A stretch of DNA of 63,270 bases, counting the filler, from Asterionella formosa (lineage: Eukaryota), in assembly GCA_002256025.1 (NCBI GenBank). It is 4 parts of 4 records of this genome, joined end to end, with 100 filler letters (N's around TTAATTAATTAA, not from the genome) between each part and the next. Parts side by side here need not be neighbours in the genome. Positions count along the whole stretch, not along the records: positions 1 to 20,580 come from NKIB01003293.1; 3 more parts are not named here. One strand, 5' to 3'. Below the pieces are notes generated by a model that was not told where the DNA came from, did not search any database, and worked only from the letters and a program-made list of their open reading frames with translations. Positions within the stretch are counted from its first letter, which is position 1, and each line of letters starts with the position of its first letter. A program made the translations under genes and the position numbers. This document shows, in pieces, positions 1 to 63,270 of this stretch.

Positions 1-1753
1 TATCTAATGGCATAGCCTTAGAGCGTACATGCTCAGGATTGCGGTCGAAGTTTTAAAATTAACAAATCTGCATTTGGTAGGGTCAAACCGTGTTTTTCTC
101 CTGTTCAGTGGGTCACAGCGGTTCCAATTTTTTTTATTGGGTCACAGCAGTTTTTTACTGGTACCATTCCAATGATGACGTTACTGACGATATATCGAGT
201 GGACCTACACCCCTACTTTGTCCAAAGACTGTATTTAAGCATTTGGAAAGCGTGTCGATTGGTGAAAGCCGCGTTGAGGGTTGTACATATTTGATTTATA
301 TGTGGAAAGTATGTGTTTGAGTACTCTGACTCAATATTATTTGATAAGCCCTACCTCGAGCTAGGGGTTCAAATCCAGCAACCTTAAATGAAAAAGAAGA
401 TCTATACTAAGGCCTACGTATCCTACTATTTTTACCTTAGGTTGCAACCAGCCATAGTACATACATTCTTGACACCCTCAGATGCTCTCGAATAGTTCGA
501 TGAATAATTTGAGATGCTCCTGTTCTCACTGACAAAAACTACGACGCCACTATGTCCTGTCGACAAACTTGTTCTGTCTCTGGATGTCTCCTTTTGCCTT
601 GCGACGTTCCCAGATGTGTCCGAACAATTCAAGGTCAACATTTACTACCGGTAGACTGCTAGTGTCTTTCAGCTTCCAGCTTGACTTTTAGAGCTTGTGG
701 AGACCAAGACCTAAGGATATTTGGCTTTTGTAGATGGCTAAAATATTTTTGCTTTTTTGACAGCGTTAGGCATCGTGACGTTTAATGACTCTGAGTACCT
801 GGTACTACCTGATACTCCATGTCGTATCACCTAGTATCGCGACTTTCAATGGTCTCTGGATGTCGTAATTACATGGCTCTCCTACTCCGGATTCATCACG
901 TACCGCTGCCGGGGCACTCTTGCAAGTGACCATGTGATCGACACCATCTTTATTTTTATCATTGTTGAATAATTTGCCTGAACGTCCTGTTACTAGTATT
1001 CTACTGAATGGAGGATTACCTCCTTTCATGACCGTTCAAATTTAATAGAGCACATATTTTACGTTCTTGTCCTCTGTTGTACTTACCGTATATAAAGTAA
1101 GACGACAGTACCAGGAACGAACGAGAAATCGCGAATATTTAATGTGAGGACAACAATGCACATGCGTGTGTACCGGGTGTCAACTGAATCGGTCAACCAG
1201 TTCCGTTGTTCGAATCATTGCTACCACTTTAGGCAGTTGTACTTGTGTAGCCGGTACAAACAGATTGAATAATTTCGGAGTACCAGTGTACCGGTTACCT
1301 GGTACCTGGTACTCGGAGTACGAGGTACCATACCTGTTACTCCTGTTACCTGAAACGTGGTTACCAAGAACGTGCAACACCTGGTACAAACAATCTCCTT
1401 CGATTGTTTTAACGGTTTGTTCTTGGTTGATCTGTCCGCGTGAAATGATCGTTGTTTCTCGCCAATTGGTGAAACGATGATTTTTTGTCCGAATCAGTCA
1501 CGCCACTTCCAAAAATATTGTATGTAACGATTCGTCCCTCGTATTGTGTCAGTTTACAAAAATATTTCAATCAGCAGGTGTCAAAAAAGTAGACGTTTCC
1601 CACAACACTGCTCAGCACATCATTTCTTCCTTATCAGAAAATCGCATCTGCAAAGATCAGCTCCTGATATCAGTGTACACCAACAAAGCCTTTGTGTTCT
1701 TGCTGTAAACAAACCTTTTCGGTTTCCCCTCTTCAGATTCCGTCCCTCGTATA

Positions 1754-2485
1754 ATGACAAAGATTAAGGATCCTGTGGTTCTCCCCTTGCTGGGTGAACT
1801 GGATGAATACTACAATGATGCTTCCACAAAGTCTGTGTCACGGGTGGGAGTCAAATCCGGAGCACAACGAACGATTTCTCCATCGCCTCCATCGTCGCCT
1901 GGTTCTTCTAGACGCGATTCCTACCGGAAGCATGTTCTCTCCGAAGTCTCCTCAGCTGCCTCGGAGCAGACTCTTCACTCAGTGAAGAAAAGGAAGGTTT
2001 CTGGAAGGTGGGATCCTTCAAGCATTGAGCTGGTTGACTCAGAGCTTGATCTCAGCATTGCGGCAATGTACGACATGTTGCTGTTTTCTCACATGGTCAT
2101 GAACTATACCACTGCTAATCCAAGCTTTTGCTGTCGTCTTTGCGATGGCAAAGAGGTTTTCGAATGCCGCTCTGCTACTTCTATATCAAGTCATGTGCCA
2201 AGCATGGAGTATCACATAATGACTTGCTCAGGCAGTCCCCATTGGCTCAAGCAGGTGATTTGGAAGAACAAGGGAAGGGGTGACCCAAAGCAGACTGTCG
2301 AGTATTCAGGGCTTCTCTGGAAGCGAATGATGGCGTATCGCATTCCTAAAGCACGTCAAAGCCGTGTAGTTCACTTTGCTGAACACCATCAGGCGATACT
2401 CATTCCGCGATGCAATGCTGGGAGGCCATGCCGCCGAGTGCATGCTGAGGAGCAAACGGAACAATGCAAGGGAAAGAAATGCTAA
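1754..2485 (+). CDS. Hypothetical protein (243 aa), possible Zn-binding domain
   Basis: ATG-initiated ORF followed by an AT-rich 3' region. Ser-rich N-terminus; CCRLC...H-x3-C motif. No family recognised. Confidence 0.6.
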   Translation: MTKIKDPVVLPLLGELDEYYNDASTKSVSRVGVKSGAQRTISPSPPSSPGSSRRDSYRKHVLSEVSSAASEQTLHSVKKRKVSGRWDPSSIELVDSELDLSIAAMYDMLLFSHMVMNYTTANPSFCCRLCDGKEVFECRSATSISSHVPSMEYHIMTCSGSPHWLKQVIWKNKGRGDPKQTVEYSGLLWKRMMAYRIPKARQSRVVHFAEHHQAILIPRCNAGRPCRRVHAEEQTEQCKGKKC

Positions 2486-2546
2486 TTTTCCAAGATTAAT
2501 AAAGTACTGTATTTAATATATTTTATAGTCAAAATGTGTTTATAAC

Positions 2547-4361
2547 CTACCCGGCTACTTCATCAGTTTCCACAAATGAGTTTCCACCTTTCGCATCCAT
2601 GTGCAGAAAGGAACATCCTTTAGCACGCTTACAAGTGCCTAAGTGGTAATCCATACAGTGTTGCGAGTGCTCTCGTTTCCACAGAGAGAGCTGCTCCTCT
2701 TTTGAATCTGCTTTGAGCCTCTGAATTGTCTCGAGAGATGGCACTTCAGCACCAATACGGAGGTAGTGCTCCAAATCAGATTTGCCTTCACGTTTAGCCT
2801 TTCGCATCATGCGGGCTTCAAATGCCTTTCGTTTGCATTCCTCCCGTTTCTTCGTTTCGAGGGCCTCCTTCTCTCGAGCAGACTTATCCATGTCAATTAC
2901 GAAAGATTCAGGGAACTTAATGTACTGCTCCAAACGTTTAACAACTGATTGGACTTCACTTATGGACTGACATGCAACACACTCTTCCATCAGTTGGAAC
3001 TTGTTCAGACCATCCCTCAAGATCCGACGGGTGTGAAAGACAATAGTTCGACTCTTGATTGGATATCGCCGAACCAACTGCAAGTACTCTTTTGCCAAGG
3101 AAATTTTGTCATCAGCGGCTGCATACAGTGCACCAAGAGTAGTCTTCTCCATCCTTGGTCCCGTCCAACTGGAAGTTCCAGCAGCAGTACAAACTTCACT
3201 ATCCAGCTTGGCCATCTCTTTTATCAGGCCATCCTTTTTTTCAAGCTTACTTTTTTGCTCTTCGTTGACAGCTACGCAATCTGAATCAATCATAGACTCA
3301 ATCTTTTCAATCTCACGAAGTTTCTTGAGAATCTTACGTTTCTGTTTGTCGCCTCTGTCGGCGACAAGCACAGCTGCCCCAGGCAAGAACGATGGATTTG
3401 CAATCTCAATTTTCTTGCAAGATTCAGCACGAGAACCCAGTCTCGGAAGAAACAAGGCCGGATTGTCCAGGATGCCTTCTGCACTCATCACGCCATCAGC
3501 TTTGGTCGAGGCAAGATTCCTCTCAACATCGTCAAAGGTGATGACATTTCCATTAGCAATTATAGGGATATCCGTTATTACTTTCTTAATCGCTTCAATG
3601 TGCTCCAATAATGCAGGTCCATCTCGTGCTCCCGCTCCATCACGGTGGAAAGTTGCACGGAAGCGGGCGTGAATGGCAATCAATGACGCACCAGCGTCTC
3701 GCAATTGCTGACATAGTTGAATCGTGTCTTCTAGTGTGTCCATGAGCCGTATCTTGACAAAGATAGGAATAGACACAGCCTGTCGTCCGGACTTCACGAT
3801 GCTAATAACGAGGTCCCGATCCTCTGGACCCAGCAAATAGGAACCGAAATGCCCGACATGTGCAGTCCGTTGTGGGCAACCCAAGTTTAGGTCAATGGCA
3901 TCACATTGATGTTCGCATAGTTTTGCTGCAGCTGCAAAGGTCTCTGGATTGTTTGCCGAAAAATGACATACCAATGGTCTATCTTCTGGAATTGTTTGAA
4001 ACTCTGCTATTCGATAAGCTTCATCCCGAACAAAAAGCTCCGACGACATCATTGGGGTATACGCAAGTTGGGCTCCATATTTGCGACAAAGCATTCGAAA
4101 TGCAAGCTCAGAGGCTCCAACCATGGGAGCTAAAATGTATTTGTGTTCGAATTCAACAGGCCGTGGGTGAACCTCTTCACTGAGCGTCACCCTAACTCGA
4201 GCTTTCTTCAATGCGCCGTCTATGTTGTCGGCGCCTACTAATTGTCGCTTCTTCTCCTTCTTTGTTTTCTTTTCGCTTTTGCTGGACTTCTCACCATTCT
4301 CCTTCTTCCTTTTCTTTTTCTCGGACGAGGGCACGTGGTTTATTTCTTCTGATCCCGACAT
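2547..4361 (-). CDS. tRNA-dihydrouridine synthase, DUS1-like, with coiled-coil insert and C-terminal CCCH zinc finger
   Basis: 604-aa ORF with Dus motifs LAPMVGASELAFRMLCRKYG, DRPL, DLNLGCPQ, VKIR, IHAR, IANGNV and GVMSAEG. The C-terminus has CMDYHLGTCKRAKGCSFLH. Confidence 0.92.
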   Translation of the reverse strand: MSGSEEINHVPSSEKKKRKKENGEKSSKSEKKTKKEKKRQLVGADNIDGALKKARVRVTLSEEVHPRPVEFEHKYILAPMVGASELAFRMLCRKYGAQLAYTPMMSSELFVRDEAYRIAEFQTIPEDRPLVCHFSANNPETFAAAAKLCEHQCDAIDLNLGCPQRTAHVGHFGSYLLGPEDRDLVISIVKSGRQAVSIPIFVKIRLMDTLEDTIQLCQQLRDAGASLIAIHARFRATFHRDGAGARDGPALLEHIEAIKKVITDIPIIANGNVITFDDVERNLASTKADGVMSAEGILDNPALFLPRLGSRAESCKKIEIANPSFLPGAAVLVADRGDKQKRKILKKLREIEKIESMIDSDCVAVNEEQKSKLEKKDGLIKEMAKLDSEVCTAAGTSSWTGPRMEKTTLGALYAAADDKISLAKEYLQLVRRYPIKSRTIVFHTRRILRDGLNKFQLMEECVACQSISEVQSVVKRLEQYIKFPESFVIDMDKSAREKEALETKKREECKRKAFEARMMRKAKREGKSDLEHYLRIGAEVPSLETIQRLKADSKEEQLSLWKREHSQHCMDYHLGTCKRAKGCSFLHMDAKGGNSFVETDEVAG

Positions 4362-7300
4362 GGCGATGAAGAAGGAACCTAATTTGTGAGCAACTTGGTG
4401 CTTGTCTTGATGTATGTGTATAACTGATCGGTAGACTGTTCGATTTCCGCTTTTTTGTGGGTGGGCAATGTAAATACTGGAATGTACCGGTATATGTTAT
4501 TAGACCGACGGATCAATGGACAGGACATTAAATACCGGTGGTAGTTGTTGTAACTTCCTTTGTTCTTCTTTCTTGTCGTGTTTACGAATAAGGCAAATAT
4601 CGTTACTTCATATACTACCACCAGGTTCCTGGTACCTGGTACCAGGTTCCTGTTACCTATGACACTCCTGGTACCGGTACCAGGTAGACCAGGTATACTC
4701 AGCATGGCTGACATAATAAATTTGTTGATGGTCTAAAAGGTACCACATATTTTATTCATACTACCGCTGGTAGCTAATAGACCCTTCTACATATTCTGGT
4801 CCCTGGTACTTCTATATTGTCATGTATGAGGAATCTTATTCTAGAAACGCCAGGTAACAGCCCTCCTGTTTACTATAGTATGAGGCCCAATAAGTTCCCC
4901 AAGCAACTCTCTTTTTTGCAAGATATTTGCCTTGCTAAATCCTGATGACCATGGCACTCTTTCATTCCTAGTACTTTTCCCATGTTGTCATTGCATCCAT
5001 CTGCTTCTTAGATTGCTGAAATACTTGTTATAGCAGTATTTCTACTTCTTATTATTGGAATGATAAGTAGAAACATCAAAGAGATGCAGCAGTCCCTTGT
5101 TGCTTGTGTGTGGTTCTGACAAATGTCATGTTTGTTGATGCCAATGGATACCTCCATTCATGACTACATAAATTACCAATACTATAAATCAATTCTCAGT
5201 TCATTAATGACATCATGTTGTTGTCTTGGTCTAGCCTTCATGTTATTTGCAGCACAGCTGCTGCGAAAGTGTCAAATCTGTACGCAACATACTTCTTTTG
5301 AATTGTACATCCTTAAATGACACGAAAAATGCGCTATCGGCGACTCCAGTTTTTGTTGTCAATATTAGTTTTAATACAATAATTATTTTACAATTGCATT
5401 TTCTATGTTATGCCTGATATATGTACCAAATTCGAAAGCACTTTCATGGAGATATTTGCTAGTACTAGTTTCATCATGGTCAAGGCTGAGACAACGACAG
5501 GTTGTGAGATAGCTACTCCAGCCTTCTTGCACAAGTAATACATAGTGTTATATATACCAAAAGAATTGCATTGTTTCAGCCAAATAATTTCACACAAGAG
5601 GCTACAGGGGACAAACAGTGTAGTACTCTGACGATGATTCCAGCCATGATGAGCTTAATAGCTATACTAATTGGTTTGGCTATAAAGTACTAGCTAGTAC
5701 CGGACTTGAATTAACAATGCAATCACTTCGCCATGGCGCCGTATGTACTTGTTTTCTTTAAGCTAGGAGTTTAATGGTTGTTGACAACAGCCATGAGCAT
5801 CAGATGGCCCAGTATTTCATTTGTTCACATCATGCAACTAGCTAGTGCTACTGATGCGTAGTACTCCTAGTAGCTAATAGTCTAGTATTGTACTACTAGT
5901 GGAGCACCATTGTGCCATACATTGACCTGAGTTTCCTAATTCCACCACCTGGAGGCAAATCATACCAACAGGGTATTTCAGATTTCCCGATTCCTTAGTA
6001 AGGGCGAAGCAGTTCGACGCTTGGTGTATGTCATTATCTAGCTATCCAACAATAGGAACGAATTATCTCCGCCAGATACCTGCAGGTTTCGAAAATAATT
6101 GTAAGTTCACGATTAGGAATTGGCGTAAGCCAGCAAGGAGAGTCGGAGTGACTCATAGTCACAGTATCAAGCAACAAACCCAGAATTCATCTGAACAGAA
6201 CACTAGTGTCACTTCTTTTTGCGTTTATACTAGTTATCGAAGTAATGAAGCAAATCCATCGACCATCTAATAGCTACACTAGTAAGGTCGCACTGTTGTT
6301 ACTGCTGCTACAGCAGCAAAACATTTGAAGTAGGTAATAGGAGACAGTTGTCAGATATTGCCAACTAATAGCTACCGGGATAGCTACTACTTATATCTCA
6401 GATCTGATAAAATACATTCACTGCCCTCATTTTAACGACTCCAGTACTATACGGAGCGATCCAACCGATGTCTATCATTTCTTTTGAAATCGTGGTTTTT
6501 GTTGCTGTGCAGCCTTGAAAAGGATGGAACCAACTCCGAGGGTCGGAGTCGAAGAATTCAATGTTGAAGTTGTCAAAGAAGAACACAGCTACCCGGGCCT
6601 CGCTCACAAACAGAACCAGGAAACGGCTTACATTCTTGACTTTCGTACTCTTGGCTGCCTGTATGTATAATGGGCTTCAAAATGCATTACGTATGTACCA
6701 GCAAAAGTATCAAATTGAGATAGCTGTCATGGAACTTCAACACAGTATTCTGATTGGCAGTGCTGTCGAGGAATTTTTGTCATAGCTTGACTCCCGCAGT
6801 CAAATCAATTGCAGCATACTAGCAGGACCCAATTTCAAAGCTTTACTATTCATTTTACCGGTAGACTATATTTATCTTCTTCGATGGTATGATCGATAGA
6901 CGGCGCCGGCAGGTCGAGCACGACTCCGACAACGATTCAAATAGATAAGGACCCAAAGTGACAGGCACGTCATGATATGTCGTTTTGCAATCAACTTCTT
7001 GATTTTGATGAAGAATTTCGTGAAATAGTGAGATGCTTCGCCCCTCGAAATAAATCGCACTCAAATTTCGGCGTCGGAGACCTTAATCCATGTATATACA
7101 TATAACGAGGCTGCCATTCTTGTCCTCGGAGTCTCTACCCTCAAACTGTGTAGGCTTTGGTATTACGTGATGTTCCCTTGAAATGCTTTGACCAATCACT
7201 GAACGAGATACATGATAATACACATAAAACCAAAGCAGGGAAGAATTTAGCAAACAGTCGATGGCGATAAGACGTGCCGTTGGTAATCACGATTCGTTGC

Positions 7301-7846
7301 CATAAGAGGTGCTATCAATCGTGTCAACCGTGTTCCTCGCCCCTCAGTTTCGGCATTGGCTTCATTGTCGATTTGGACTCTTACGAGGTGAGTTGCGTCT
7401 CGATTGCGCACTTCTCATCATTGCGATAATCGAAAGACGCCGTTGTTCTACTCCGCGCAGTCTCGTCCACTTGCTTGTTGCGCGCCGCCGCGTGCGAGCG
7501 TTGCTGGTTCTTGGTTCCACGATCGGATATTCTTGAACCTCTGCTGCTGCCTTGCGTGTCGCCGTCGATCGATGTCGACCATGAATAAGACAGAGAAGCT
7601 GCATACGTCGTTCTCTTTGACTATACACATGCTGAGAATTCCTTCTAACAGTAGCTGCTCTTTCATCGTGCCAGTGACCCCTTAATACCGTGTATACACA
7701 TCAATACATCTTCCATTGAGAAGTACAGGAGTCCTTAATAATCAACAGGACAGGACCGTGGAACGTTCATTCTAATTTTCACTTGCTACGTCCTTTCTTG
7801 TGCTGCTCTCGTTCGCCACATAAAACCCCCGAGTCTCTGAAGTGAT

Positions 7847-9946
7847 ATGATGACATATTCGCAAGTATTTGCTGCTCCTATCCCCCAACAAATGAGCGAC
7901 GACCACAACCCAGCTAGCGAACTCGACGAGAGAATGGACAAATCAAATATGAACTCTCCTCACAAGGTCAAGTACGAATCAACTGCTGACGGAGATGTCA
8001 GATCTTTTGTCGTGGAGCTGGATGACGAAGCCAAGCGCGAAGGACTAAACCGCACCGACGCATTCAGGGACGGGCCAATACATGAGCCAAGGCAACGCTC
8101 TGCGATGGCCAACAACGGGGCTACACACACGAGAGACTTATCGGCTCACTTTTTTGATGCGACCAGGTTGACAGATGCGCTAGAAGGGGAAGTGCCAGGA
8201 AACAGTTTTCAGTATCAACACAACCGACCAAATCTATCACACCCTGAAGGGCATGTTACTTATATGAATGCAGGCGGCCCTCCGCCGATATCACCAGCAG
8301 GAAACACTGGGCAAAAACACCGACGCGGCTATTCGGGAGATGTTTCCAACCCAGTTGTGGCGCATCGCCGTATCAACTCTATCGGAAACTCGGCTCCAGT
8401 GGACAGAAACTATGCATACTACGCCGGTCATGGTGGAGCCTTTCAGCCTCCAGCCCTTCGACCTTCCTATGGACATCGTCGCGAGGATTCATCTGGTCTA
8501 GATATACTCTCTGCTGTGGCGAACGTTTCTAAGGAGGAGCTTGCAATGGCTGCAGGACGACCGACCCCCACTGTAACATGGGACAATCCTCCAGAACCAC
8601 GGCGCCCAACTGAAGTCCTGCGGATGTCTCCTTCTGCTGTGAGTGCTGCATCATATGACTATCCACGCGGCCCTCCCCAGAATCACCCCTATCATCCTGG
8701 CTATCCTCCACCCGCCAATATTGGACCTTATCAGCATGCGTCACCCCATCCCTACCATGCTTTTTATCCCCCTGATGGTCCTCCACAATATCATCAACGG
8801 GTTCCAAATGCTTCTCCTTATCCTACTCAGTATGCTCCAGCAAGAAGTACTGATCATTATTCCAAACCATCATACGCTCCTCAACAACCAATAATGTCCA
8901 AGTCCCAAATGGGAGAAGGGTCACGTCGTGTTTTCGATGAGAGAATTGACACCGATGAACGGTTATTTGACCACCAGCAAGGGCATGGCTGGAATGATAA
9001 TCAAAATACAGGAACAACTCAAGGTGGAACCAACCTCACAAATCCGCCCACTGTAGGACATCATCGTAAACTTTCTTCCTATTCGAGCATTAGTACTTTG
9101 ATGAACTCGGCGTTGTTTCCAGAACCAGGAGAGGCGCCTATTTCCCAAGCCGCCGAGAAGAAGTTTAGCGGTCACCATAGGGCCACTTCATCTTCGGTTT
9201 CCTTTCTTCACGGTCTCGAGGACGCAGGCGACTTGTTTCTTCATAATCTCGGTGCAGCTCAAGGGGTCGCGTATCAAGCTACATTTAGCCCTCCATCCAC
9301 CAAGAAGACTGTCGCTAGTCAACCACCGGAAACCAAGTCTAGTGTCGCTGTTGTCAGCACCAATCAAGGGTCTGGAAAATTACTTGCAGAGGGTGGAACG
9401 AGTAAGAGGGTGAGACGAAAGTGCACTGCTGACAATTGCCCAAACCGGGTCGTTCAAGGAGGATTATGTATTTCACATGGAGCAAAACGAAAGATTTGCA
9501 ATCATCCTGGGTGTTTCAAAAATGTGAAGAAGGCTGGCCTGTGTAGTACGCATGGCCCCGCTCGTAGACGGTGCGACGTAGGTGGGTGCGGCAAGGTGGC
9601 GGTGCAGGGTGGTCGCTGTATCGCTCATGGAGCCAAGAAAAAGTTATGCGAAAAGGAAGGGTGCTGCAAACAAGCTATTTTGAGCGGGATGTGCAAGAAG
9701 CACCACGATTTGAGCCAAGGTATTGCAAGTGATCGCGGGGTGGGCGAAGAAGGAGGAGACGATGATGACGATGATGGCGAGGAGGACGAAGAACGAACTT
9801 GTGGTGACATTTCTACAAAGCCACCAACAAGCAAGGTATCATTGCACCGTCGAGGTCTTTCGATTTTTCAAGAGATAAGTGCTGAGTCTGTTCATACTTT
9901 ACTTTCTCATGACGAGGAGATGGGTGGGATGCACCCTCTCATGTAG
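7847..9946 (+). CDS. Zinc-finger protein with four tandem C-x4-C-x9-C-x2-H repeats (stramenopile WRKY19-like family), probable transcription regulator
   Basis: 699-aa ORF with a low-complexity Pro/Tyr/His-rich N-terminal region. Repeats: CTADNC..GGLCISHG, CNHPGC..AGLCSTHG, CDVGGC..GGRCIAHG, CEKEGC..SGMCKKH. Start codon uncertain. Confidence 0.85.
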   Translation: MMTYSQVFAAPIPQQMSDDHNPASELDERMDKSNMNSPHKVKYESTADGDVRSFVVELDDEAKREGLNRTDAFRDGPIHEPRQRSAMANNGATHTRDLSAHFFDATRLTDALEGEVPGNSFQYQHNRPNLSHPEGHVTYMNAGGPPPISPAGNTGQKHRRGYSGDVSNPVVAHRRINSIGNSAPVDRNYAYYAGHGGAFQPPALRPSYGHRREDSSGLDILSAVANVSKEELAMAAGRPTPTVTWDNPPEPRRPTEVLRMSPSAVSAASYDYPRGPPQNHPYHPGYPPPANIGPYQHASPHPYHAFYPPDGPPQYHQRVPNASPYPTQYAPARSTDHYSKPSYAPQQPIMSKSQMGEGSRRVFDERIDTDERLFDHQQGHGWNDNQNTGTTQGGTNLTNPPTVGHHRKLSSYSSISTLMNSALFPEPGEAPISQAAEKKFSGHHRATSSSVSFLHGLEDAGDLFLHNLGAAQGVAYQATFSPPSTKKTVASQPPETKSSVAVVSTNQGSGKLLAEGGTSKRVRRKCTADNCPNRVVQGGLCISHGAKRKICNHPGCFKNVKKAGLCSTHGPARRRCDVGGCGKVAVQGGRCIAHGAKKKLCEKEGCCKQAILSGMCKKHHDLSQGIASDRGVGEEGGDDDDDDGEEDEERTCGDISTKPPTSKVSLHRRGLSIFQEISAESVHTLLSHDEEMGGMHPLM

Positions 9947-10578
9947 ATTTAATGGCCTCCTTTGTAGTGTTGGGTTTTACGGTTTCTGTTGTGAAGCGTG
10001 CGCTTTACTATATTGTACAGTATCTATAACGCCGAGAAATAGGCAATAAGTTTTTCATTCCACTTTTTTCAAACAAATTCTATTGTTTATCAGTAGTATA
10101 TAAGACTTTCAACGATGTGGTCTTAATCTTTAGCAAACCTTGACACCACAGGTACCATGTTCACTGATAGCATTTGTACTAGTTGCTGGTGAGTTCGGTA
10201 TATTTTTCGCCCAGATTGCTTCGGTCGTGAAGCAATTCACCGCCTCTGTCCACAGCCATGAAATCAGCAGAAGTTCTGCTTATGCATGTATAGACTACGT
10301 ACCTGGTACCAGGGTACCCTGGTAGTTAAACTAATTACTCTTACATCACCCTAAAGGAGCTTGTGAGGTACTAGCACCTTTATACAAAAATGAATTCTTT
10401 TCTATGCTGCTCCAGCCAATCATTCCGGCCTTCTCAGCACACTCGTGAAGCAAAATGACTGTGAAAAGAATTGGTCATTTTCGCTCATTGTCGGTTCACC
10501 GTCGTTTTAAGCGTCAATAAGTACGAGTTCTTTTATGCTCCTCCTGATGATCTTAAGTAAACACTGCGGTCGATGAAT

Positions 10579-11637
10579 CTATGACTGCGTCATGCTAGCT
10601 ACATAGCTTGGCAATCCCAATGCTTGGTCACCTCCATTTAGCACAGCTGTTTTGGCTTCGGTGTTAAAGGTAGATGGCAATTTCTGGTCCATCATCATGC
10701 CGCTCATGATCATGGCTACATCTCTTAAACTCTGCTGAGGAATCTGCTCCCTTTCTTCTTGATTCAAATCATCGACAATGGCAGCAAAAAGAAGTATAAG
10801 ACAGGGGTCCATGTTGGGCGCAACTTCGATTTTCCAATTGTTCCGAGTTCGTTCCATCAATCCCGCTGGTCTGTTAGCCTGTTCAAATATGAATCGTCGA
10901 CTGGAAATGCCGCGCTTACCAACATACGATGGTACAAAGCTGGTTCCATCCCACACACACATTGGATATTGCAATGCACAAGGAGCACCAACGACTTCGG
11001 CCCATTCGTACAAGCCCATACGCGAGTTGGACGTCTTTTTTGCTGGTTTCTGCGCCGGGAGAATGGGCCGACAGCTGAAAATCTTATATATGAAGCCATT
11101 TTCCAATGCCTCCTTGGAGCATACTGCAATGAAGCGTTTGTCGTCGTCCCGAAGGATGAGCTTGTTCTCTTTCTTCTTTTTGGATGGTTTGATCTTGACA
11201 TTGAGGCCATTGGAGAAAGCTCTTCTGCCATCCGATCGTAGAATAGGATAGCAATCATCTTCTGTTGATGATAGGATGCCTTCCTTCATGGAAAGAATCG
11301 TGATTTCGGTCGAGTTTCTGGGTGGTAGATCAGCTGTGCAGCGACAAGTGAGAGGAGGAAAGGAGAAGTTAGTATTACACAGGATGATCGTAGGTAGTTC
11401 TTTGGCGGGTGTGGTAACTTTCACCCGGTGATTGAGAACAAAAATTCTATTAGCCTTACCGTAATCATCAATTGCGCCTCCAAAAGAAGTCGATGTATCA
11501 CTTGCTCTGGTGAAAATTGAGTGCTCTGAGTTTCGTCTCCTTTGCCCTTCTTTCGCTGGCTCAGCAAGTATGGTCATCCTCGCGCGCTGAGAATTCGTAA
11601 TAAGAACCTTCGTCCTTTCTCCTTCGCCTTCCTTCAT
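10579..11637 (-). CDS. Tubby C-terminal-like / LURP1-like protein
   Basis: Likely ATG at 11637 (MKEGEG). The C-terminal WKIEVAPNMDPCLILLFAAIVD matches the Tub_2/LURP pattern (VAPxxDxxLxxxxxxxxD). A possible in-frame intron GTAAGG...GCACAG lies at about 11459-11334. Confidence 0.6.
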   Translation of the reverse strand: MKEGEGERTKVLITNSQRARMTILAEPAKEGQRRRNSEHSIFTRASDTSTSFGGAIDDYGKANRIFVLNHRVKVTTPAKELPTIILCNTNFSFPPLTCRCTADLPPRNSTEITILSMKEGILSSTEDDCYPILRSDGRRAFSNGLNVKIKPSKKKKENKLILRDDDKRFIAVCSKEALENGFIYKIFSCRPILPAQKPAKKTSNSRMGLYEWAEVVGAPCALQYPMCVWDGTSFVPSYVGKRGISSRRFIFEQANRPAGLMERTRNNWKIEVAPNMDPCLILLFAAIVDDLNQEEREQIPQQSLRDVAMIMSGMMMDQKLPSTFNTEAKTAVLNGGDQALGLPSYVASMTQS

Positions 11638-12574
11638 ATCTGTTCCGATAAAAATCTTCGTAGTTTCGTAACTGATTGTGGGCGATGATGTGAAAGGAAT
11701 GAAAAAATATGTTCCTTTGATTATTGTTGTTGGTATTTCGATCGAATTTGTATGATGGCATATCTCATGCAGAGCAAGCATTTTTGCAATACCAGTAAAC
11801 TATAGGATATACACGTACTAGCTAGCTGTACACATATTCCGATATATATCTTTTCAACAATTCCATTGTTACAGCTTCCGGTTTGTTCCTCAATTTTTCA
11901 CGACCATTTTGTCATACGTACCGGATACTATTACCGCACAACCCTTGAAACAACATGGAATTCTCGCACTCCATGTCAATTCCTTACGGTATGCATATGC
12001 GAAGGGAAGGACAGTGGACGACCAGGTATCAATAATTGTTCGCATTCTATGTCATTCGAAATGATTTACCGGGGTACCGGTAACAAGTTTCAAATAAGTG
12101 GGTACTCTATCTACAGGTAAATCATCCACCGATATAGGTACATATAAGTGATTGAGATATGCAGACATCATCTGCCGGTATGCAGTTTTCAGGCTTCGTT
12201 TCGAGACAGAAGACATATACCGGTACTAGGCACTTGCCACAATCATTTACTGGTATTTTGTTACATCATAATTATTACGACTGGTATTACTATGCATGGC
12301 TGACAAAACGAGAACCTAATGCTTATCGAAGTAATGGCATATGTACACTAGAAGCTACGGCCAAGACAATCTAAACGAGTGAACAGCGAATAAAAGGGTC
12401 ATGCTAGTCTCAATACGTGATGCGGTCATGAGGCAGCACAGTTGAGTCACGATGATCCTTAAGGTTCCAGACATAGTAGACTAATACGACCGCTTGGGAT
12501 TCGAGGAGGTCAAACTTTATTTCCCATACCGGTATTCGCTTTACCCAAAACAGAATTACCCGTAGAATACGACA

Positions 12575-13034
12575 ATGGCGGATGCAGCTGTGACTTGTAG
12601 CAGCGCAAACGCAGGGGCCAACATCAAAGAGGAAAGCCTCAACCGTCAAGTGGTTAGAAATCTACTCAATGGGCACGAGTTGAAATGTACGATGGACGAT
12701 GGAAGGACAGCGACGGGTGTCTTGGTATGCATTGATCGTCTGTAAGTCAGCTCGCGTTACAGTTGTTTGCCTTGCTCAAGAAGCCGGGATTTCTAATGAA
12801 TGCTACTTTTACCCATGTAGACAAAATATAATTTTATCAAATGTTGTGGAAGAACGAACGGTCGATTCTAGTATGTACGAAACAGCCAAAACCCCAGGCC
12901 AATTTATTACTATCAAACGAAGGCTGAGCCAAGCAATGATCCCTGGCCCTCATCTGGTCAAGGTTGAAGTGACCAAGGCAGTGTATGATGCTGCGATTTG
13001 TAAAGTATCACCGATAATAGACGCTTTTGAATAG
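12575..13034 (+). CDS. LSM-domain protein, NAA38/LSMD1 (NatC auxiliary subunit)-like; two exons (12575-12741, 12821-13034)
   Basis: Removing the GTAAGT...TAG intron at 12742-12820 gives 126 aa. The product has Sm1 LKCTMDDGRTATGVLVCIDRLQNIILSNVVE and Sm2 RRLSQAMIPGPHLVKVEV. Confidence 0.8.
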
Positions 13035-13175
13035 ACACGAAATGACAACAATTAATTAGTCGAAGGGCCTTTCGTCGGCGGACAATTACGGCGAGTTGTG
13101 TACCGGTAGCGACCGTTACAACTTAATAGTGGAAAGGCAGTCAAAACCATAAAAATGGTGGCCTATTTATACATT

Positions 13176-15071
13176 CTATTCATATCGTGATGGCGTTTTG
13201 GCGTTCCTAGTCCACTCCATGGGGAGATCTTGAGAAGATAGCGCAAATGGTACACTCTTCAAGTTCAACAAAGTCGCTAGCTCGTGCTTGGAGCTACAGG
13301 CCCACTCTAATTGTTGCAATACTATATCGTTCAGCAATCCAGCCCTGGTACAATAATCGAAGCTTCTCTTCAGTACCGCCGACCGCATTGGATCACCTTC
13401 CGGAAGGAGTTTCCGTAGGATTTTGAACATGAAGACAAAAGTAATGGAAGATGGTCTGACATCTTTGCTGTCGAGAATGTTTTGAAAAACATCGGACGCA
13501 ATCAAAAACGCTTTTTGCTTGATTTCGGTCGACCCAAACGTATTTGCACAGGCCCTTAATAGCGAATTGTATGTGATGATATTTGGCGTACAGCTGGGCC
13601 GGTGGAGGCCAATCATTTCCTTGTATAGTCGATACGCGTCGGTAGCCATTTCCACATTGGGACACTGTGCGTGCGCATCTAGAATTACATTGTAATGAAT
13701 CACCGATGGCTCAAGATCAAAGTTTCCTGCCTGAAAACCCGCCTCCATTCGGGCCAGGAGTTCCTCCGCCAGCTTTGCTGAACCTCCTCGTCGACTTCGA
13801 CTCAGAGTTTTAAAGACGGATGTATACGTGAAAGAGTTTGGACAGATATCCTCATGACCAGCTAGTGAAAGGTCTTCCATTCGGTCGAGCAACTCCAGCG
13901 CCTTTTCATGAGCAACAGTACTGTTTTCCCGTGACCAGCAAGTAATAACGGAAGAAAATGTAATTGTGTCGGGTTTGACAGTCATATCTCCGTCCTTTTC
14001 GTACATTTCCCACATTCGATCCAGCAATTGATTTGCTTCTTCTGCCGCTCCACGCAAGCCAGTGTTCGAGAAGGCCAACATCAAGCAAGTATATGTTACC
14101 TTGTTGGGACGAATACGCTTGCCTCGGTCCACAGCTAACGCCTCCATCTGATCCAAGAGAGCCTTGGCCTTGACTACAGATGCCTTTTTCTTACTCGCTG
14201 CCCACGCTAGAATGACACTTGTGTAGCTGTACACATCCGGTTCCAGGTCGTCATTCCCCGCCTGATACAAGCGTTCCATATGTAGCAAGAGTTCTTCCGC
14301 TCTGACTGGAGCAAGGTGAATGCGTGAATTTGCCCATGAATACAAGACAGTATTGAACGTGACCGTATTCGGTTTGATGTTGGGGTTCCCGTCACTGAGG
14401 TGAATCATTTTCCGTAAGAGCTCCTCTGCCTTGACAGCGTCGTCCTTGAGCGCATACAGTACACTATTGTAGCTAATAGTATCAGGATCCACTCCATATC
14501 GTGACTTCATCCTGTGTAAAACGACTTGTGCTTCCTCCACCATGCCCCGTCGTGCAAACGTCCAAATCAAAGTGTTGAATGAAATAATGTTGGGTTCCAG
14601 TCCTTGCTCTATTTCCGCCAAAACAAGCTCAATAGCCTTTTGAGGTGCATTTTTTTCTGGAGACCTAGCCCATGCATTCAGGACCGAATTCCAAGAAACA
14701 ATGTCTGGCGCACATGCATAATACCCCTCGTGATGCAGTGCTTCGATTCGAGTTAACAGCTCTTGCGCCCGACTGGCGGATCCAGGTAGACTGCTTTTCG
14801 CAAGAGAGTCTAGATTCATATTGAGTGATTCAAGAGGATCACTTCCCTTGTTTCTAGGCTTGTCTGTTTGATGAGGGCCACTCGATTTGCTCTGTTTTTT
14901 GAAAGGCCGTTGTCGTGGAGGGTCCGGGGAGAAGGAAAACAACTTGGGAATACCATTGCGACGTATCCGAGGACACGCCACCACTCTTTTCAGGAGCTGC
15001 ACGCCTGACAGAAAAGCTGAGCAGAATACTGGAAGTAACAGAGTTAGGATCCATAGGAGATTTTTACCCAT
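13176..15071 (-). CDS. Pentatricopeptide repeat protein, probably plastid-targeted
   Basis: ATG at 15071 gives a signal peptide MGKNLLWILTLLLPVFCSA|FL (ASAF-like site). About ten PPR motifs follow (PDIVSWNSVLNAWA, PNIISFNTLI, PDTISYNSVL, PNTVTFNTVLYSWA, PDVYSYTSVILAWA and others). Confidence 0.9.
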   Translation of the reverse strand: MGKNLLWILTLLLPVFCSAFLSGVQLLKRVVACPRIRRNGIPKLFSFSPDPPRQRPFKKQSKSSGPHQTDKPRNKGSDPLESLNMNLDSLAKSSLPGSASRAQELLTRIEALHHEGYYACAPDIVSWNSVLNAWARSPEKNAPQKAIELVLAEIEQGLEPNIISFNTLIWTFARRGMVEEAQVVLHRMKSRYGVDPDTISYNSVLYALKDDAVKAEELLRKMIHLSDGNPNIKPNTVTFNTVLYSWANSRIHLAPVRAEELLLHMERLYQAGNDDLEPDVYSYTSVILAWAASKKKASVVKAKALLDQMEALAVDRGKRIRPNKVTYTCLMLAFSNTGLRGAAEEANQLLDRMWEMYEKDGDMTVKPDTITFSSVITCWSRENSTVAHEKALELLDRMEDLSLAGHEDICPNSFTYTSVFKTLSRSRRGGSAKLAEELLARMEAGFQAGNFDLEPSVIHYNVILDAHAQCPNVEMATDAYRLYKEMIGLHRPSCTPNIITYNSLLRACANTFGSTEIKQKAFLIASDVFQNILDSKDVRPSSITFVFMFKILRKLLPEGDPMRSAVLKRSFDYCTRAGLLNDIVLQQLEWACSSKHELATLLNLKSVPFALSSQDLPMEWTRNAKTPSRYE

Positions 15072-15794
15072 GGTGGATTGTCGTCGGCGTCTCTTCCAAC
15101 CATCGCTTTCATCCAAGCAAAGCTACAAAACGAAAAAGAAGTGGCTGTTTCTGCTTGAAGAGGACGACGAGCAGTAAAAATGAACATTTTTGGAATATTT
15201 AGTACGCCCACACATAGCGGTATGTGATATACGGTACCCCCTGGTACATACCAGTATTGTGCTGCTATTTATAGAAACCTGGTACCCCTTGTACCAGCCA
15301 GGTGCTGCCTTGCTGTTGGGATCATTCATCCATACCAGTACCCGGAAGATCCGGTAAACACGTTTTTACTTCGGCAAAGATTTAGCTAAATATCTCGATA
15401 ACCGGACCTTCCCCTGTAGTCTACCGGTAGTATATTATGTGCAGTAAGTTGAATGGCACCATGTGATATTAAAGAAATAAAAACCTTATGTAGTACCGGT
15501 ACACATGTTGTTGTCTGAGCGACGGCAAGACAAGGGATGTTCCACGAGGCAGAGGAGGTGGGTACAAAACTAATACAGGTAATGCATACCGGTATTTACC
15601 AGATATACCGGTTGTAACATGGTACCACTACTGGGACCTAGTACCGGTACCAGTACCGGTACCCGGTAACAACAAAGGAATCTTACCTATGAAATCGACA
15701 TTATGATATGTAGAATTCAAAATTATCCTCCTTCAAAGAAAATCGAGGCCTTAAGTTGAACCTGCCCCTTGATACCTTTTTTGATTCTGCAACC

Positions 15795-16535
15795 ATGATG
15801 CTACTACGAGTCGTCGCCAGCTCACTGTTGCTGTCCTCTTCCGCGGCGTTCCTTCCCGCCTTGCGACTACAAGCGGTGCTGAAGCCTGATGCCGCTTTGC
15901 ACGCAGGCAAGGGGTTTGGAGCACCTCCTCCACCCCCTCCGGTTCCAAGGCAACGACCGGATCCAGAAGAACCCACTACGGTCGTCGCTTCCTCACCTGT
16001 CCCCATGAATCAAGGCCAAGCCGCCTTGGCAGAAATGAGACGAGAACAAGCAGAAAAGCGAGATGACGAACTCCGCAAGGTCAGGGAAGTCCGATCTGTC
16101 GACACTCAGCTTCGGGAAAACCCAGGCTCGGCTGCCATTCCAGAACAAGTTGCTATGCGAATGGGCCAGCGCATGTTGCCCTTTGTAGGAATTCCTCTGA
16201 TAGGAGGAATGGGAGCATTTGTGGTATTTTGGTATCTGGCGACGTACAAGAACCAAGAGTTTCAACCCGCACTTGTCGCGTTTTCGACAATTGGAATGCT
16301 TGGTGTTGGTTTGGTCGGAATCACCTACAGTGTCATGAGTGCCAGCTGGGATCCTGATCGCGAGGGGTCATTTTTGGGGACAGAAGAATTTTCGAAAAAC
16401 TTGGATAGCTTGCGAGGAGGTCTGAAGCGATCACGCGAGAACACTGTGATAAGGGAGAAGATGGCGGGAATGTCCGAGGCGGAGATTGACGCAGCTATTC
16501 GAGATCTGGATCGACGAGAGGAAAAGAAAGACTAA
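15795..16535 (+). CDS. PAM68: PAM68-like photosystem II assembly factor, plastid-targeted
   Basis: Signal peptide ending SSAA|FLP. IPEQVAMRMGQRM, two TM helices and SASWDPDREGSFLGTEEF are typical of PAM68/DUF3464. Confidence 0.88.
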   Translation: MMLLRVVASSLLLSSSAAFLPALRLQAVLKPDAALHAGKGFGAPPPPPPVPRQRPDPEEPTTVVASSPVPMNQGQAALAEMRREQAEKRDDELRKVREVRSVDTQLRENPGSAAIPEQVAMRMGQRMLPFVGIPLIGGMGAFVVFWYLATYKNQEFQPALVAFSTIGMLGVGLVGITYSVMSASWDPDREGSFLGTEEFSKNLDSLRGGLKRSRENTVIREKMAGMSEAEIDAAIRDLDRREEKKD

Positions 16536-16881
16536 TCTTGGCATTACTACAATAAGAATTGAGCACAGGATCGTCGAGGAAACAATTGATATAGATGCCG
16601 TTATTCAACGTTGCTACCAAGCATGACAGTATCATGATTCAAGATTCAGGTATCACCTGATCATGATGTTAATGAGCAGAACACAATTAAAAAATTTGAT
16701 GTAATTTTTTTAAACCATGGCACGTTACGGCAATTTATCATGGAAATATCCTCTTCACTTGGCAACAAATCATTCCCAGCTACTGTACTACTCAGCACAC
16801 CTGCGATGGGGAGAATGACCAAATCAATGTAACCTGCAAATATCAATGATTAGTTGACAATGTAAAATATTACCCATGATC

Positions 16882-17222
16882 TAGGGAATTGCTTAGTTGG
16901 GTAGCACGCATTCCAAGGTGGTGGGTTTGATTCCTGCATTCTCCAGCTGTCTTTCTTTTTCATGTGGTCCTTAGGGTTCTGGCTGTGTGGCTACTGAACA
17001 AAAAAACAGGTCCTGTTGTACTACCATACAGACAAATAAAACTGGTACTGATCCCTGTGTTCCAGCACCGGAAGTCACTACGTTTGTTGGGATGATACTA
17101 GGTTGTTAAGTAATCATATGAACACCAGGGCTGGCAATGGCTGCCAGGAAGCGCTATGTGGCCTACCCTTCTAGCAAATGAGTAGTCTTAAAGAGCTTAT
17201 TATAAGTGAAGTTAAACTTTTT
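16882..17222 (+). mobile_element. tRNA-derived SINE, copy A (about 341 bp)
   Basis: A 14-bp direct repeat TATTACCCATGATC lies at 16868-16881 and 17223-17236. A-box TTGCTTAGTTGG and degenerate B-box GGTTTGATTCC are present. The first about 170 bp align with 52101-52255. Confidence 0.85.
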
Positions 17223-18549
17223 TATTACCCATGATCCTCAGATAAACAATGCATAACAAGCAAGGTGGGCTACATCTACATGTAGCCCACAGCCCCAGCC
17301 TCATCATCCATGATGCTAGTTTCTAGTTAGTTGGAGTACCAGGTATCATTTCTATAGGAAAACAGATTCTTGTATTATAGCTAGGAATAATACTCCATAA
17401 CTGCTCCTATGTAGATTAATTATTACCTGATGGTATCTACTGCAGATAAGCAGGCAGGTACCAGGTTACATACCCTGGCAATATATAAGAATGATCACAC
17501 CATGATGGTCATGAATAGCTACTCAAGCAAGTAAATGAAATAAAATTTCCCATTTGCATTTAGAGGAAGAATGTAGAGCTGATAGAGAAGTGGCATTAGT
17601 TATGAAATTCCATTCACAAAAAGCAGAACGCATTAATACAAGCTATGTGCCTTAGTCTTTGTTGACAACTCAAATATAGACAGGAACAGTTTGCTTCCTT
17701 TTTCCATTGTGAACATATCAATTTACAAATTGATTTACAATCAATTCAACTCCAGTTCTTTCTGATCAGTTAGAATTAGGATTGTTTGCCCAAACTTTCA
17801 TGTCGACAACAAAGCATTGAAAATGGTCTGTACTTGATCATTCAATCATTCTTTTACTTCATAACATAGATAGAATATTGTATTGCTGACATTGTACTAG
17901 CTAAGCTGCACAGGTTATGACATGCCTGTGAATAATTCATTTCATAGAGCATTCACCTTTCAAATATTTCATTCCAATTTGTTACTTGAATGATCATCAT
18001 CTTCATCAACATCATAATAATTCAAATATTTCGTTACCTGAAACAGTTTCTACTAGTACTCCTGGTGTATAATATTTCTGAGGAGGAAATTGACATTTTG
18101 TCCCCCTAACCCTAGTCCTAGAATCTTCCAAAGTAGCATCTGAAGAGTCTAAGATTAGGGTTAGAGCCAGGATTAAATATCAAAATCATATTAGGGGGAA
18201 GAAATACCATTTTTGTAAACCACCCCTATGTTTATATAAACTAAATATATTAATGATTATTTGTATGTAAATGATACTCTGCTTTATAGCCCATTTCAAG
18301 GCAATTATTCATTGTGTTGCCTGCCGACAAGACCTGTGCTTCCCTAGTTTTGTTAGTGTAGGTGAGTCCCCAACCACGTTTAAGGAAAGGTGATTGTCTT
18401 AGCCGCAGCGTTAGGGGAAACTCCGACCGCCTAGAAAGGTGGCATAAGCTGCTTGAGGGGGGCAAACCCACTATTTCTTGCACACCAGGCAAGACCGAGT
18501 GGGACGGTAAGGAGTTTGGGAGTCGAACCCAACAATTGCTTCTCAAAAT

Positions 18550-18620
18550 TTTTTTGCGGGAATCGAAACACACAACTTCATATCAAAGGCGAAATGCTCA
18601 ACCAACTAGTACCATAAACC
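18550..18620 (-). pseudogene. Degenerate tRNA-like sequence (Gln TTG-like), possibly the head of another SINE
   Basis: Minus strand reads GGTTTATGGTACTAGTTGGTTGAGCATTTCGCCTTTGATATGAAGTTGTGTGTTTCGATTCCCGC, with an A-box, a CTTTGAT loop and TTCGATTCC. A second B-box hairpin TTGGGTTCGACTCCCAA lies just downstream. Stems are imperfect and no TSD was found. Confidence 0.4.
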
Positions 18621-19439
18621 ATTCCCTTCAGCCATTCCCTAGCACATTGGCTAATGCTTTAAAAACCCAAATGAGTCCTGTAAATCCCGTGCTCCGGTTT
18701 TCCATCACGCTCCTGTCTCCTCAGTGTACATCTGGTGCTTAACACCCAAATATTTTACATGTGCAGAAAGTAGAATTACTATTTTTCTATTCTAAGAAGC
18801 TCCCATACTAATGCATCATATCATTTTGTTCGGCACCATCATGAAAATGAAATCCCGTCGAGATGGAGTAATACTCGGCCTATGCGGTGTCACAAAAGGG
18901 CGAAGCTGTGTTCAATAAAGATGCTTTGGAGCTCATGTTTGCATCAATGATACAGCGCGTTTCAAGCTGACAATGGTGAAGATCGGTGAGGAGAAAGAGC
19001 TGCAGATGGCGATGAAGGATGTGGTTGTCTGAGATGGAACAGAGCTGTGTACAGTCGGGCTTTTTGGGCAAGAACATTGCTGCTTTGGAGAAAACAAGAT
19101 TTCGATATCAAGTTAAGTTTGCTCAAATCATTGAGTTCTATGATGAAAGTGACAATTTAATAAAGAGGGTTAGGTGCAACCACAACCTTGGAGTGGCTTC
19201 GTTTCGACTTTTTGATGACATCCAAATTCAAGAGTGAATGGATTCTAAATTTTTCTTCTTTCAATAAGGTTAAACAATCTTGATTGAAAAAGGATAGATT
19301 CAATCAATATTAACTAGTAGTTGAACATTTTAAGACTTGAAACTGGTTGTATGATTTAATTTCAAGTCGTCAACAAAACATGTAATATTTTTCCATTTGC
19401 AAGTCAGACATTTAGTTTGCAAACGATATATTTAACAAA

Positions 19440-20430
19440 TAAAACAAGATGTAATCACTTAATGTTATCCAAATAGACTGCAACTAAAGTAAACCAGCTT
19501 TGCATCCAATGCTGACCCAGTTATTTGTGATCGACAACACTGTTATCTGGGCCATGCTGTCTCCACCAATTGGGCATCATTATGTTCTTAACTTTTTCAT
19601 TTTCTAAGTTTTGAACCATAAAATTATCCCATGCAGCCTGGACATAGTCTTTGAATGGCTTGTTTATGAAACTGGGATGTGTAGCCATGGGTTACGAAGT
19701 CGAATTCGGTGCCACAAAATCTAATGGCATCTACACATTTGCCAACTTTGTGGACTGAATAGTTGTCCATTAGCAGGCAAATTGGCTCTCCTAGGAATCC
19801 CTGAGTCCAGGGCTTTCTTCCAATCCTGTTCAATCCAATTCAAAAAGACAGTTTGGTCTACCCAAGCCCTGGCATGTCAAGAGTATTTCACTGAAACCGG
19901 AAATTCGTGTGCTGGATTGATGGCTAACTACATGCTCTACCTGTCCATCACTGCCTGGTAGTACCCTTGAACACAATGAATGCAGGTAGCTTTTATCCAC
20001 TACTAAGATTTACACCTAAGAGCACAGTGCAACAAACAGAGGTACCTGAAGTCTTCATTCCAATGGTCCTGGCTCCTCGTTCTCCAATGTTAATGATCCA
20101 TACAAGTCATGCACCTAGGGTTCATGCCAATGGTCTGAATCTGTTGATTGGCATATGCTACAAACTCAAGTACAGCAGGATTTATGGTAGACTTTCTCAA
20201 TGATATACCGTTGCAAAGTACTCCTACTTCTCTTACCGGTAGGGGCTTTCTTTGCTGTCAAAACAAGCAAAGCAAGTGCTGATCATGCCAAAAGCAACGA
20301 GGAAGCAAAAACGCCATGCATTGCTTGCTTCGTCACTCCTCGTTCCACTTGAAATTTTGGAGCTCGAGCTCGAGGTCGCCATGCGTTTCCACGAGGTAAC
20401 GGCCTACAGACGACGAAAAGTAAATAATAC
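19440..20430 (-). pseudogene. Degenerate pogo/Tc1-mariner DDE_1 transposase
   Basis: Broken frames encode CTVLLGVNLSSG*KLPAFIVFKG, AWVDQTVFLNWIEQDWK and LLMDNYSVH...GYTSQ, which are DDE_1 motifs. Boundaries approximate. Confidence 0.7.
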
Positions 20431-20453
20431 CTGTATGAGTATACTGATACTTG

Positions 20454-20580
20454 TGTTAATATCTGCATATGATGCTCCATACATGCGCCGTACGAACCAT
20501 ACCGGCGCAGCCACCAGATTAGGTACATGCGTGAGTGCTGACAACGATGTACTTGGAACAGCAATAGAATAGTCATAATA
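20454..20580 (+). mobile_element. Copia LTR (5' or solo), truncated by assembly spacer
   Basis: Starts TGTTAATATCTGC and is nearly identical to the reverse complement of 40570-40696. No PPT upstream. Confidence 0.85.
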
Positions 20581-20680
20581 NNNNNNNNNNNNNNNNNNNN
20601 NNNNNNNNNNNNNNNNNNNNNNNNTTAATTAATTAANNNNNNNNNNNNNNNNNNNNNNNNNNNNNNNNNNNNNNNNNNNN
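20581..20680. other. Artificial contig spacer
   Basis: 44 N + TTAATTAATTAA (stop codon in all six frames) + 44 N. Confidence 0.97.
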
Positions 20681-21236
20681 GAGTTGGATCAGGCGTTGGA
20701 GCAGCTGTTGGCCAAGGAGTTGGGACCGGCCAAGGAGTTGGAGCTGGCGTTGGAACAAGTGTTGGCCAAGGAGTTGGAGCAGGCGTTGGAGTAGCTGTTG
20801 GCCAAGGAGTTGGGACCGGCCAAGGAGTTGGAGCAGGCGTTGGAACAAGTGTTGGCCAAGGAGTTGGAGCAGGCGTTGGAGCAGCTGTTGGCCAAGGAGT
20901 TGGGACCGGCCAAGGAGTTGGAGCTGGCGTTGGAACAGCTGTTGGCCAAGGAGTTGGAACCGGCCAAGGATTTGGAGGAGGAACAGCTGGGACCGGGACC
21001 GTAGCCGCTGCGACTTTAAATGGAGCATTGCATTCAAAGATTCCAATTGAAGGGTTGCAGACGCATGTCTTGATAGCAGATACGCCGTTTCTTGTCACCT
21101 GGTAGTGGCATTCGAGACCTGGTACCGTACAGGTGATTGTCTGGGTCTTCTTGATGCGATTGACAGGGCACATCGGATCATTAGCGAGAGCACCGCTAGT
21201 AAAGAGGCAGATCCCGAAGACGATAGAAATCTTCAT
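20681..21236 (-). CDS. Secreted protein with a Cys-rich domain and Pro/Thr/Trp tandem repeats (3' end lost in gap)
   Basis: ATG at 21236 gives the signal peptide [18 protein letters not shown], then a six-Cys domain, then [16 protein letters not shown] repeats running into the spacer. Confidence 0.8.
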
Positions 21237-21614
21237 CTTGTCGTTGAGGCGGATCACAAAATTGTCGACCTTTCGAAATTTTGTTCACTCTTTGTTGTGT
21301 GATCGGAACAAGAGACGACGATCTTGTACATAAAAGCGAAACTCGCCAGATCTTTTCATTGTTGACCCTTGTACCAGTACAGTACCTGGTACCAGGGTTT
21401 GTTGAAACCTGAGAAGAGAACGGTGGGAAATCCAAGATCGAGCCCATCACTTTTTTTTGGAATACCATGGTACCTAAACTTCAACGAATAATTAAGGAGG
21501 TCATTGGTATGTATTTGGGAAACCGTGTTAGGAGGTGCTCCACCATCCGAGGCTTTATAAAATCAATTAAAGACAAATACATGAATGCTTACCTTTAGTA
21601 CCATGGCTAGCGTC

Positions 21615-22313
21615 AAAACATGGTTCTCTCAGGAGATGTATCGAGATTAAACCACACGCAGGAGAAATTTCTTACATGTGATTGTCAGATAATCCATACT
21701 TTTTATATTGCCCTCAACTAAAGCCCTTTGGGGCCGACGTGGTACTAGGAATAAATAACCAATAATTTGATCTCGAACCTGTGTTTGGTCTTATACTACC
21801 TGGTACTATGTATATAAAGCCGTCTTTTCCTGGCTCATTTTATTAGCTGAGCCACCGACAAATCACTGCTCGCAACCGTACCATCTGGTAGATCAAAATT
21901 AGATAACCCCACCTCACGGTGCCGCTGGAGTTTCTCGTACATAGGATATTTACAAAAGGAACAAAGCCGGTTCGTCCATTAAAACATGATTCTCTCAGGA
22001 GATGTATCGAGATTAAACCACACGCAGGAGAAATTTCATACATGTGATTGTCAGATAATCCATACTTTTTATATTGCCCTCAACTAAAGCCCTTTGGGGC
22101 CGACGTGGTACTAGGAATAAATAACCAAAAATTTGATCTCGAACCTGTGCTTGGTCTTATACTACCAGGTACTATCTATATAAAGCCCTCTTTTTCTGGC
22201 TCATTTTATTAGCTGAGCCGGTAGATCAAAATTTGATAACCCCACCTCAGGGTGCCGGTGGAGTTTCTCGTACATAGGATATTTACATAAGGAACAAAGC
22301 CGGTTCGTCCATT
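21615..22313. repeat. Tandem duplication, unit about 366 bp
   Basis: AAAACATG.TTCTCTCAGGAGATGTATCGAG...CCGGTTCGTCCATT starts at 21615 and again at 21981. The second unit has a deletion of about 33 bp. Confidence 0.92.
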
Positions 22314-22810
22314 ACATAATTGTCTTTATCACAGCTCTCCAGGTCAATATATGATATACTTGGAATTGCCGGCTCAAGAGGTATTAAAGCCCTCCGTCAT
22401 AAGCAATATTCAAACCCAGATCGACGATTATAGCCCTCGTCTTCTCCAAGTTGCGGTCATTTGCTCAAATTGGTACCAGGTGACGTGCCGCAGGACTTAA
22501 ACAAAATAAAGCTAAGTAAGCACGACTTGGTTACCGGTACGGTAGCTTAGGTCCGCCCGTTCATTGCCCTGGTCATTGTCTTTTTCATTTTCAGCCATTT
22601 GCCTGTTTTGACGTTTCCGTATTTAGACGAAATATATTGGATGTATCATAACTGACTGACGTTCTGGGTAGGGAAACTACCAGCACCGGATTTAAATACA
22701 CAATACGGCGGAAGTTATGTGCGCATAAAGTAAGGCAATATTACCCTGTATATAGTCTACCTAGCGGTACAAGCGGTTCCATTCTTTGCTATTAGCACCT
22801 ACATGATGTG

Positions 22811-25800
22811 TATTACAAACAAGAACGGACGCGTTAGGGCCGTGCAAAGAAGCAAGCCCCTAGTAATACAAATAAACTCGCATTCGAATCGAAGGAGTCG
22901 AAGCTGAGGCATTGAAATAGCGACAACGTGACTACCGGTATTAATTTCTAGCTTTTAGAGTTGAATCGAACAACCCAGAGTCAGCAGCTAAGACAAGGAA
23001 GACAAGAGCAACCACGCAAGGTTATCTTACTAAGTGAAATACCGTATACTTCATTGTGTTGGACCCCCCAATGTACACTGCCATGACTGAATTTGACTGA
23101 TTTTACTTAATGGAGGCCCAGGAAAATGAAGAGATTTCCCATATAATGGACCTAAGTAAATTTCTTTATTTCTACATGATACCGCACATTTTTCTAAGAT
23201 GTACTAATATGACAATTATTTTCGTGATGTGAAAAATCAGAGAGTTCTTCACGTTGCAAGAAAAATGCGACTTCATGTTGCTATTGGCGATCTCAATTTT
23301 CGTTGTCATTATTAGTGTTATTACTTTACTTTTACAATTGTATTTTCCATGTTGTTTTTAATACAGGCAGCAAGTAGCAAAGCGTCGTTCTCTTTTTTCG
23401 TGGAGATAAATTTGTATTTTCGTCATGGTCAAGGTTGCAACAACATGATAAAGGATTCTCCAGCTGCTCACAACCAGTACCTGTCTTCTCTTGTGTTTTG
23501 TATGTACAGAAAAAGCAAAACCATATCCAAATAATTAAATACTAATGCCTACGAGGACAAAAAGAATTATGGCACATTACTTTGTCTATGACAAGAAAAT
23601 TATTTGGTGTACAGGGTGGTCCAGGACAATAAAGTATGCAGTAGTAAGAGGGGCAAAGTGCTTGTTATTCTTTGGATAACAATTCAAAAAAGCAGTCTAA
23701 AAGCATCGCCAAGCCTTTTGCAATTTATAGTCTAAATCAAACCAAAACTAACAACATGAATCTAGCAAACACCTGAAAGATGTATTATAAAGATACTCTT
23801 GCAACCCGAATCCACCTTACGACCGAGTTTCACCACTTTGCAAACATGATCAATAGAGCAACCATGCCAGAAATCTGTCAAGCCGTACTCACAAACACTC
23901 CTTTCAGTATCCATGCAATGATTGGCACACTCAACCACAAATTCCACGTCTGTCACCAGCTCAGCAATCTCACCGGCAGCACCTGGGCACAATCAGATAC
24001 AGCATACATTGCCCTCCTTGGTCTTGGCTCGACTGCCCAGCCCATTGCCGTCAATGCCAAATAGGTCCAAGCCACTGTCACCACCACCATCCCTAATCAC
24101 AACGCATTGCACAATCACATAACCACCCCGAGCAATTGCACACCTTGCACTTGACCGGCACCCTGACCATGACTATCATGGATATCGCCCATTTGGTTCA
24201 AATCCCGCCTTCTCTATTCAACACAAACACGGCGGACCTCTCTGTCAACCCTGCCGAACATTTTTTCCCTTAATCGCCTTGTCACAAAAACATTTGCTGA
24301 GTAACAGGCAAACATAGACGCAAACAGCTTGATCGAAGATAGAAATGCGATTCGCACACAAGTGTATGCCTACTCGGAATACTTCCTCCATTTCTTGTAT
24401 ATGGCAGCATTGATTCCAAACAAGCTATCCTTACCAATCTCATATGCAACAACTAACGAGATTATGGAATGGAGTGCAACTCTGCACTGCACACACATGT
24501 CCCCTCACACACTCACACCAATGACAGACAGAACAGCTATTACCACTAAAATTGACTTGACTCAAGCACTTGATGACAGTATGGTGCAGGTGGCTGCAGC
24601 ACTTGTGAGTATGGCATCCAACCTCGCAAGGAACACAGACCGGCTCATGGAAGCGCGCTCCTCGAACAATCCCTCTTCATCTAGGTCTTGGGAGAAGGAA
24701 CCTAAGTTCCTTCAGGACCAAATCCTATCATGTCTCATGGCCACTCACGATGACGACATTGTCAATGACCCGATTTCACCCAACAACAACGCCAAATTGC
24801 ATTCGGCAATCCAATGATCTCGCCACTTCATCCCCGTGTTGCCGCATTGTTCTTTTAGCCGAAACGAAACCAAGAAGATCAATTGGATGACCATCAACGT
24901 CGCTACCAGCAACACGGCATGCGCAACAACGGCCAACACCAATCCGATCCACAATCACCCACCACAATAAGACCCTTTTCATTCGGGGACGGGCAGTCAC
25001 CAACTCCCGGGCCGATATCCTTTTCCGACTCCCCTTAGGCACATTCTATCGCGGCGCATTCCTGGCCTTGGTCCTTCGCAGAGCACCCAAAGTGAGCGGT
25101 TTGACAAACTGCTGCCGCTGGCAAATCTCCGGTTTATGCATAGACAATTGCGATAGGAAGAAGGCACACGTTCAGCTGACAGGAGATAACAAGAAAGCCT
25201 TCCTGACGTTTTTCAATGAGGCCATTTGCGCAGTCACCACCGAATTGACTAGGGCAAACCCGAGTAGCTGTAACGCTCCCTATAACAAAGCATTGATCAG
25301 ACTACTGCGGTTCCAAAACACCACTCGACGCTTGCGCCCCTCCAACCACCACATTGTCACTTACCATCATCACATCATCAGCAATTCGTCGACCGAACAT
25401 GGAAAATTTTTTTTCACATCCAGATCCAAATTTCTAAGTCATATACGGGCCCATACCAATCCTTCCTCATCTTAACGCCACGTCACTAAACCTGCCGCCA
25501 TTACAGACTGCTACACTACCACCGCGTCCACCGCCGCACCCGCCTGTAGTAGTATAACAAATACACACAGCACGACCGTCAGGCAACATCAAGAGTCTAA
25601 TGGGTAAGTCCACCTCGCTCATTTATCGTCCCTAACAGAGCAGCTGCCACACTCCTCGCCAACGACCACCTCCACGTAAGCACCACACTTCTACTTAAAG
25701 AAGTCGCATGCGGATGGCAACTACCCCTCTCACCAGAGAAAATTCGCCTCCTTCCACACGCTGTGGTAGCCCCGATGGGCATAGTGACGCAAGCTACGAT

Positions 25801-26516
25801 CAACAAGTATGGGGAAATGACACCCAAAGACCGATTGACACATTACCAATCATTCCAGTTCTCAAAAGGGACATCTGTGAACGCCTGCATGATATTCGAA
25901 AACCTGACACCCTGGCGATACGGCACAGCTCTCTGGCGATTCATTCACTACATTGTGGACCTACGTAAAATCGAGCCGGACACACGTATTCTAATTACTA
26001 AATTAGATTTTAAAGCCGCTAATCGGCGCTTACACACATCAGGCCATACGACCGCATCACAAGCAATAGTCATTATCAATGATATTGCCATCCTCGCCCT
26101 CTGTATGACATTCAGCTGAGCACCAAATCCAAGTATCTGGAGCGACGTCTCCAAATTAGCTTGCGACACGTGTAACATGATCTCGTGTTGCGCATTATGG
26201 GATCCGGAAATTACCCCAATGCTAGAATCTCCTCATCAACACAAATAAGTAAAGCCGCCACATTTATCTCGCCAGCACATCGGCATGCAAAACCGCACTT
26301 AACAGGACGGTCAAGCCCCATGCAGACCTAGCACCATTCACAGACTGCTACTTAGACGACTTGTTTACATGTTTCCTGGACCGACCTACACAAATTTGGA
26401 AGGGATCAAGGATCAGACTACTTATGTTACTACATCTATTGGGCCATCCTGTTTCCGACAGCAAACAACTCCAACGGGAAGACCTACTAGCATTCGATAA
26501 AGTGCTCACCGAAGAA
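22811..26516 (+). mobile_element. DIRS/Ngaro-like tyrosine-recombinase retrotransposon, 5' part (terminal region, gag-like ORF, RT), degenerate
   Basis: The 5' end is set by homology with the 44819-45396 copy (TATTAC...). The gag-like ORF ends in CCRWQISGLCIDNCDRKKAH. RT motifs: KLDFKAANRRLH, LCMTFS*APNPSIWSD and CYLDDLF. Many stops and frameshifts. Confidence 0.85.
23042..23641. mobile_element. Tc1/mariner (pogo-type) MITE, 600 bp, inserted in the DIRS-like element
   Basis: Imperfect TIRs CCGTATACTTCATTGTGTTGGACC and GGTCCAGGACAATAAAGTATGCAG, with TA on both sides. The homologous DIRS copy lacks it at about 45170. A second copy lies at 52990-53602. Confidence 0.88.
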
Positions 26517-28254
26517 TGTCTGCAAATAAAAACTATCATATTTCCATGATGCATCATAGGATTGTGATCATCTGATCATAATTTTTCGTTATATCATCTA
26601 ATAATTTTGATAAATGCCCTTGTAATGTAAAAAGTAACCCTTTTGACTACATATATTTAATTATTATATGTATTGTTTCTAGTAGATTCCTGTATTCGAA
26701 TTTCTTGGTAGGATAATGTACAAGCTGAAGTAATGTAATTTGGCTCATCATTTCCATCCGTCATCACTCTGATTATTGCAACAACAACGAAATACTAGCG
26801 ATCACAAGTGGAATGATTGTTTGCGATAATGACGTCTTCAATTGTTGGTCATGTGATCATTATATCTTTGAGAAATTGTCATGTGCAGTGAACCTTTGTT
26901 CATAATCATTCAATTAAGAGTTTACAGAGAAGAAATCATTCGAACTCATAATGGTTCTGCACACAGCGCACATTATGAATCCGTTTGTCGACCACCAGCA
27001 TTACAATCTCGCCAATCAACCCATAAACAAACACATTCTACTTGTTCTTGTTGACATTTTAAATTCTCACATGATACTACATCTACTATTGAGATTCAGC
27101 ATAGAAGGAGATACGAAAATGTGCGTAACAGACTACTGTCCACATAGCTATAGTTATAGAATGATTCTGATTACAATTTCTTTTTCATGTCGCTCACTCG
27201 TTTCTGCATTTCGCATGCTGTACTTGTACTTACTATTGAACTTGTCCGCATCTTTGATACCATCAAGGGAGCGAAAGCAAGAGGCTCTCTTGATTGTTTT
27301 TTTTGTAGGAAATATTTGATATCCGTATCGACATTTGCTTGTTGGAGCTGTCCGTTGCCTCAAACCTGCTTGGCGTGTGCGTACACACACTGCCGACTTG
27401 TTTTCATTGGTATGTTGTTCTTGTATTCACTGTTGAACTTGTCCGCATCTTTGTTACCATCAATAGAGCGACAAGTGGCCTGGCTCTCTTCATTGTTGTT
27501 TGCTCCTGGAAAAGTCGGTGTCCATGTCATCCTCATCAATAGAGGGACAAGTGTCCTTCATCATTGCGGTTTGCCACTGTAAAGATTGGTACCCATGGTA
27601 TCGTCATTCGCTCGTTGGAACCACTGTCCATTACCTAAAACCTGATTAGCGTGTGTGTATGTGCACTGTCGACTTGTTTACATTACAGGAGTGATTTAGC
27701 TACTAAAGTGCGTGTTATAATATCATACTCTGTAGTACGATGCAGAATACTGCAGTGATCATAGAACTATGATGATTTCTTAAAATGTTTATAATGTATT
27801 TTGAATCAAAATATGATCATGTTAAAATTATACAATGACAATAAAATACGATAAAATATGTACGCAAGTGTTATCGATACATCACAGAAAATAAATAAAT
27901 AAATAAATCATAATTATGTATCAAAGTAAACAGATGCATTGATATGTACATCACTATAATATGATTTGTGATATGGATTGATGAATATCACATACCGGTA
28001 TCCTCAACAACCAGCCATCACGTTCATTGTCGTGTCGTTTTTCCTTGTTATAGCTGTATTGATGCCGGCATGTGTATTGTGTAAACACTACGCTGGCAGA
28101 ACATGCATATTACACAGCTGTGCTCTGTTCAACAATTACTACACTCGGTTACCATCACACCAGCTGCACCTCCACAAGCGCCGCAAAAAGCTCCACGTTT
28201 CCATTCCACTATTTTACATCATAGTCTTCTGGCCCTTTGACAACTTTCCAAATG

Positions 28255-30459
28255 GCATTTCATGGATTTCATGCAAAGGATCAGTCAAACAAGAAACGTG
28301 ACTTGTTCTTACTTCCATTGTTTACACTACACGACTTTATGTTTTCGGAAAAGAAAATGAAGAAACTTATGAAATCAATCGAAGATTCCTTTGAATAGTC
28401 TCAAATAACAAATGAATTTGAACAGATTCATAATATTCCAGAAAAAATAACGAAGCAAGTATGCCGATACAAAAGTGGCAGAGATTGAAAAGAAGGCAAG
28501 ATGATTCCTTTCGAAGAGGCAAGGGAACCCAAACAGTTGTTCTTCGCTGATGAAGACTCTATTCCTACAGAGTCACAGTTCCATTCAGTGTCGTATTTTG
28601 CTCCTCATTCTCCTGAAATCGCTGATAATGAAGAAGAACTTAGTGATTCTCATTCAATTGATGAACAAATTCATGCGATGAATGAAATTACCGGCGGAAA
28701 TGTGGGAGACATCGCTCACTTCTGAAGTAGAAATGGTTGAAAAGTTGCAAAACCAAGAAATATGTCTCACTATTTGTCCAGAACATCAAGATGAACATCA
28801 TGAAAGTAGAGAAACTATAATTGCATTTCTAAAAGAAAAGATTTTCAAGAAAGACCTCGAATTCAAGAAGATCAATGCAGACAGAGATGTGATGCTGGCT
28901 AAGGCATTGATGCACTGAGTCGGGAACAAAGTTTGAGAAATAAAATTGAATCGTTTTCCAAATCATACATGAATGAAAAAGATTATGATTTATTTTTAAA
29001 ATTATCGAGACCAATCCCGAAGGCAGCTAGCTACTTTTGTGAAGAGTCAGCATGTGAATTGTATAGAGTTAATATGCCAAAGCAAACTGCATTTTCCTTG
29101 AGTTTGCCGAAAACTCATGGACAACTAAAATTGTGGAAAGATTTGTACACACATACCCCATAAGAAAAATGCAATTACGCCTCTGTATTTTATGGAGTCA
29201 AAGGTATCAAAAATCATCTTCAGATTTTAAAGATCTTGCATATTGGGACCTTGAAACAATTACCTCTATGATCCATTATATAATTCATGAACTTCATCCA
29301 AGTGATGTAAAGGTTATATATTTGATCTGGATGAGGACCCAGAAAAGGGTAATGACAAACTGTATATATATCATGACAGTAACTATGTGCTAATTGTTTA
29401 TTGCAAAAGATCAGATGAGGAGGAAAACAATCATTTTGTGCATTATCTTTTTGCTATAAATGATGAATTATGTCAAGTCTGTGATCCAGGAAAAGATGCA
29501 AGTTTGGATGAACATTATGATCAAGTATTTCACCTTGCCCGTAAGTACTGCATCATCCCTGGATGGTGCAGACAATTGGAATTGTTTTGCACCGATACAG
29601 GATATCTTCTACAAGAATACCATACACATGAAGAAATTGGTTTATCGGAATCTTTCTATACTGGCACCAAAGCACCATTGCAGATCATTCTGGCCATTGG
29701 ACATGATTCCATGTTATATCAACCAGAAGGTGATAGTGGATGGTCATGTGGACCATTTACAATTGTGAAAGTATTGGAAACTCTATTGCAACTAGAAAGG
29801 AATGGCAAAACCAAATTTCTTGGCAAACGGGCACATTTCCGTTTGGAGACGGAGTCCTGGAAAATTTTAAAACGTCAGGTGGAAGGACAGCAACTGATCG
29901 AACAGACGATCTGTTATCTGATACATCTGACCCACCAGCCAAGTCAACAAGTCAACATACTTTCATCATGGAACAGTTTGGCCTCAAGTGACAACGACAA
30001 ACATTCGCGAGGATATGTTTCAGTTGGAAAATTTTGAGCTCCTATTTAGATTTAAAAATGTTGAACGAAGTATTTGGACGACTTCCTTGCAATTCTTCTT
30101 TCAAGAACGATGATGTTGTCAAGGTGAAATCCATGATCCAACAAATGAATGAAAAAGTTGCTCCCTTCAGATGGTATAACCATCTACCTCTTGGCCAAAT
30201 TTCTGGATGCATCAAAATTGACAAAAAGTTGAAAAAATATATTGTAACTGATGATAGCCCTTCTGGAATCAAATTGAAAAAGTTTACAGACTCATATCGA
30301 ACTGCAGTTGAAAAGTGGAGAAGCAAAATTTCGGACAAAACGAGGAGGACCATCTTAGGTTCTTTGGGAGTGAAAAAAACAAATAATGGACCATTGGGAT
30401 CATCCAATCGCATCATTCCTCAGGACATTTTAGCTTTTGAAAACCTTCTAATAACTTAA
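28255..30459 (+). pseudogene. Transposon-borne Ulp1/C48-like cysteine protease gene (frameshifted)
   Basis: A coiled-coil N-terminal region is followed by NNHFVHYLFAINDELCQVCDPG (His and Asp 17 residues apart) and YQPEGDSGWSCGPF (Gln, Cys), in clan CE order. Homologous copy at 41346-42863. Confidence 0.6.
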
Positions 30460-30519
30460 CTGGTATGTGAAACTATATATGATCACTATTATTTTTATTA
30501 TTCTTGTGTATTTATCAAC

Positions 30520-33500
30520 GTTCACTTGTTAGTTTTTGGTCCCACCCAATCAATTACGTGGAGGCATGGCAACATAAAAAATATCTTTCCATATCTGTTC
30601 CAAAACTTCTTGCGGTTTCAGAGATTTCCTTGGCTTGATTCCTATGGTTCAAAGCAGGAACAACAAATGCTGCCGAAAGTATGTTATGAAATTCAACAAC
30701 GCTCAATTCAGTTGTATCATTGCATAAGGTGTCTCCTCTTGCAAAAAACATACGTTTATGAATTTTCATTTCATTTGAACTTTTCAAGGAACGAATACAC
30801 GCTAAGAGAATGTCTGTTGTGTTGGAGAAAATAACATTTCCCCAAAGAAGTAGTTTTGCAGGAATTGTGTAGGAACTTGATCCATCTCCCTTCTCCCAGT
30901 TCACTTGCACTTCGACTCAGTCAAACCATTCACGACCAGAGATTCCTGCACTTGAATCATTATTCCATTTCGGATGGCATCTGAGAATAGCAGTTTGGCC
31001 AGAAACGTTATTTTCAATTTTAACATGATTATAAAAGTCAATCCTTGCAATGGAAACAGCTCAAACCAACCCCATCTTAAAGACTTTTTATTCTTGCTAT
31101 TTCTATTGCTGAATTCGCAATGCTCTTTATGTAGTTGGCCCACTTTGGTAAATCAGGGTGAACCAATTGAGACAAGGGTGCATCCTTACTCCTTGATACA
31201 TGCCCAATATTATTAGCTAGGGACACCTGCTATAGTCCATAGACCATTTGATGATGAAGCAGAGAATTGAACTTTAACAGGAAGGGATGGTGAATGGATC
31301 TTGGTAGGCGATATTCCCAAATTATCAGGCGACATACTAGGCAACATCCTTGTATCCTGAATCATTCCCTCGAAATCAATTTCTGTTGAAATACCCTCAC
31401 TTACATTCATATGTACTACTTTACTTATCTTCTTTTGTTTGTTTTCTGCATGTATGCATCACTTGCAAAAACAATTTTATTTTTCGTGCCAAGGCAAACT
31501 GCCTTGTTTCATATGACCTTGTTAAAATGCATATCATGCTTTAATCGATGTAATTGTCCATTGACACGCTTACTGGGTCGTTTCATTTTGTCTTTCAAAA
31601 AAGACTCCAAATATCCACCAAAGAAATTAAGAGGAGATACGAACTTCCTAATCAGATGAGGGTAATGTGCGTTTCATTCCATGAAATTTTGCCATTCGTA
31701 AGCAAATTTGAGATATCATTTCCGGTTAGGGACCAATCATAATCTTAGTAACTGACATAAATCTCTTAACCCTTGTTTCCTCTAAAATATCAATACATGT
31801 TGATGTATACTGCGGTATTAATAAAGTGTCATTGATAGATACTATACATAACCATAACAGCAATGTGAAATCCTTTTCTAGGAGCATGTTCTCTGAACCC
31901 ATAGTTCCACCCATTGAAAAAATAGTTAACAGATATAATCCGGGAATTTCTTGTCCTGACATTTTTGACAAAGCTGTCATCCCAGATCTGTATGACAATT
32001 TTGGAATATCACGATCGCTTTGCCTTGCTTTCCAAACGACTATTGATATATCAAGCAGCCACTTTGTTCGAAGTATCGTTTCGAAAATACATTTCTGGTG
32101 CTGGTACAAGTGTTCTACCGGGTCTTGATTTTTGCCAGTGTAGAGTCGATATTTTTGGTAACTGGTGCGTGTGTCCGTTCTGGTATTTGCCCGTTTCTTC
32201 GCTTGCTCTTGATCAAGAAAAGCAGTGTCTGTTGTTTCAGTGATATGTTTCTGATCAGAGATGTTCTCTGGAATATCTGGAGTTTTAAAAACAGTGATAT
32301 GTTTCTGATCGGAGATGTTTTCTGGAATATCTGGAGATTTTCTTTCTTTAAAAATACATTTCCATTCTTCAGGGATAGTCCGATAATTGTACAATAATTC
32401 CAAAATGTACTTAAATATTCCAAGTAGTAATTGATGAAGAACCTCAAATGGAGTTGCACCAAATAATCCTTCTAAGTCACTACCAAAAAAACGATTTATT
32501 AGTGCAGGCATAATAGGATTATGCGATATATCATGGCACCACTCGTTTGCTGTTGCGTATTTGCCATTAGATTGGGAGACACAATACTCAGGTGGGATAC
32601 ATGGTAATTTTCCATCGGGATATGCATTTTTGTCAAGAAATTTGTTCAAAAACTTTTTAACATCAGACACTTTACGACGTTCACATCCAATATCGGGATT
32701 ATCAGCATCGTCAGTTGAAACCAGGCAATCACAAGAAACATGATATCGTCGATATAATCCATTACCACCCCTGAAACCACAGATTTTGTTGTGCTCTTCT
32801 GTATCACCAATGATCATTCCAATCTGGAAATAAACTTTTGTCATACCAAGACCATGACTTGTTTGGATCGCTCTTCGAAAGGCGACAATAGAAATCCTGT
32901 AACAGAATGGTATAATTTGAGTCTACATAAGGACAAGTTGTCACCAGATAAATTATAATTCATTTGTTTCTCCAGATTACTGACTTCAATGTATGGCAAA
33001 AGAGATAACAAATGCCATCCCTCAACTTTTTCCTTCATTCTAACGTTAAGTTTAACATTGTCAACAGAAATGGATGCTCGGAATGTTTCATTTGTTTATC
33101 AATAGGTGAACCATCACTGAAAACTGCTAGGGCAACAAATAAACACCCTGTCTTCAACACTCCATTTTATGATGCAGTAGAATTGTTGAATGCATTTTGT
33201 GGGTGATATACAAAATGTTGCATGATATCGGAATCACCTAAGAATCCTGCCATGAGCTGTACTGGTTCGAAATATGGAGTGTGCGTGGGATGATCATGTT
33301 TGAATTGTTATCAATCTGTATTTGTTTGGTCAACAGTTGACCATCAGCTAATGTTGGTGGAAATGAAATATCCATGCGTTTTTTCAAAGTCTGGTAGGAT
33401 GGAGCTTAATATCTTCCATCAAAATATTTCATTACTTTGGCTTTGAACAGCCATTTCATGAGATGATCAAAGTAAACTGGTGTTATGTTATTCTCGTTAA

Positions 33501-33990
33501 GGAATAACATGAGTTCTAATTCGATTGGATGCATGGTCAGGAAATGTTTACTTGGAAGTTGAAATTGAAGAGGAAGGGGCATTTCCATTGCATTTTCAGG
33601 GAGAAAGTTGGTGTGATCTTGGAAATCTGAATATTGTATGGTCTCTGAATTCAATCCTTGGAGAGCTTTTAGTCTCAATTGTTCGTCTTGCTGTGACTGA
33701 ATATTGTTATAAACTGAATCGTCGCTGTCGTCATGAAATGGATGATTGTGGCCACTTGATTCAAGGATAGGACACATAATCTCTTCTTGTTGTCTACTCT
33801 CCCTAAATACTACAGCAGTTACACTGCCATCATTAACTTCTTTCCTTGAATGATTCGGTGCACTACCGCAATACATAGTTTCATTATGTATTCCAAGAAC
33901 TCGATATTCTTGCATGCAATGTCGACAGTGACCATGTGCATAGAAGTAAAAATGGAGGTTTACCGCTACATACAGTACAGGCACCACTAC
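30520..33990 (-). pseudogene. Plavaka-type transposase (broken)
   Basis: Motifs VALAVFSDGSPID...HPFLLTMLNL...WHLLSLLP, MIIGDTEEHNKICG, CDC, GATPFEVLHQLLLGIFKY, RQSDRDIPK...SKMSGQE and HYPHLIRKFVSPLNFFGGYLES match the Plavaka/EnSpm D-D-H-E layout. Boundaries approximate. Confidence 0.8.
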
Positions 33991-34112
33991 TAGTAGTATA
34001 GAGCAACATCATTGTTTTCCTAACATCTATGATATGGTTTGTGTAGTATTGTAGAAGTCTAACACTAACTAGTATATTTATTATGTAACTACTAAGTTTG
34101 CATTGGATTCTA

Positions 34113-35054
34113 TTAGATCCATTCAAAATCAACGTCGTCATCAATGTCCAGTTGATTAATGCGTTCATTGTAATCAATATTCTTCTCAGGAACATTTGGT
34201 GGGTAGACTATATTTGTTGTGGAAGTTGCAATTCCACTAGGATTCCTTCCATATTCAGATCGATTCATTTGTGAAAGTCCAGTGTAGATTTCCTTATAAT
34301 AACCGAGTATATCATCAGTCCATTGATCAGTGAGACCATTTAAAAATGAACTTTCTTCCCTCGCACTTTTTTTGATTAGTGGTTTCCCACCAATGTCGAC
34401 AAAATCAGTAGAATGAAGAATATCTTTGCTTCTCTGAAATTTCCTGCACATCTGGATTAAACCCCAAATATTTTTTGTAGTCGGAATTTCCTTCCAGCAC
34501 CAAGAAGCAAAATGCTGAACCAACAAAACGTGATTGCAATTCACATTGTGCCCAAAGACTTAGTTGAAATTTGGTCACACCAGATTTTTCTCCAGTTAAA
34601 AATGGTTCTCCATGGCTTGTCCTGCCTATAAAGTACACTTATCCAGGAGTTATTAATGGTATCATCAACAGGACCGATTTTTCTTGTATCAACAACTGAA
34701 AAAGAAACGTCATCAGCCATCACTTTCAGTATCAATTATGGGATCCTTTGAACTAGTAGCTGATGGTGTCTCCATTGACGATGGAGTAGTACCCCCACTA
34801 ACTCCCTCTTGCCGATTGAGTTCCTTTGGATAATCGCCTATTCGCTTTTTCTTTGTTAACTCATTTTGGTACTTGCTTCTTTGTTCCATGATACCGGCAG
34901 TATTTTCCACATGTCGTTTGTTTCCATGAACCTCTTTATGGTCTTTTGAAGACATTGCTTGTACTACTAAATAACTGTTGTCGTTATCTTCCTTAAAGTT
35001 CGATGATCTTAAAATCAGGTGTTGCAAGCTACAATAAAATGAATCATCAGCCAC
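34113..35054 (-). pseudogene. Accessory ORF of the Plavaka-like element (frameshifted)
   Basis: Successive minus-strand ORFs upstream of the transposase. NGLTDQWTDDILGYYKEI is homologous to NGLTFCWNDETLKYYREL at about 38225-38280. Confidence 0.55.
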
Positions 35055-36829
35055 TATATATAATATTTTACGCTGTTTAGATATGATACCATAAAACCAA
35101 CAGTGCTATTTACATGATCATATACAAAATCAGAACCGAGTTTGAGTAATAGCATATCTTGTTTTCATTTATACAATTATACAATCCTAAAAATATGATG
35201 ATTTACTGTCCCGCTGCAGTAGCAACAGTCATGAACATATGGTGTTCTGATGCTTGCTTACTACCTGGTACTCGGACTACCTGGTACCCCCAGTATATCA
35301 CTTCCTACCTGCTACTGGTACTCTGTATATATATGATAAAATGTTATTGTTGTATTTACTGGTACACATGAAGAACTCCCGCCCAAAAAAGGGGCTTAAA
35401 CAATTTGCTACCAAAATCCTCGCGTATAAATAATGATACAAATGGGTTACGACTTAGTTCACCAATTGAATGGTCTAAATAATTAGTTCCAACGGATGTA
35501 GAAAATATTGATGCAAACAAATTTCAAAAAAACAGAACTGGTACACGAAGTTGTGGAAAAAAATGGACATATAGTGCATTGAATATTTTCGAATTATCTA
35601 TATGCGAATATGATCATCTCAACAATTCCAGACGTTCCATATTGAGAGTGCCTTTGATTATTATAAATGTACGACACTTGAAATATTTTATAACTATATA
35701 CATGGCAAATATATTTGAAATAGTTCTGTCATGTTAACAAAAAATGCCTGCTTCATGAAAAGAAATATCGGAGTAAAGCACATGACAAGAAAGGAAAAGT
35801 TTACGCAATAACGAAAAACATTGTGGCTTCGATACATTGCGCCTTCGAAGGTACTAGCACCAATGCAAAACAAAACAAAATTGGTAAGTGCTCTTGTCAT
35901 TGGACTTATTCACTTCTGATGGAACATAACTGATGGACACGCCGCTTTACCTTCTCTCAAAGTTAAGCTAACGAAAATGAATCGGTAAGTTTTATTTGGC
36001 AACATTGGAAACCTGAAACTTACTTATTCAAGAATTTACTGACAATTTGCTTACTATTACAGACTTATACGTCACTTGCTTTGATTTGGCTGTGGTAAGC
36101 GAAGCATGCAAGAGGATACGATGGAATGGCGTGATGTTGTGTCAGTGTAACATGACTAGCTAACAAGTCATTCCTTCTCATTGTTACTGTAACTGCATAG
36201 GAAAATAAAACCAATCAAACAATGGAATTGTCGGCAAGTTCAGAATGTAACAACAAGGAAAGAGACGCAACATTAGTAAGGCACTGCTTGGAACAAGATT
36301 CAGAAAAGAGGAAGAAAAGGGCAAGACAGGAACAATATACACTGAGCTGAGTAGAGAGAGAAACGTTGGGTTGCTGGCTTGTAGATTAATAGATAGCATT
36401 GCTAAATTTGATAGTTAAATTATGATCCATTTCAATCTATTTTGAACAATGCTTGTGATTAGAATTATGATCAGCCATGTTTAAGATAGATTTACGATGA
36501 AACAATTCACATGATAGCATAGAGTTGAGCTGATTTTAGGATGTGTTGTAGTAATAATTTACATTGGGCAATCACAAGAATTGAAAATAATATGAGAAGG
36601 TTTATGTTGTTGATGAGTAATGTTGTTGATCAGTTGATATACATTGTGTGATGATAATGTTCTTATTATCATTATACTTCAAGATTGGTAAATTATTAAT
36701 AAATCATCATAGTTACAGGATACCTTGATCATAGTTTCGATCCCAAATTATCATATATACAAAAATCCTATGCCACTTAGCATACAATACCCTTGATCCT
36801 ATATGCATGATACTTTTTATTTGCAGACG

Positions 36830-38060
36830 AAGGCTCCCCCAAAGAATCCAAAATCATTCTGGGCTGGGAAGTGAACACACGGCTACTACGACTTCGACTC
36901 CCACAGGATAAACTTACGTCCTGGAACGCGGAAATCGATCGCATCCTGCAACAAAAAACGGTTGATCATGACATTCTTGCAACAACAATTGGCCGCCTGA
37001 ACCATGCATCATACGTGATTCCTGTCGCCCGAGCGTTTTTATGCCATCTTCGACGCGCTGAAAGAAGAGCATGACTGAGCAAAAAGAGTTTAAAGTTAGA
37101 TGAGCTTCAATGCAAAGAGCTCCGGCAGTGGCTGGTTTTTCTACTACGCACAGCTTGCCACGGGATCAGTTTAAACCGATTAACACTGTGCGCTTTCACG
37201 GTAGTCCTATGCGCTGATGCCTGTCAACATGGCATTGGCGGTTTCTCTTCGACTTCTAGTTGAGCCTGGAGGTGGGAAGTTCCGACGAACTCCCAGGGCC
37301 GACTATCCTAAAACCTACTCGAATACTATTCGAGTATTCGAGTTGGAGGCAAGGTAGTACCTTGCCTCCATCACGACCATTGCAACAGCGGAGGCCACAG
37401 ACGAAATTCATCACGACGACTGTATTCTATCACAGCTTGATAGCTCGACGGCGGATTATTGGTTACACCGGTGGGGGGGGGNNNNNNNNNNCCCCCCCGC
37501 CCCCCCCCCGCCCGTTTCTACAGCCCCGACAAATCTACCCATCGAGATTCTGGATACCACAAAGCCTGCAGCTACAGTCAATGGATAGCCGGTGATGACA
37601 ACGTCATTGCCGACAACCTCTCCCGCGATCACCACCTTTCAACGCCCCGACTAACCCAACTCCTCCTCCACTCAGCAACTCACCAGATGCCCCCCAATTT
37701 CTCCATCTTGCCTACCCCCAGCGACATCGTCTCCAGACTTACCTCGTGGATGCAGATCGGGCGCGCTCCCAAGGACTTCACGCTAACACCAAAGCGAAGC
37801 TCAATCGCGTCTTTCGCATCTGGATCGAATTTCTCGCATCCATTCTTGGATTCTGTGACGTTTCCAACCCATTCCTGGTGGTCAACCTGTCCTCCAAACA
37901 ACGTACACGAGGACTCCTTGGAGCCTTCGCGCATGCGGTCAGGCAAGCCGAGTTCAGCACGGATCGAGACACTCCTCTGGCATCAGCAACAGTCCGTGAC
38001 ACCATCGCATCTCTATCTGCGACCTTTGTGGAACATGACAGAAATGACCCCGCTGAATCA
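36830..38060 (+). mobile_element. DIRS/Ngaro-like element, 3' part: RT end, RNase H and overlapping N-terminus of the tyrosine recombinase ORF (truncated)
   Basis: KIILGWEVNTR...LPQDK, IGRLNHAS, ADACQHGIGG and SQWIAGDDNVIADNLSRD. The overlapping frame 37746-38087 (RVFRIWIEFL...LGAFAHAVR...TVRDTIASLSATF..HDRNDP) resembles a YR N-terminus. The catalytic part is absent. Confidence 0.8.
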
Positions 38061-38099
38061 TTCCTTACAAACTTTTTATGTTCTTGATTGTAATAATCC

Positions 38100-38620
38100 C
38101 AGTCATGCGTTGTCAACTCTTGAAAACGAAAATAGTCTTGCCTACCTTCAATGTTGGGCTTACCCTCACTGTTTGATACTCATTCCTTTTCGATTGCGTT
38201 CTGTTGTTCAATATCAACAGGAAGCTCTCTGTAGTACTTCAGTGTTTCATCATTCCAGCAAAACGTCAACCCATTGACACGGCGTGAACTGTTTCCATTA
38301 AGGTTATTGCGTACCTTTGCAGATCCGCCAATCAAAACAAATTCTTCATAGGTAGTGGCATTAAGGAACCGTTCAGGAATATCAGTATCTTCATCCAGAT
38401 ACTGAAATTTTTCTGAACACTAAGTAAAGTATATGCCTCTGTGCTGGGATGAATGGAATCACCAACATGGGTGCCATCAAGAAGACACTTTCCTTGCTTG
38501 CTGAGCCTAGACGGCAAAACTCACCGCATTCTACACCTCCAGTTCTCAGCGTACAGAAATACCCATCCAGCCATTAAACACCAATGCGCATTGACGGTCG
38601 AATTTATTTAAAAAATTTAT
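38100..38620 (-). pseudogene. Fragment of a Plavaka-type accessory ORF homologue
   Basis: DSIHPSTEAYTLLSVQKNFSIW and NGLTFCWNDETLKYYREL are similar to 34113-34640. Confidence 0.5.
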
Positions 38621-38685
38621 TATCAACAAAGTACTCCGGTTGATACATGCATTGGTCCCCTCTATTCTTGCGTTACCAATATTTT

Positions 38686-40253
38686 AGAGCATCTCCACCG
38701 CATCGACCAAATACCAAAGCCAATTGCAGTTGAAAATATCAATCACGTCACTTGGTTGAGAAATGTTTTATCAATAGTCGAATTTTTCATTATTTTTCCC
38801 ACCGCATTGACCATATCCTAGAATAGTCAAATCTCGCGCCGAAACTTTTAGCGAATAGAAATAGCACTAGAATGTTATTACATGTGTATCGTTATATTAA
38901 TAAACCCGATTACTACCAATAAGAAAATGATGGGATGCACTGGGTGGTTTGTGGTAGCATACCAGGGTACTCATCCATATGTTTCTGCCTGATGAAATGA
39001 GCAACGATGGCGACTCATCAGATGACGACCGCTCCTACACTTCCGTACATACCAGTTAAACATGCCTACGGTATACAGGAAGATAACGAGAAAAGGCAAC
39101 CGAAGGAGGTGGCGGAGGATCAAAGGAAGTCGCTTAGCTACCGGTAGTCTGTACCTGTAGTTTTTTGAATAATTGTAGCACCACGTTTCCTGCAAATTCC
39201 TCATTCTTACGCAGCTAGTACTACGCCTATCTAAACTGACTATGCATTTGTATATTGGGTTTCTAGAATAGAAAAACCTTCCGTTTTTCCAATTAGCTAG
39301 AGTGATAGCCTAGCTTTCTAATCAATCATACTAGCATTGACATGTAATCTATATTATTTTTCCTTCATTTGGAATCATCTGCTACATCAAAATCATCAGT
39401 GGTGGATGACAGGTTGGACAGTGGAGTACTGGAAGCACATGAATTATTGAGATGCAATTGGATCACACCTAATCCCTCCTTCATTTTTTTTCATTAAACG
39501 ACATTGCCTTTATCGGCTGATTAATTAACCATCGACACAGTAAACTGTTACACAATATACCCATCATGGCATGCAAGGGAAGAAGATATCGATACTAGCC
39601 AGGGACATGCAGCAGTCTGCCAACAATGACACATCACGGTACATGAGAAACAATGCTGCCTTGACGAAACTCGCATATTGCTATCGATTGTTGCTCTTGA
39701 CAGCGCCAAAATAATCCAACTTTGGTTCTGTCTGAAACCAACGATGAATCATCCTCGTTGGCTGCTGCTCCTGCTGCTCCTGCGGCTCCTGCTCCTTCTC
39801 ATGTAACATCCTGCTTTGACAACAATGGATGACGATATCTTATTGGGATTGTCAAAGACTCGAAGGACAACATTTTATAGATAGCTGCCGGTATTATTCA
39901 AAGGTTTTTGTACTTAAGTTTATTATTTGTCTACATCAAGAGAGTAAGGTAAATGTGTATTGTAAGCGTTTGTGGATCAATTAAACAGTTGACGTTATGT
40001 TGCCAGCGCGAGCCACAATCTAAACCAATAGAAATGCTCCTTTTATTTGGCTACAGTCGGAGTCTAATCGACCAAATACCTGATATTTGGTCGATAAGGG
40101 GGTCATCCTCGATCAAGACCAAAGCATATTTGGTCTTGGTCCATGCGGTGGCTAAAATAATTTTGCTTTTTCGACCAACACAAGGCATCACGACGTGTAA
40201 TGACCCGCAACTTCAATTGGCTTGGTATTTGGTCGATGCGGTGGCGATGCTCT
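38686..40253. mobile_element. Non-autonomous PIF/Harbinger (Tourist-like) element, about 1.57 kb
   Basis: TIRs of at least 30 bp: AGAGCATCTCCACCGCATCGACCAAATACCAA and TTGGTATTTGGTCGATGCGGTGGCGATGCTCT. Flanks are TTT/TTA (TWA-like, one mismatch). Confidence 0.8.
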
Positions 40254-40483
40254 TTAGCAATGGACTCAAAAAGCCATTTACGATATTTAGCTTATTCTTG
40301 GATCGACGAGGTGGGGGCGGAGACGATGCACTCATACATAAATCATTGACTTCACATACGGTACTTCATATGTAGAGAGCAAGAAAAATTCCGTAGACCA
40401 TGCATACCGGTATGAATACGCAATATTAGTTAGTACCATGGTACCTGCCGGTATTTTGACTGTATGTACAGTACTATTTATAC

Positions 40484-41245
40484 TGATGATCATTATTACT
40501 ATGAATTTTATTTAGATTGATGTGATTCGTGTTGAGGGGAACCTTATCGTGAATAAAGGTGAACTACAATATTATGACTATTCTATTGCTGTTCCAAGTA
40601 CATCGTTGTTAGCACTCACGCATGTACCTAATCTGGTGGCTGCGCCAGTATGGTTCGTACGGTGCATGTATGAAGCATCATATGCAGATATTAACACACC
40701 CTCACCAACAGATGCAGGCAGAAGAACAGGAGCGGGGGTGGAGATGATATCAGCATCGGAAGCCAAGCATGCATAATAGTTAGGAGGACTAGAGAGGGAT
40801 GGAGGGCAATGGAGATAGTGCGGGCGCATCAACATATGATGGGAAGCGGGATGATGTTTAGTGAAATAATCAGCACGATTCAAACTACCTTTTTTCCAGT
40901 ATACAAGAAATTGGCCTTGGCGAACCCGATCGCGTACCCAGTAATAACGCATATCCATAGCTTTGGAACGTTTTTGTTGGACAGTATCATTGGCGATGCC
41001 ACTGGCAGTGCTATTATCGGTGACAATACGGGTAGAAGGTTGGGGATGACCAAGCTCAGCAAGAATGGTGCGAATAGCATATGCCTCTTTGCCATTGTGG
41101 AATAAAGCAGCTAATTCGGCCTCAGCAGCACTTGATACAACCTCCTTAAGAATTTGACAGTGGACGTAAATAGCACCGTTAAGAGGAGGGATGGATGTAG
41201 TGAGGCTAGGTGGAGACACGGGTTTACAGCTGAGAAAGTGAATGC
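40484..41245 (-). mobile_element. Ty1/Copia retrotransposon 3' end: RNase H, PPT and 3' LTR (40484-40696)
   Basis: SSAAEAELAALFHNGKEA...TDNSTASGIANDTVQQKRSKAMDMRYYWVRDR...ADYFTKHH. The PPT GGTGAGGGTG precedes an LTR TGTTAAT...ATCATCA of about 213 bp. Confidence 0.93.
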
Positions 41246-41345
41246 NNNNNNNNNNNNNNNNNNNNNNNNNNNNNNNNNNNNNNNNNNNNTTAATTAATTA
41301 ANNNNNNNNNNNNNNNNNNNNNNNNNNNNNNNNNNNNNNNNNNNN
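41246..41345. other. Artificial contig spacer
   Basis: N44-TTAATTAATTAA-N44. Confidence 0.97.
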
Positions 41346-44300
41346 TGGTTGAAATAACATGGAATCATGCATATTCAGTGGCCATACTGATCTGCAATGG
41401 TGCTTTGGTGCCAGTATAGAAAGATTCCGAGAACCCAGCCAATTTCTTCAGGTATATGGAATTCTTGTGGAAGATATCCTGTATCGGTGCATAACAATGC
41501 CAATCCTATTCTGCATCCGGGGATGATGCAGTACTTACGGGCAAGGTGAAATACTTGATCATAATGTTCATCCAAACTTGCATCTTTTCCTGGATCACGG
41601 ACTTGACATAATCCATCATTTATAGCAAAAAGATAATGCACAAAATGATTGTTTTCCTCCTCATCTGATCTTTTGCAATACACAATTAGCACATAGTTAC
41701 TTTCTTGATGAAGTGGATGACAATCACCTTGGTATATATATGGATTGTTATTAACCTTTTCTGGGTTCTCATCAAGATCAAATATAGCTAACCTTTACAT
41801 CACTTGGATGAAGTTCATGAATTATATAATGGATCATAGAGGTAATTGTTTCAAGGTCCCAATATGCAAGATCTTTAAAATCTGAACATGATTTTTTGAT
41901 ACCTTTGACTCCATAAAATACAGAGGAGTAATTGCATATATCTTTTGTGGGGCACGAGTGTACAAATCTTTCCACAATTTTAGTTGTCCATGCGATTTCG
42001 GCAAACTCAAGGAAAATGCCATTTGTTTTGGCATAATAACTCTACACATTTCACATGCCGACTCTTCACAAAAGTAGCTAGCTGCCTTCGGGATTGTTCT
42101 CGATAATTTTACAAAGAAATTCTTTTTCTTCCATGTATGATTTGGAAAAAGATTCAATTTTGTTCTTCTGACTTCGTTCCAGACTCAGTGCATCAACTGT
42201 CTTAGCCAGCATCACATCTCTGTCTGCATTGATCTTATTGAATTCGAGGTCTTGATCTAGTAGCGCAGACTCTTTCTTGAATATCTTTTCTTTTAGAAAT
42301 GCAATAGTTTCTCTGCTTTTATGATGGTCATCTTGATGTTCTGGACAAATAGCAATGAGACATATTTCTTTGTTTTGCGATTTTTCAACCATTTCTACTT
42401 CTGAAGTGTTGTCAGCCACGTTTCTGCCGATATTTTCATTCATCGCATGAATTTGTTCATCAAATGAATGAGAATCACTGAGTTCTTCTTCATTATCAGC
42501 GATTTCGGGAGAATGAGGAGCAAAATACGACACTGGATGGTGGAACTGTGACTCTGTACGAATAGAATCTTCATCCACAAAGACCAAGCAACTGTTTGGG
42601 TTTCCTTGGCTCTTCGAAAGCAATCTTTCCTTCTTTTCAATCTCAGCCACTATTGTATCGGCATACTTCATTATTTTTTCTGGAGTATTATGAATCTGTT
42701 CAAATTCATTTGATCTTTGAGTGTATTCAAAGGAATCTTCGATTGATTTCATAACTTCCTTCATCTTCTTTTCCGAAAACATAAAAACGTATAGTGTAAA
42801 CAATGGAAGTAAGTCTCGTTTCTTGTTTGACTGGTCCTTTCCATGAAATCCGTGAAATGCCATTTCGAAAGTTGTCGAAGGGCCAGAAGACTATGATGTA
42901 AAACAGTGGAAGGTAAATGCGGAGCTTTTCGCGGAGCTTATTGCGGCGCCTGTGGAGGTGGAACTTGTGTGATGGTTACCGAGTGTAGTAATTGTTGAAC
43001 AGGGCAGAGCACAGTGTAATATGCATGTTCCGCCAGCATAGTGTTTACACAATACACATGCCGGCATATATACTAGCTAAAACAAGGAAAGACAACACGA
43101 CAATGAACATGATGGCTGGTTGTTGAGGATACCAGTATGTGATATGCATCAATACATGTCACAAATCATATTATAGTGATGTACATATCAACGCATCTGT
43201 ACACTTAGATCCTATCCACTGTATAATACTATCATATTAAGTGTTGACTTTAACTGTATACATTAAACGACAAACATATATATTAATTAACATACTTTAT
43301 GATTGCTTGATTTATTTTCTATGATGTCTTGGTAACACTTGCGTACATATTTTATCGTATTTTATTGTCATTGTATTATTTTAGCATAATTATATTTTGA
43401 TCAAAATTATATCATAAACATTTTATAAAATCATCATAGTTTTATGATCAATGTATCATAGCTATGTGATGTACTTTATTCAATATTACGTATCATACTT
43501 TGGTGTTGTATGCATCGATGTAACCCTATCATGATATCACGTTATCATCTTATCAATCATGATGAGATGATTTGGAAGCAACTGTATTCTGTATCATGCT
43601 ACGGGGTATATTATTATATCACGCAATTTAGTAGCTAAGTCACTCCGCCTGTAATGCACTAAAGTCGACAGTGCACATACCGATACTCAAACGCTAATCA
43701 GGTTTGAGGCAACGGACAGTGGTTCGAACGAGCGAATGATGATACGGTACCAATTTTTCCAACGAAAGAACTTGTCTCTCTATTGATGAGGATGACATGG
43801 ACACCGACTTTTCCAGGAGCAAACAACAACGAAGAGACCCACTTGTCGCTCTATTGATGGTAACAAAGATGCGGACAAGTTCAACAGTGAATACAAAGAA
43901 CAACATAGTACCATTGAAAACAAGTCGACAGTGTGTGCATGCACACGCCAAGCAAGTTTGAGGCAACAGACAGTTCCAACAAGCAAATGACGATACAGAT
44001 ATCAAATTTTTCCTACGAGCAAACAACAATGAAAAGAGCCACTTGCTTTCGCTCTCTTGATGGTATCAGAGATGCGGACAAGTTCAATAGTTAATTCAAG
44101 TAGCTACAGTATGCCAAATGCAGAAACGAGCGAGCGATATGAAAATGAAATGCGTTCTAATCAGAATCATTCTATAACTATACTAGCTATGTGAACAGTA
44201 GTCTGTTACGCACATTTTCGTATCTCTTTCTATGCTGAATCGAAATAGTAGATGTAGTATCATGTGAGAATTGAAAATTTCAACGAGAACAAGTAGAATG

Positions 44301-44818
44301 TGTTTGTTTTCGGGTTGATTGTCGAAATTGTCATGCTGAAGTCGACGAAACGGATTTACTTTGTGCGCTGTGTGCGGAACCATTACGAGTTCGAATGATT
44401 TCTTCTCTCCTGCAAACTCTTAATTGAATGATTATGAACAAAGGTTCACTGCACATGACGATTACTCGAAGATATAATGATAACTTGACCAACAAATTGT
44501 AGACGTTATCGCAAACATTCATTCCGCTTGTCATCGCTAGTATTTCGTTGTTGTTGCAAAAATCGGAGTGATGATGGATGGAAATGACGAGCCAAATTAC
44601 ATTACTTGAACTGGTACATTATCCTACCAAGAAATTCGAATACAAGAATCAAATAGAAACAATACATATAATAATTAAATATATGTAGTCAAAAGGGTTA
44701 CTATTTAAATTACAAAGGCATTTATCAAAATTATTAGATGATATAACGAAAAATCATGATCAGATGATCACAATCCTATGATGCATCATGGAAATATGAT
44801 AGTTTTTATTTACAGACG
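41346..44818 (+). mobile_element. Second Plavaka-like copy (inverted relative to 26517-36829; truncated by spacer), including the Ulp1-like gene
   Basis: Reverse complement of about 26517-29725. Ends in ...TTTTTATTTACAGACG at 44818. Confidence 0.9.
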
Positions 44819-45396
44819 GAATGTTCCCAGTTGTTCCCTGTGAGATTGCTAAGATGGTGGCAGAAATAGACTTTGTGGTCGAGAGGACCGATCATTGTGT
44901 GGAAGCTGAAAAGGGTGTTGGTGAGGATGGTTTGGCGGGATTCTGGCGTGGTTGCTTGGTCTAGCGAGGTTGCGAAATGGTGGAACTCAGTCAAGAGTTT
45001 GTTGCGCGCAACGAGAGTATCTGTAAAATAGTTCTTCCAGGTGTTTGCGAGAATCATGTTGCTAGAGATGTTGTTTATTGATTTAGACTATAAATTGCGA
45101 AAGGCTTGGCGATGCTTTAGACTGCTTCTCTGAATCGTTATTCAAAGAATTGTGTGCTTCACCCCTGTACTACTACTTTCTTGTTTAACCTCGCGTGGTT
45201 GCTGTCTTCTTCCCTTGTTGTCTTAGCTGCCGATTCTTGGTTGTTCGATTCAACTCTAAAAGCTAGAACTTAATAGTCGCGTTGTCGCCATATTAATTTC
45301 TCAGCTTCGACTCCTTCGATTCGCATCGCGTGGTTTTTCTAGTGCGTCCGGTGCTCGTCTGGTATAACTCCATCGCGTCTGTCCTTGTCCGTAATA
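44819..45396 (-). mobile_element. 5' end of a second DIRS/Ngaro-like copy, cut by the Plavaka insertion
   Basis: Homologous to 22811-23995 without the MITE. ORF MILANTWKNYFTDTL...TEFHHFA...HLSNLTGNNW matches the 23780 ORF. Confidence 0.85.
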
Positions 45397-46363
45397 AAAA
45401 GTCTGCTATGTCCAATCTAAGATGTACCGGTGAAAGGTACTTGGTAGCGTATGCATGTACTACCAGGTACCGATTTTACATATTTGTTATTTACATGTAT
45501 ATTCATGTTCAATCTCGTGTACCGGACGGTACCTGGTACCTGGTACATGATTATATTCTACGAAATGTATGCTTCTACACGTTTCACTGATAACACGTAC
45601 GTACCCATGTATATTATTGAACAAGTCTCTACAATGCGAGTAAGAATCATCAGTAGACCTGCCAGGTACCGGTATACTATACTGGTTGTATGTAGACGAG
45701 ACTTTGAGATGCATATGAAATAGGACATTTACCATCTATTTTATGTAGGTCCTCTTTCTAGTAATACATATTGTACCATAGCTCCTCAGCCTTTCCAATT
45801 GCAAGTGTCAAGAAAACAATGAGGACAAAAATCACCAATAATGTGTTCCTCTCAGGCTTTGCAGGTAACTCAGCCTTCCCAATTGGTTGAGGTTTGGTCT
45901 TTCCAGTGGCCTTCCCATTTGCTAGTAGAGGCACGAAAATAACAACGAGAATCCCAAAGGTTTCAAGAAAACAGCATCGAGAATCCCAAATCAGGTTTCC
46001 TTGTAGGACTTGTATATAAAGTAATGTGGCTGGGGAGTTACAATTGCGAATTTCGGTTTGCTTATTGATTAGCAATCTCATCTCATAAATCGAGAACACT
46101 GAAAAGACGAGACTAAAAAAGACGGAAGTAAACCAAAGGAACAAGTGCACTTGCTTGATTGAAGAAAAGGGTAAGTTCATGCAGCCAATCATTATTTCAA
46201 GAGAAAAATTAATTTGCAAGAATACAAGGGGCTCCAAATAATATTGGAGGAAGATATCACCAGCAGTAGGTCTTGTTTTGACATGATACTAGTTTTACAT
46301 CTCACAAAAATCCTCTCCTGCGTTTGGAAAAGATTCACTGAATCAAAGAAAAGCTGTAGCAGA

Positions 46364-46759
46364 ATGATACACAAGCCCATTCTAACCAACCGATGTGTCT
46401 ATGCACTCTTTTTCATTATGTTGATGGTGTCAAGTTTGGTGTCTGCAGATGTTTCCGTTGTGCAAGCCGCTAGCAATTCTACAAACAACAGGAAGAATGG
46501 CGCAAAAATGACTCTTGCAGAAGCTGCTGATAAGTTCGGCCTTGTCAATTCAACCAATGAAGGTGTAGGAGGTGGACGGTCGCTGCAGTATGGCAGCTGT
46601 AGGTACTACAGTTCGGGAATAGGCGTGAATTCCTATAGCAGGGCAAGATCGGTTTGCATTTCCAACCTCTTGACAGTATGCAGTGAAGATTGCCCTTACC
46701 GTCAGTCAACTACCAAGTATTGGTATAGTGGAGTGTACCTTGCTTGTCGCTGTTTCTAA
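46364..46759 (+). CDS. Small secreted prepropeptide (131 aa) with a six-Cys C-terminal peptide
   Basis: ATG at 46364; hydrophobic signal ending LVSA|D; pro-region; GGRSL|Q site; then a C..C..CxxxC..CxC peptide and stop. Confidence 0.75.
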   Translation: MIHKPILTNRCVYALFFIMLMVSSLVSADVSVVQAASNSTNNRKNGAKMTLAEAADKFGLVNSTNEGVGGGRSLQYGSCRYYSSGIGVNSYSRARSVCISNLLTVCSEDCPYRQSTTKYWYSGVYLACRCF

Positions 46760-47079
46760 ACAATCAAGCAAACCGTCTGGCAGTTCTTAAAACTGGAGTA
46801 TCACCTTAGAAGTCGTTGTTGATGGTTTTTCGGATGCTTTTCCATTGCTGACGCATACATTTGAAGTTTCCTAACAGCTGAATTAGATCACCGTTTATCA
46901 ATCGTTAGTTTTGATGTAGAAACATAATTATAACTTTATGCTGCTTTTGAGGAAATCAAAAACGTGCTACTCTGTCAGCCCTGAAGAGTGATGTGATATT
47001 AGAAATTCACCATCACACAAACTGACTATGGATACAGTCATGGTCAATGAAGAGAACTCCACATCTATTGTGATGATGA

Positions 47080-50000
47080 CGTCTGTAAATAAAAACTATC
47101 ATGAATATAGGATCAAGGGTATTGTACGCTAAGTAGTTTTTCGATCAAAAATAGAACAATGTATCATATAATTATGATCATGCAGTAAATTTTTACCGAG
47201 CTTATGATGATACTATCATAGTTATAATACCATTGCATCATATAATTAGTTATACATGGTCATATGATGTGTATACTTTTGTCATACATCTATCTTATTA
47301 GCATGATCGTCATTCTCATCGATATCACTGTCTAAAATAGGATGAAATTGATCGAAATTTAGAACTATATTTAAGAATGGTTTTATGTTTCTATATCTTG
47401 AATGGCTACAGAATGTTCTACAATGCTCTCATCGCAATGATTGGTGCTTCAGCTTTCACTTCCAATTTCCCCCCAATCCAATTCTGAAGGTTGTTGTGCT
47501 GGTTGCCTTGCCGTTGTTGTTACCCTGCTTTGTTCCATTTACTCCTGAGGGTTCTGAGTTTGCATTCACGCATTTTCCTATTACTATTGAATCCGTGTCG
47601 TTTTCCCAATCATACTAACAAAGAGAAGCAATTCATTGTTAGCTGTTCATGTTTTGCTTACACAACAACATTCATTTCGCTTCTATCTTCACTTACCACA
47701 AATTAAAGGAAGTAACTGATGCATATTTCTGTAAAAGAATGTGTCAGTTGAAGATTCAATGGCTGAGAAAGTACTATCGATCAATAAATGGGCTCCAACA
47801 CTGCTGTTTGTATCTTACAAATACTGGCTGTTTGTCTGCCATTGTTACTATCCTGAAAGAAGCAACACATATGTGTCAGTTTTTCTAACAGTTGTGGATT
47901 GATCCAAAGATGGCTGATAGCACTTACCGATTTCTTTTGTCCACATTGATGGTTGGCCAGCCACCAAATCGAAAAGGAGCTATTGAATCACTGAAAGGGG
48001 ACGAGTCATTCCGTATTTTTAATCCCAGCAGTTGATCGTCCTGGCATGTGCTCTTGACAAACCGTGATGCTATGCACAGCTTGTTGATTCCACCCTTCTC
48101 CATCATATTCACTCATTCTTATCGTGCTGTCATATTGTTACTTCAGTTTTTCGCATCATGTGATGCTTGAGATCCTTCGCTCATTTGAGGAAGTGGATGC
48201 AGCATGACAAGGAACATGAAAGGCATTTGCTCTTGACTTACCATCAATTGATTCCGCCCTTCTCTACTAAGCCGCAAGTATCATTGTGCTGTATTATCAC
48301 TTTCGTTTTCTGCTTCATCATGTGTGATGATCCTTCATTTCAGGAGCAAAGTGTATGCATGACAAGGAACCACATGAAAACATGATTTCAAATGTTTCAG
48401 CCATAAATACTACATATATATATATAGATTTGTAAGAAGTTTAAATGTAAATATAGTTGAACATTTGCATAGTTTGAAACACGCTCATTATACGGCACAT
48501 CCTGTGTATACTAATATCAATTTTGATTATACATAATTCAAATATGAACAATGCATGATGATTTCATAGCTTTCCACTATCTGTTGAATTTTTTCAATTT
48601 GTTCTGTGTCAATTCTTGTACCTACAAGTCAGTGGCTGATTAAATAAAGCCCCTTAATCAACGGGAGTCATCACCAATTTTTCAAATGGTCGAAATCATA
48701 CATTTATGTGTATAGACATATTGACCAAAATTAACATGGCCTACCGGTAGTACTGTATAATTGCTGGTAATTACTTCCATCATGGAAATACCACAATAGT
48801 GCACCGGAAAACTGAATATGCTGATGTGTTTGCTTAGGATCATTTGATCATATTTCTAAGATCAATTAATCCTGATTCTTGAAAAACAAATTTGATCTTT
48901 CAATTTCTCATCAACGACACCGTTTATCATATGATCAATATGTTATGATCAAAGGTATAGGATAAACAAATCTAAATTCATTGATTAAAGATCATAGTTT
49001 ATACCGGAGTAGTTGCTCATGCATGCAACAACCCCTTCCCCCCTGTATACAGTACGGAAGTGATAACCCCCAAGCTACCAAATTTTTATGTCTTGTGAGA
49101 ATTATCGCAGCATGCATGAATACATGACTCCTACTGGTTTATACAATGCGGAAATGATAACCACCAGACTACCAATCCTATAGATCCTGTAGAATTATCG
49201 CAACATGGCGCTGCATATCTAATGAAAGGGCGGGAGGAGTCATCCATGCACCTGTATAGTATGAAATATGGAAATGATCAAATATAGCTAGTCTACACAA
49301 GGAGAAGTGCATCATATATGCCCTGTTATTTTAATTCCTATGAAATCTCTTGATCTGTTCTGCGCTTTTTCGCCACAGTTGTTTTCATTGGCTGTTTCAC
49401 TAGACAGCATTCGAATTGATTGTGTTTTGAACGAAGCAATGATCAAAGTCCACCTCATTGCAGAATGGTGAGTCTCACAACTAAGTATCAGCCAGCAGTC
49501 GATTAAAATTGGACTGTCTTTTGTGCACCCTCGCTCATTGTGTTTGTACTTGACTTGGCAGCTGTCAGCCAAGAGCAGACATGGCATGTCACCATTTATT
49601 GTCTATACAAGTTTCGAATGCGTTCAGCTATGATGATATCTTTTGCTCCCCCCTCCTAAACACTATCTCACCACCCTTGTCATAGATTTTTCTTTATCCT
49701 TTGGCTTCACAGGCCCAGATTACTCAATGCCTTCATCTGCAAGGAGTTCAGCCAAGCAGGCCCACGTTGGCGTCAAGAAAACCTCAACCCCGATTTTCCT
49801 CACATGCTCCACCCATTGACTTCTTCATTGATGAATTCGAGGTAGCTATATTGCTTGACGACATCAGGTGGCGCAGGCTTGTGTATAGATTGATGATGCT
49901 GAAAGCATTGCTTCCTTTTCCCATAGGTACCTATTTGTCAACATTGTTTGGGTCAATCTATTCTTGTTCCCGCAAGACCAGCAGAAGCAATTTTCCCTTT

Positions 50001-51357
50001 ACTTCTCCTCCCAAGAACCTTCATTCCTCTTTCACAATTGTCCTGATGTTTGCAGAGCATTTTTAGTTCCCTTGTTTTGATTTTTCCACTGGTTTCGATC
50101 CCTTTTGCATTCAAGTCAAGAAACAAGAAACTCATTGAGATTTCTGGAGGTTTTGGTCAGTGGCACCATAAAGCAACAATCAACAGATCATGGCGGCTGT
50201 TCTCCATTTTCTGTAGCAAGTGACATTCAAGAAGGGACTGGGATCATTGGGGAGAAAATTAGTAGGATTCTCTGTGTTTGCCCCCGCCCGTTTGGCAGCC
50301 ATTCTACCATTGCTTCCTCTCACCAATCAATACTAGCTAGTATAGCTAATGAAAACCGTAATTAGATGCAATGTGACTTCCGGTTTCTAATATTTTACAT
50401 TGTTGCACTACTGAAACTTGAATCCATAAATGGTCATTCAACTTGTGCTTCTTGCATTTTTGCAGTATAGACTGGCTGGTGGGCGATAGACCAAGCAAAG
50501 TGTCTCGCTTTTCATGAACATCGACAAGGTACTAGTGCTTTTGTCGAGTTTTGTGTCTAAATCCAACTGCTGCCATCCATTGAAATATTCCAGATACATC
50601 AAAGAATAGCTACGCTCCTGTCTTCAAAGGTAAGGAACTAGTACGATGACAAAGAAAATCTAATGAGACATGAAAATTACGAAACCAGAATCACTCTGTT
50701 ACTATAAATAGACGGCACAGTCTAATGCTTCTTTGTGCATATCGCCTGCTATGCTGCGTTTCAATTATAGATGCATTACCACGTTCTTGTTAGAGAGATG
50801 ATGTTACGGAGAAGTAGCTAGATTGTGCTGTTCTATAATGGATGTTGTTTACTAGCTATGATTGAGGTTGTAACACTGATTGATGCTCTGGTTACAGACC
50901 GGAAATATTTGTCTTGTGTGATGAGCCATTTCGTTTTCATTGGATTTCTTTTCAAGCGCTTAACGGATTGCATAGTACAAACATACTGTGCAATGTAGAT
51001 GACGATTCATCGAAGACATATGATGACTTGAACGACAAATGAAGATTTTATCACAAACACTCGTTCCTCTCGACAAGGCTGGTTTATCGTTGTTGCATGA
51101 ATCAGAGTGAGGACTGGCGAGGATGATGAGCCAAACCACATAACTTTAACTGTTACATTATCCTACCAAGAAAGTTAAATAAAGGAACCTAAAAGATACA
51201 ACACATATAATAATTAAATTTCCATAGTCAAAAGGGTTACTTTTTAAATTACGAGGGCATTTATCAAAATTATTAGATGATATAACGAAAAATTATGATC
51301 AGATGATCACAATCCTATGATGCATCATGGAAATATGATGATTTTTATTTGCAGACG
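47080..51357 (+). mobile_element. Non-autonomous Plavaka-like element (4278 bp) with both termini
   Basis: Begins CGTCTGTAAATAAAAACTATCATG (matches the 36829 end) and ends ATTTTTATTTGCAGACG (matches the 26517 end). GA lies on both flanks (47078-79, 51358-59). No transposase was recognised inside. Confidence 0.87.
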
Positions 51358-52100
51358 GATGTCCAATAGGTTTTCAGAAGAACAATTTTAAAAAATTAAA
51401 CTAATTGACTTGTGTAACAAATGATTGAACTTGCAACCCATTTATTCAAGATCAAAAGGAACTTCTGTCAATCTGCTTATAAGCAAATGAAACGACATCA
51501 ACAATGTTGCAAAGAAAGCCGAATTAATCTTGTTGGCTGGAAAGTGGGCTTAGTACCCAGAAGTGGGAGCAAGATCAAGTGACAGTGGAACTGATGAAAA
51601 GGTAGCCTTGTGTTAGGGTTAGGGTTAGAGAAAGGTTGCAAAGAAACCGAATCAAGCTTGATTGCTGAACTCAGTAGCTGGTACCATGACAATCAATAGA
51701 CTTATGAAAATAATTAAACTACTGCTGGTACCAGCAACCCAATTACTTCTGGTATTATCCTACGGATACATCATCTGTCCACCGATAAAGCAAGTATCAT
51801 GCCTTCCCTCCATAAATTCTACAACAGCAGCCTCCTCGGATTATGGTTAGGTTTAGGATTTGGACGTTTCTTTTTGAAAATGACGTCATTCTTGCTTTGC
51901 CACGATTTTTCTCATAATATACAACGAACAGTGTTTCATGCACAACAAATAATGTAAGTCGCTCTTCACTGATTACTCGTTACTTTTCGACTCTACTTCC
52001 TTCATCTATATCACATGGAAAGAAGAGGAACTGTCAGTGCTGGTGGGAGGTGTGGAAGCAGGAACAAGGAATCATATTATTCTATAACATGATACTGCTG

Positions 52101-52346
52101 GGGAATGGCTTAGTGGTTAGCACACCTGATGCGGTGGCAGGTTCGATTCCTGCATTCTCCACCTGTCTTTTTCATGTAGTCCCTAGGGTTCCGGGCTGTG
52201 TGGCTGACGAAAAGACAGGTCCCGTTGTACCGTACGGATGAATAAAACCGGTACTAGCGTATTGTGTCCATTTATTCATTTATTTGGGCACAAGTGCGAT
52301 TATAGGATAGCTTTAACGTACTATAAGATTTGATTGATAATTTTAG
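52101..52346 (+). mobile_element. tRNA-derived SINE, copy B (about 246 bp)
   Basis: 15-bp TSD AACATGATACTGCTG at 52086-52100 and 52347-52361. A-box TGGCTTAGTGG, B-box GGTTCGATTCC, acceptor-like stem GGGGAAT/ATTCTCC and a GATT-like tail. Confidence 0.9.
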
Positions 52347-52444
52347 AACATGATACTGCTGCATTGCTTGACGCCTTTCGCAAGGGACGGCAATCTTGAA
52401 GCTGTCTACATGTTGGGTATGATCAATAATTATTGCCATCAGCC

Positions 52445-52725
52445 TTCGCGGGCCATACTAGTAATCTAGAACAATAAAACGCTTCTTTTATTTGGCTAAG
52501 GTCGAAGTCTAATCTACTAAGTACCTGATATTTGGTCGATAAGAGGGTCATATTAGTTTACCAAGACCAAAGCAAATTTTGTCTTGGTCGATGTGGTGCG
52601 CGCGTGGCTAACATATATTGCTCTTACAACCAACCTTACGCATCATGATTCGTTACGCATCATGATTTGTAATGACCACTCCAAACCGCAATTGGTCTTG
52701 GCTGGTTATGCGCTGGAGATGCTCT
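52445..52725. mobile_element. Partial PIF/Harbinger element end
   Basis: Homologous to 40005-40253. Ends GGAGATGCTCT. Confidence 0.7.
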
Positions 52726-52989
52726 GAGTAACTATAATGACCAGTAGGCCCCAAATCTCAGAGCGCAGGCGAAATGCAACAAATCGCTTCATATGAATGA
52801 CAAATGAACTGTTGCTACTAGGGTCCCCTACACTTTTTGCACAAAAGTGTTGGAAAATGCAAAATGAGTTAGTCCAGGGAATGCGTGATCGCTTTAACTA
52901 ACTAAATGTCTAGCAAATCAATCAATATTTTATCAATTTTCTATGTAAGTTTGTAATGTCTATTTCTGTTTAAGTTTCATGAGAACAGA

Positions 52990-53602
52990 ACTGCCGTGAC
53001 TGAATTTGACTAATTTTACTTAAGGGAGGCCCAGGACAATGAAGAGATTTCCCTAATATTGGACCTAAGTAAATTTCATTAGTTCTACAGGATAGCGCAC
53101 ATTTTTCTAAGATGTATTAATATGACAACTATTTCCGTGATGTGAAAAATGAGAGAGTTCTTCACCTCGCAAGAAAAACGCGACTTCATGTTGTTATCGG
53201 CGATCTCAATTTTGGTTGTCATTATTAGTGTTATTACTCTACTTCTTTTACGATTGTATTTTCCTTGTCATTCTTAATACAGGTAGCAAATAGCAAAGCG
53301 TCGTTCTCTATTTTTGTGGAGATAATTCGTATTTTCGTCATGGTCAAGGTTGCGACAACATGAAGGATTCTACAGCTGTTCAAAGCCACTACCTGTCTTC
53401 ACTTGTGTTTTGTACTATGTACAAAAGAATCGCAAAATCGTAGCTAAATAAGTATGTACTAGTGCCAACGAGGACAAAAAGAATTATAGCACGTTACTTT
53501 GTCTATGACAAGAAAATTATTGGGTGTTTGGTTCCACCTCGAGAAAAATGTACAGGGGGGTCCAGCAACCATAGGGGGGGTCCAGGACAATGAAGTATAC
53601 GG
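52990..53602. mobile_element. Second copy of the pogo-type MITE (left TIR missing)
   Basis: Aligns with 23077-23641. Ends GGTCCAGGACAATGAAGTATACGG followed by TA. Confidence 0.85.
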
Positions 53603-55249
53603 TATGTGTTTTGGCGTGGAGCAAAATTATGTCTACATTCAGCAATGTGCATTTAGTATAAATGTTTTAAAATCATTTTTTTGTTTAAAATGTAACTTTA
53701 TCTATCTGTTGCCGACTCCTATGTAAATCAAATATTCAAATGAACACTCGAATCATGGGAATTCATAGCAGCAAACTCCCTGTTCCATGCCGTTTTTACA
53801 ACCCTAGCGACGTTTTCTCCAAACTAGCGTTAAGCCAAGGGCCGCAACCTTAAATTTCCTACATAGCTATACATAGTGGTTATGGTATACTGTTATGGAT
53901 GTACACCACCACAGCATCTGGTTTTGTACTGCTGTAGTAGGGGGACAATGAGACAGCAACTCCGTCTTGACCACGACGAAATTATTGGACTGAATATCTC
54001 CACCAATAGTATTCACGATGAACAATTCATATTTCTCACGTATATGTACTCTATCATAGTCGAGGTAATCGTTCAATAATAAATTTTTTTACACCAATAT
54101 TGACAACAAAAAGTTGAAATCGCCGCTAGAATCTGTTTTCGTCGTCGTTTGCTCAGTTTTGAGTCTACAATCAAAGACGAGACATCTTTGAGTCCGTGGT
54201 GACTAGCTTGATAACTTCTAAGATAATTATTTCTATCTTCTGTACAAATAGATGAGAAAACCTGAGCAATAGAAATCTCGGAAGGAGCGCAACAGCTCAA
54301 AATGCAAGAAATACTTCAACCCCTTTTTTTGTACTGACTTTCATGTATGTACCAGGTGGTACTTCATGTCGTGTAGCATATTCCTATGGAATCTTGATTA
54401 GGTTAATTCAAACTTACGCCTATACATACATATAGACAAAGAACAATATGCTGCTTGTCCTTGTAGCGACTAAATATTTCGATGCTAAAATGTAAACACT
54501 AATTCCTATGACTGACGGTTTGTGCATTTCCCGACACTTTTGTGCAAAATTGTATTCTTTCTTGCTACTACTAGCAGCAGACATTACGTAGACAACACAA
54601 TCCTGGTACATGAACCTTCTATTAGCAACTGATTTGAAGGCGATTCCCGCTCCAGCTATCGACTTGCCACTTGGCTGGGTACATCTGAGAAATGTTTACG
54701 CTCTTTATTTAGTAGGGGGCATTATACGGGGCACAGAGGATTTTTCGGCAGTCCAATTTCAGTTTGAGCTGGGACCACCAAGCAACATCAAGAGTAGACA
54801 TCAAAAAAGCATCATGGACCACCGAATATATGCATAAAAAGTGATAACTCAAGAAGCAATGATTATAACAATGTCGAAAAATTCGATATGATATTTTTAA
54901 GCAACCAAAGTATGAAATGGAAATCGAAAGGGAAGGTGTGACAATGATGAGCCGAAAATTTGTCAGCACATTTTCATGAACAATTGTCAAGCAACTCACA
55001 CTTCTATGTCGTCAAAACGAAATACCAAAAATGTTCAGATTGGGACTGGCTGGAAGAGCAGTAACTGATAAATTGAGCTGGCACCAGTCTTAACTTGAAG
55101 TCGTTCTGTTATATCTAATATCTATATAAACATGAGGACCAGCTACTAGGACCGGAGATGCTAGCGCAAATCAGATATATCACTCATGACATTCCTGACA
55201 ACATTCCCATTCATATGAAGTGAACACGATCAGTAATACGCAGTTTTCT

Positions 55250-56460
55250 AGAAAAGGGAAGTCTCTACAGACTTACATCCAAATAAATTTGAGGATTTGA
55301 AGCCTATGGACTTTGCAAAGTATCTTGGGACCCTTCAGTAATCCAGTGACAGGCTGTCTACTTGCTTAGTCAGAAGATGAATAAAAACAAGAAGAAATCA
55401 CTTTACAACCTGTTTAAGAAGTATAAGACGAAGGCTACATACAACTTTGATGATGAGCTGAAAGATCTCATTGCTGGCGTCAAACGAATTGCAATTAAAG
55501 CAAAAAAGATGTTATGGGTAGCCTTGAGGAGGGAAAACGCGAATTGAGAATTGACCTGTACCGAAAAATAAGCATATGGTTGATTGAGCGAGGATGGCTC
55601 TCCATCAGCTGTTTATGCACATGCATTTTTATGTCTAACTTGGAATTGGATGTACTGTGTTGATAGTACTGATGGTGTCTGTATCAAGCATTTGGTTTGG
55701 AGTCAAGATTCTGTGGGGATTTTTTTTCACACACAAAATGACCAGGATGGCTGGCTATAAGAATTTCAAGCCCTGACACTGCCACACCAACCCTGAAGAT
55801 TTTGCATTGTGCCCAATAACTGCATTGTTTGAGTACATGACATGCTTCCCGGAAATTCTACAAGAGTCTATTGTTTCCTGGTGCAGAGCAGGAGGATTGA
55901 TTCAGAAAAATTATCAAGAGGTTGCTACATGGACATGAAGGCGATCTAGATGGATGTGAGGTGGTACTCACAGTATCAGGAAGGGCGCAACAAAATATGC
56001 ATCAAGTGGCTCTACAGCAATTCCATCAAGTGTAGCTATCAACAATCAAGGTAGTTGGACATTACTAGACACTGTGCGAGATGTCTATATGCTTTATGAA
56101 AAGGCAGGTTACCACTATGTTGGTCGAATATTGGCTGGATTGCCAGTGTTATCTGATTGTTTTGCAGTTTCAGAACCAAACTTTTAGATTCGAAATGCCA
56201 ATGATGCAAATGCAGAAGTAAAGCAAACAGAGCTTGATGGAAAAGTCATTCTGGCTTTATGTTCCCTGTTTGGTGATGTGATTCGTTGCCAGCAAGTTAT
56301 GGTGTTTCAATTTCTTCATGTTGGACCAGCATGTATCCTGCACCACAGAAAACATCTTTGACAACTTCATGCTGACAAGTCATTAGTGAGTAAGACTGCT
56401 ATATGCACATCAAGGGAGTTTCTTGCACTAAAAGTAGCTACATATTATTGTTCGATATGG
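55250..56460 (+). pseudogene. Crypton (CryptonS-like) tyrosine recombinase relic
   Basis: Broken frames: EEGKREL..DLYRKI, AFLCLTWNW, DSVGIFF, DQDG, HCHTNP...CPITALFEY, LFPG, IRKGATKYASSGST.IPSSVAI and TVRDVYMLYEKAGYHYVGRILAGLP...FAVSEPNF. Boundaries approximate. Confidence 0.8.
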
Positions 56461-57162
56461 GAGGTTGTTTAGCTAACCGAAATTGATATTTTTATGTATA
56501 TATATAACTAACAATACTGGTAGTCTATCTAACAAGGATAATTCACATATGTTCATATTACAATTTGATTAAATTCAGAATGTGCAAGTGTATGGTGGTT
56601 CCTAGGTTCAATACAACCATGAGAAAGAAAGAGTAAGAAAATATAATTTTGAAACCAGCTCACATCATTGTCTACCATCTATCTGCCCTGATCAAGTGGT
56701 TTCGGGAAAAAGTCACAGGAAATTTGAGTCACGAGTTAGTTTCCAGAGCAGTTTTCGGTATTCCCGGTAAATAAGCAATGGCCTTTATATATAGATACAG
56801 TATCATATATAGATAGTATGGTGATTGTCTCGAGTCGCCAACGATGGTTGCTCCTTGTGTTTCTAGTACCTGGTACCCTCCAACCTTTTGTTGTCACTTA
56901 ATAATGCAACTTCATGTGCTCATGAAATGTAGCAGCAGCGGACGAAATTGTTCGAACGACAGCAATAGCGATGGTTGAGAGCGAACCGGTGAGCACTCAA
57001 GATATTTCTGTAGCATGTGTCCGTGTTCGGATTTCGGGTCTGAAGTATTTTACCGGTACTCCCCCAAGTTATTGACTCACCTGTTTTACTTTCCAATGAT
57101 AACCATGTTATGTATATATTTTCGTATAGACAGTCATTAATTGCATTCAGCAGCTCATCAAC

Positions 57163-58401
57163 GTGTTTCATGCGGTCAGACTTGATGAGAATTCAAGTCA
57201 ACGAAACCACCACGACGAAGAAATTTTATCCCTGCTGTCGCACTGTCACATTTTACCCTCCATCAAGATTCGGTTCAACCTCACACCATTCGGAAGCAAC
57301 GACGACGATGACTTTGAAGAATTCCCTCTTCACATTGCTTGTGCCGTAGGATGCAGCTTTGGTGTCACTCAGCTCATCTACCACCTATTTCCTTCGGCCA
57401 TTTTCGAACGAAGCCCAACGAGATCTTTTGGGGAATTCCTTTGGAGCGACCTCCTACCACTTCACTATGCTTGCATCTATGGAGCCTCTGCAAAGACAAT
57501 ATCGTTCTTGATTCGGCAGTATCCAAAATCAAGACACAGTCAAGCCTCAATAGGGACTTGCGGCTTTCAACGACCCTTTAATTTCTGTTTCTGGAGGGAT
57601 TGCCCCTTGGAATGGAACACGCTGATACGTGACATGATTGTTCGAGACAATTCCTTTGTGGCATCTATCGAAGCCAAGGGAGATATCTATTTTGAGAAGC
57701 GACTTAATGTCGATCGTTTGGAACAATTCACTCAACTGATCCAGCCGGTCCGAAAGGACATTGTCATTTGTGCCAAGACAAGCCATTGTGTGAATCATAT
57801 TGGAATCACCCTCGATGAGAGTCTAGCTGTTGAAGATAGTCTCGTATTGAAATTACACCCAAAAGATGAAGATTGGGGAGAAATACTACTTACCTTGGAA
57901 GCTATCAATATTCCAATGAGATGGCTGGAAATTCGAACTGGATTGGACTTTGGTACCATTCCTAAATTGTCCAAATGTCTTCAAAATTTTAAGTTCAAGG
58001 GCACCATGGAGCAAATAATTGTCGATGCCTTGGTGGAGAACGAACAGGAGATGAATGATTTTCTTGAAACGCTCTTGATCGAATTTCCAAATGTTAAGTC
58101 CCTTGGGCTTGCACCCAGCATGAAATGGTTTAGTGTTTTAGTCGATAGGCTGAAAGTGTCGAATTGTTCACTACGGCACGTCATTTTCGGTCCAGAGTAT
58201 CCACTACAAGCAGATCCACTGATCAAGAAACAAGTGGAATATTACTGTACACTGAATCAACTAGGTCGAGGAATTTTCAAGAAGGATACAGCTAGCAAGG
58301 AAGAATTATTGAAAGTACTCGATTCCTGTATCAATCAAAGTGTATCAATATTGTATGGCATGCTTCGTTTCCATCCAGCCAAGTGGTCAATACTGGAATG
58401 A
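57163..58401 (+). CDS. Ankyrin-like repeat protein with degenerate LRR-like C-terminus (5' exon not resolved)
   Basis: 412-codon open frame with FPLHIACAVG and LPLHYACIYG...LIRQYP. The ending YYCTLNQLGR...LYGMLRFHPAKW is typical of expanded diatom families. The listed start is non-ATG. Confidence 0.7.
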   Translation: MFHAVRLDENSSQRNHHDEEILSLLSHCHILPSIKIRFNLTPFGSNDDDDFEEFPLHIACAVGCSFGVTQLIYHLFPSAIFERSPTRSFGEFLWSDLLPLHYACIYGASAKTISFLIRQYPKSRHSQASIGTCGFQRPFNFCFWRDCPLEWNTLIRDMIVRDNSFVASIEAKGDIYFEKRLNVDRLEQFTQLIQPVRKDIVICAKTSHCVNHIGITLDESLAVEDSLVLKLHPKDEDWGEILLTLEAINIPMRWLEIRTGLDFGTIPKLSKCLQNFKFKGTMEQIIVDALVENEQEMNDFLETLLIEFPNVKSLGLAPSMKWFSVLVDRLKVSNCSLRHVIFGPEYPLQADPLIKKQVEYYCTLNQLGRGIFKKDTASKEELLKVLDSCINQSVSILYGMLRFHPAKWSILE

Positions 58402-58630
58402 GAATATGGGATCATCTAGTACCAGAACTTTTCATCGTCCCGTTGCTTCCCCCCTTGGCGAAATTCTCCTCTTATTCATTTGACTGCAGAAACCATCAAT
58501 GTAAGAACATGAACGCTTTGCTGATTTTTTTGTCATGTCATGAGATACACTAAAAGAAATGGTCACATCACCACATGTCAAATGTGGCGCTACCCATTTC
58601 AATTTCAATGTTTGGCACAATGAATGTGTT

Positions 58631-60067
58631 TTAATCAAGCTTAGTTCGTTTTTGCCACTTCTTTGTAGGACTTATACTAGTTCTCCAAAGGAACCATGCT
58701 ACAATCACCAAACTCATTAGTAGTGACACAAGTAGACACATGATGCCAATATGCCGTAAATGACCATCCATAACAGTAGGAAGTAGTTTCAATTCAACAG
58801 GTGAAAATCGATCCCTATGAATTGATTTCCATCCAGTTGTCAAGACTGTTTTTCCTGACTCAACGTCATGGACATTAACTTGGACACGAAGTTGTTTCCA
58901 ATCAATGTCAATGGTACCAAAATTCTTACCAATATAGTATTGGTCTGGTACGATCCGATGATGATGAAATGTTTTCAAGAGTGGTTCACAGAGTCCTCCA
59001 TAAAAGGGAAGTGTACATGAATGAGTCAAGCCACTGCTGGTAATTTCATACAAATACTGTTGGCTATTATGCTTTGAGTTCGAAGCTGCATCTGTCGTTG
59101 CAGGGAGGACAAGATCCAAAATCTCTCCATGATGAACATCTCCAGAAAGTAAAATAGTCCCAGGGATGCCATTCAATAGTTCCAACAACCGATTCCGTTC
59201 GGTAGGGAAATGTCCCCATGATTCCATAACTGGATTGGTGGTAAGGACTTGGACACTACTCACCACAATGTGGACTTTAGCTTGCGACTGTGCCAGTTCA
59301 TTTTGGAGCCATGTCCACTGCTGTTCTCCCAGCATACTCCCATTTGGAGAACATGCGGATAGATTCAACCCAGCTGTCAGCCACCGAGAGATACATGACA
59401 ACCCGGATCCGAATGGTATAGATGCTGCAACACTAGGGATACAATAATTGTCCCGAAACCATCGTGTATCGAGAAAAATGACTTTTACTCGTTGTTCTGT
59501 TGGTCCGAAAGCAATGGAATGATACGCACCTTGTCGTTGGAATAGTGTGGTACGAGCAAGGTTACCGGTAGTTTGAGTGTTGTCAAGGTCATTGTACCCA
59601 AGAAAGTCAAAGAATGCCTTCTTTCGTTCCATTTTGTTTGGCATGTCTTTTCCTACATCATTCCCACCCCAATCATGATCATCATAGATGCCATATATTC
59701 CTAATGGTGGATGTAGTAGATTGTATCCAATAGTTGTATTCGTCAACATGCTATTATACTCTCGTTGGAGCATATCAACTGGTGCAGTCCCACGCATGGG
59801 GGGATAAATGGAATCTCCTGTCCATAGAAAGGCTTGAGGTTGCAATGCCACAATGTTGTTCCAAATGACATTTGTGGCATATTTGTTCTTATGGCATGAT
59901 CCAAAAGCAATCTTGGAAATGCGAGAGTGCTGGACAATGTCGGCTACATTGTTTGTGGCCATTTCGCCTGATAATGAGCAATGGCAGCGACCACAACCCG
60001 CTCCTATGTATACTAGTATCAACAAGCAACACGAGAAAAAAACAATATCAATCAGGAGGAGGTCCAA
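58631..60067 (-). CDS. phoD: Alkaline phosphatase D family protein with C-terminal TM anchor
   Basis: IAFGSC, WTGDSIY, IYDDHDWGGND, FLDTRWFRD, MLGEQQWTWL, ESWGHFPTER, LLSGDVHHGE, EITSSGLTH and NFGTIDIDW. The true start is probably in an upstream exon or at ATG 59962. Confidence 0.92.
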   Translation of the reverse strand: MDLLLIDIVFFSCCLLILVYIGAGCGRCHCSLSGEMATNNVADIVQHSRISKIAFGSCHKNKYATNVIWNNIVALQPQAFLWTGDSIYPPMRGTAPVDMLQREYNSMLTNTTIGYNLLHPPLGIYGIYDDHDWGGNDVGKDMPNKMERKKAFFDFLGYNDLDNTQTTGNLARTTLFQRQGAYHSIAFGPTEQRVKVIFLDTRWFRDNYCIPSVAASIPFGSGLSCISRWLTAGLNLSACSPNGSMLGEQQWTWLQNELAQSQAKVHIVVSSVQVLTTNPVMESWGHFPTERNRLLELLNGIPGTILLSGDVHHGEILDLVLPATTDAASNSKHNSQQYLYEITSSGLTHSCTLPFYGGLCEPLLKTFHHHRIVPDQYYIGKNFGTIDIDWKQLRVQVNVHDVESGKTVLTTGWKSIHRDRFSPVELKLLPTVMDGHLRHIGIMCLLVSLLMSLVIVAWFLWRTSISPTKKWQKRTKLD

Positions 60068-60738
60068 TTGTTTCTGTTAACTTAATTAATGTCAGCTAAT
60101 GATAAACGTGAGGAAGGACCAATATCGGTAGTCTAATTAGGGTCCACCTGATGGTACCGACAGTACTATATTTTATATGATGACAATGCTGGTGAGTCAA
60201 TTGTCGAAAGTGCCAATTATGGTGCAATGAATAAGAGGGAGAACCCGGTACATAGAATTTATCATGGGTTTTGCCACAGATAGAGTGGGGGTAAAACAAC
60301 GTACATATTTTTCTTTTATAATATTGTACCTCATGGAATCATATATGCATTTTTTGAATAAATAATTGCAAACCGGACGAAAAGGAAATACAAATTATAC
60401 CGGTAGAAAATTTAGACTGAATTATACTATCGTAACCTTGGTAATCAAGCCTACATACTTGATGGACAAGTAACTTGGGCAAAGTTGATCCACAACATCA
60501 TTTATATTGTTTTAAACAATATACCAGTTTATTGCTATTATAGACTAGTCAAGAACCATGTCAGGTGCTATCTGAATTGTTATCTGCTCATGATGTAAGT
60601 TGATTATATAAATTATGCAAAGAACAAATCACTAGCTATAATCAAGCTGGATTCCAAATAAATGGACATGCTCACCACCAGCCCAAGAAAAGAACTTGTC
60701 ATCAGTTTCCTACCTATTGACTGCTGATGGAGACTGCA

Positions 60739-61713
60739 TTACTTTTTCTCCACTGCAGTGAGTTCAACTCTCCCCATGGAACAGTCAGAGCAAGCATCAC
60801 AATCCCATTCATCCCCATATCCCCACTGGTAATAACGTTTTTCACCGGGCTTCCATCTGCTTGTGTCAGTTGCAGAATATCCAATGGTGGGATACGCATC
60901 AACTCCCCCACAGTCTCCACATGAAGGAACATCACAATCATCACAGCATTGGACTTTATTGGAACAGCTCTTGAGGTAAAATGGCTCATCCTCAATAATA
61001 TACTCCATGCTCAAAGAGCGTCCATTGACAAATGCATAAGGTAGCTGGGTGTACTTGAAAAAATCGGTGGCAACATTTGTTTTGGGATACAAAAGCACTG
61101 GATCATTTCCTGTAGGTCGGGATTCATTGCATATTCCTCCCTTAGGATTATCATCATAGTCAATCCACACGTCCCCAACAACTGGGATGACAACAGTAAG
61201 AGGCTCGCCCTTGGGATCAACTGGAACATTGCATTTACGGACAGGAATGGTGATGTTTGAGCAAGACGAATAAACGACAAATGGATCAAGGAAGTAGTAT
61301 CCCTTTGGCACACCAACTTGAGGAGAACATGCTTTGTTGGAAGTCCTGTCATGAAGGCAGACTGCCCAGTTCACGTAGGATTGTATAATGGTTGGCTCTG
61401 TGTTTGTGGATGCCCTGGCTCCTTTTTTCTTGCTCTTTTTCACTATACTTCCTTTTCTGCTGTCCCCCTTGAGGATACGTTTGCCAATATTTCTGGGAAC
61501 ATAGTTCTTCTTGCTAAGTCCACCAGGAAACTTCTTGCAGATAGTACCATAAAGCAAGAGACAAGGATAGTGAGGATGACGAGAGCCGAAAGGTGCGATA
61601 CGACAAGTTGAGTTTGGCAGGCTACCGGTACTTACCTTGAAGGTGGACTTGCCAGCAAAGGCAAATGATATACTGAGCGCAAGAAGTATGCCGATAGTGC
61701 TGAGGAGCTTCAT
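60739..61713 (-). CDS. Secreted Cys-rich protein of unknown function
   Basis: ATG at 61713 gives the signal peptide MKLLSTIGILLALSISFAFA, then a Lys-rich linker and a Cys/Asp-rich C-terminal domain. A possible in-frame intron starts GTAAGT near 61635. Confidence 0.7.
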   Translation of the reverse strand: MKLLSTIGILLALSISFAFAGKSTFKVSTGSLPNSTCRIAPFGSRHPHYPCLLLYGTICKKFPGGLSKKNYVPRNIGKRILKGDSRKGSIVKKSKKKGARASTNTEPTIIQSYVNWAVCLHDRTSNKACSPQVGVPKGYYFLDPFVVYSSCSNITIPVRKCNVPVDPKGEPLTVVIPVVGDVWIDYDDNPKGGICNESRPTGNDPVLLYPKTNVATDFFKYTQLPYAFVNGRSLSMEYIIEDEPFYLKSCSNKVQCCDDCDVPSCGDCGGVDAYPTIGYSATDTSRWKPGEKRYYQWGYGDEWDCDACSDCSMGRVELTAVEKK

Positions 61714-61903
61714 TTCCTGCGAAACGAGCAGCATTAGTTAGACATACCATCACATGATGTTGAAATTGCGTCCCGAAGCACTCTATGCTTTCTTGTATCC
61801 TGTAAGGACACGTCAGGGACCAAATAGGCTGTAGATATAACAACGATGTCTCCGTGATCGATTGTAATCGTTCCTAAGAGTTTTAATAGAATTATGGGTT
61901 TTT

Positions 61904-63270: not shown

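Follow-up and report, generated by a model that had tools for sequence, protein, structure and literature searches.

Two related insertions in the Asterionella window

The window, which is the whole 63,270-nt stretch of DNA analysed here, comes from Asterionella formosa, a diatom, and consists of four contigs joined by spacers of the form N...TTAATTAATTAA...N, the runs of N occupying 20581-20680, 41246-41345 and 61904-62003. It contains two related insertions, named copy A and copy B (Table 1), that lie on different contigs, since these spacers separate the four. The initial annotation had described them as lying on different contigs with a perfect target-site duplication (TSD) each, and both duplications, 14 bp for copy A and 15 bp for copy B, are indeed exact. 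They coincide precisely with the limits of similarity between the two copies, and one 14-bp duplication surrounds all 341 nt of copy A. Positions 3-168 of copy A align with 52101-52255 at 77.2% identity over 167 columns (BLASTN, E 1.2e-29). Among the window ORFs listed, none of 110 aa or more overlaps copy A or copy B, so both are short and non-coding. Terminal inverted repeats are absent: copy A contains no inverted pairs, and those of copy B are internal only.

Table 1. Features of the two probable SINE copies in the window
Feature	Coordinates	Strand	Evidence
Whole SINE copy A (341 nt), comprising head, core and the long tail A	16882..17222	+	TSD-bounded; BLASTN to copy B
Copy A, left TSD TATTACCCATGATC	16868..16881	+	Exact 14-nt direct repeat with 17223-17236
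Copy A, tRNA-like head, decayed; B-box-like GGTTTGATTCC at 16924-16934	16883..16945	+	Rfam tRNA, 16.1 bits
Copy A, core (tRNA-unrelated body), ends AATAAAACTGGTACT	16946..17049	+	81/105 identical to copy B core
Copy A, tail A, 173 nt, ends in T-run	17050..17222	+	Unrelated to tail B; recurrent in run X1
3' part of tail A that is most repeated; candidate recognition tail	17142..17222	+	Depth peak in X1; joints in X1 and X2
Copy A, right TSD TATTACCCATGATC	17223..17236	+	Exact 14-bp match to 16868-16881
Copy B, left TSD AACATGATACTGCTG	52086..52100	+	Exact 15-nt direct repeat with 52347-52361
Whole SINE copy B (246 nt), comprising head, core and the short tail B	52101..52346	+	TSD-bounded; metagenome contigs match
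Copy B, tRNA-like head; A box 52106-52116, B box 52140-52150	52100..52161	+	Rfam tRNA, 28.5 bits
Copy B, core, ends AATAAAACCGGTACT; contains inverted repeat ACCTGTCTTTT / AAAAGACAGGT (52161-52171 / 52210-52220)	52162..52255	+	Alignment to copy A core
Copy B, tail B, 91 nt, ends GATTTGATTGATAATTTTAG	52256..52346	+	Recurs in L005, L001 and L003
Copy B, right TSD AACATGATACTGCTG	52347..52361	+	Exact 15-bp match to 52086-52100

Head, core and tails

The heads of the two copies are identical at 49 of 62 positions (79%). That of copy B scores 28.5 bits against the Rfam tRNA model in a local search (E 3.7e-4), just below the gathering score of 29, and is the sole Rfam match at E<=1 within the whole window; the head of copy A is more decayed (16.1 bits, E 1.3). 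At the gathering score Rfam gives no match in the window, and ARAGORN finds no tRNA in the window or in six metagenome loci (L001-L006, described below). The A box and B box consensus motifs used for matching are general knowledge. Copy B matches both exactly, and copy A carries a B box with one mismatch. In both copies the anticodon-arm region is shorter than in the Rfam tRNA model, and the minimum-free-energy fold of copy B is a cloverleaf with a mini anticodon arm (4-bp/6-nt). The tRNA-like head with A and B boxes and a shortened anticodon arm that had been proposed is thus borne out, with exact boxes in copy B and a decayed version in copy A.

Behind the head lies a core of about 95 nt, identical between the copies at 81 of 105 aligned positions (77%), with a local alignment score of 56 that none of 500 shuffles reached (shuffle mean 8.0). 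The tails that follow are unrelated, as their local score of 9 is no better than that of shuffled sequences (mean 10.0; 409/500 shuffles equal or better). The description of a shared head and core that diverge into unrelated tails therefore agrees with the alignments. The same description called the core structured, and this part holds up poorly. Copy B folds more stably than its shuffles (z-score -2.19), whereas copy A does not (+1.21). All six aligned copies retain the core hairpin, with hardly any covariation: alifold gives covariation a term of -0.14 kcal/mol, and only 2 of 28 pairs change in a compensatory way.

A run of T4-T6 is located at or beside the end of each tail, which fits Pol III termination. 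In LINE-dependent SINEs a sense-strand 3' T-run is unusual, and A-rich or short tandem repeat ends are commoner; the 3' T-runs of copies A and B are accordingly a point against a LINE-driven SINE.

Copies in metagenome contigs

Metagenome contigs were scanned with a 21-nt pattern from the T-arm/acceptor region, which yielded the six loci L001 to L006. Homologous sequence is present at five of them, in copies that are 75-86% alike; the invariance of the T-arm/acceptor region among these five is by construction, as the pattern lay there. L005, L001 and L003 possess head, core and tail B, and match copy B through the tail at 80-86% identity, the match extending along copy B to position 244, 241 and 226, respectively. 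Tail B is thus retained at four independent loci, with an identity about equal to that of the core. An imperfect duplication of approximately 10-11 bp, ATTTC(C)TGTCT, flanks the copy in L005. L006 is a 5'-truncated copy, and L001 contains a second, divergent copy on the opposite strand (E 1.4e-10). Tail A is found at none of the six loci. The core is common to the A type, the B type and contigs of other metagenomes, and so is the head.

Other candidates were discarded. The hit at L004 is a 22-mer that matches by chance; it falls within a long ORF on a prokaryote-like contig of high coding density. L002 was considered as a head joined to a third kind of body, and this was rejected: the 137-nt stretch behind its head is 91% identical to 33806-33945 of the window, inside an ORF. 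It is a head-only fragment beside a conserved stretch that is probably coding. Viral contigs gave no match to either of two patterns of the element, and the single match in prokaryote genomes, a 20-mer from a Bacteroidales MAG, is attributable to chance and comes with no tRNA.

Depth, variants and junctions in sequencing runs

Contigs of four sequencing runs were aligned to 16600-17500 at 80% likeness or more: X1, the likely source run (1007 matching contigs), X2 and X13, which are runs from other studies (319 and 181), and X7, an RNA run represented by assembled contigs (7). In X1 the summed contig depth, which does not equal copy number, is 785-1,081 over the flanks and 389,836 over the T arm and acceptor (16910-16940), with 13,504-16,169 over the core of copy A and 20,198-74,483 per bin over tail A. 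Relative to the flanks this is roughly 360-500x for the head and about 19-95x for tail A, whose peak of 74,483 falls in the bin 17158-17188. The depth profile is alike in X2 and X13.

The X1 contigs are diverse. An alternative letter occurs in 106 different contigs at 16946 and in 34 at 17162, and variant letters inside tail A are carried by 24-34 different contigs. At 16928, C accounts for 366,397 of a depth of 511,444, restoring GGTTCGA. Of the 56 kinds-of-change places, 40 show transitions, in line with the decay that retroposon copies undergo as they age. The core/tail-A junction is spanned, with at least 31 nt on each side, by X2 record 20 and by X1 records 2, 3, 4 and 6, the latter four with 16-32 differences. 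Two further joints, 16978->17142 and 17004->17142, seen in X1 and X2, connect head/core variants directly to the 17142-17222 part of tail A.

No joint skipping 16882-17222, as an empty-site allele would give, was found in X1, X2, X13 or X7; in X2 and X13 the match of the flank contigs ends at 16794 and 16817-16878 is uncovered, so that these runs are uninformative on presence or absence there. All seven X7 contigs are partial and run on into unlike sequence, none of them over the flanks, indicating that the copies are embedded in longer RNAs, so that these contigs speak neither for nor against Pol III transcripts.

A SINE family with alternative 3' modules

These data establish a genuine, multi-copy family with alternative 3' modules. 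The initial annotation had raised the possibilities of few copies genome-wide or of a tail occurring once; instead, head, core and tail A together, and likewise head, core and tail B together, each recur elsewhere. Its proposal of a tRNA-derived SINE-type retroposon family is supported by the TSDs, the tRNA-like head and the copies in metagenome contigs and sequencing runs. Copies A and B very probably belong to one such family of non-autonomous retroposons in a diatom, with the anatomy and mechanism outlined here, and the family is apparently undescribed.

A full element begins with a head of about 62 nt, in which the anticodon arm is reduced and the A and B boxes form the internal Pol III promoter. 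A family-specific core of about 95 nt comes next, and the element closes with a 3' module of which there are at least two versions, tail A (173 nt, its final ~80 nt being the most widely shared) or tail B (91 nt). Pol III would transcribe a master copy from the head onwards, stopping at the T-run that lies at the 3' end or close to it. An autonomous non-LTR element would supply the reverse transcriptase, which would recognise the 3' module and copy the RNA at a staggered nick in the chromosome, and TSDs of variable length, here 14 and 15 bp, would result. Subfamilies would have arisen as one 3' module took the place of another while head and core were conserved, and the tails would originate from LINEs.

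Comparison with known SINEs

Elements that combine one front half with different rear ends are familiar from animals and plants and have hardly been described from diatoms. MetaSINEs and CORE-, V- and DeuSINEs are characterised, in the available text of PMC4824008, as tRNA-derived SINEs with variable 3' tails that change their partner LINE. The diatom family resembles them in its tRNA-related Pol III head, its conserved tRNA-unrelated centre, its variable 3' tails and the variable length of its TSDs. It differs from them in that the head is shared as well, and in its occurrence in one diatom and related metagenome contigs; it also differs from most SINEs, which have A-rich or tandem-repeat ends, in ending in T-runs. 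Under the definition of PMC4824008 the A and B types, which share the head besides the core, count as subfamilies that differ in their tails within a single SINE family. Of the modular tail-swapping system that had been suggested for a diatom, the part that stands is the presence of different tails on a shared head and core.

SINEs are absent from most unicellular eukaryotes in the view of Kramerov and Vassetzky (2011), as quoted in passages of PMC7466962 and PMC5859163. For diatoms, the accessible portions of the literature report 13 'putative SINE' copies from automated annotation in P. tricornutum Phatr3 (PMC5859163) and SINEs in Cyclotella cryptica (PMC7466962) and Pleurosigma (PMC12803021). 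In these portions the diatom SINE literature consists of automated 'putative SINE' counts only, in agreement with the statement that few diatom SINEs have been described; supplementary libraries (e.g. Table S6, PMC7466962) may hold relatives. Such annotated elements share the host group and the class label with the family reported here. They differ in being known, in the text available, by counts and GC content only, in accounts that include no anatomy, head origin or tails, and the comparison is one of descriptions. The infSINE families of the oomycete Phytophthora infestans (Whisson et al. 2005, as cited in the part of PMC3522703 at hand) are likewise tRNA-like SINEs in a stramenopile, of another lineage, and are likened here by description only.

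Origin of the tails and alternative explanations

The partner element would be expected to encode a reverse transcriptase. No reverse-transcriptase or endonuclease domain is present in the 42 window ORFs scanned, out of 64 ORFs of at least 110 aa. A real retroposon family might carry tails that were never borrowed from LINEs, having been acquired by Pol III read-through to the next T-run (a heritable 3' transduction) or by template switching. Under such an origin mobilisation would be independent of a specific tail, and another reverse transcriptase, for example of a Penelope-like or DIRS element, could act. The T-runs that close both tails are in keeping with this, as are the lack of a LINE among the scanned ORFs and the non-LTR class of P. 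tricornutum, which in the available text of PMC5859163 comprises 'putative SINE' only and no LINE. We consider both this origin of the tails and such tail-independent mobilisation unlikely, as the final ~80 nt of tail A are more repeated than the remainder of that tail and joined to several core variants, which is how a functional recognition module should look, and tail B is kept at four independent loci with about the identity of the core. Tail A could also be a one-off, whether inserted secondarily or acquired in a single 3' transduction, with the B type as the sole architecture, and its absence from all six metagenome loci points that way. This is hardly tenable given that the depth of tail A in X1 is 19-95 times that of the flanks, with variant letters in 24-34 contigs and similar profiles in X2 and X13, that at least four differing contigs span the core/tail-A junction, and that a single 14-bp duplication encloses the 341 nt.

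Descent of the ~95-nt core from the central domain of an animal SINE (Deu/Nin, Meta, CORE or V), by deep ancestry or horizontal transfer, was suggested by a likeness to Deu/Nin proposed in the initial annotation, which is the one point in its favour. These superfamilies are described as metazoan in the accessible text of PMC4824008, and a literature search with six 13-16-nt strings from the element gave no relevant match, two papers each containing one string in an unrelated context; homology of this kind appears highly improbable. The Rfam matches of copies A and B include no Deu/Nin, Meta, CORE or V family. That the elements are short, non-coding and multi-copy would also suit a MITE, i.e. 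a non-autonomous DNA transposon, or dispersed functional tRNA-like genes. A MITE is contradicted by the absence of terminal inverted repeats and by duplications of no fixed length (14, 15 and ~10-11 bp). The 5' truncation of L006 and the 75-86% likeness among copies, with transition-rich decay, speak against both, and we regard either as extremely unlikely in comparison with a retroposon.

Significance of the family

The exchange of tails is not a new mechanism. Clear in its anatomy, with copy-equivalents in the hundreds and two or more recurrent tails, this tRNA-derived SINE family would provide a concrete retroposon system for diatom genomics. It would offer presence/absence markers for population and phylogenetic studies of this lake diatom, and a way in to the active non-LTR elements that mobilise it. 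More tentatively, the head and core may represent a long-lived diatom SINE lineage, freshwater and marine, that persists by repeated exchange of 3' modules between autonomous partners, a possibility to which we attach rather low confidence. If true, no SINE system of this 'superfamily-like' kind would have been characterised outside animals before, and diatoms are a group long believed to lack SINEs. The family also serves as a test case for tail exchange as a general route to SINE persistence.

Two insertions with a common front and unlike tails

The window is made up of four contigs set apart by N...TTAATTAATTAA...N spacers, so that the two insertions, copies A and B, lie on different contigs, as the initial annotation had claimed. 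Each comprises a tRNA-like head, a core of about 95 nt and a 3' tail, and is bounded by its own direct repeats. Over their first ~167 nt the two copies are 77.2% identical (BLASTN, E 1.2e-29), with 49 of 62 positions identical in the heads and 81 of 105 in the cores; the cores reach a local score of 56, where shuffles average 8.0 and none of 500 is as high. Tail A (173 nt) and tail B (91 nt) score 9 (shuffle mean 10.0; 409 of 500 shuffles at 9 or above), a likeness no greater than that of shuffled sequences. The exact 14- and 15-bp repeats, BLASTN and the shuffle tests thus confirm two insertions with their own target-site duplications, a common head and core, and unrelated tails. Neither copy has terminal inverted repeats, and an nhmmer profile from six copies detected no further copies in the window.

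Coordinates of the SINE features in the window
Feature	Position	Remark
Copy A	16882-17222	between exact 14-bp direct repeats
Copy A duplication TATTACCCATGATC	16868-16881 and 17223-17236	exact, 14 bp
Copy B	52101-52346	between exact 15-bp repeats
Copy B duplication AACATGATACTGCTG	52086-52100 and 52347-52361	exact, 15 bp
Copy B A box	52106-52116	the one exact Pol III A-box motif in the window
Copy B B box	52140-52150	exact motif match

Head and core

The head of copy B aligns with the whole length of the Rfam tRNA model at 28.5 bits (gathering score 29; E 3.7e-4) and is the sole Rfam match at E<=1 across the 63-kb window. Its anticodon-arm stretch has 5 nt against 13 in the model, and the minimum-free-energy structure of copy B gives the head an acceptor stem, D and T arms and, between these arms, a mini anticodon arm (4 bp/6 nt). 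ARAGORN called no tRNA, as expected for heads of this kind. The A-box and B-box motifs used for Pol III promoter matching are those that we take to be the consensus. The head of copy A is decayed, with 16.1 bits (E 1.3) and one mismatch in the B box; at position 16928, reads give C in most family members, which restores the B box. B-box-like motifs with at most one mismatch number 16 in the window (6.7 expected), a count reached by none of 100 shuffles. On the minus strand, one exact and one near motif of this kind stand 40 nt apart (18519-18529 and 18559-18569), with no tRNA-like Rfam match near the pair.

The core had also been described as structured. In copy B, two 11-bp stretches make up a perfect inverted repeat (ACCTGTCTTTT/AAAAGACAGGT), and this copy folds better than most of its shuffles (z -2.19; 4 of 200 as good), and two hairpins are mostly retained in the six-copy alignment. 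Copy A, however, folds no better than its shuffles (z +1.21), and the covariation term of the alignment is -0.14 kcal/mol, with double changes in 2 of 28 pairs, one of which falls at CpG positions, whose parallel decay might look like compensation. Together these results point weakly to a structured core.

Recurrence of tail B

A scan of metagenome contigs with a 21-nt pattern from the T-arm/acceptor region gave six loci (L001-L006). Three match copy B into its tail: L005 to B position 244 (82.7% identity), L001 to 241 (85.6%) and L003 to 226 (80.4%). L005 has its own imperfect target-site duplication. L006, a copy truncated at its 5' end, retains head, core and the beginning of tail B; a (GATGAT)n run stands where the opening ~26 nt of the head would be, and most of tail B is missing. 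L003:33-1011 and L006:184-947, from different metagenomes, are 92-93% identical over the SINE and both flanks and are, on sequence similarity, one insertion in two related genomes. Tail B, present in the window, L005, L001 and L003/L006, therefore occurs at four independent loci. L001 also carries another family member that has diverged much further (880-1042, minus strand; nhmmer E 1.4e-10), opposite in orientation to the B-type copy on the same 1-kb contig; its anticodon-arm region is longer and its 3' part differs. L004 was rejected as a family member, since its 22-mer is a chance match and lies in a prokaryote-like contig with dense coding.

L002 has the SINE head only. This fragment, on a contig labelled as a marine metagenome assembly (L002:1228-1440), directly adjoins 137 nt that are 91% identical to window 33806-33945, a stretch inside the minus-strand ORF 33406-34008 with no SINE at that window site; the 137 nt are probably a conserved exon of a related diatom.

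Recurrence of tail A and a third architecture

Contigs from four sequencing runs were compared with 16600-17500 at a likeness of at least 80%, and matched in 1007 cases for X1, 319 for X2, 181 for X13 and 7 for the RNA run X7. X2 and X13, from other studies than X1, have the same depth profile as X1, and tail A depth peaks at 17158-17188.

Summed depth of matching contigs, which is not equal to copy number
Region	X1	X2	X13
Flanks	785-1,081	152.7	5.3
16910-16940 (T arm, acceptor)	389,836	51,543	1,201
16941-16971	276,466		
Copy A core	13,504-16,169		
Tail A	20,198-74,483	2,920-9,734	74-259

The depths suggest rough single-copy equivalents of several hundred for the head, ~12-21 for the copy A core variant and 19-95 for tail A. 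Independently of depth, distinct X1 contigs with a letter unlike the window number 106 at 16946, 24 at 17100 and 34 at 17162. Five contigs that reach at least 31 nt to either side span the core/tail-A junction (17049/17050): X1 records 2, 3, 4 and 6, each with 16-32 differences, and X2 record 20. At loose contig ends, most heads run 5' and 3' into B-like sequence. Depth, variant contigs and the spanned junction make tail A a recurrent subfamily module and lead us to reject a one-off transduction or secondary insertion; with tail B at four loci and the tail A junction spanned in both X1 and X2, the proposed multi-copy SINE family with recurrent alternative tails is borne out.

Two further joints, 16978 to 17142 (with 40 other letters between) and 17004 to 17142, occur in X1 and X2. 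They set head/core variants directly onto the last ~80 nt of tail A, the segment of highest tail depth, and thus represent a third architecture, in which the core is shortened and followed by the 3' part of tail A. The segment 17142-17222 behaves as a portable unit.

Proposed mode of amplification

In anatomy the elements are tRNA-derived SINEs, with a predicted internal Pol III promoter, non-coding sequence, duplications of variable length, one 5'-truncated copy and transition-rich decay (transitions at 40 of 56 change places in X1). Transcription by Pol III would begin at the head and stop at the terminal T-run; an autonomous non-LTR element would supply a reverse transcriptase that recognises the 3' module, and target-primed reverse transcription would insert the copy. 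The tails may stem from partner LINEs, as first proposed. The 3' ends are T6 in tail A, AATTTTAG in tail B and ATTTTTA in L005. No reverse-transcriptase or endonuclease domain was found in the 42 scanned of the 64 window ORFs of at least 110 aa, and all seven X7 RNA contigs continue into unlike sequence. Alternatively, the tails might be read-through sequence that was captured, and a different type of reverse transcriptase might act; this is unlikely. That several core variants have the last ~80 nt of tail A in common speaks for a functional module.

Host

Among the products of the long ORFs in the window are a dihydrouridine synthase (Dus), a PPR protein, a PAM68/DUF3464 protein, a WRKY19-type zinc-finger protein and a PhoD-like phosphatase. 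Among the best 120 matches of the Dus protein, all named ones are diatoms (Chaetoceros, Thalassiosira, Cyclostephanos, Cylindrotheca, Nitzschia and Bacillariaceae) at 54-59% identity, and metagenome proteins reach 73-77%. The host is therefore a diatom, as first annotated, and not close to the named genomes among these matches. The algae metagenome X1 contains 94% of the sampled words of 12001-20500 and lake and freshwater metagenome runs 23-50%; X2 and X13 each hold a left-flank contig ~95% identical to the window.

The second contig opens with a tandem array (20681-20981) that has a 90-nt period (3.1 copies, 96% matches) and nested 36/54-nt periods; it falls within long open frames and looks like repetitive coding sequence. 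GC skew is strong in the interval 24001-27000, at -0.231, and does not exceed |0.1| in the rest of the window; the interval contains three consecutive plus-strand ORFs with no Pfam match.

Relation to known SINEs

The core had first been noted as recalling the Deu/Nin core, a putative link to animal SINE domains. A text search of the literature for six element strings matched two papers, both unrelated. In the literature searched, diatom SINEs appear in pipeline-level mentions, as far as the passages retrieved extend: for P. tricornutum, 13 copies termed 'putative SINE' (PMC5859163); for Cyclotella cryptica, newly observed SINEs, together with the view that they were absent from unicellular eukaryotes (PMC7466962); and a remark on GC content for Pleurosigma SINEs (PMC12803021). 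No description of the anatomy of any diatom SINE was found in this literature; the family may already be catalogued in Repbase or Dfam.

SINE superfamilies are described, in the part of PMC4824008 consulted, as SINE families from diverse taxa with a common central sequence, reported to persist via change of partner LINE. The diatom elements resemble them in carrying alternative tails on a conserved front; unlike them, they have the head in common as well, and their record is confined to one diatom and related metagenome contigs. The initial interpretation is partly supported, in that the SINE family, the recurrence of its alternative tails and the diatom as host are upheld, and the elements are best classed as subfamilies of one SINE family.
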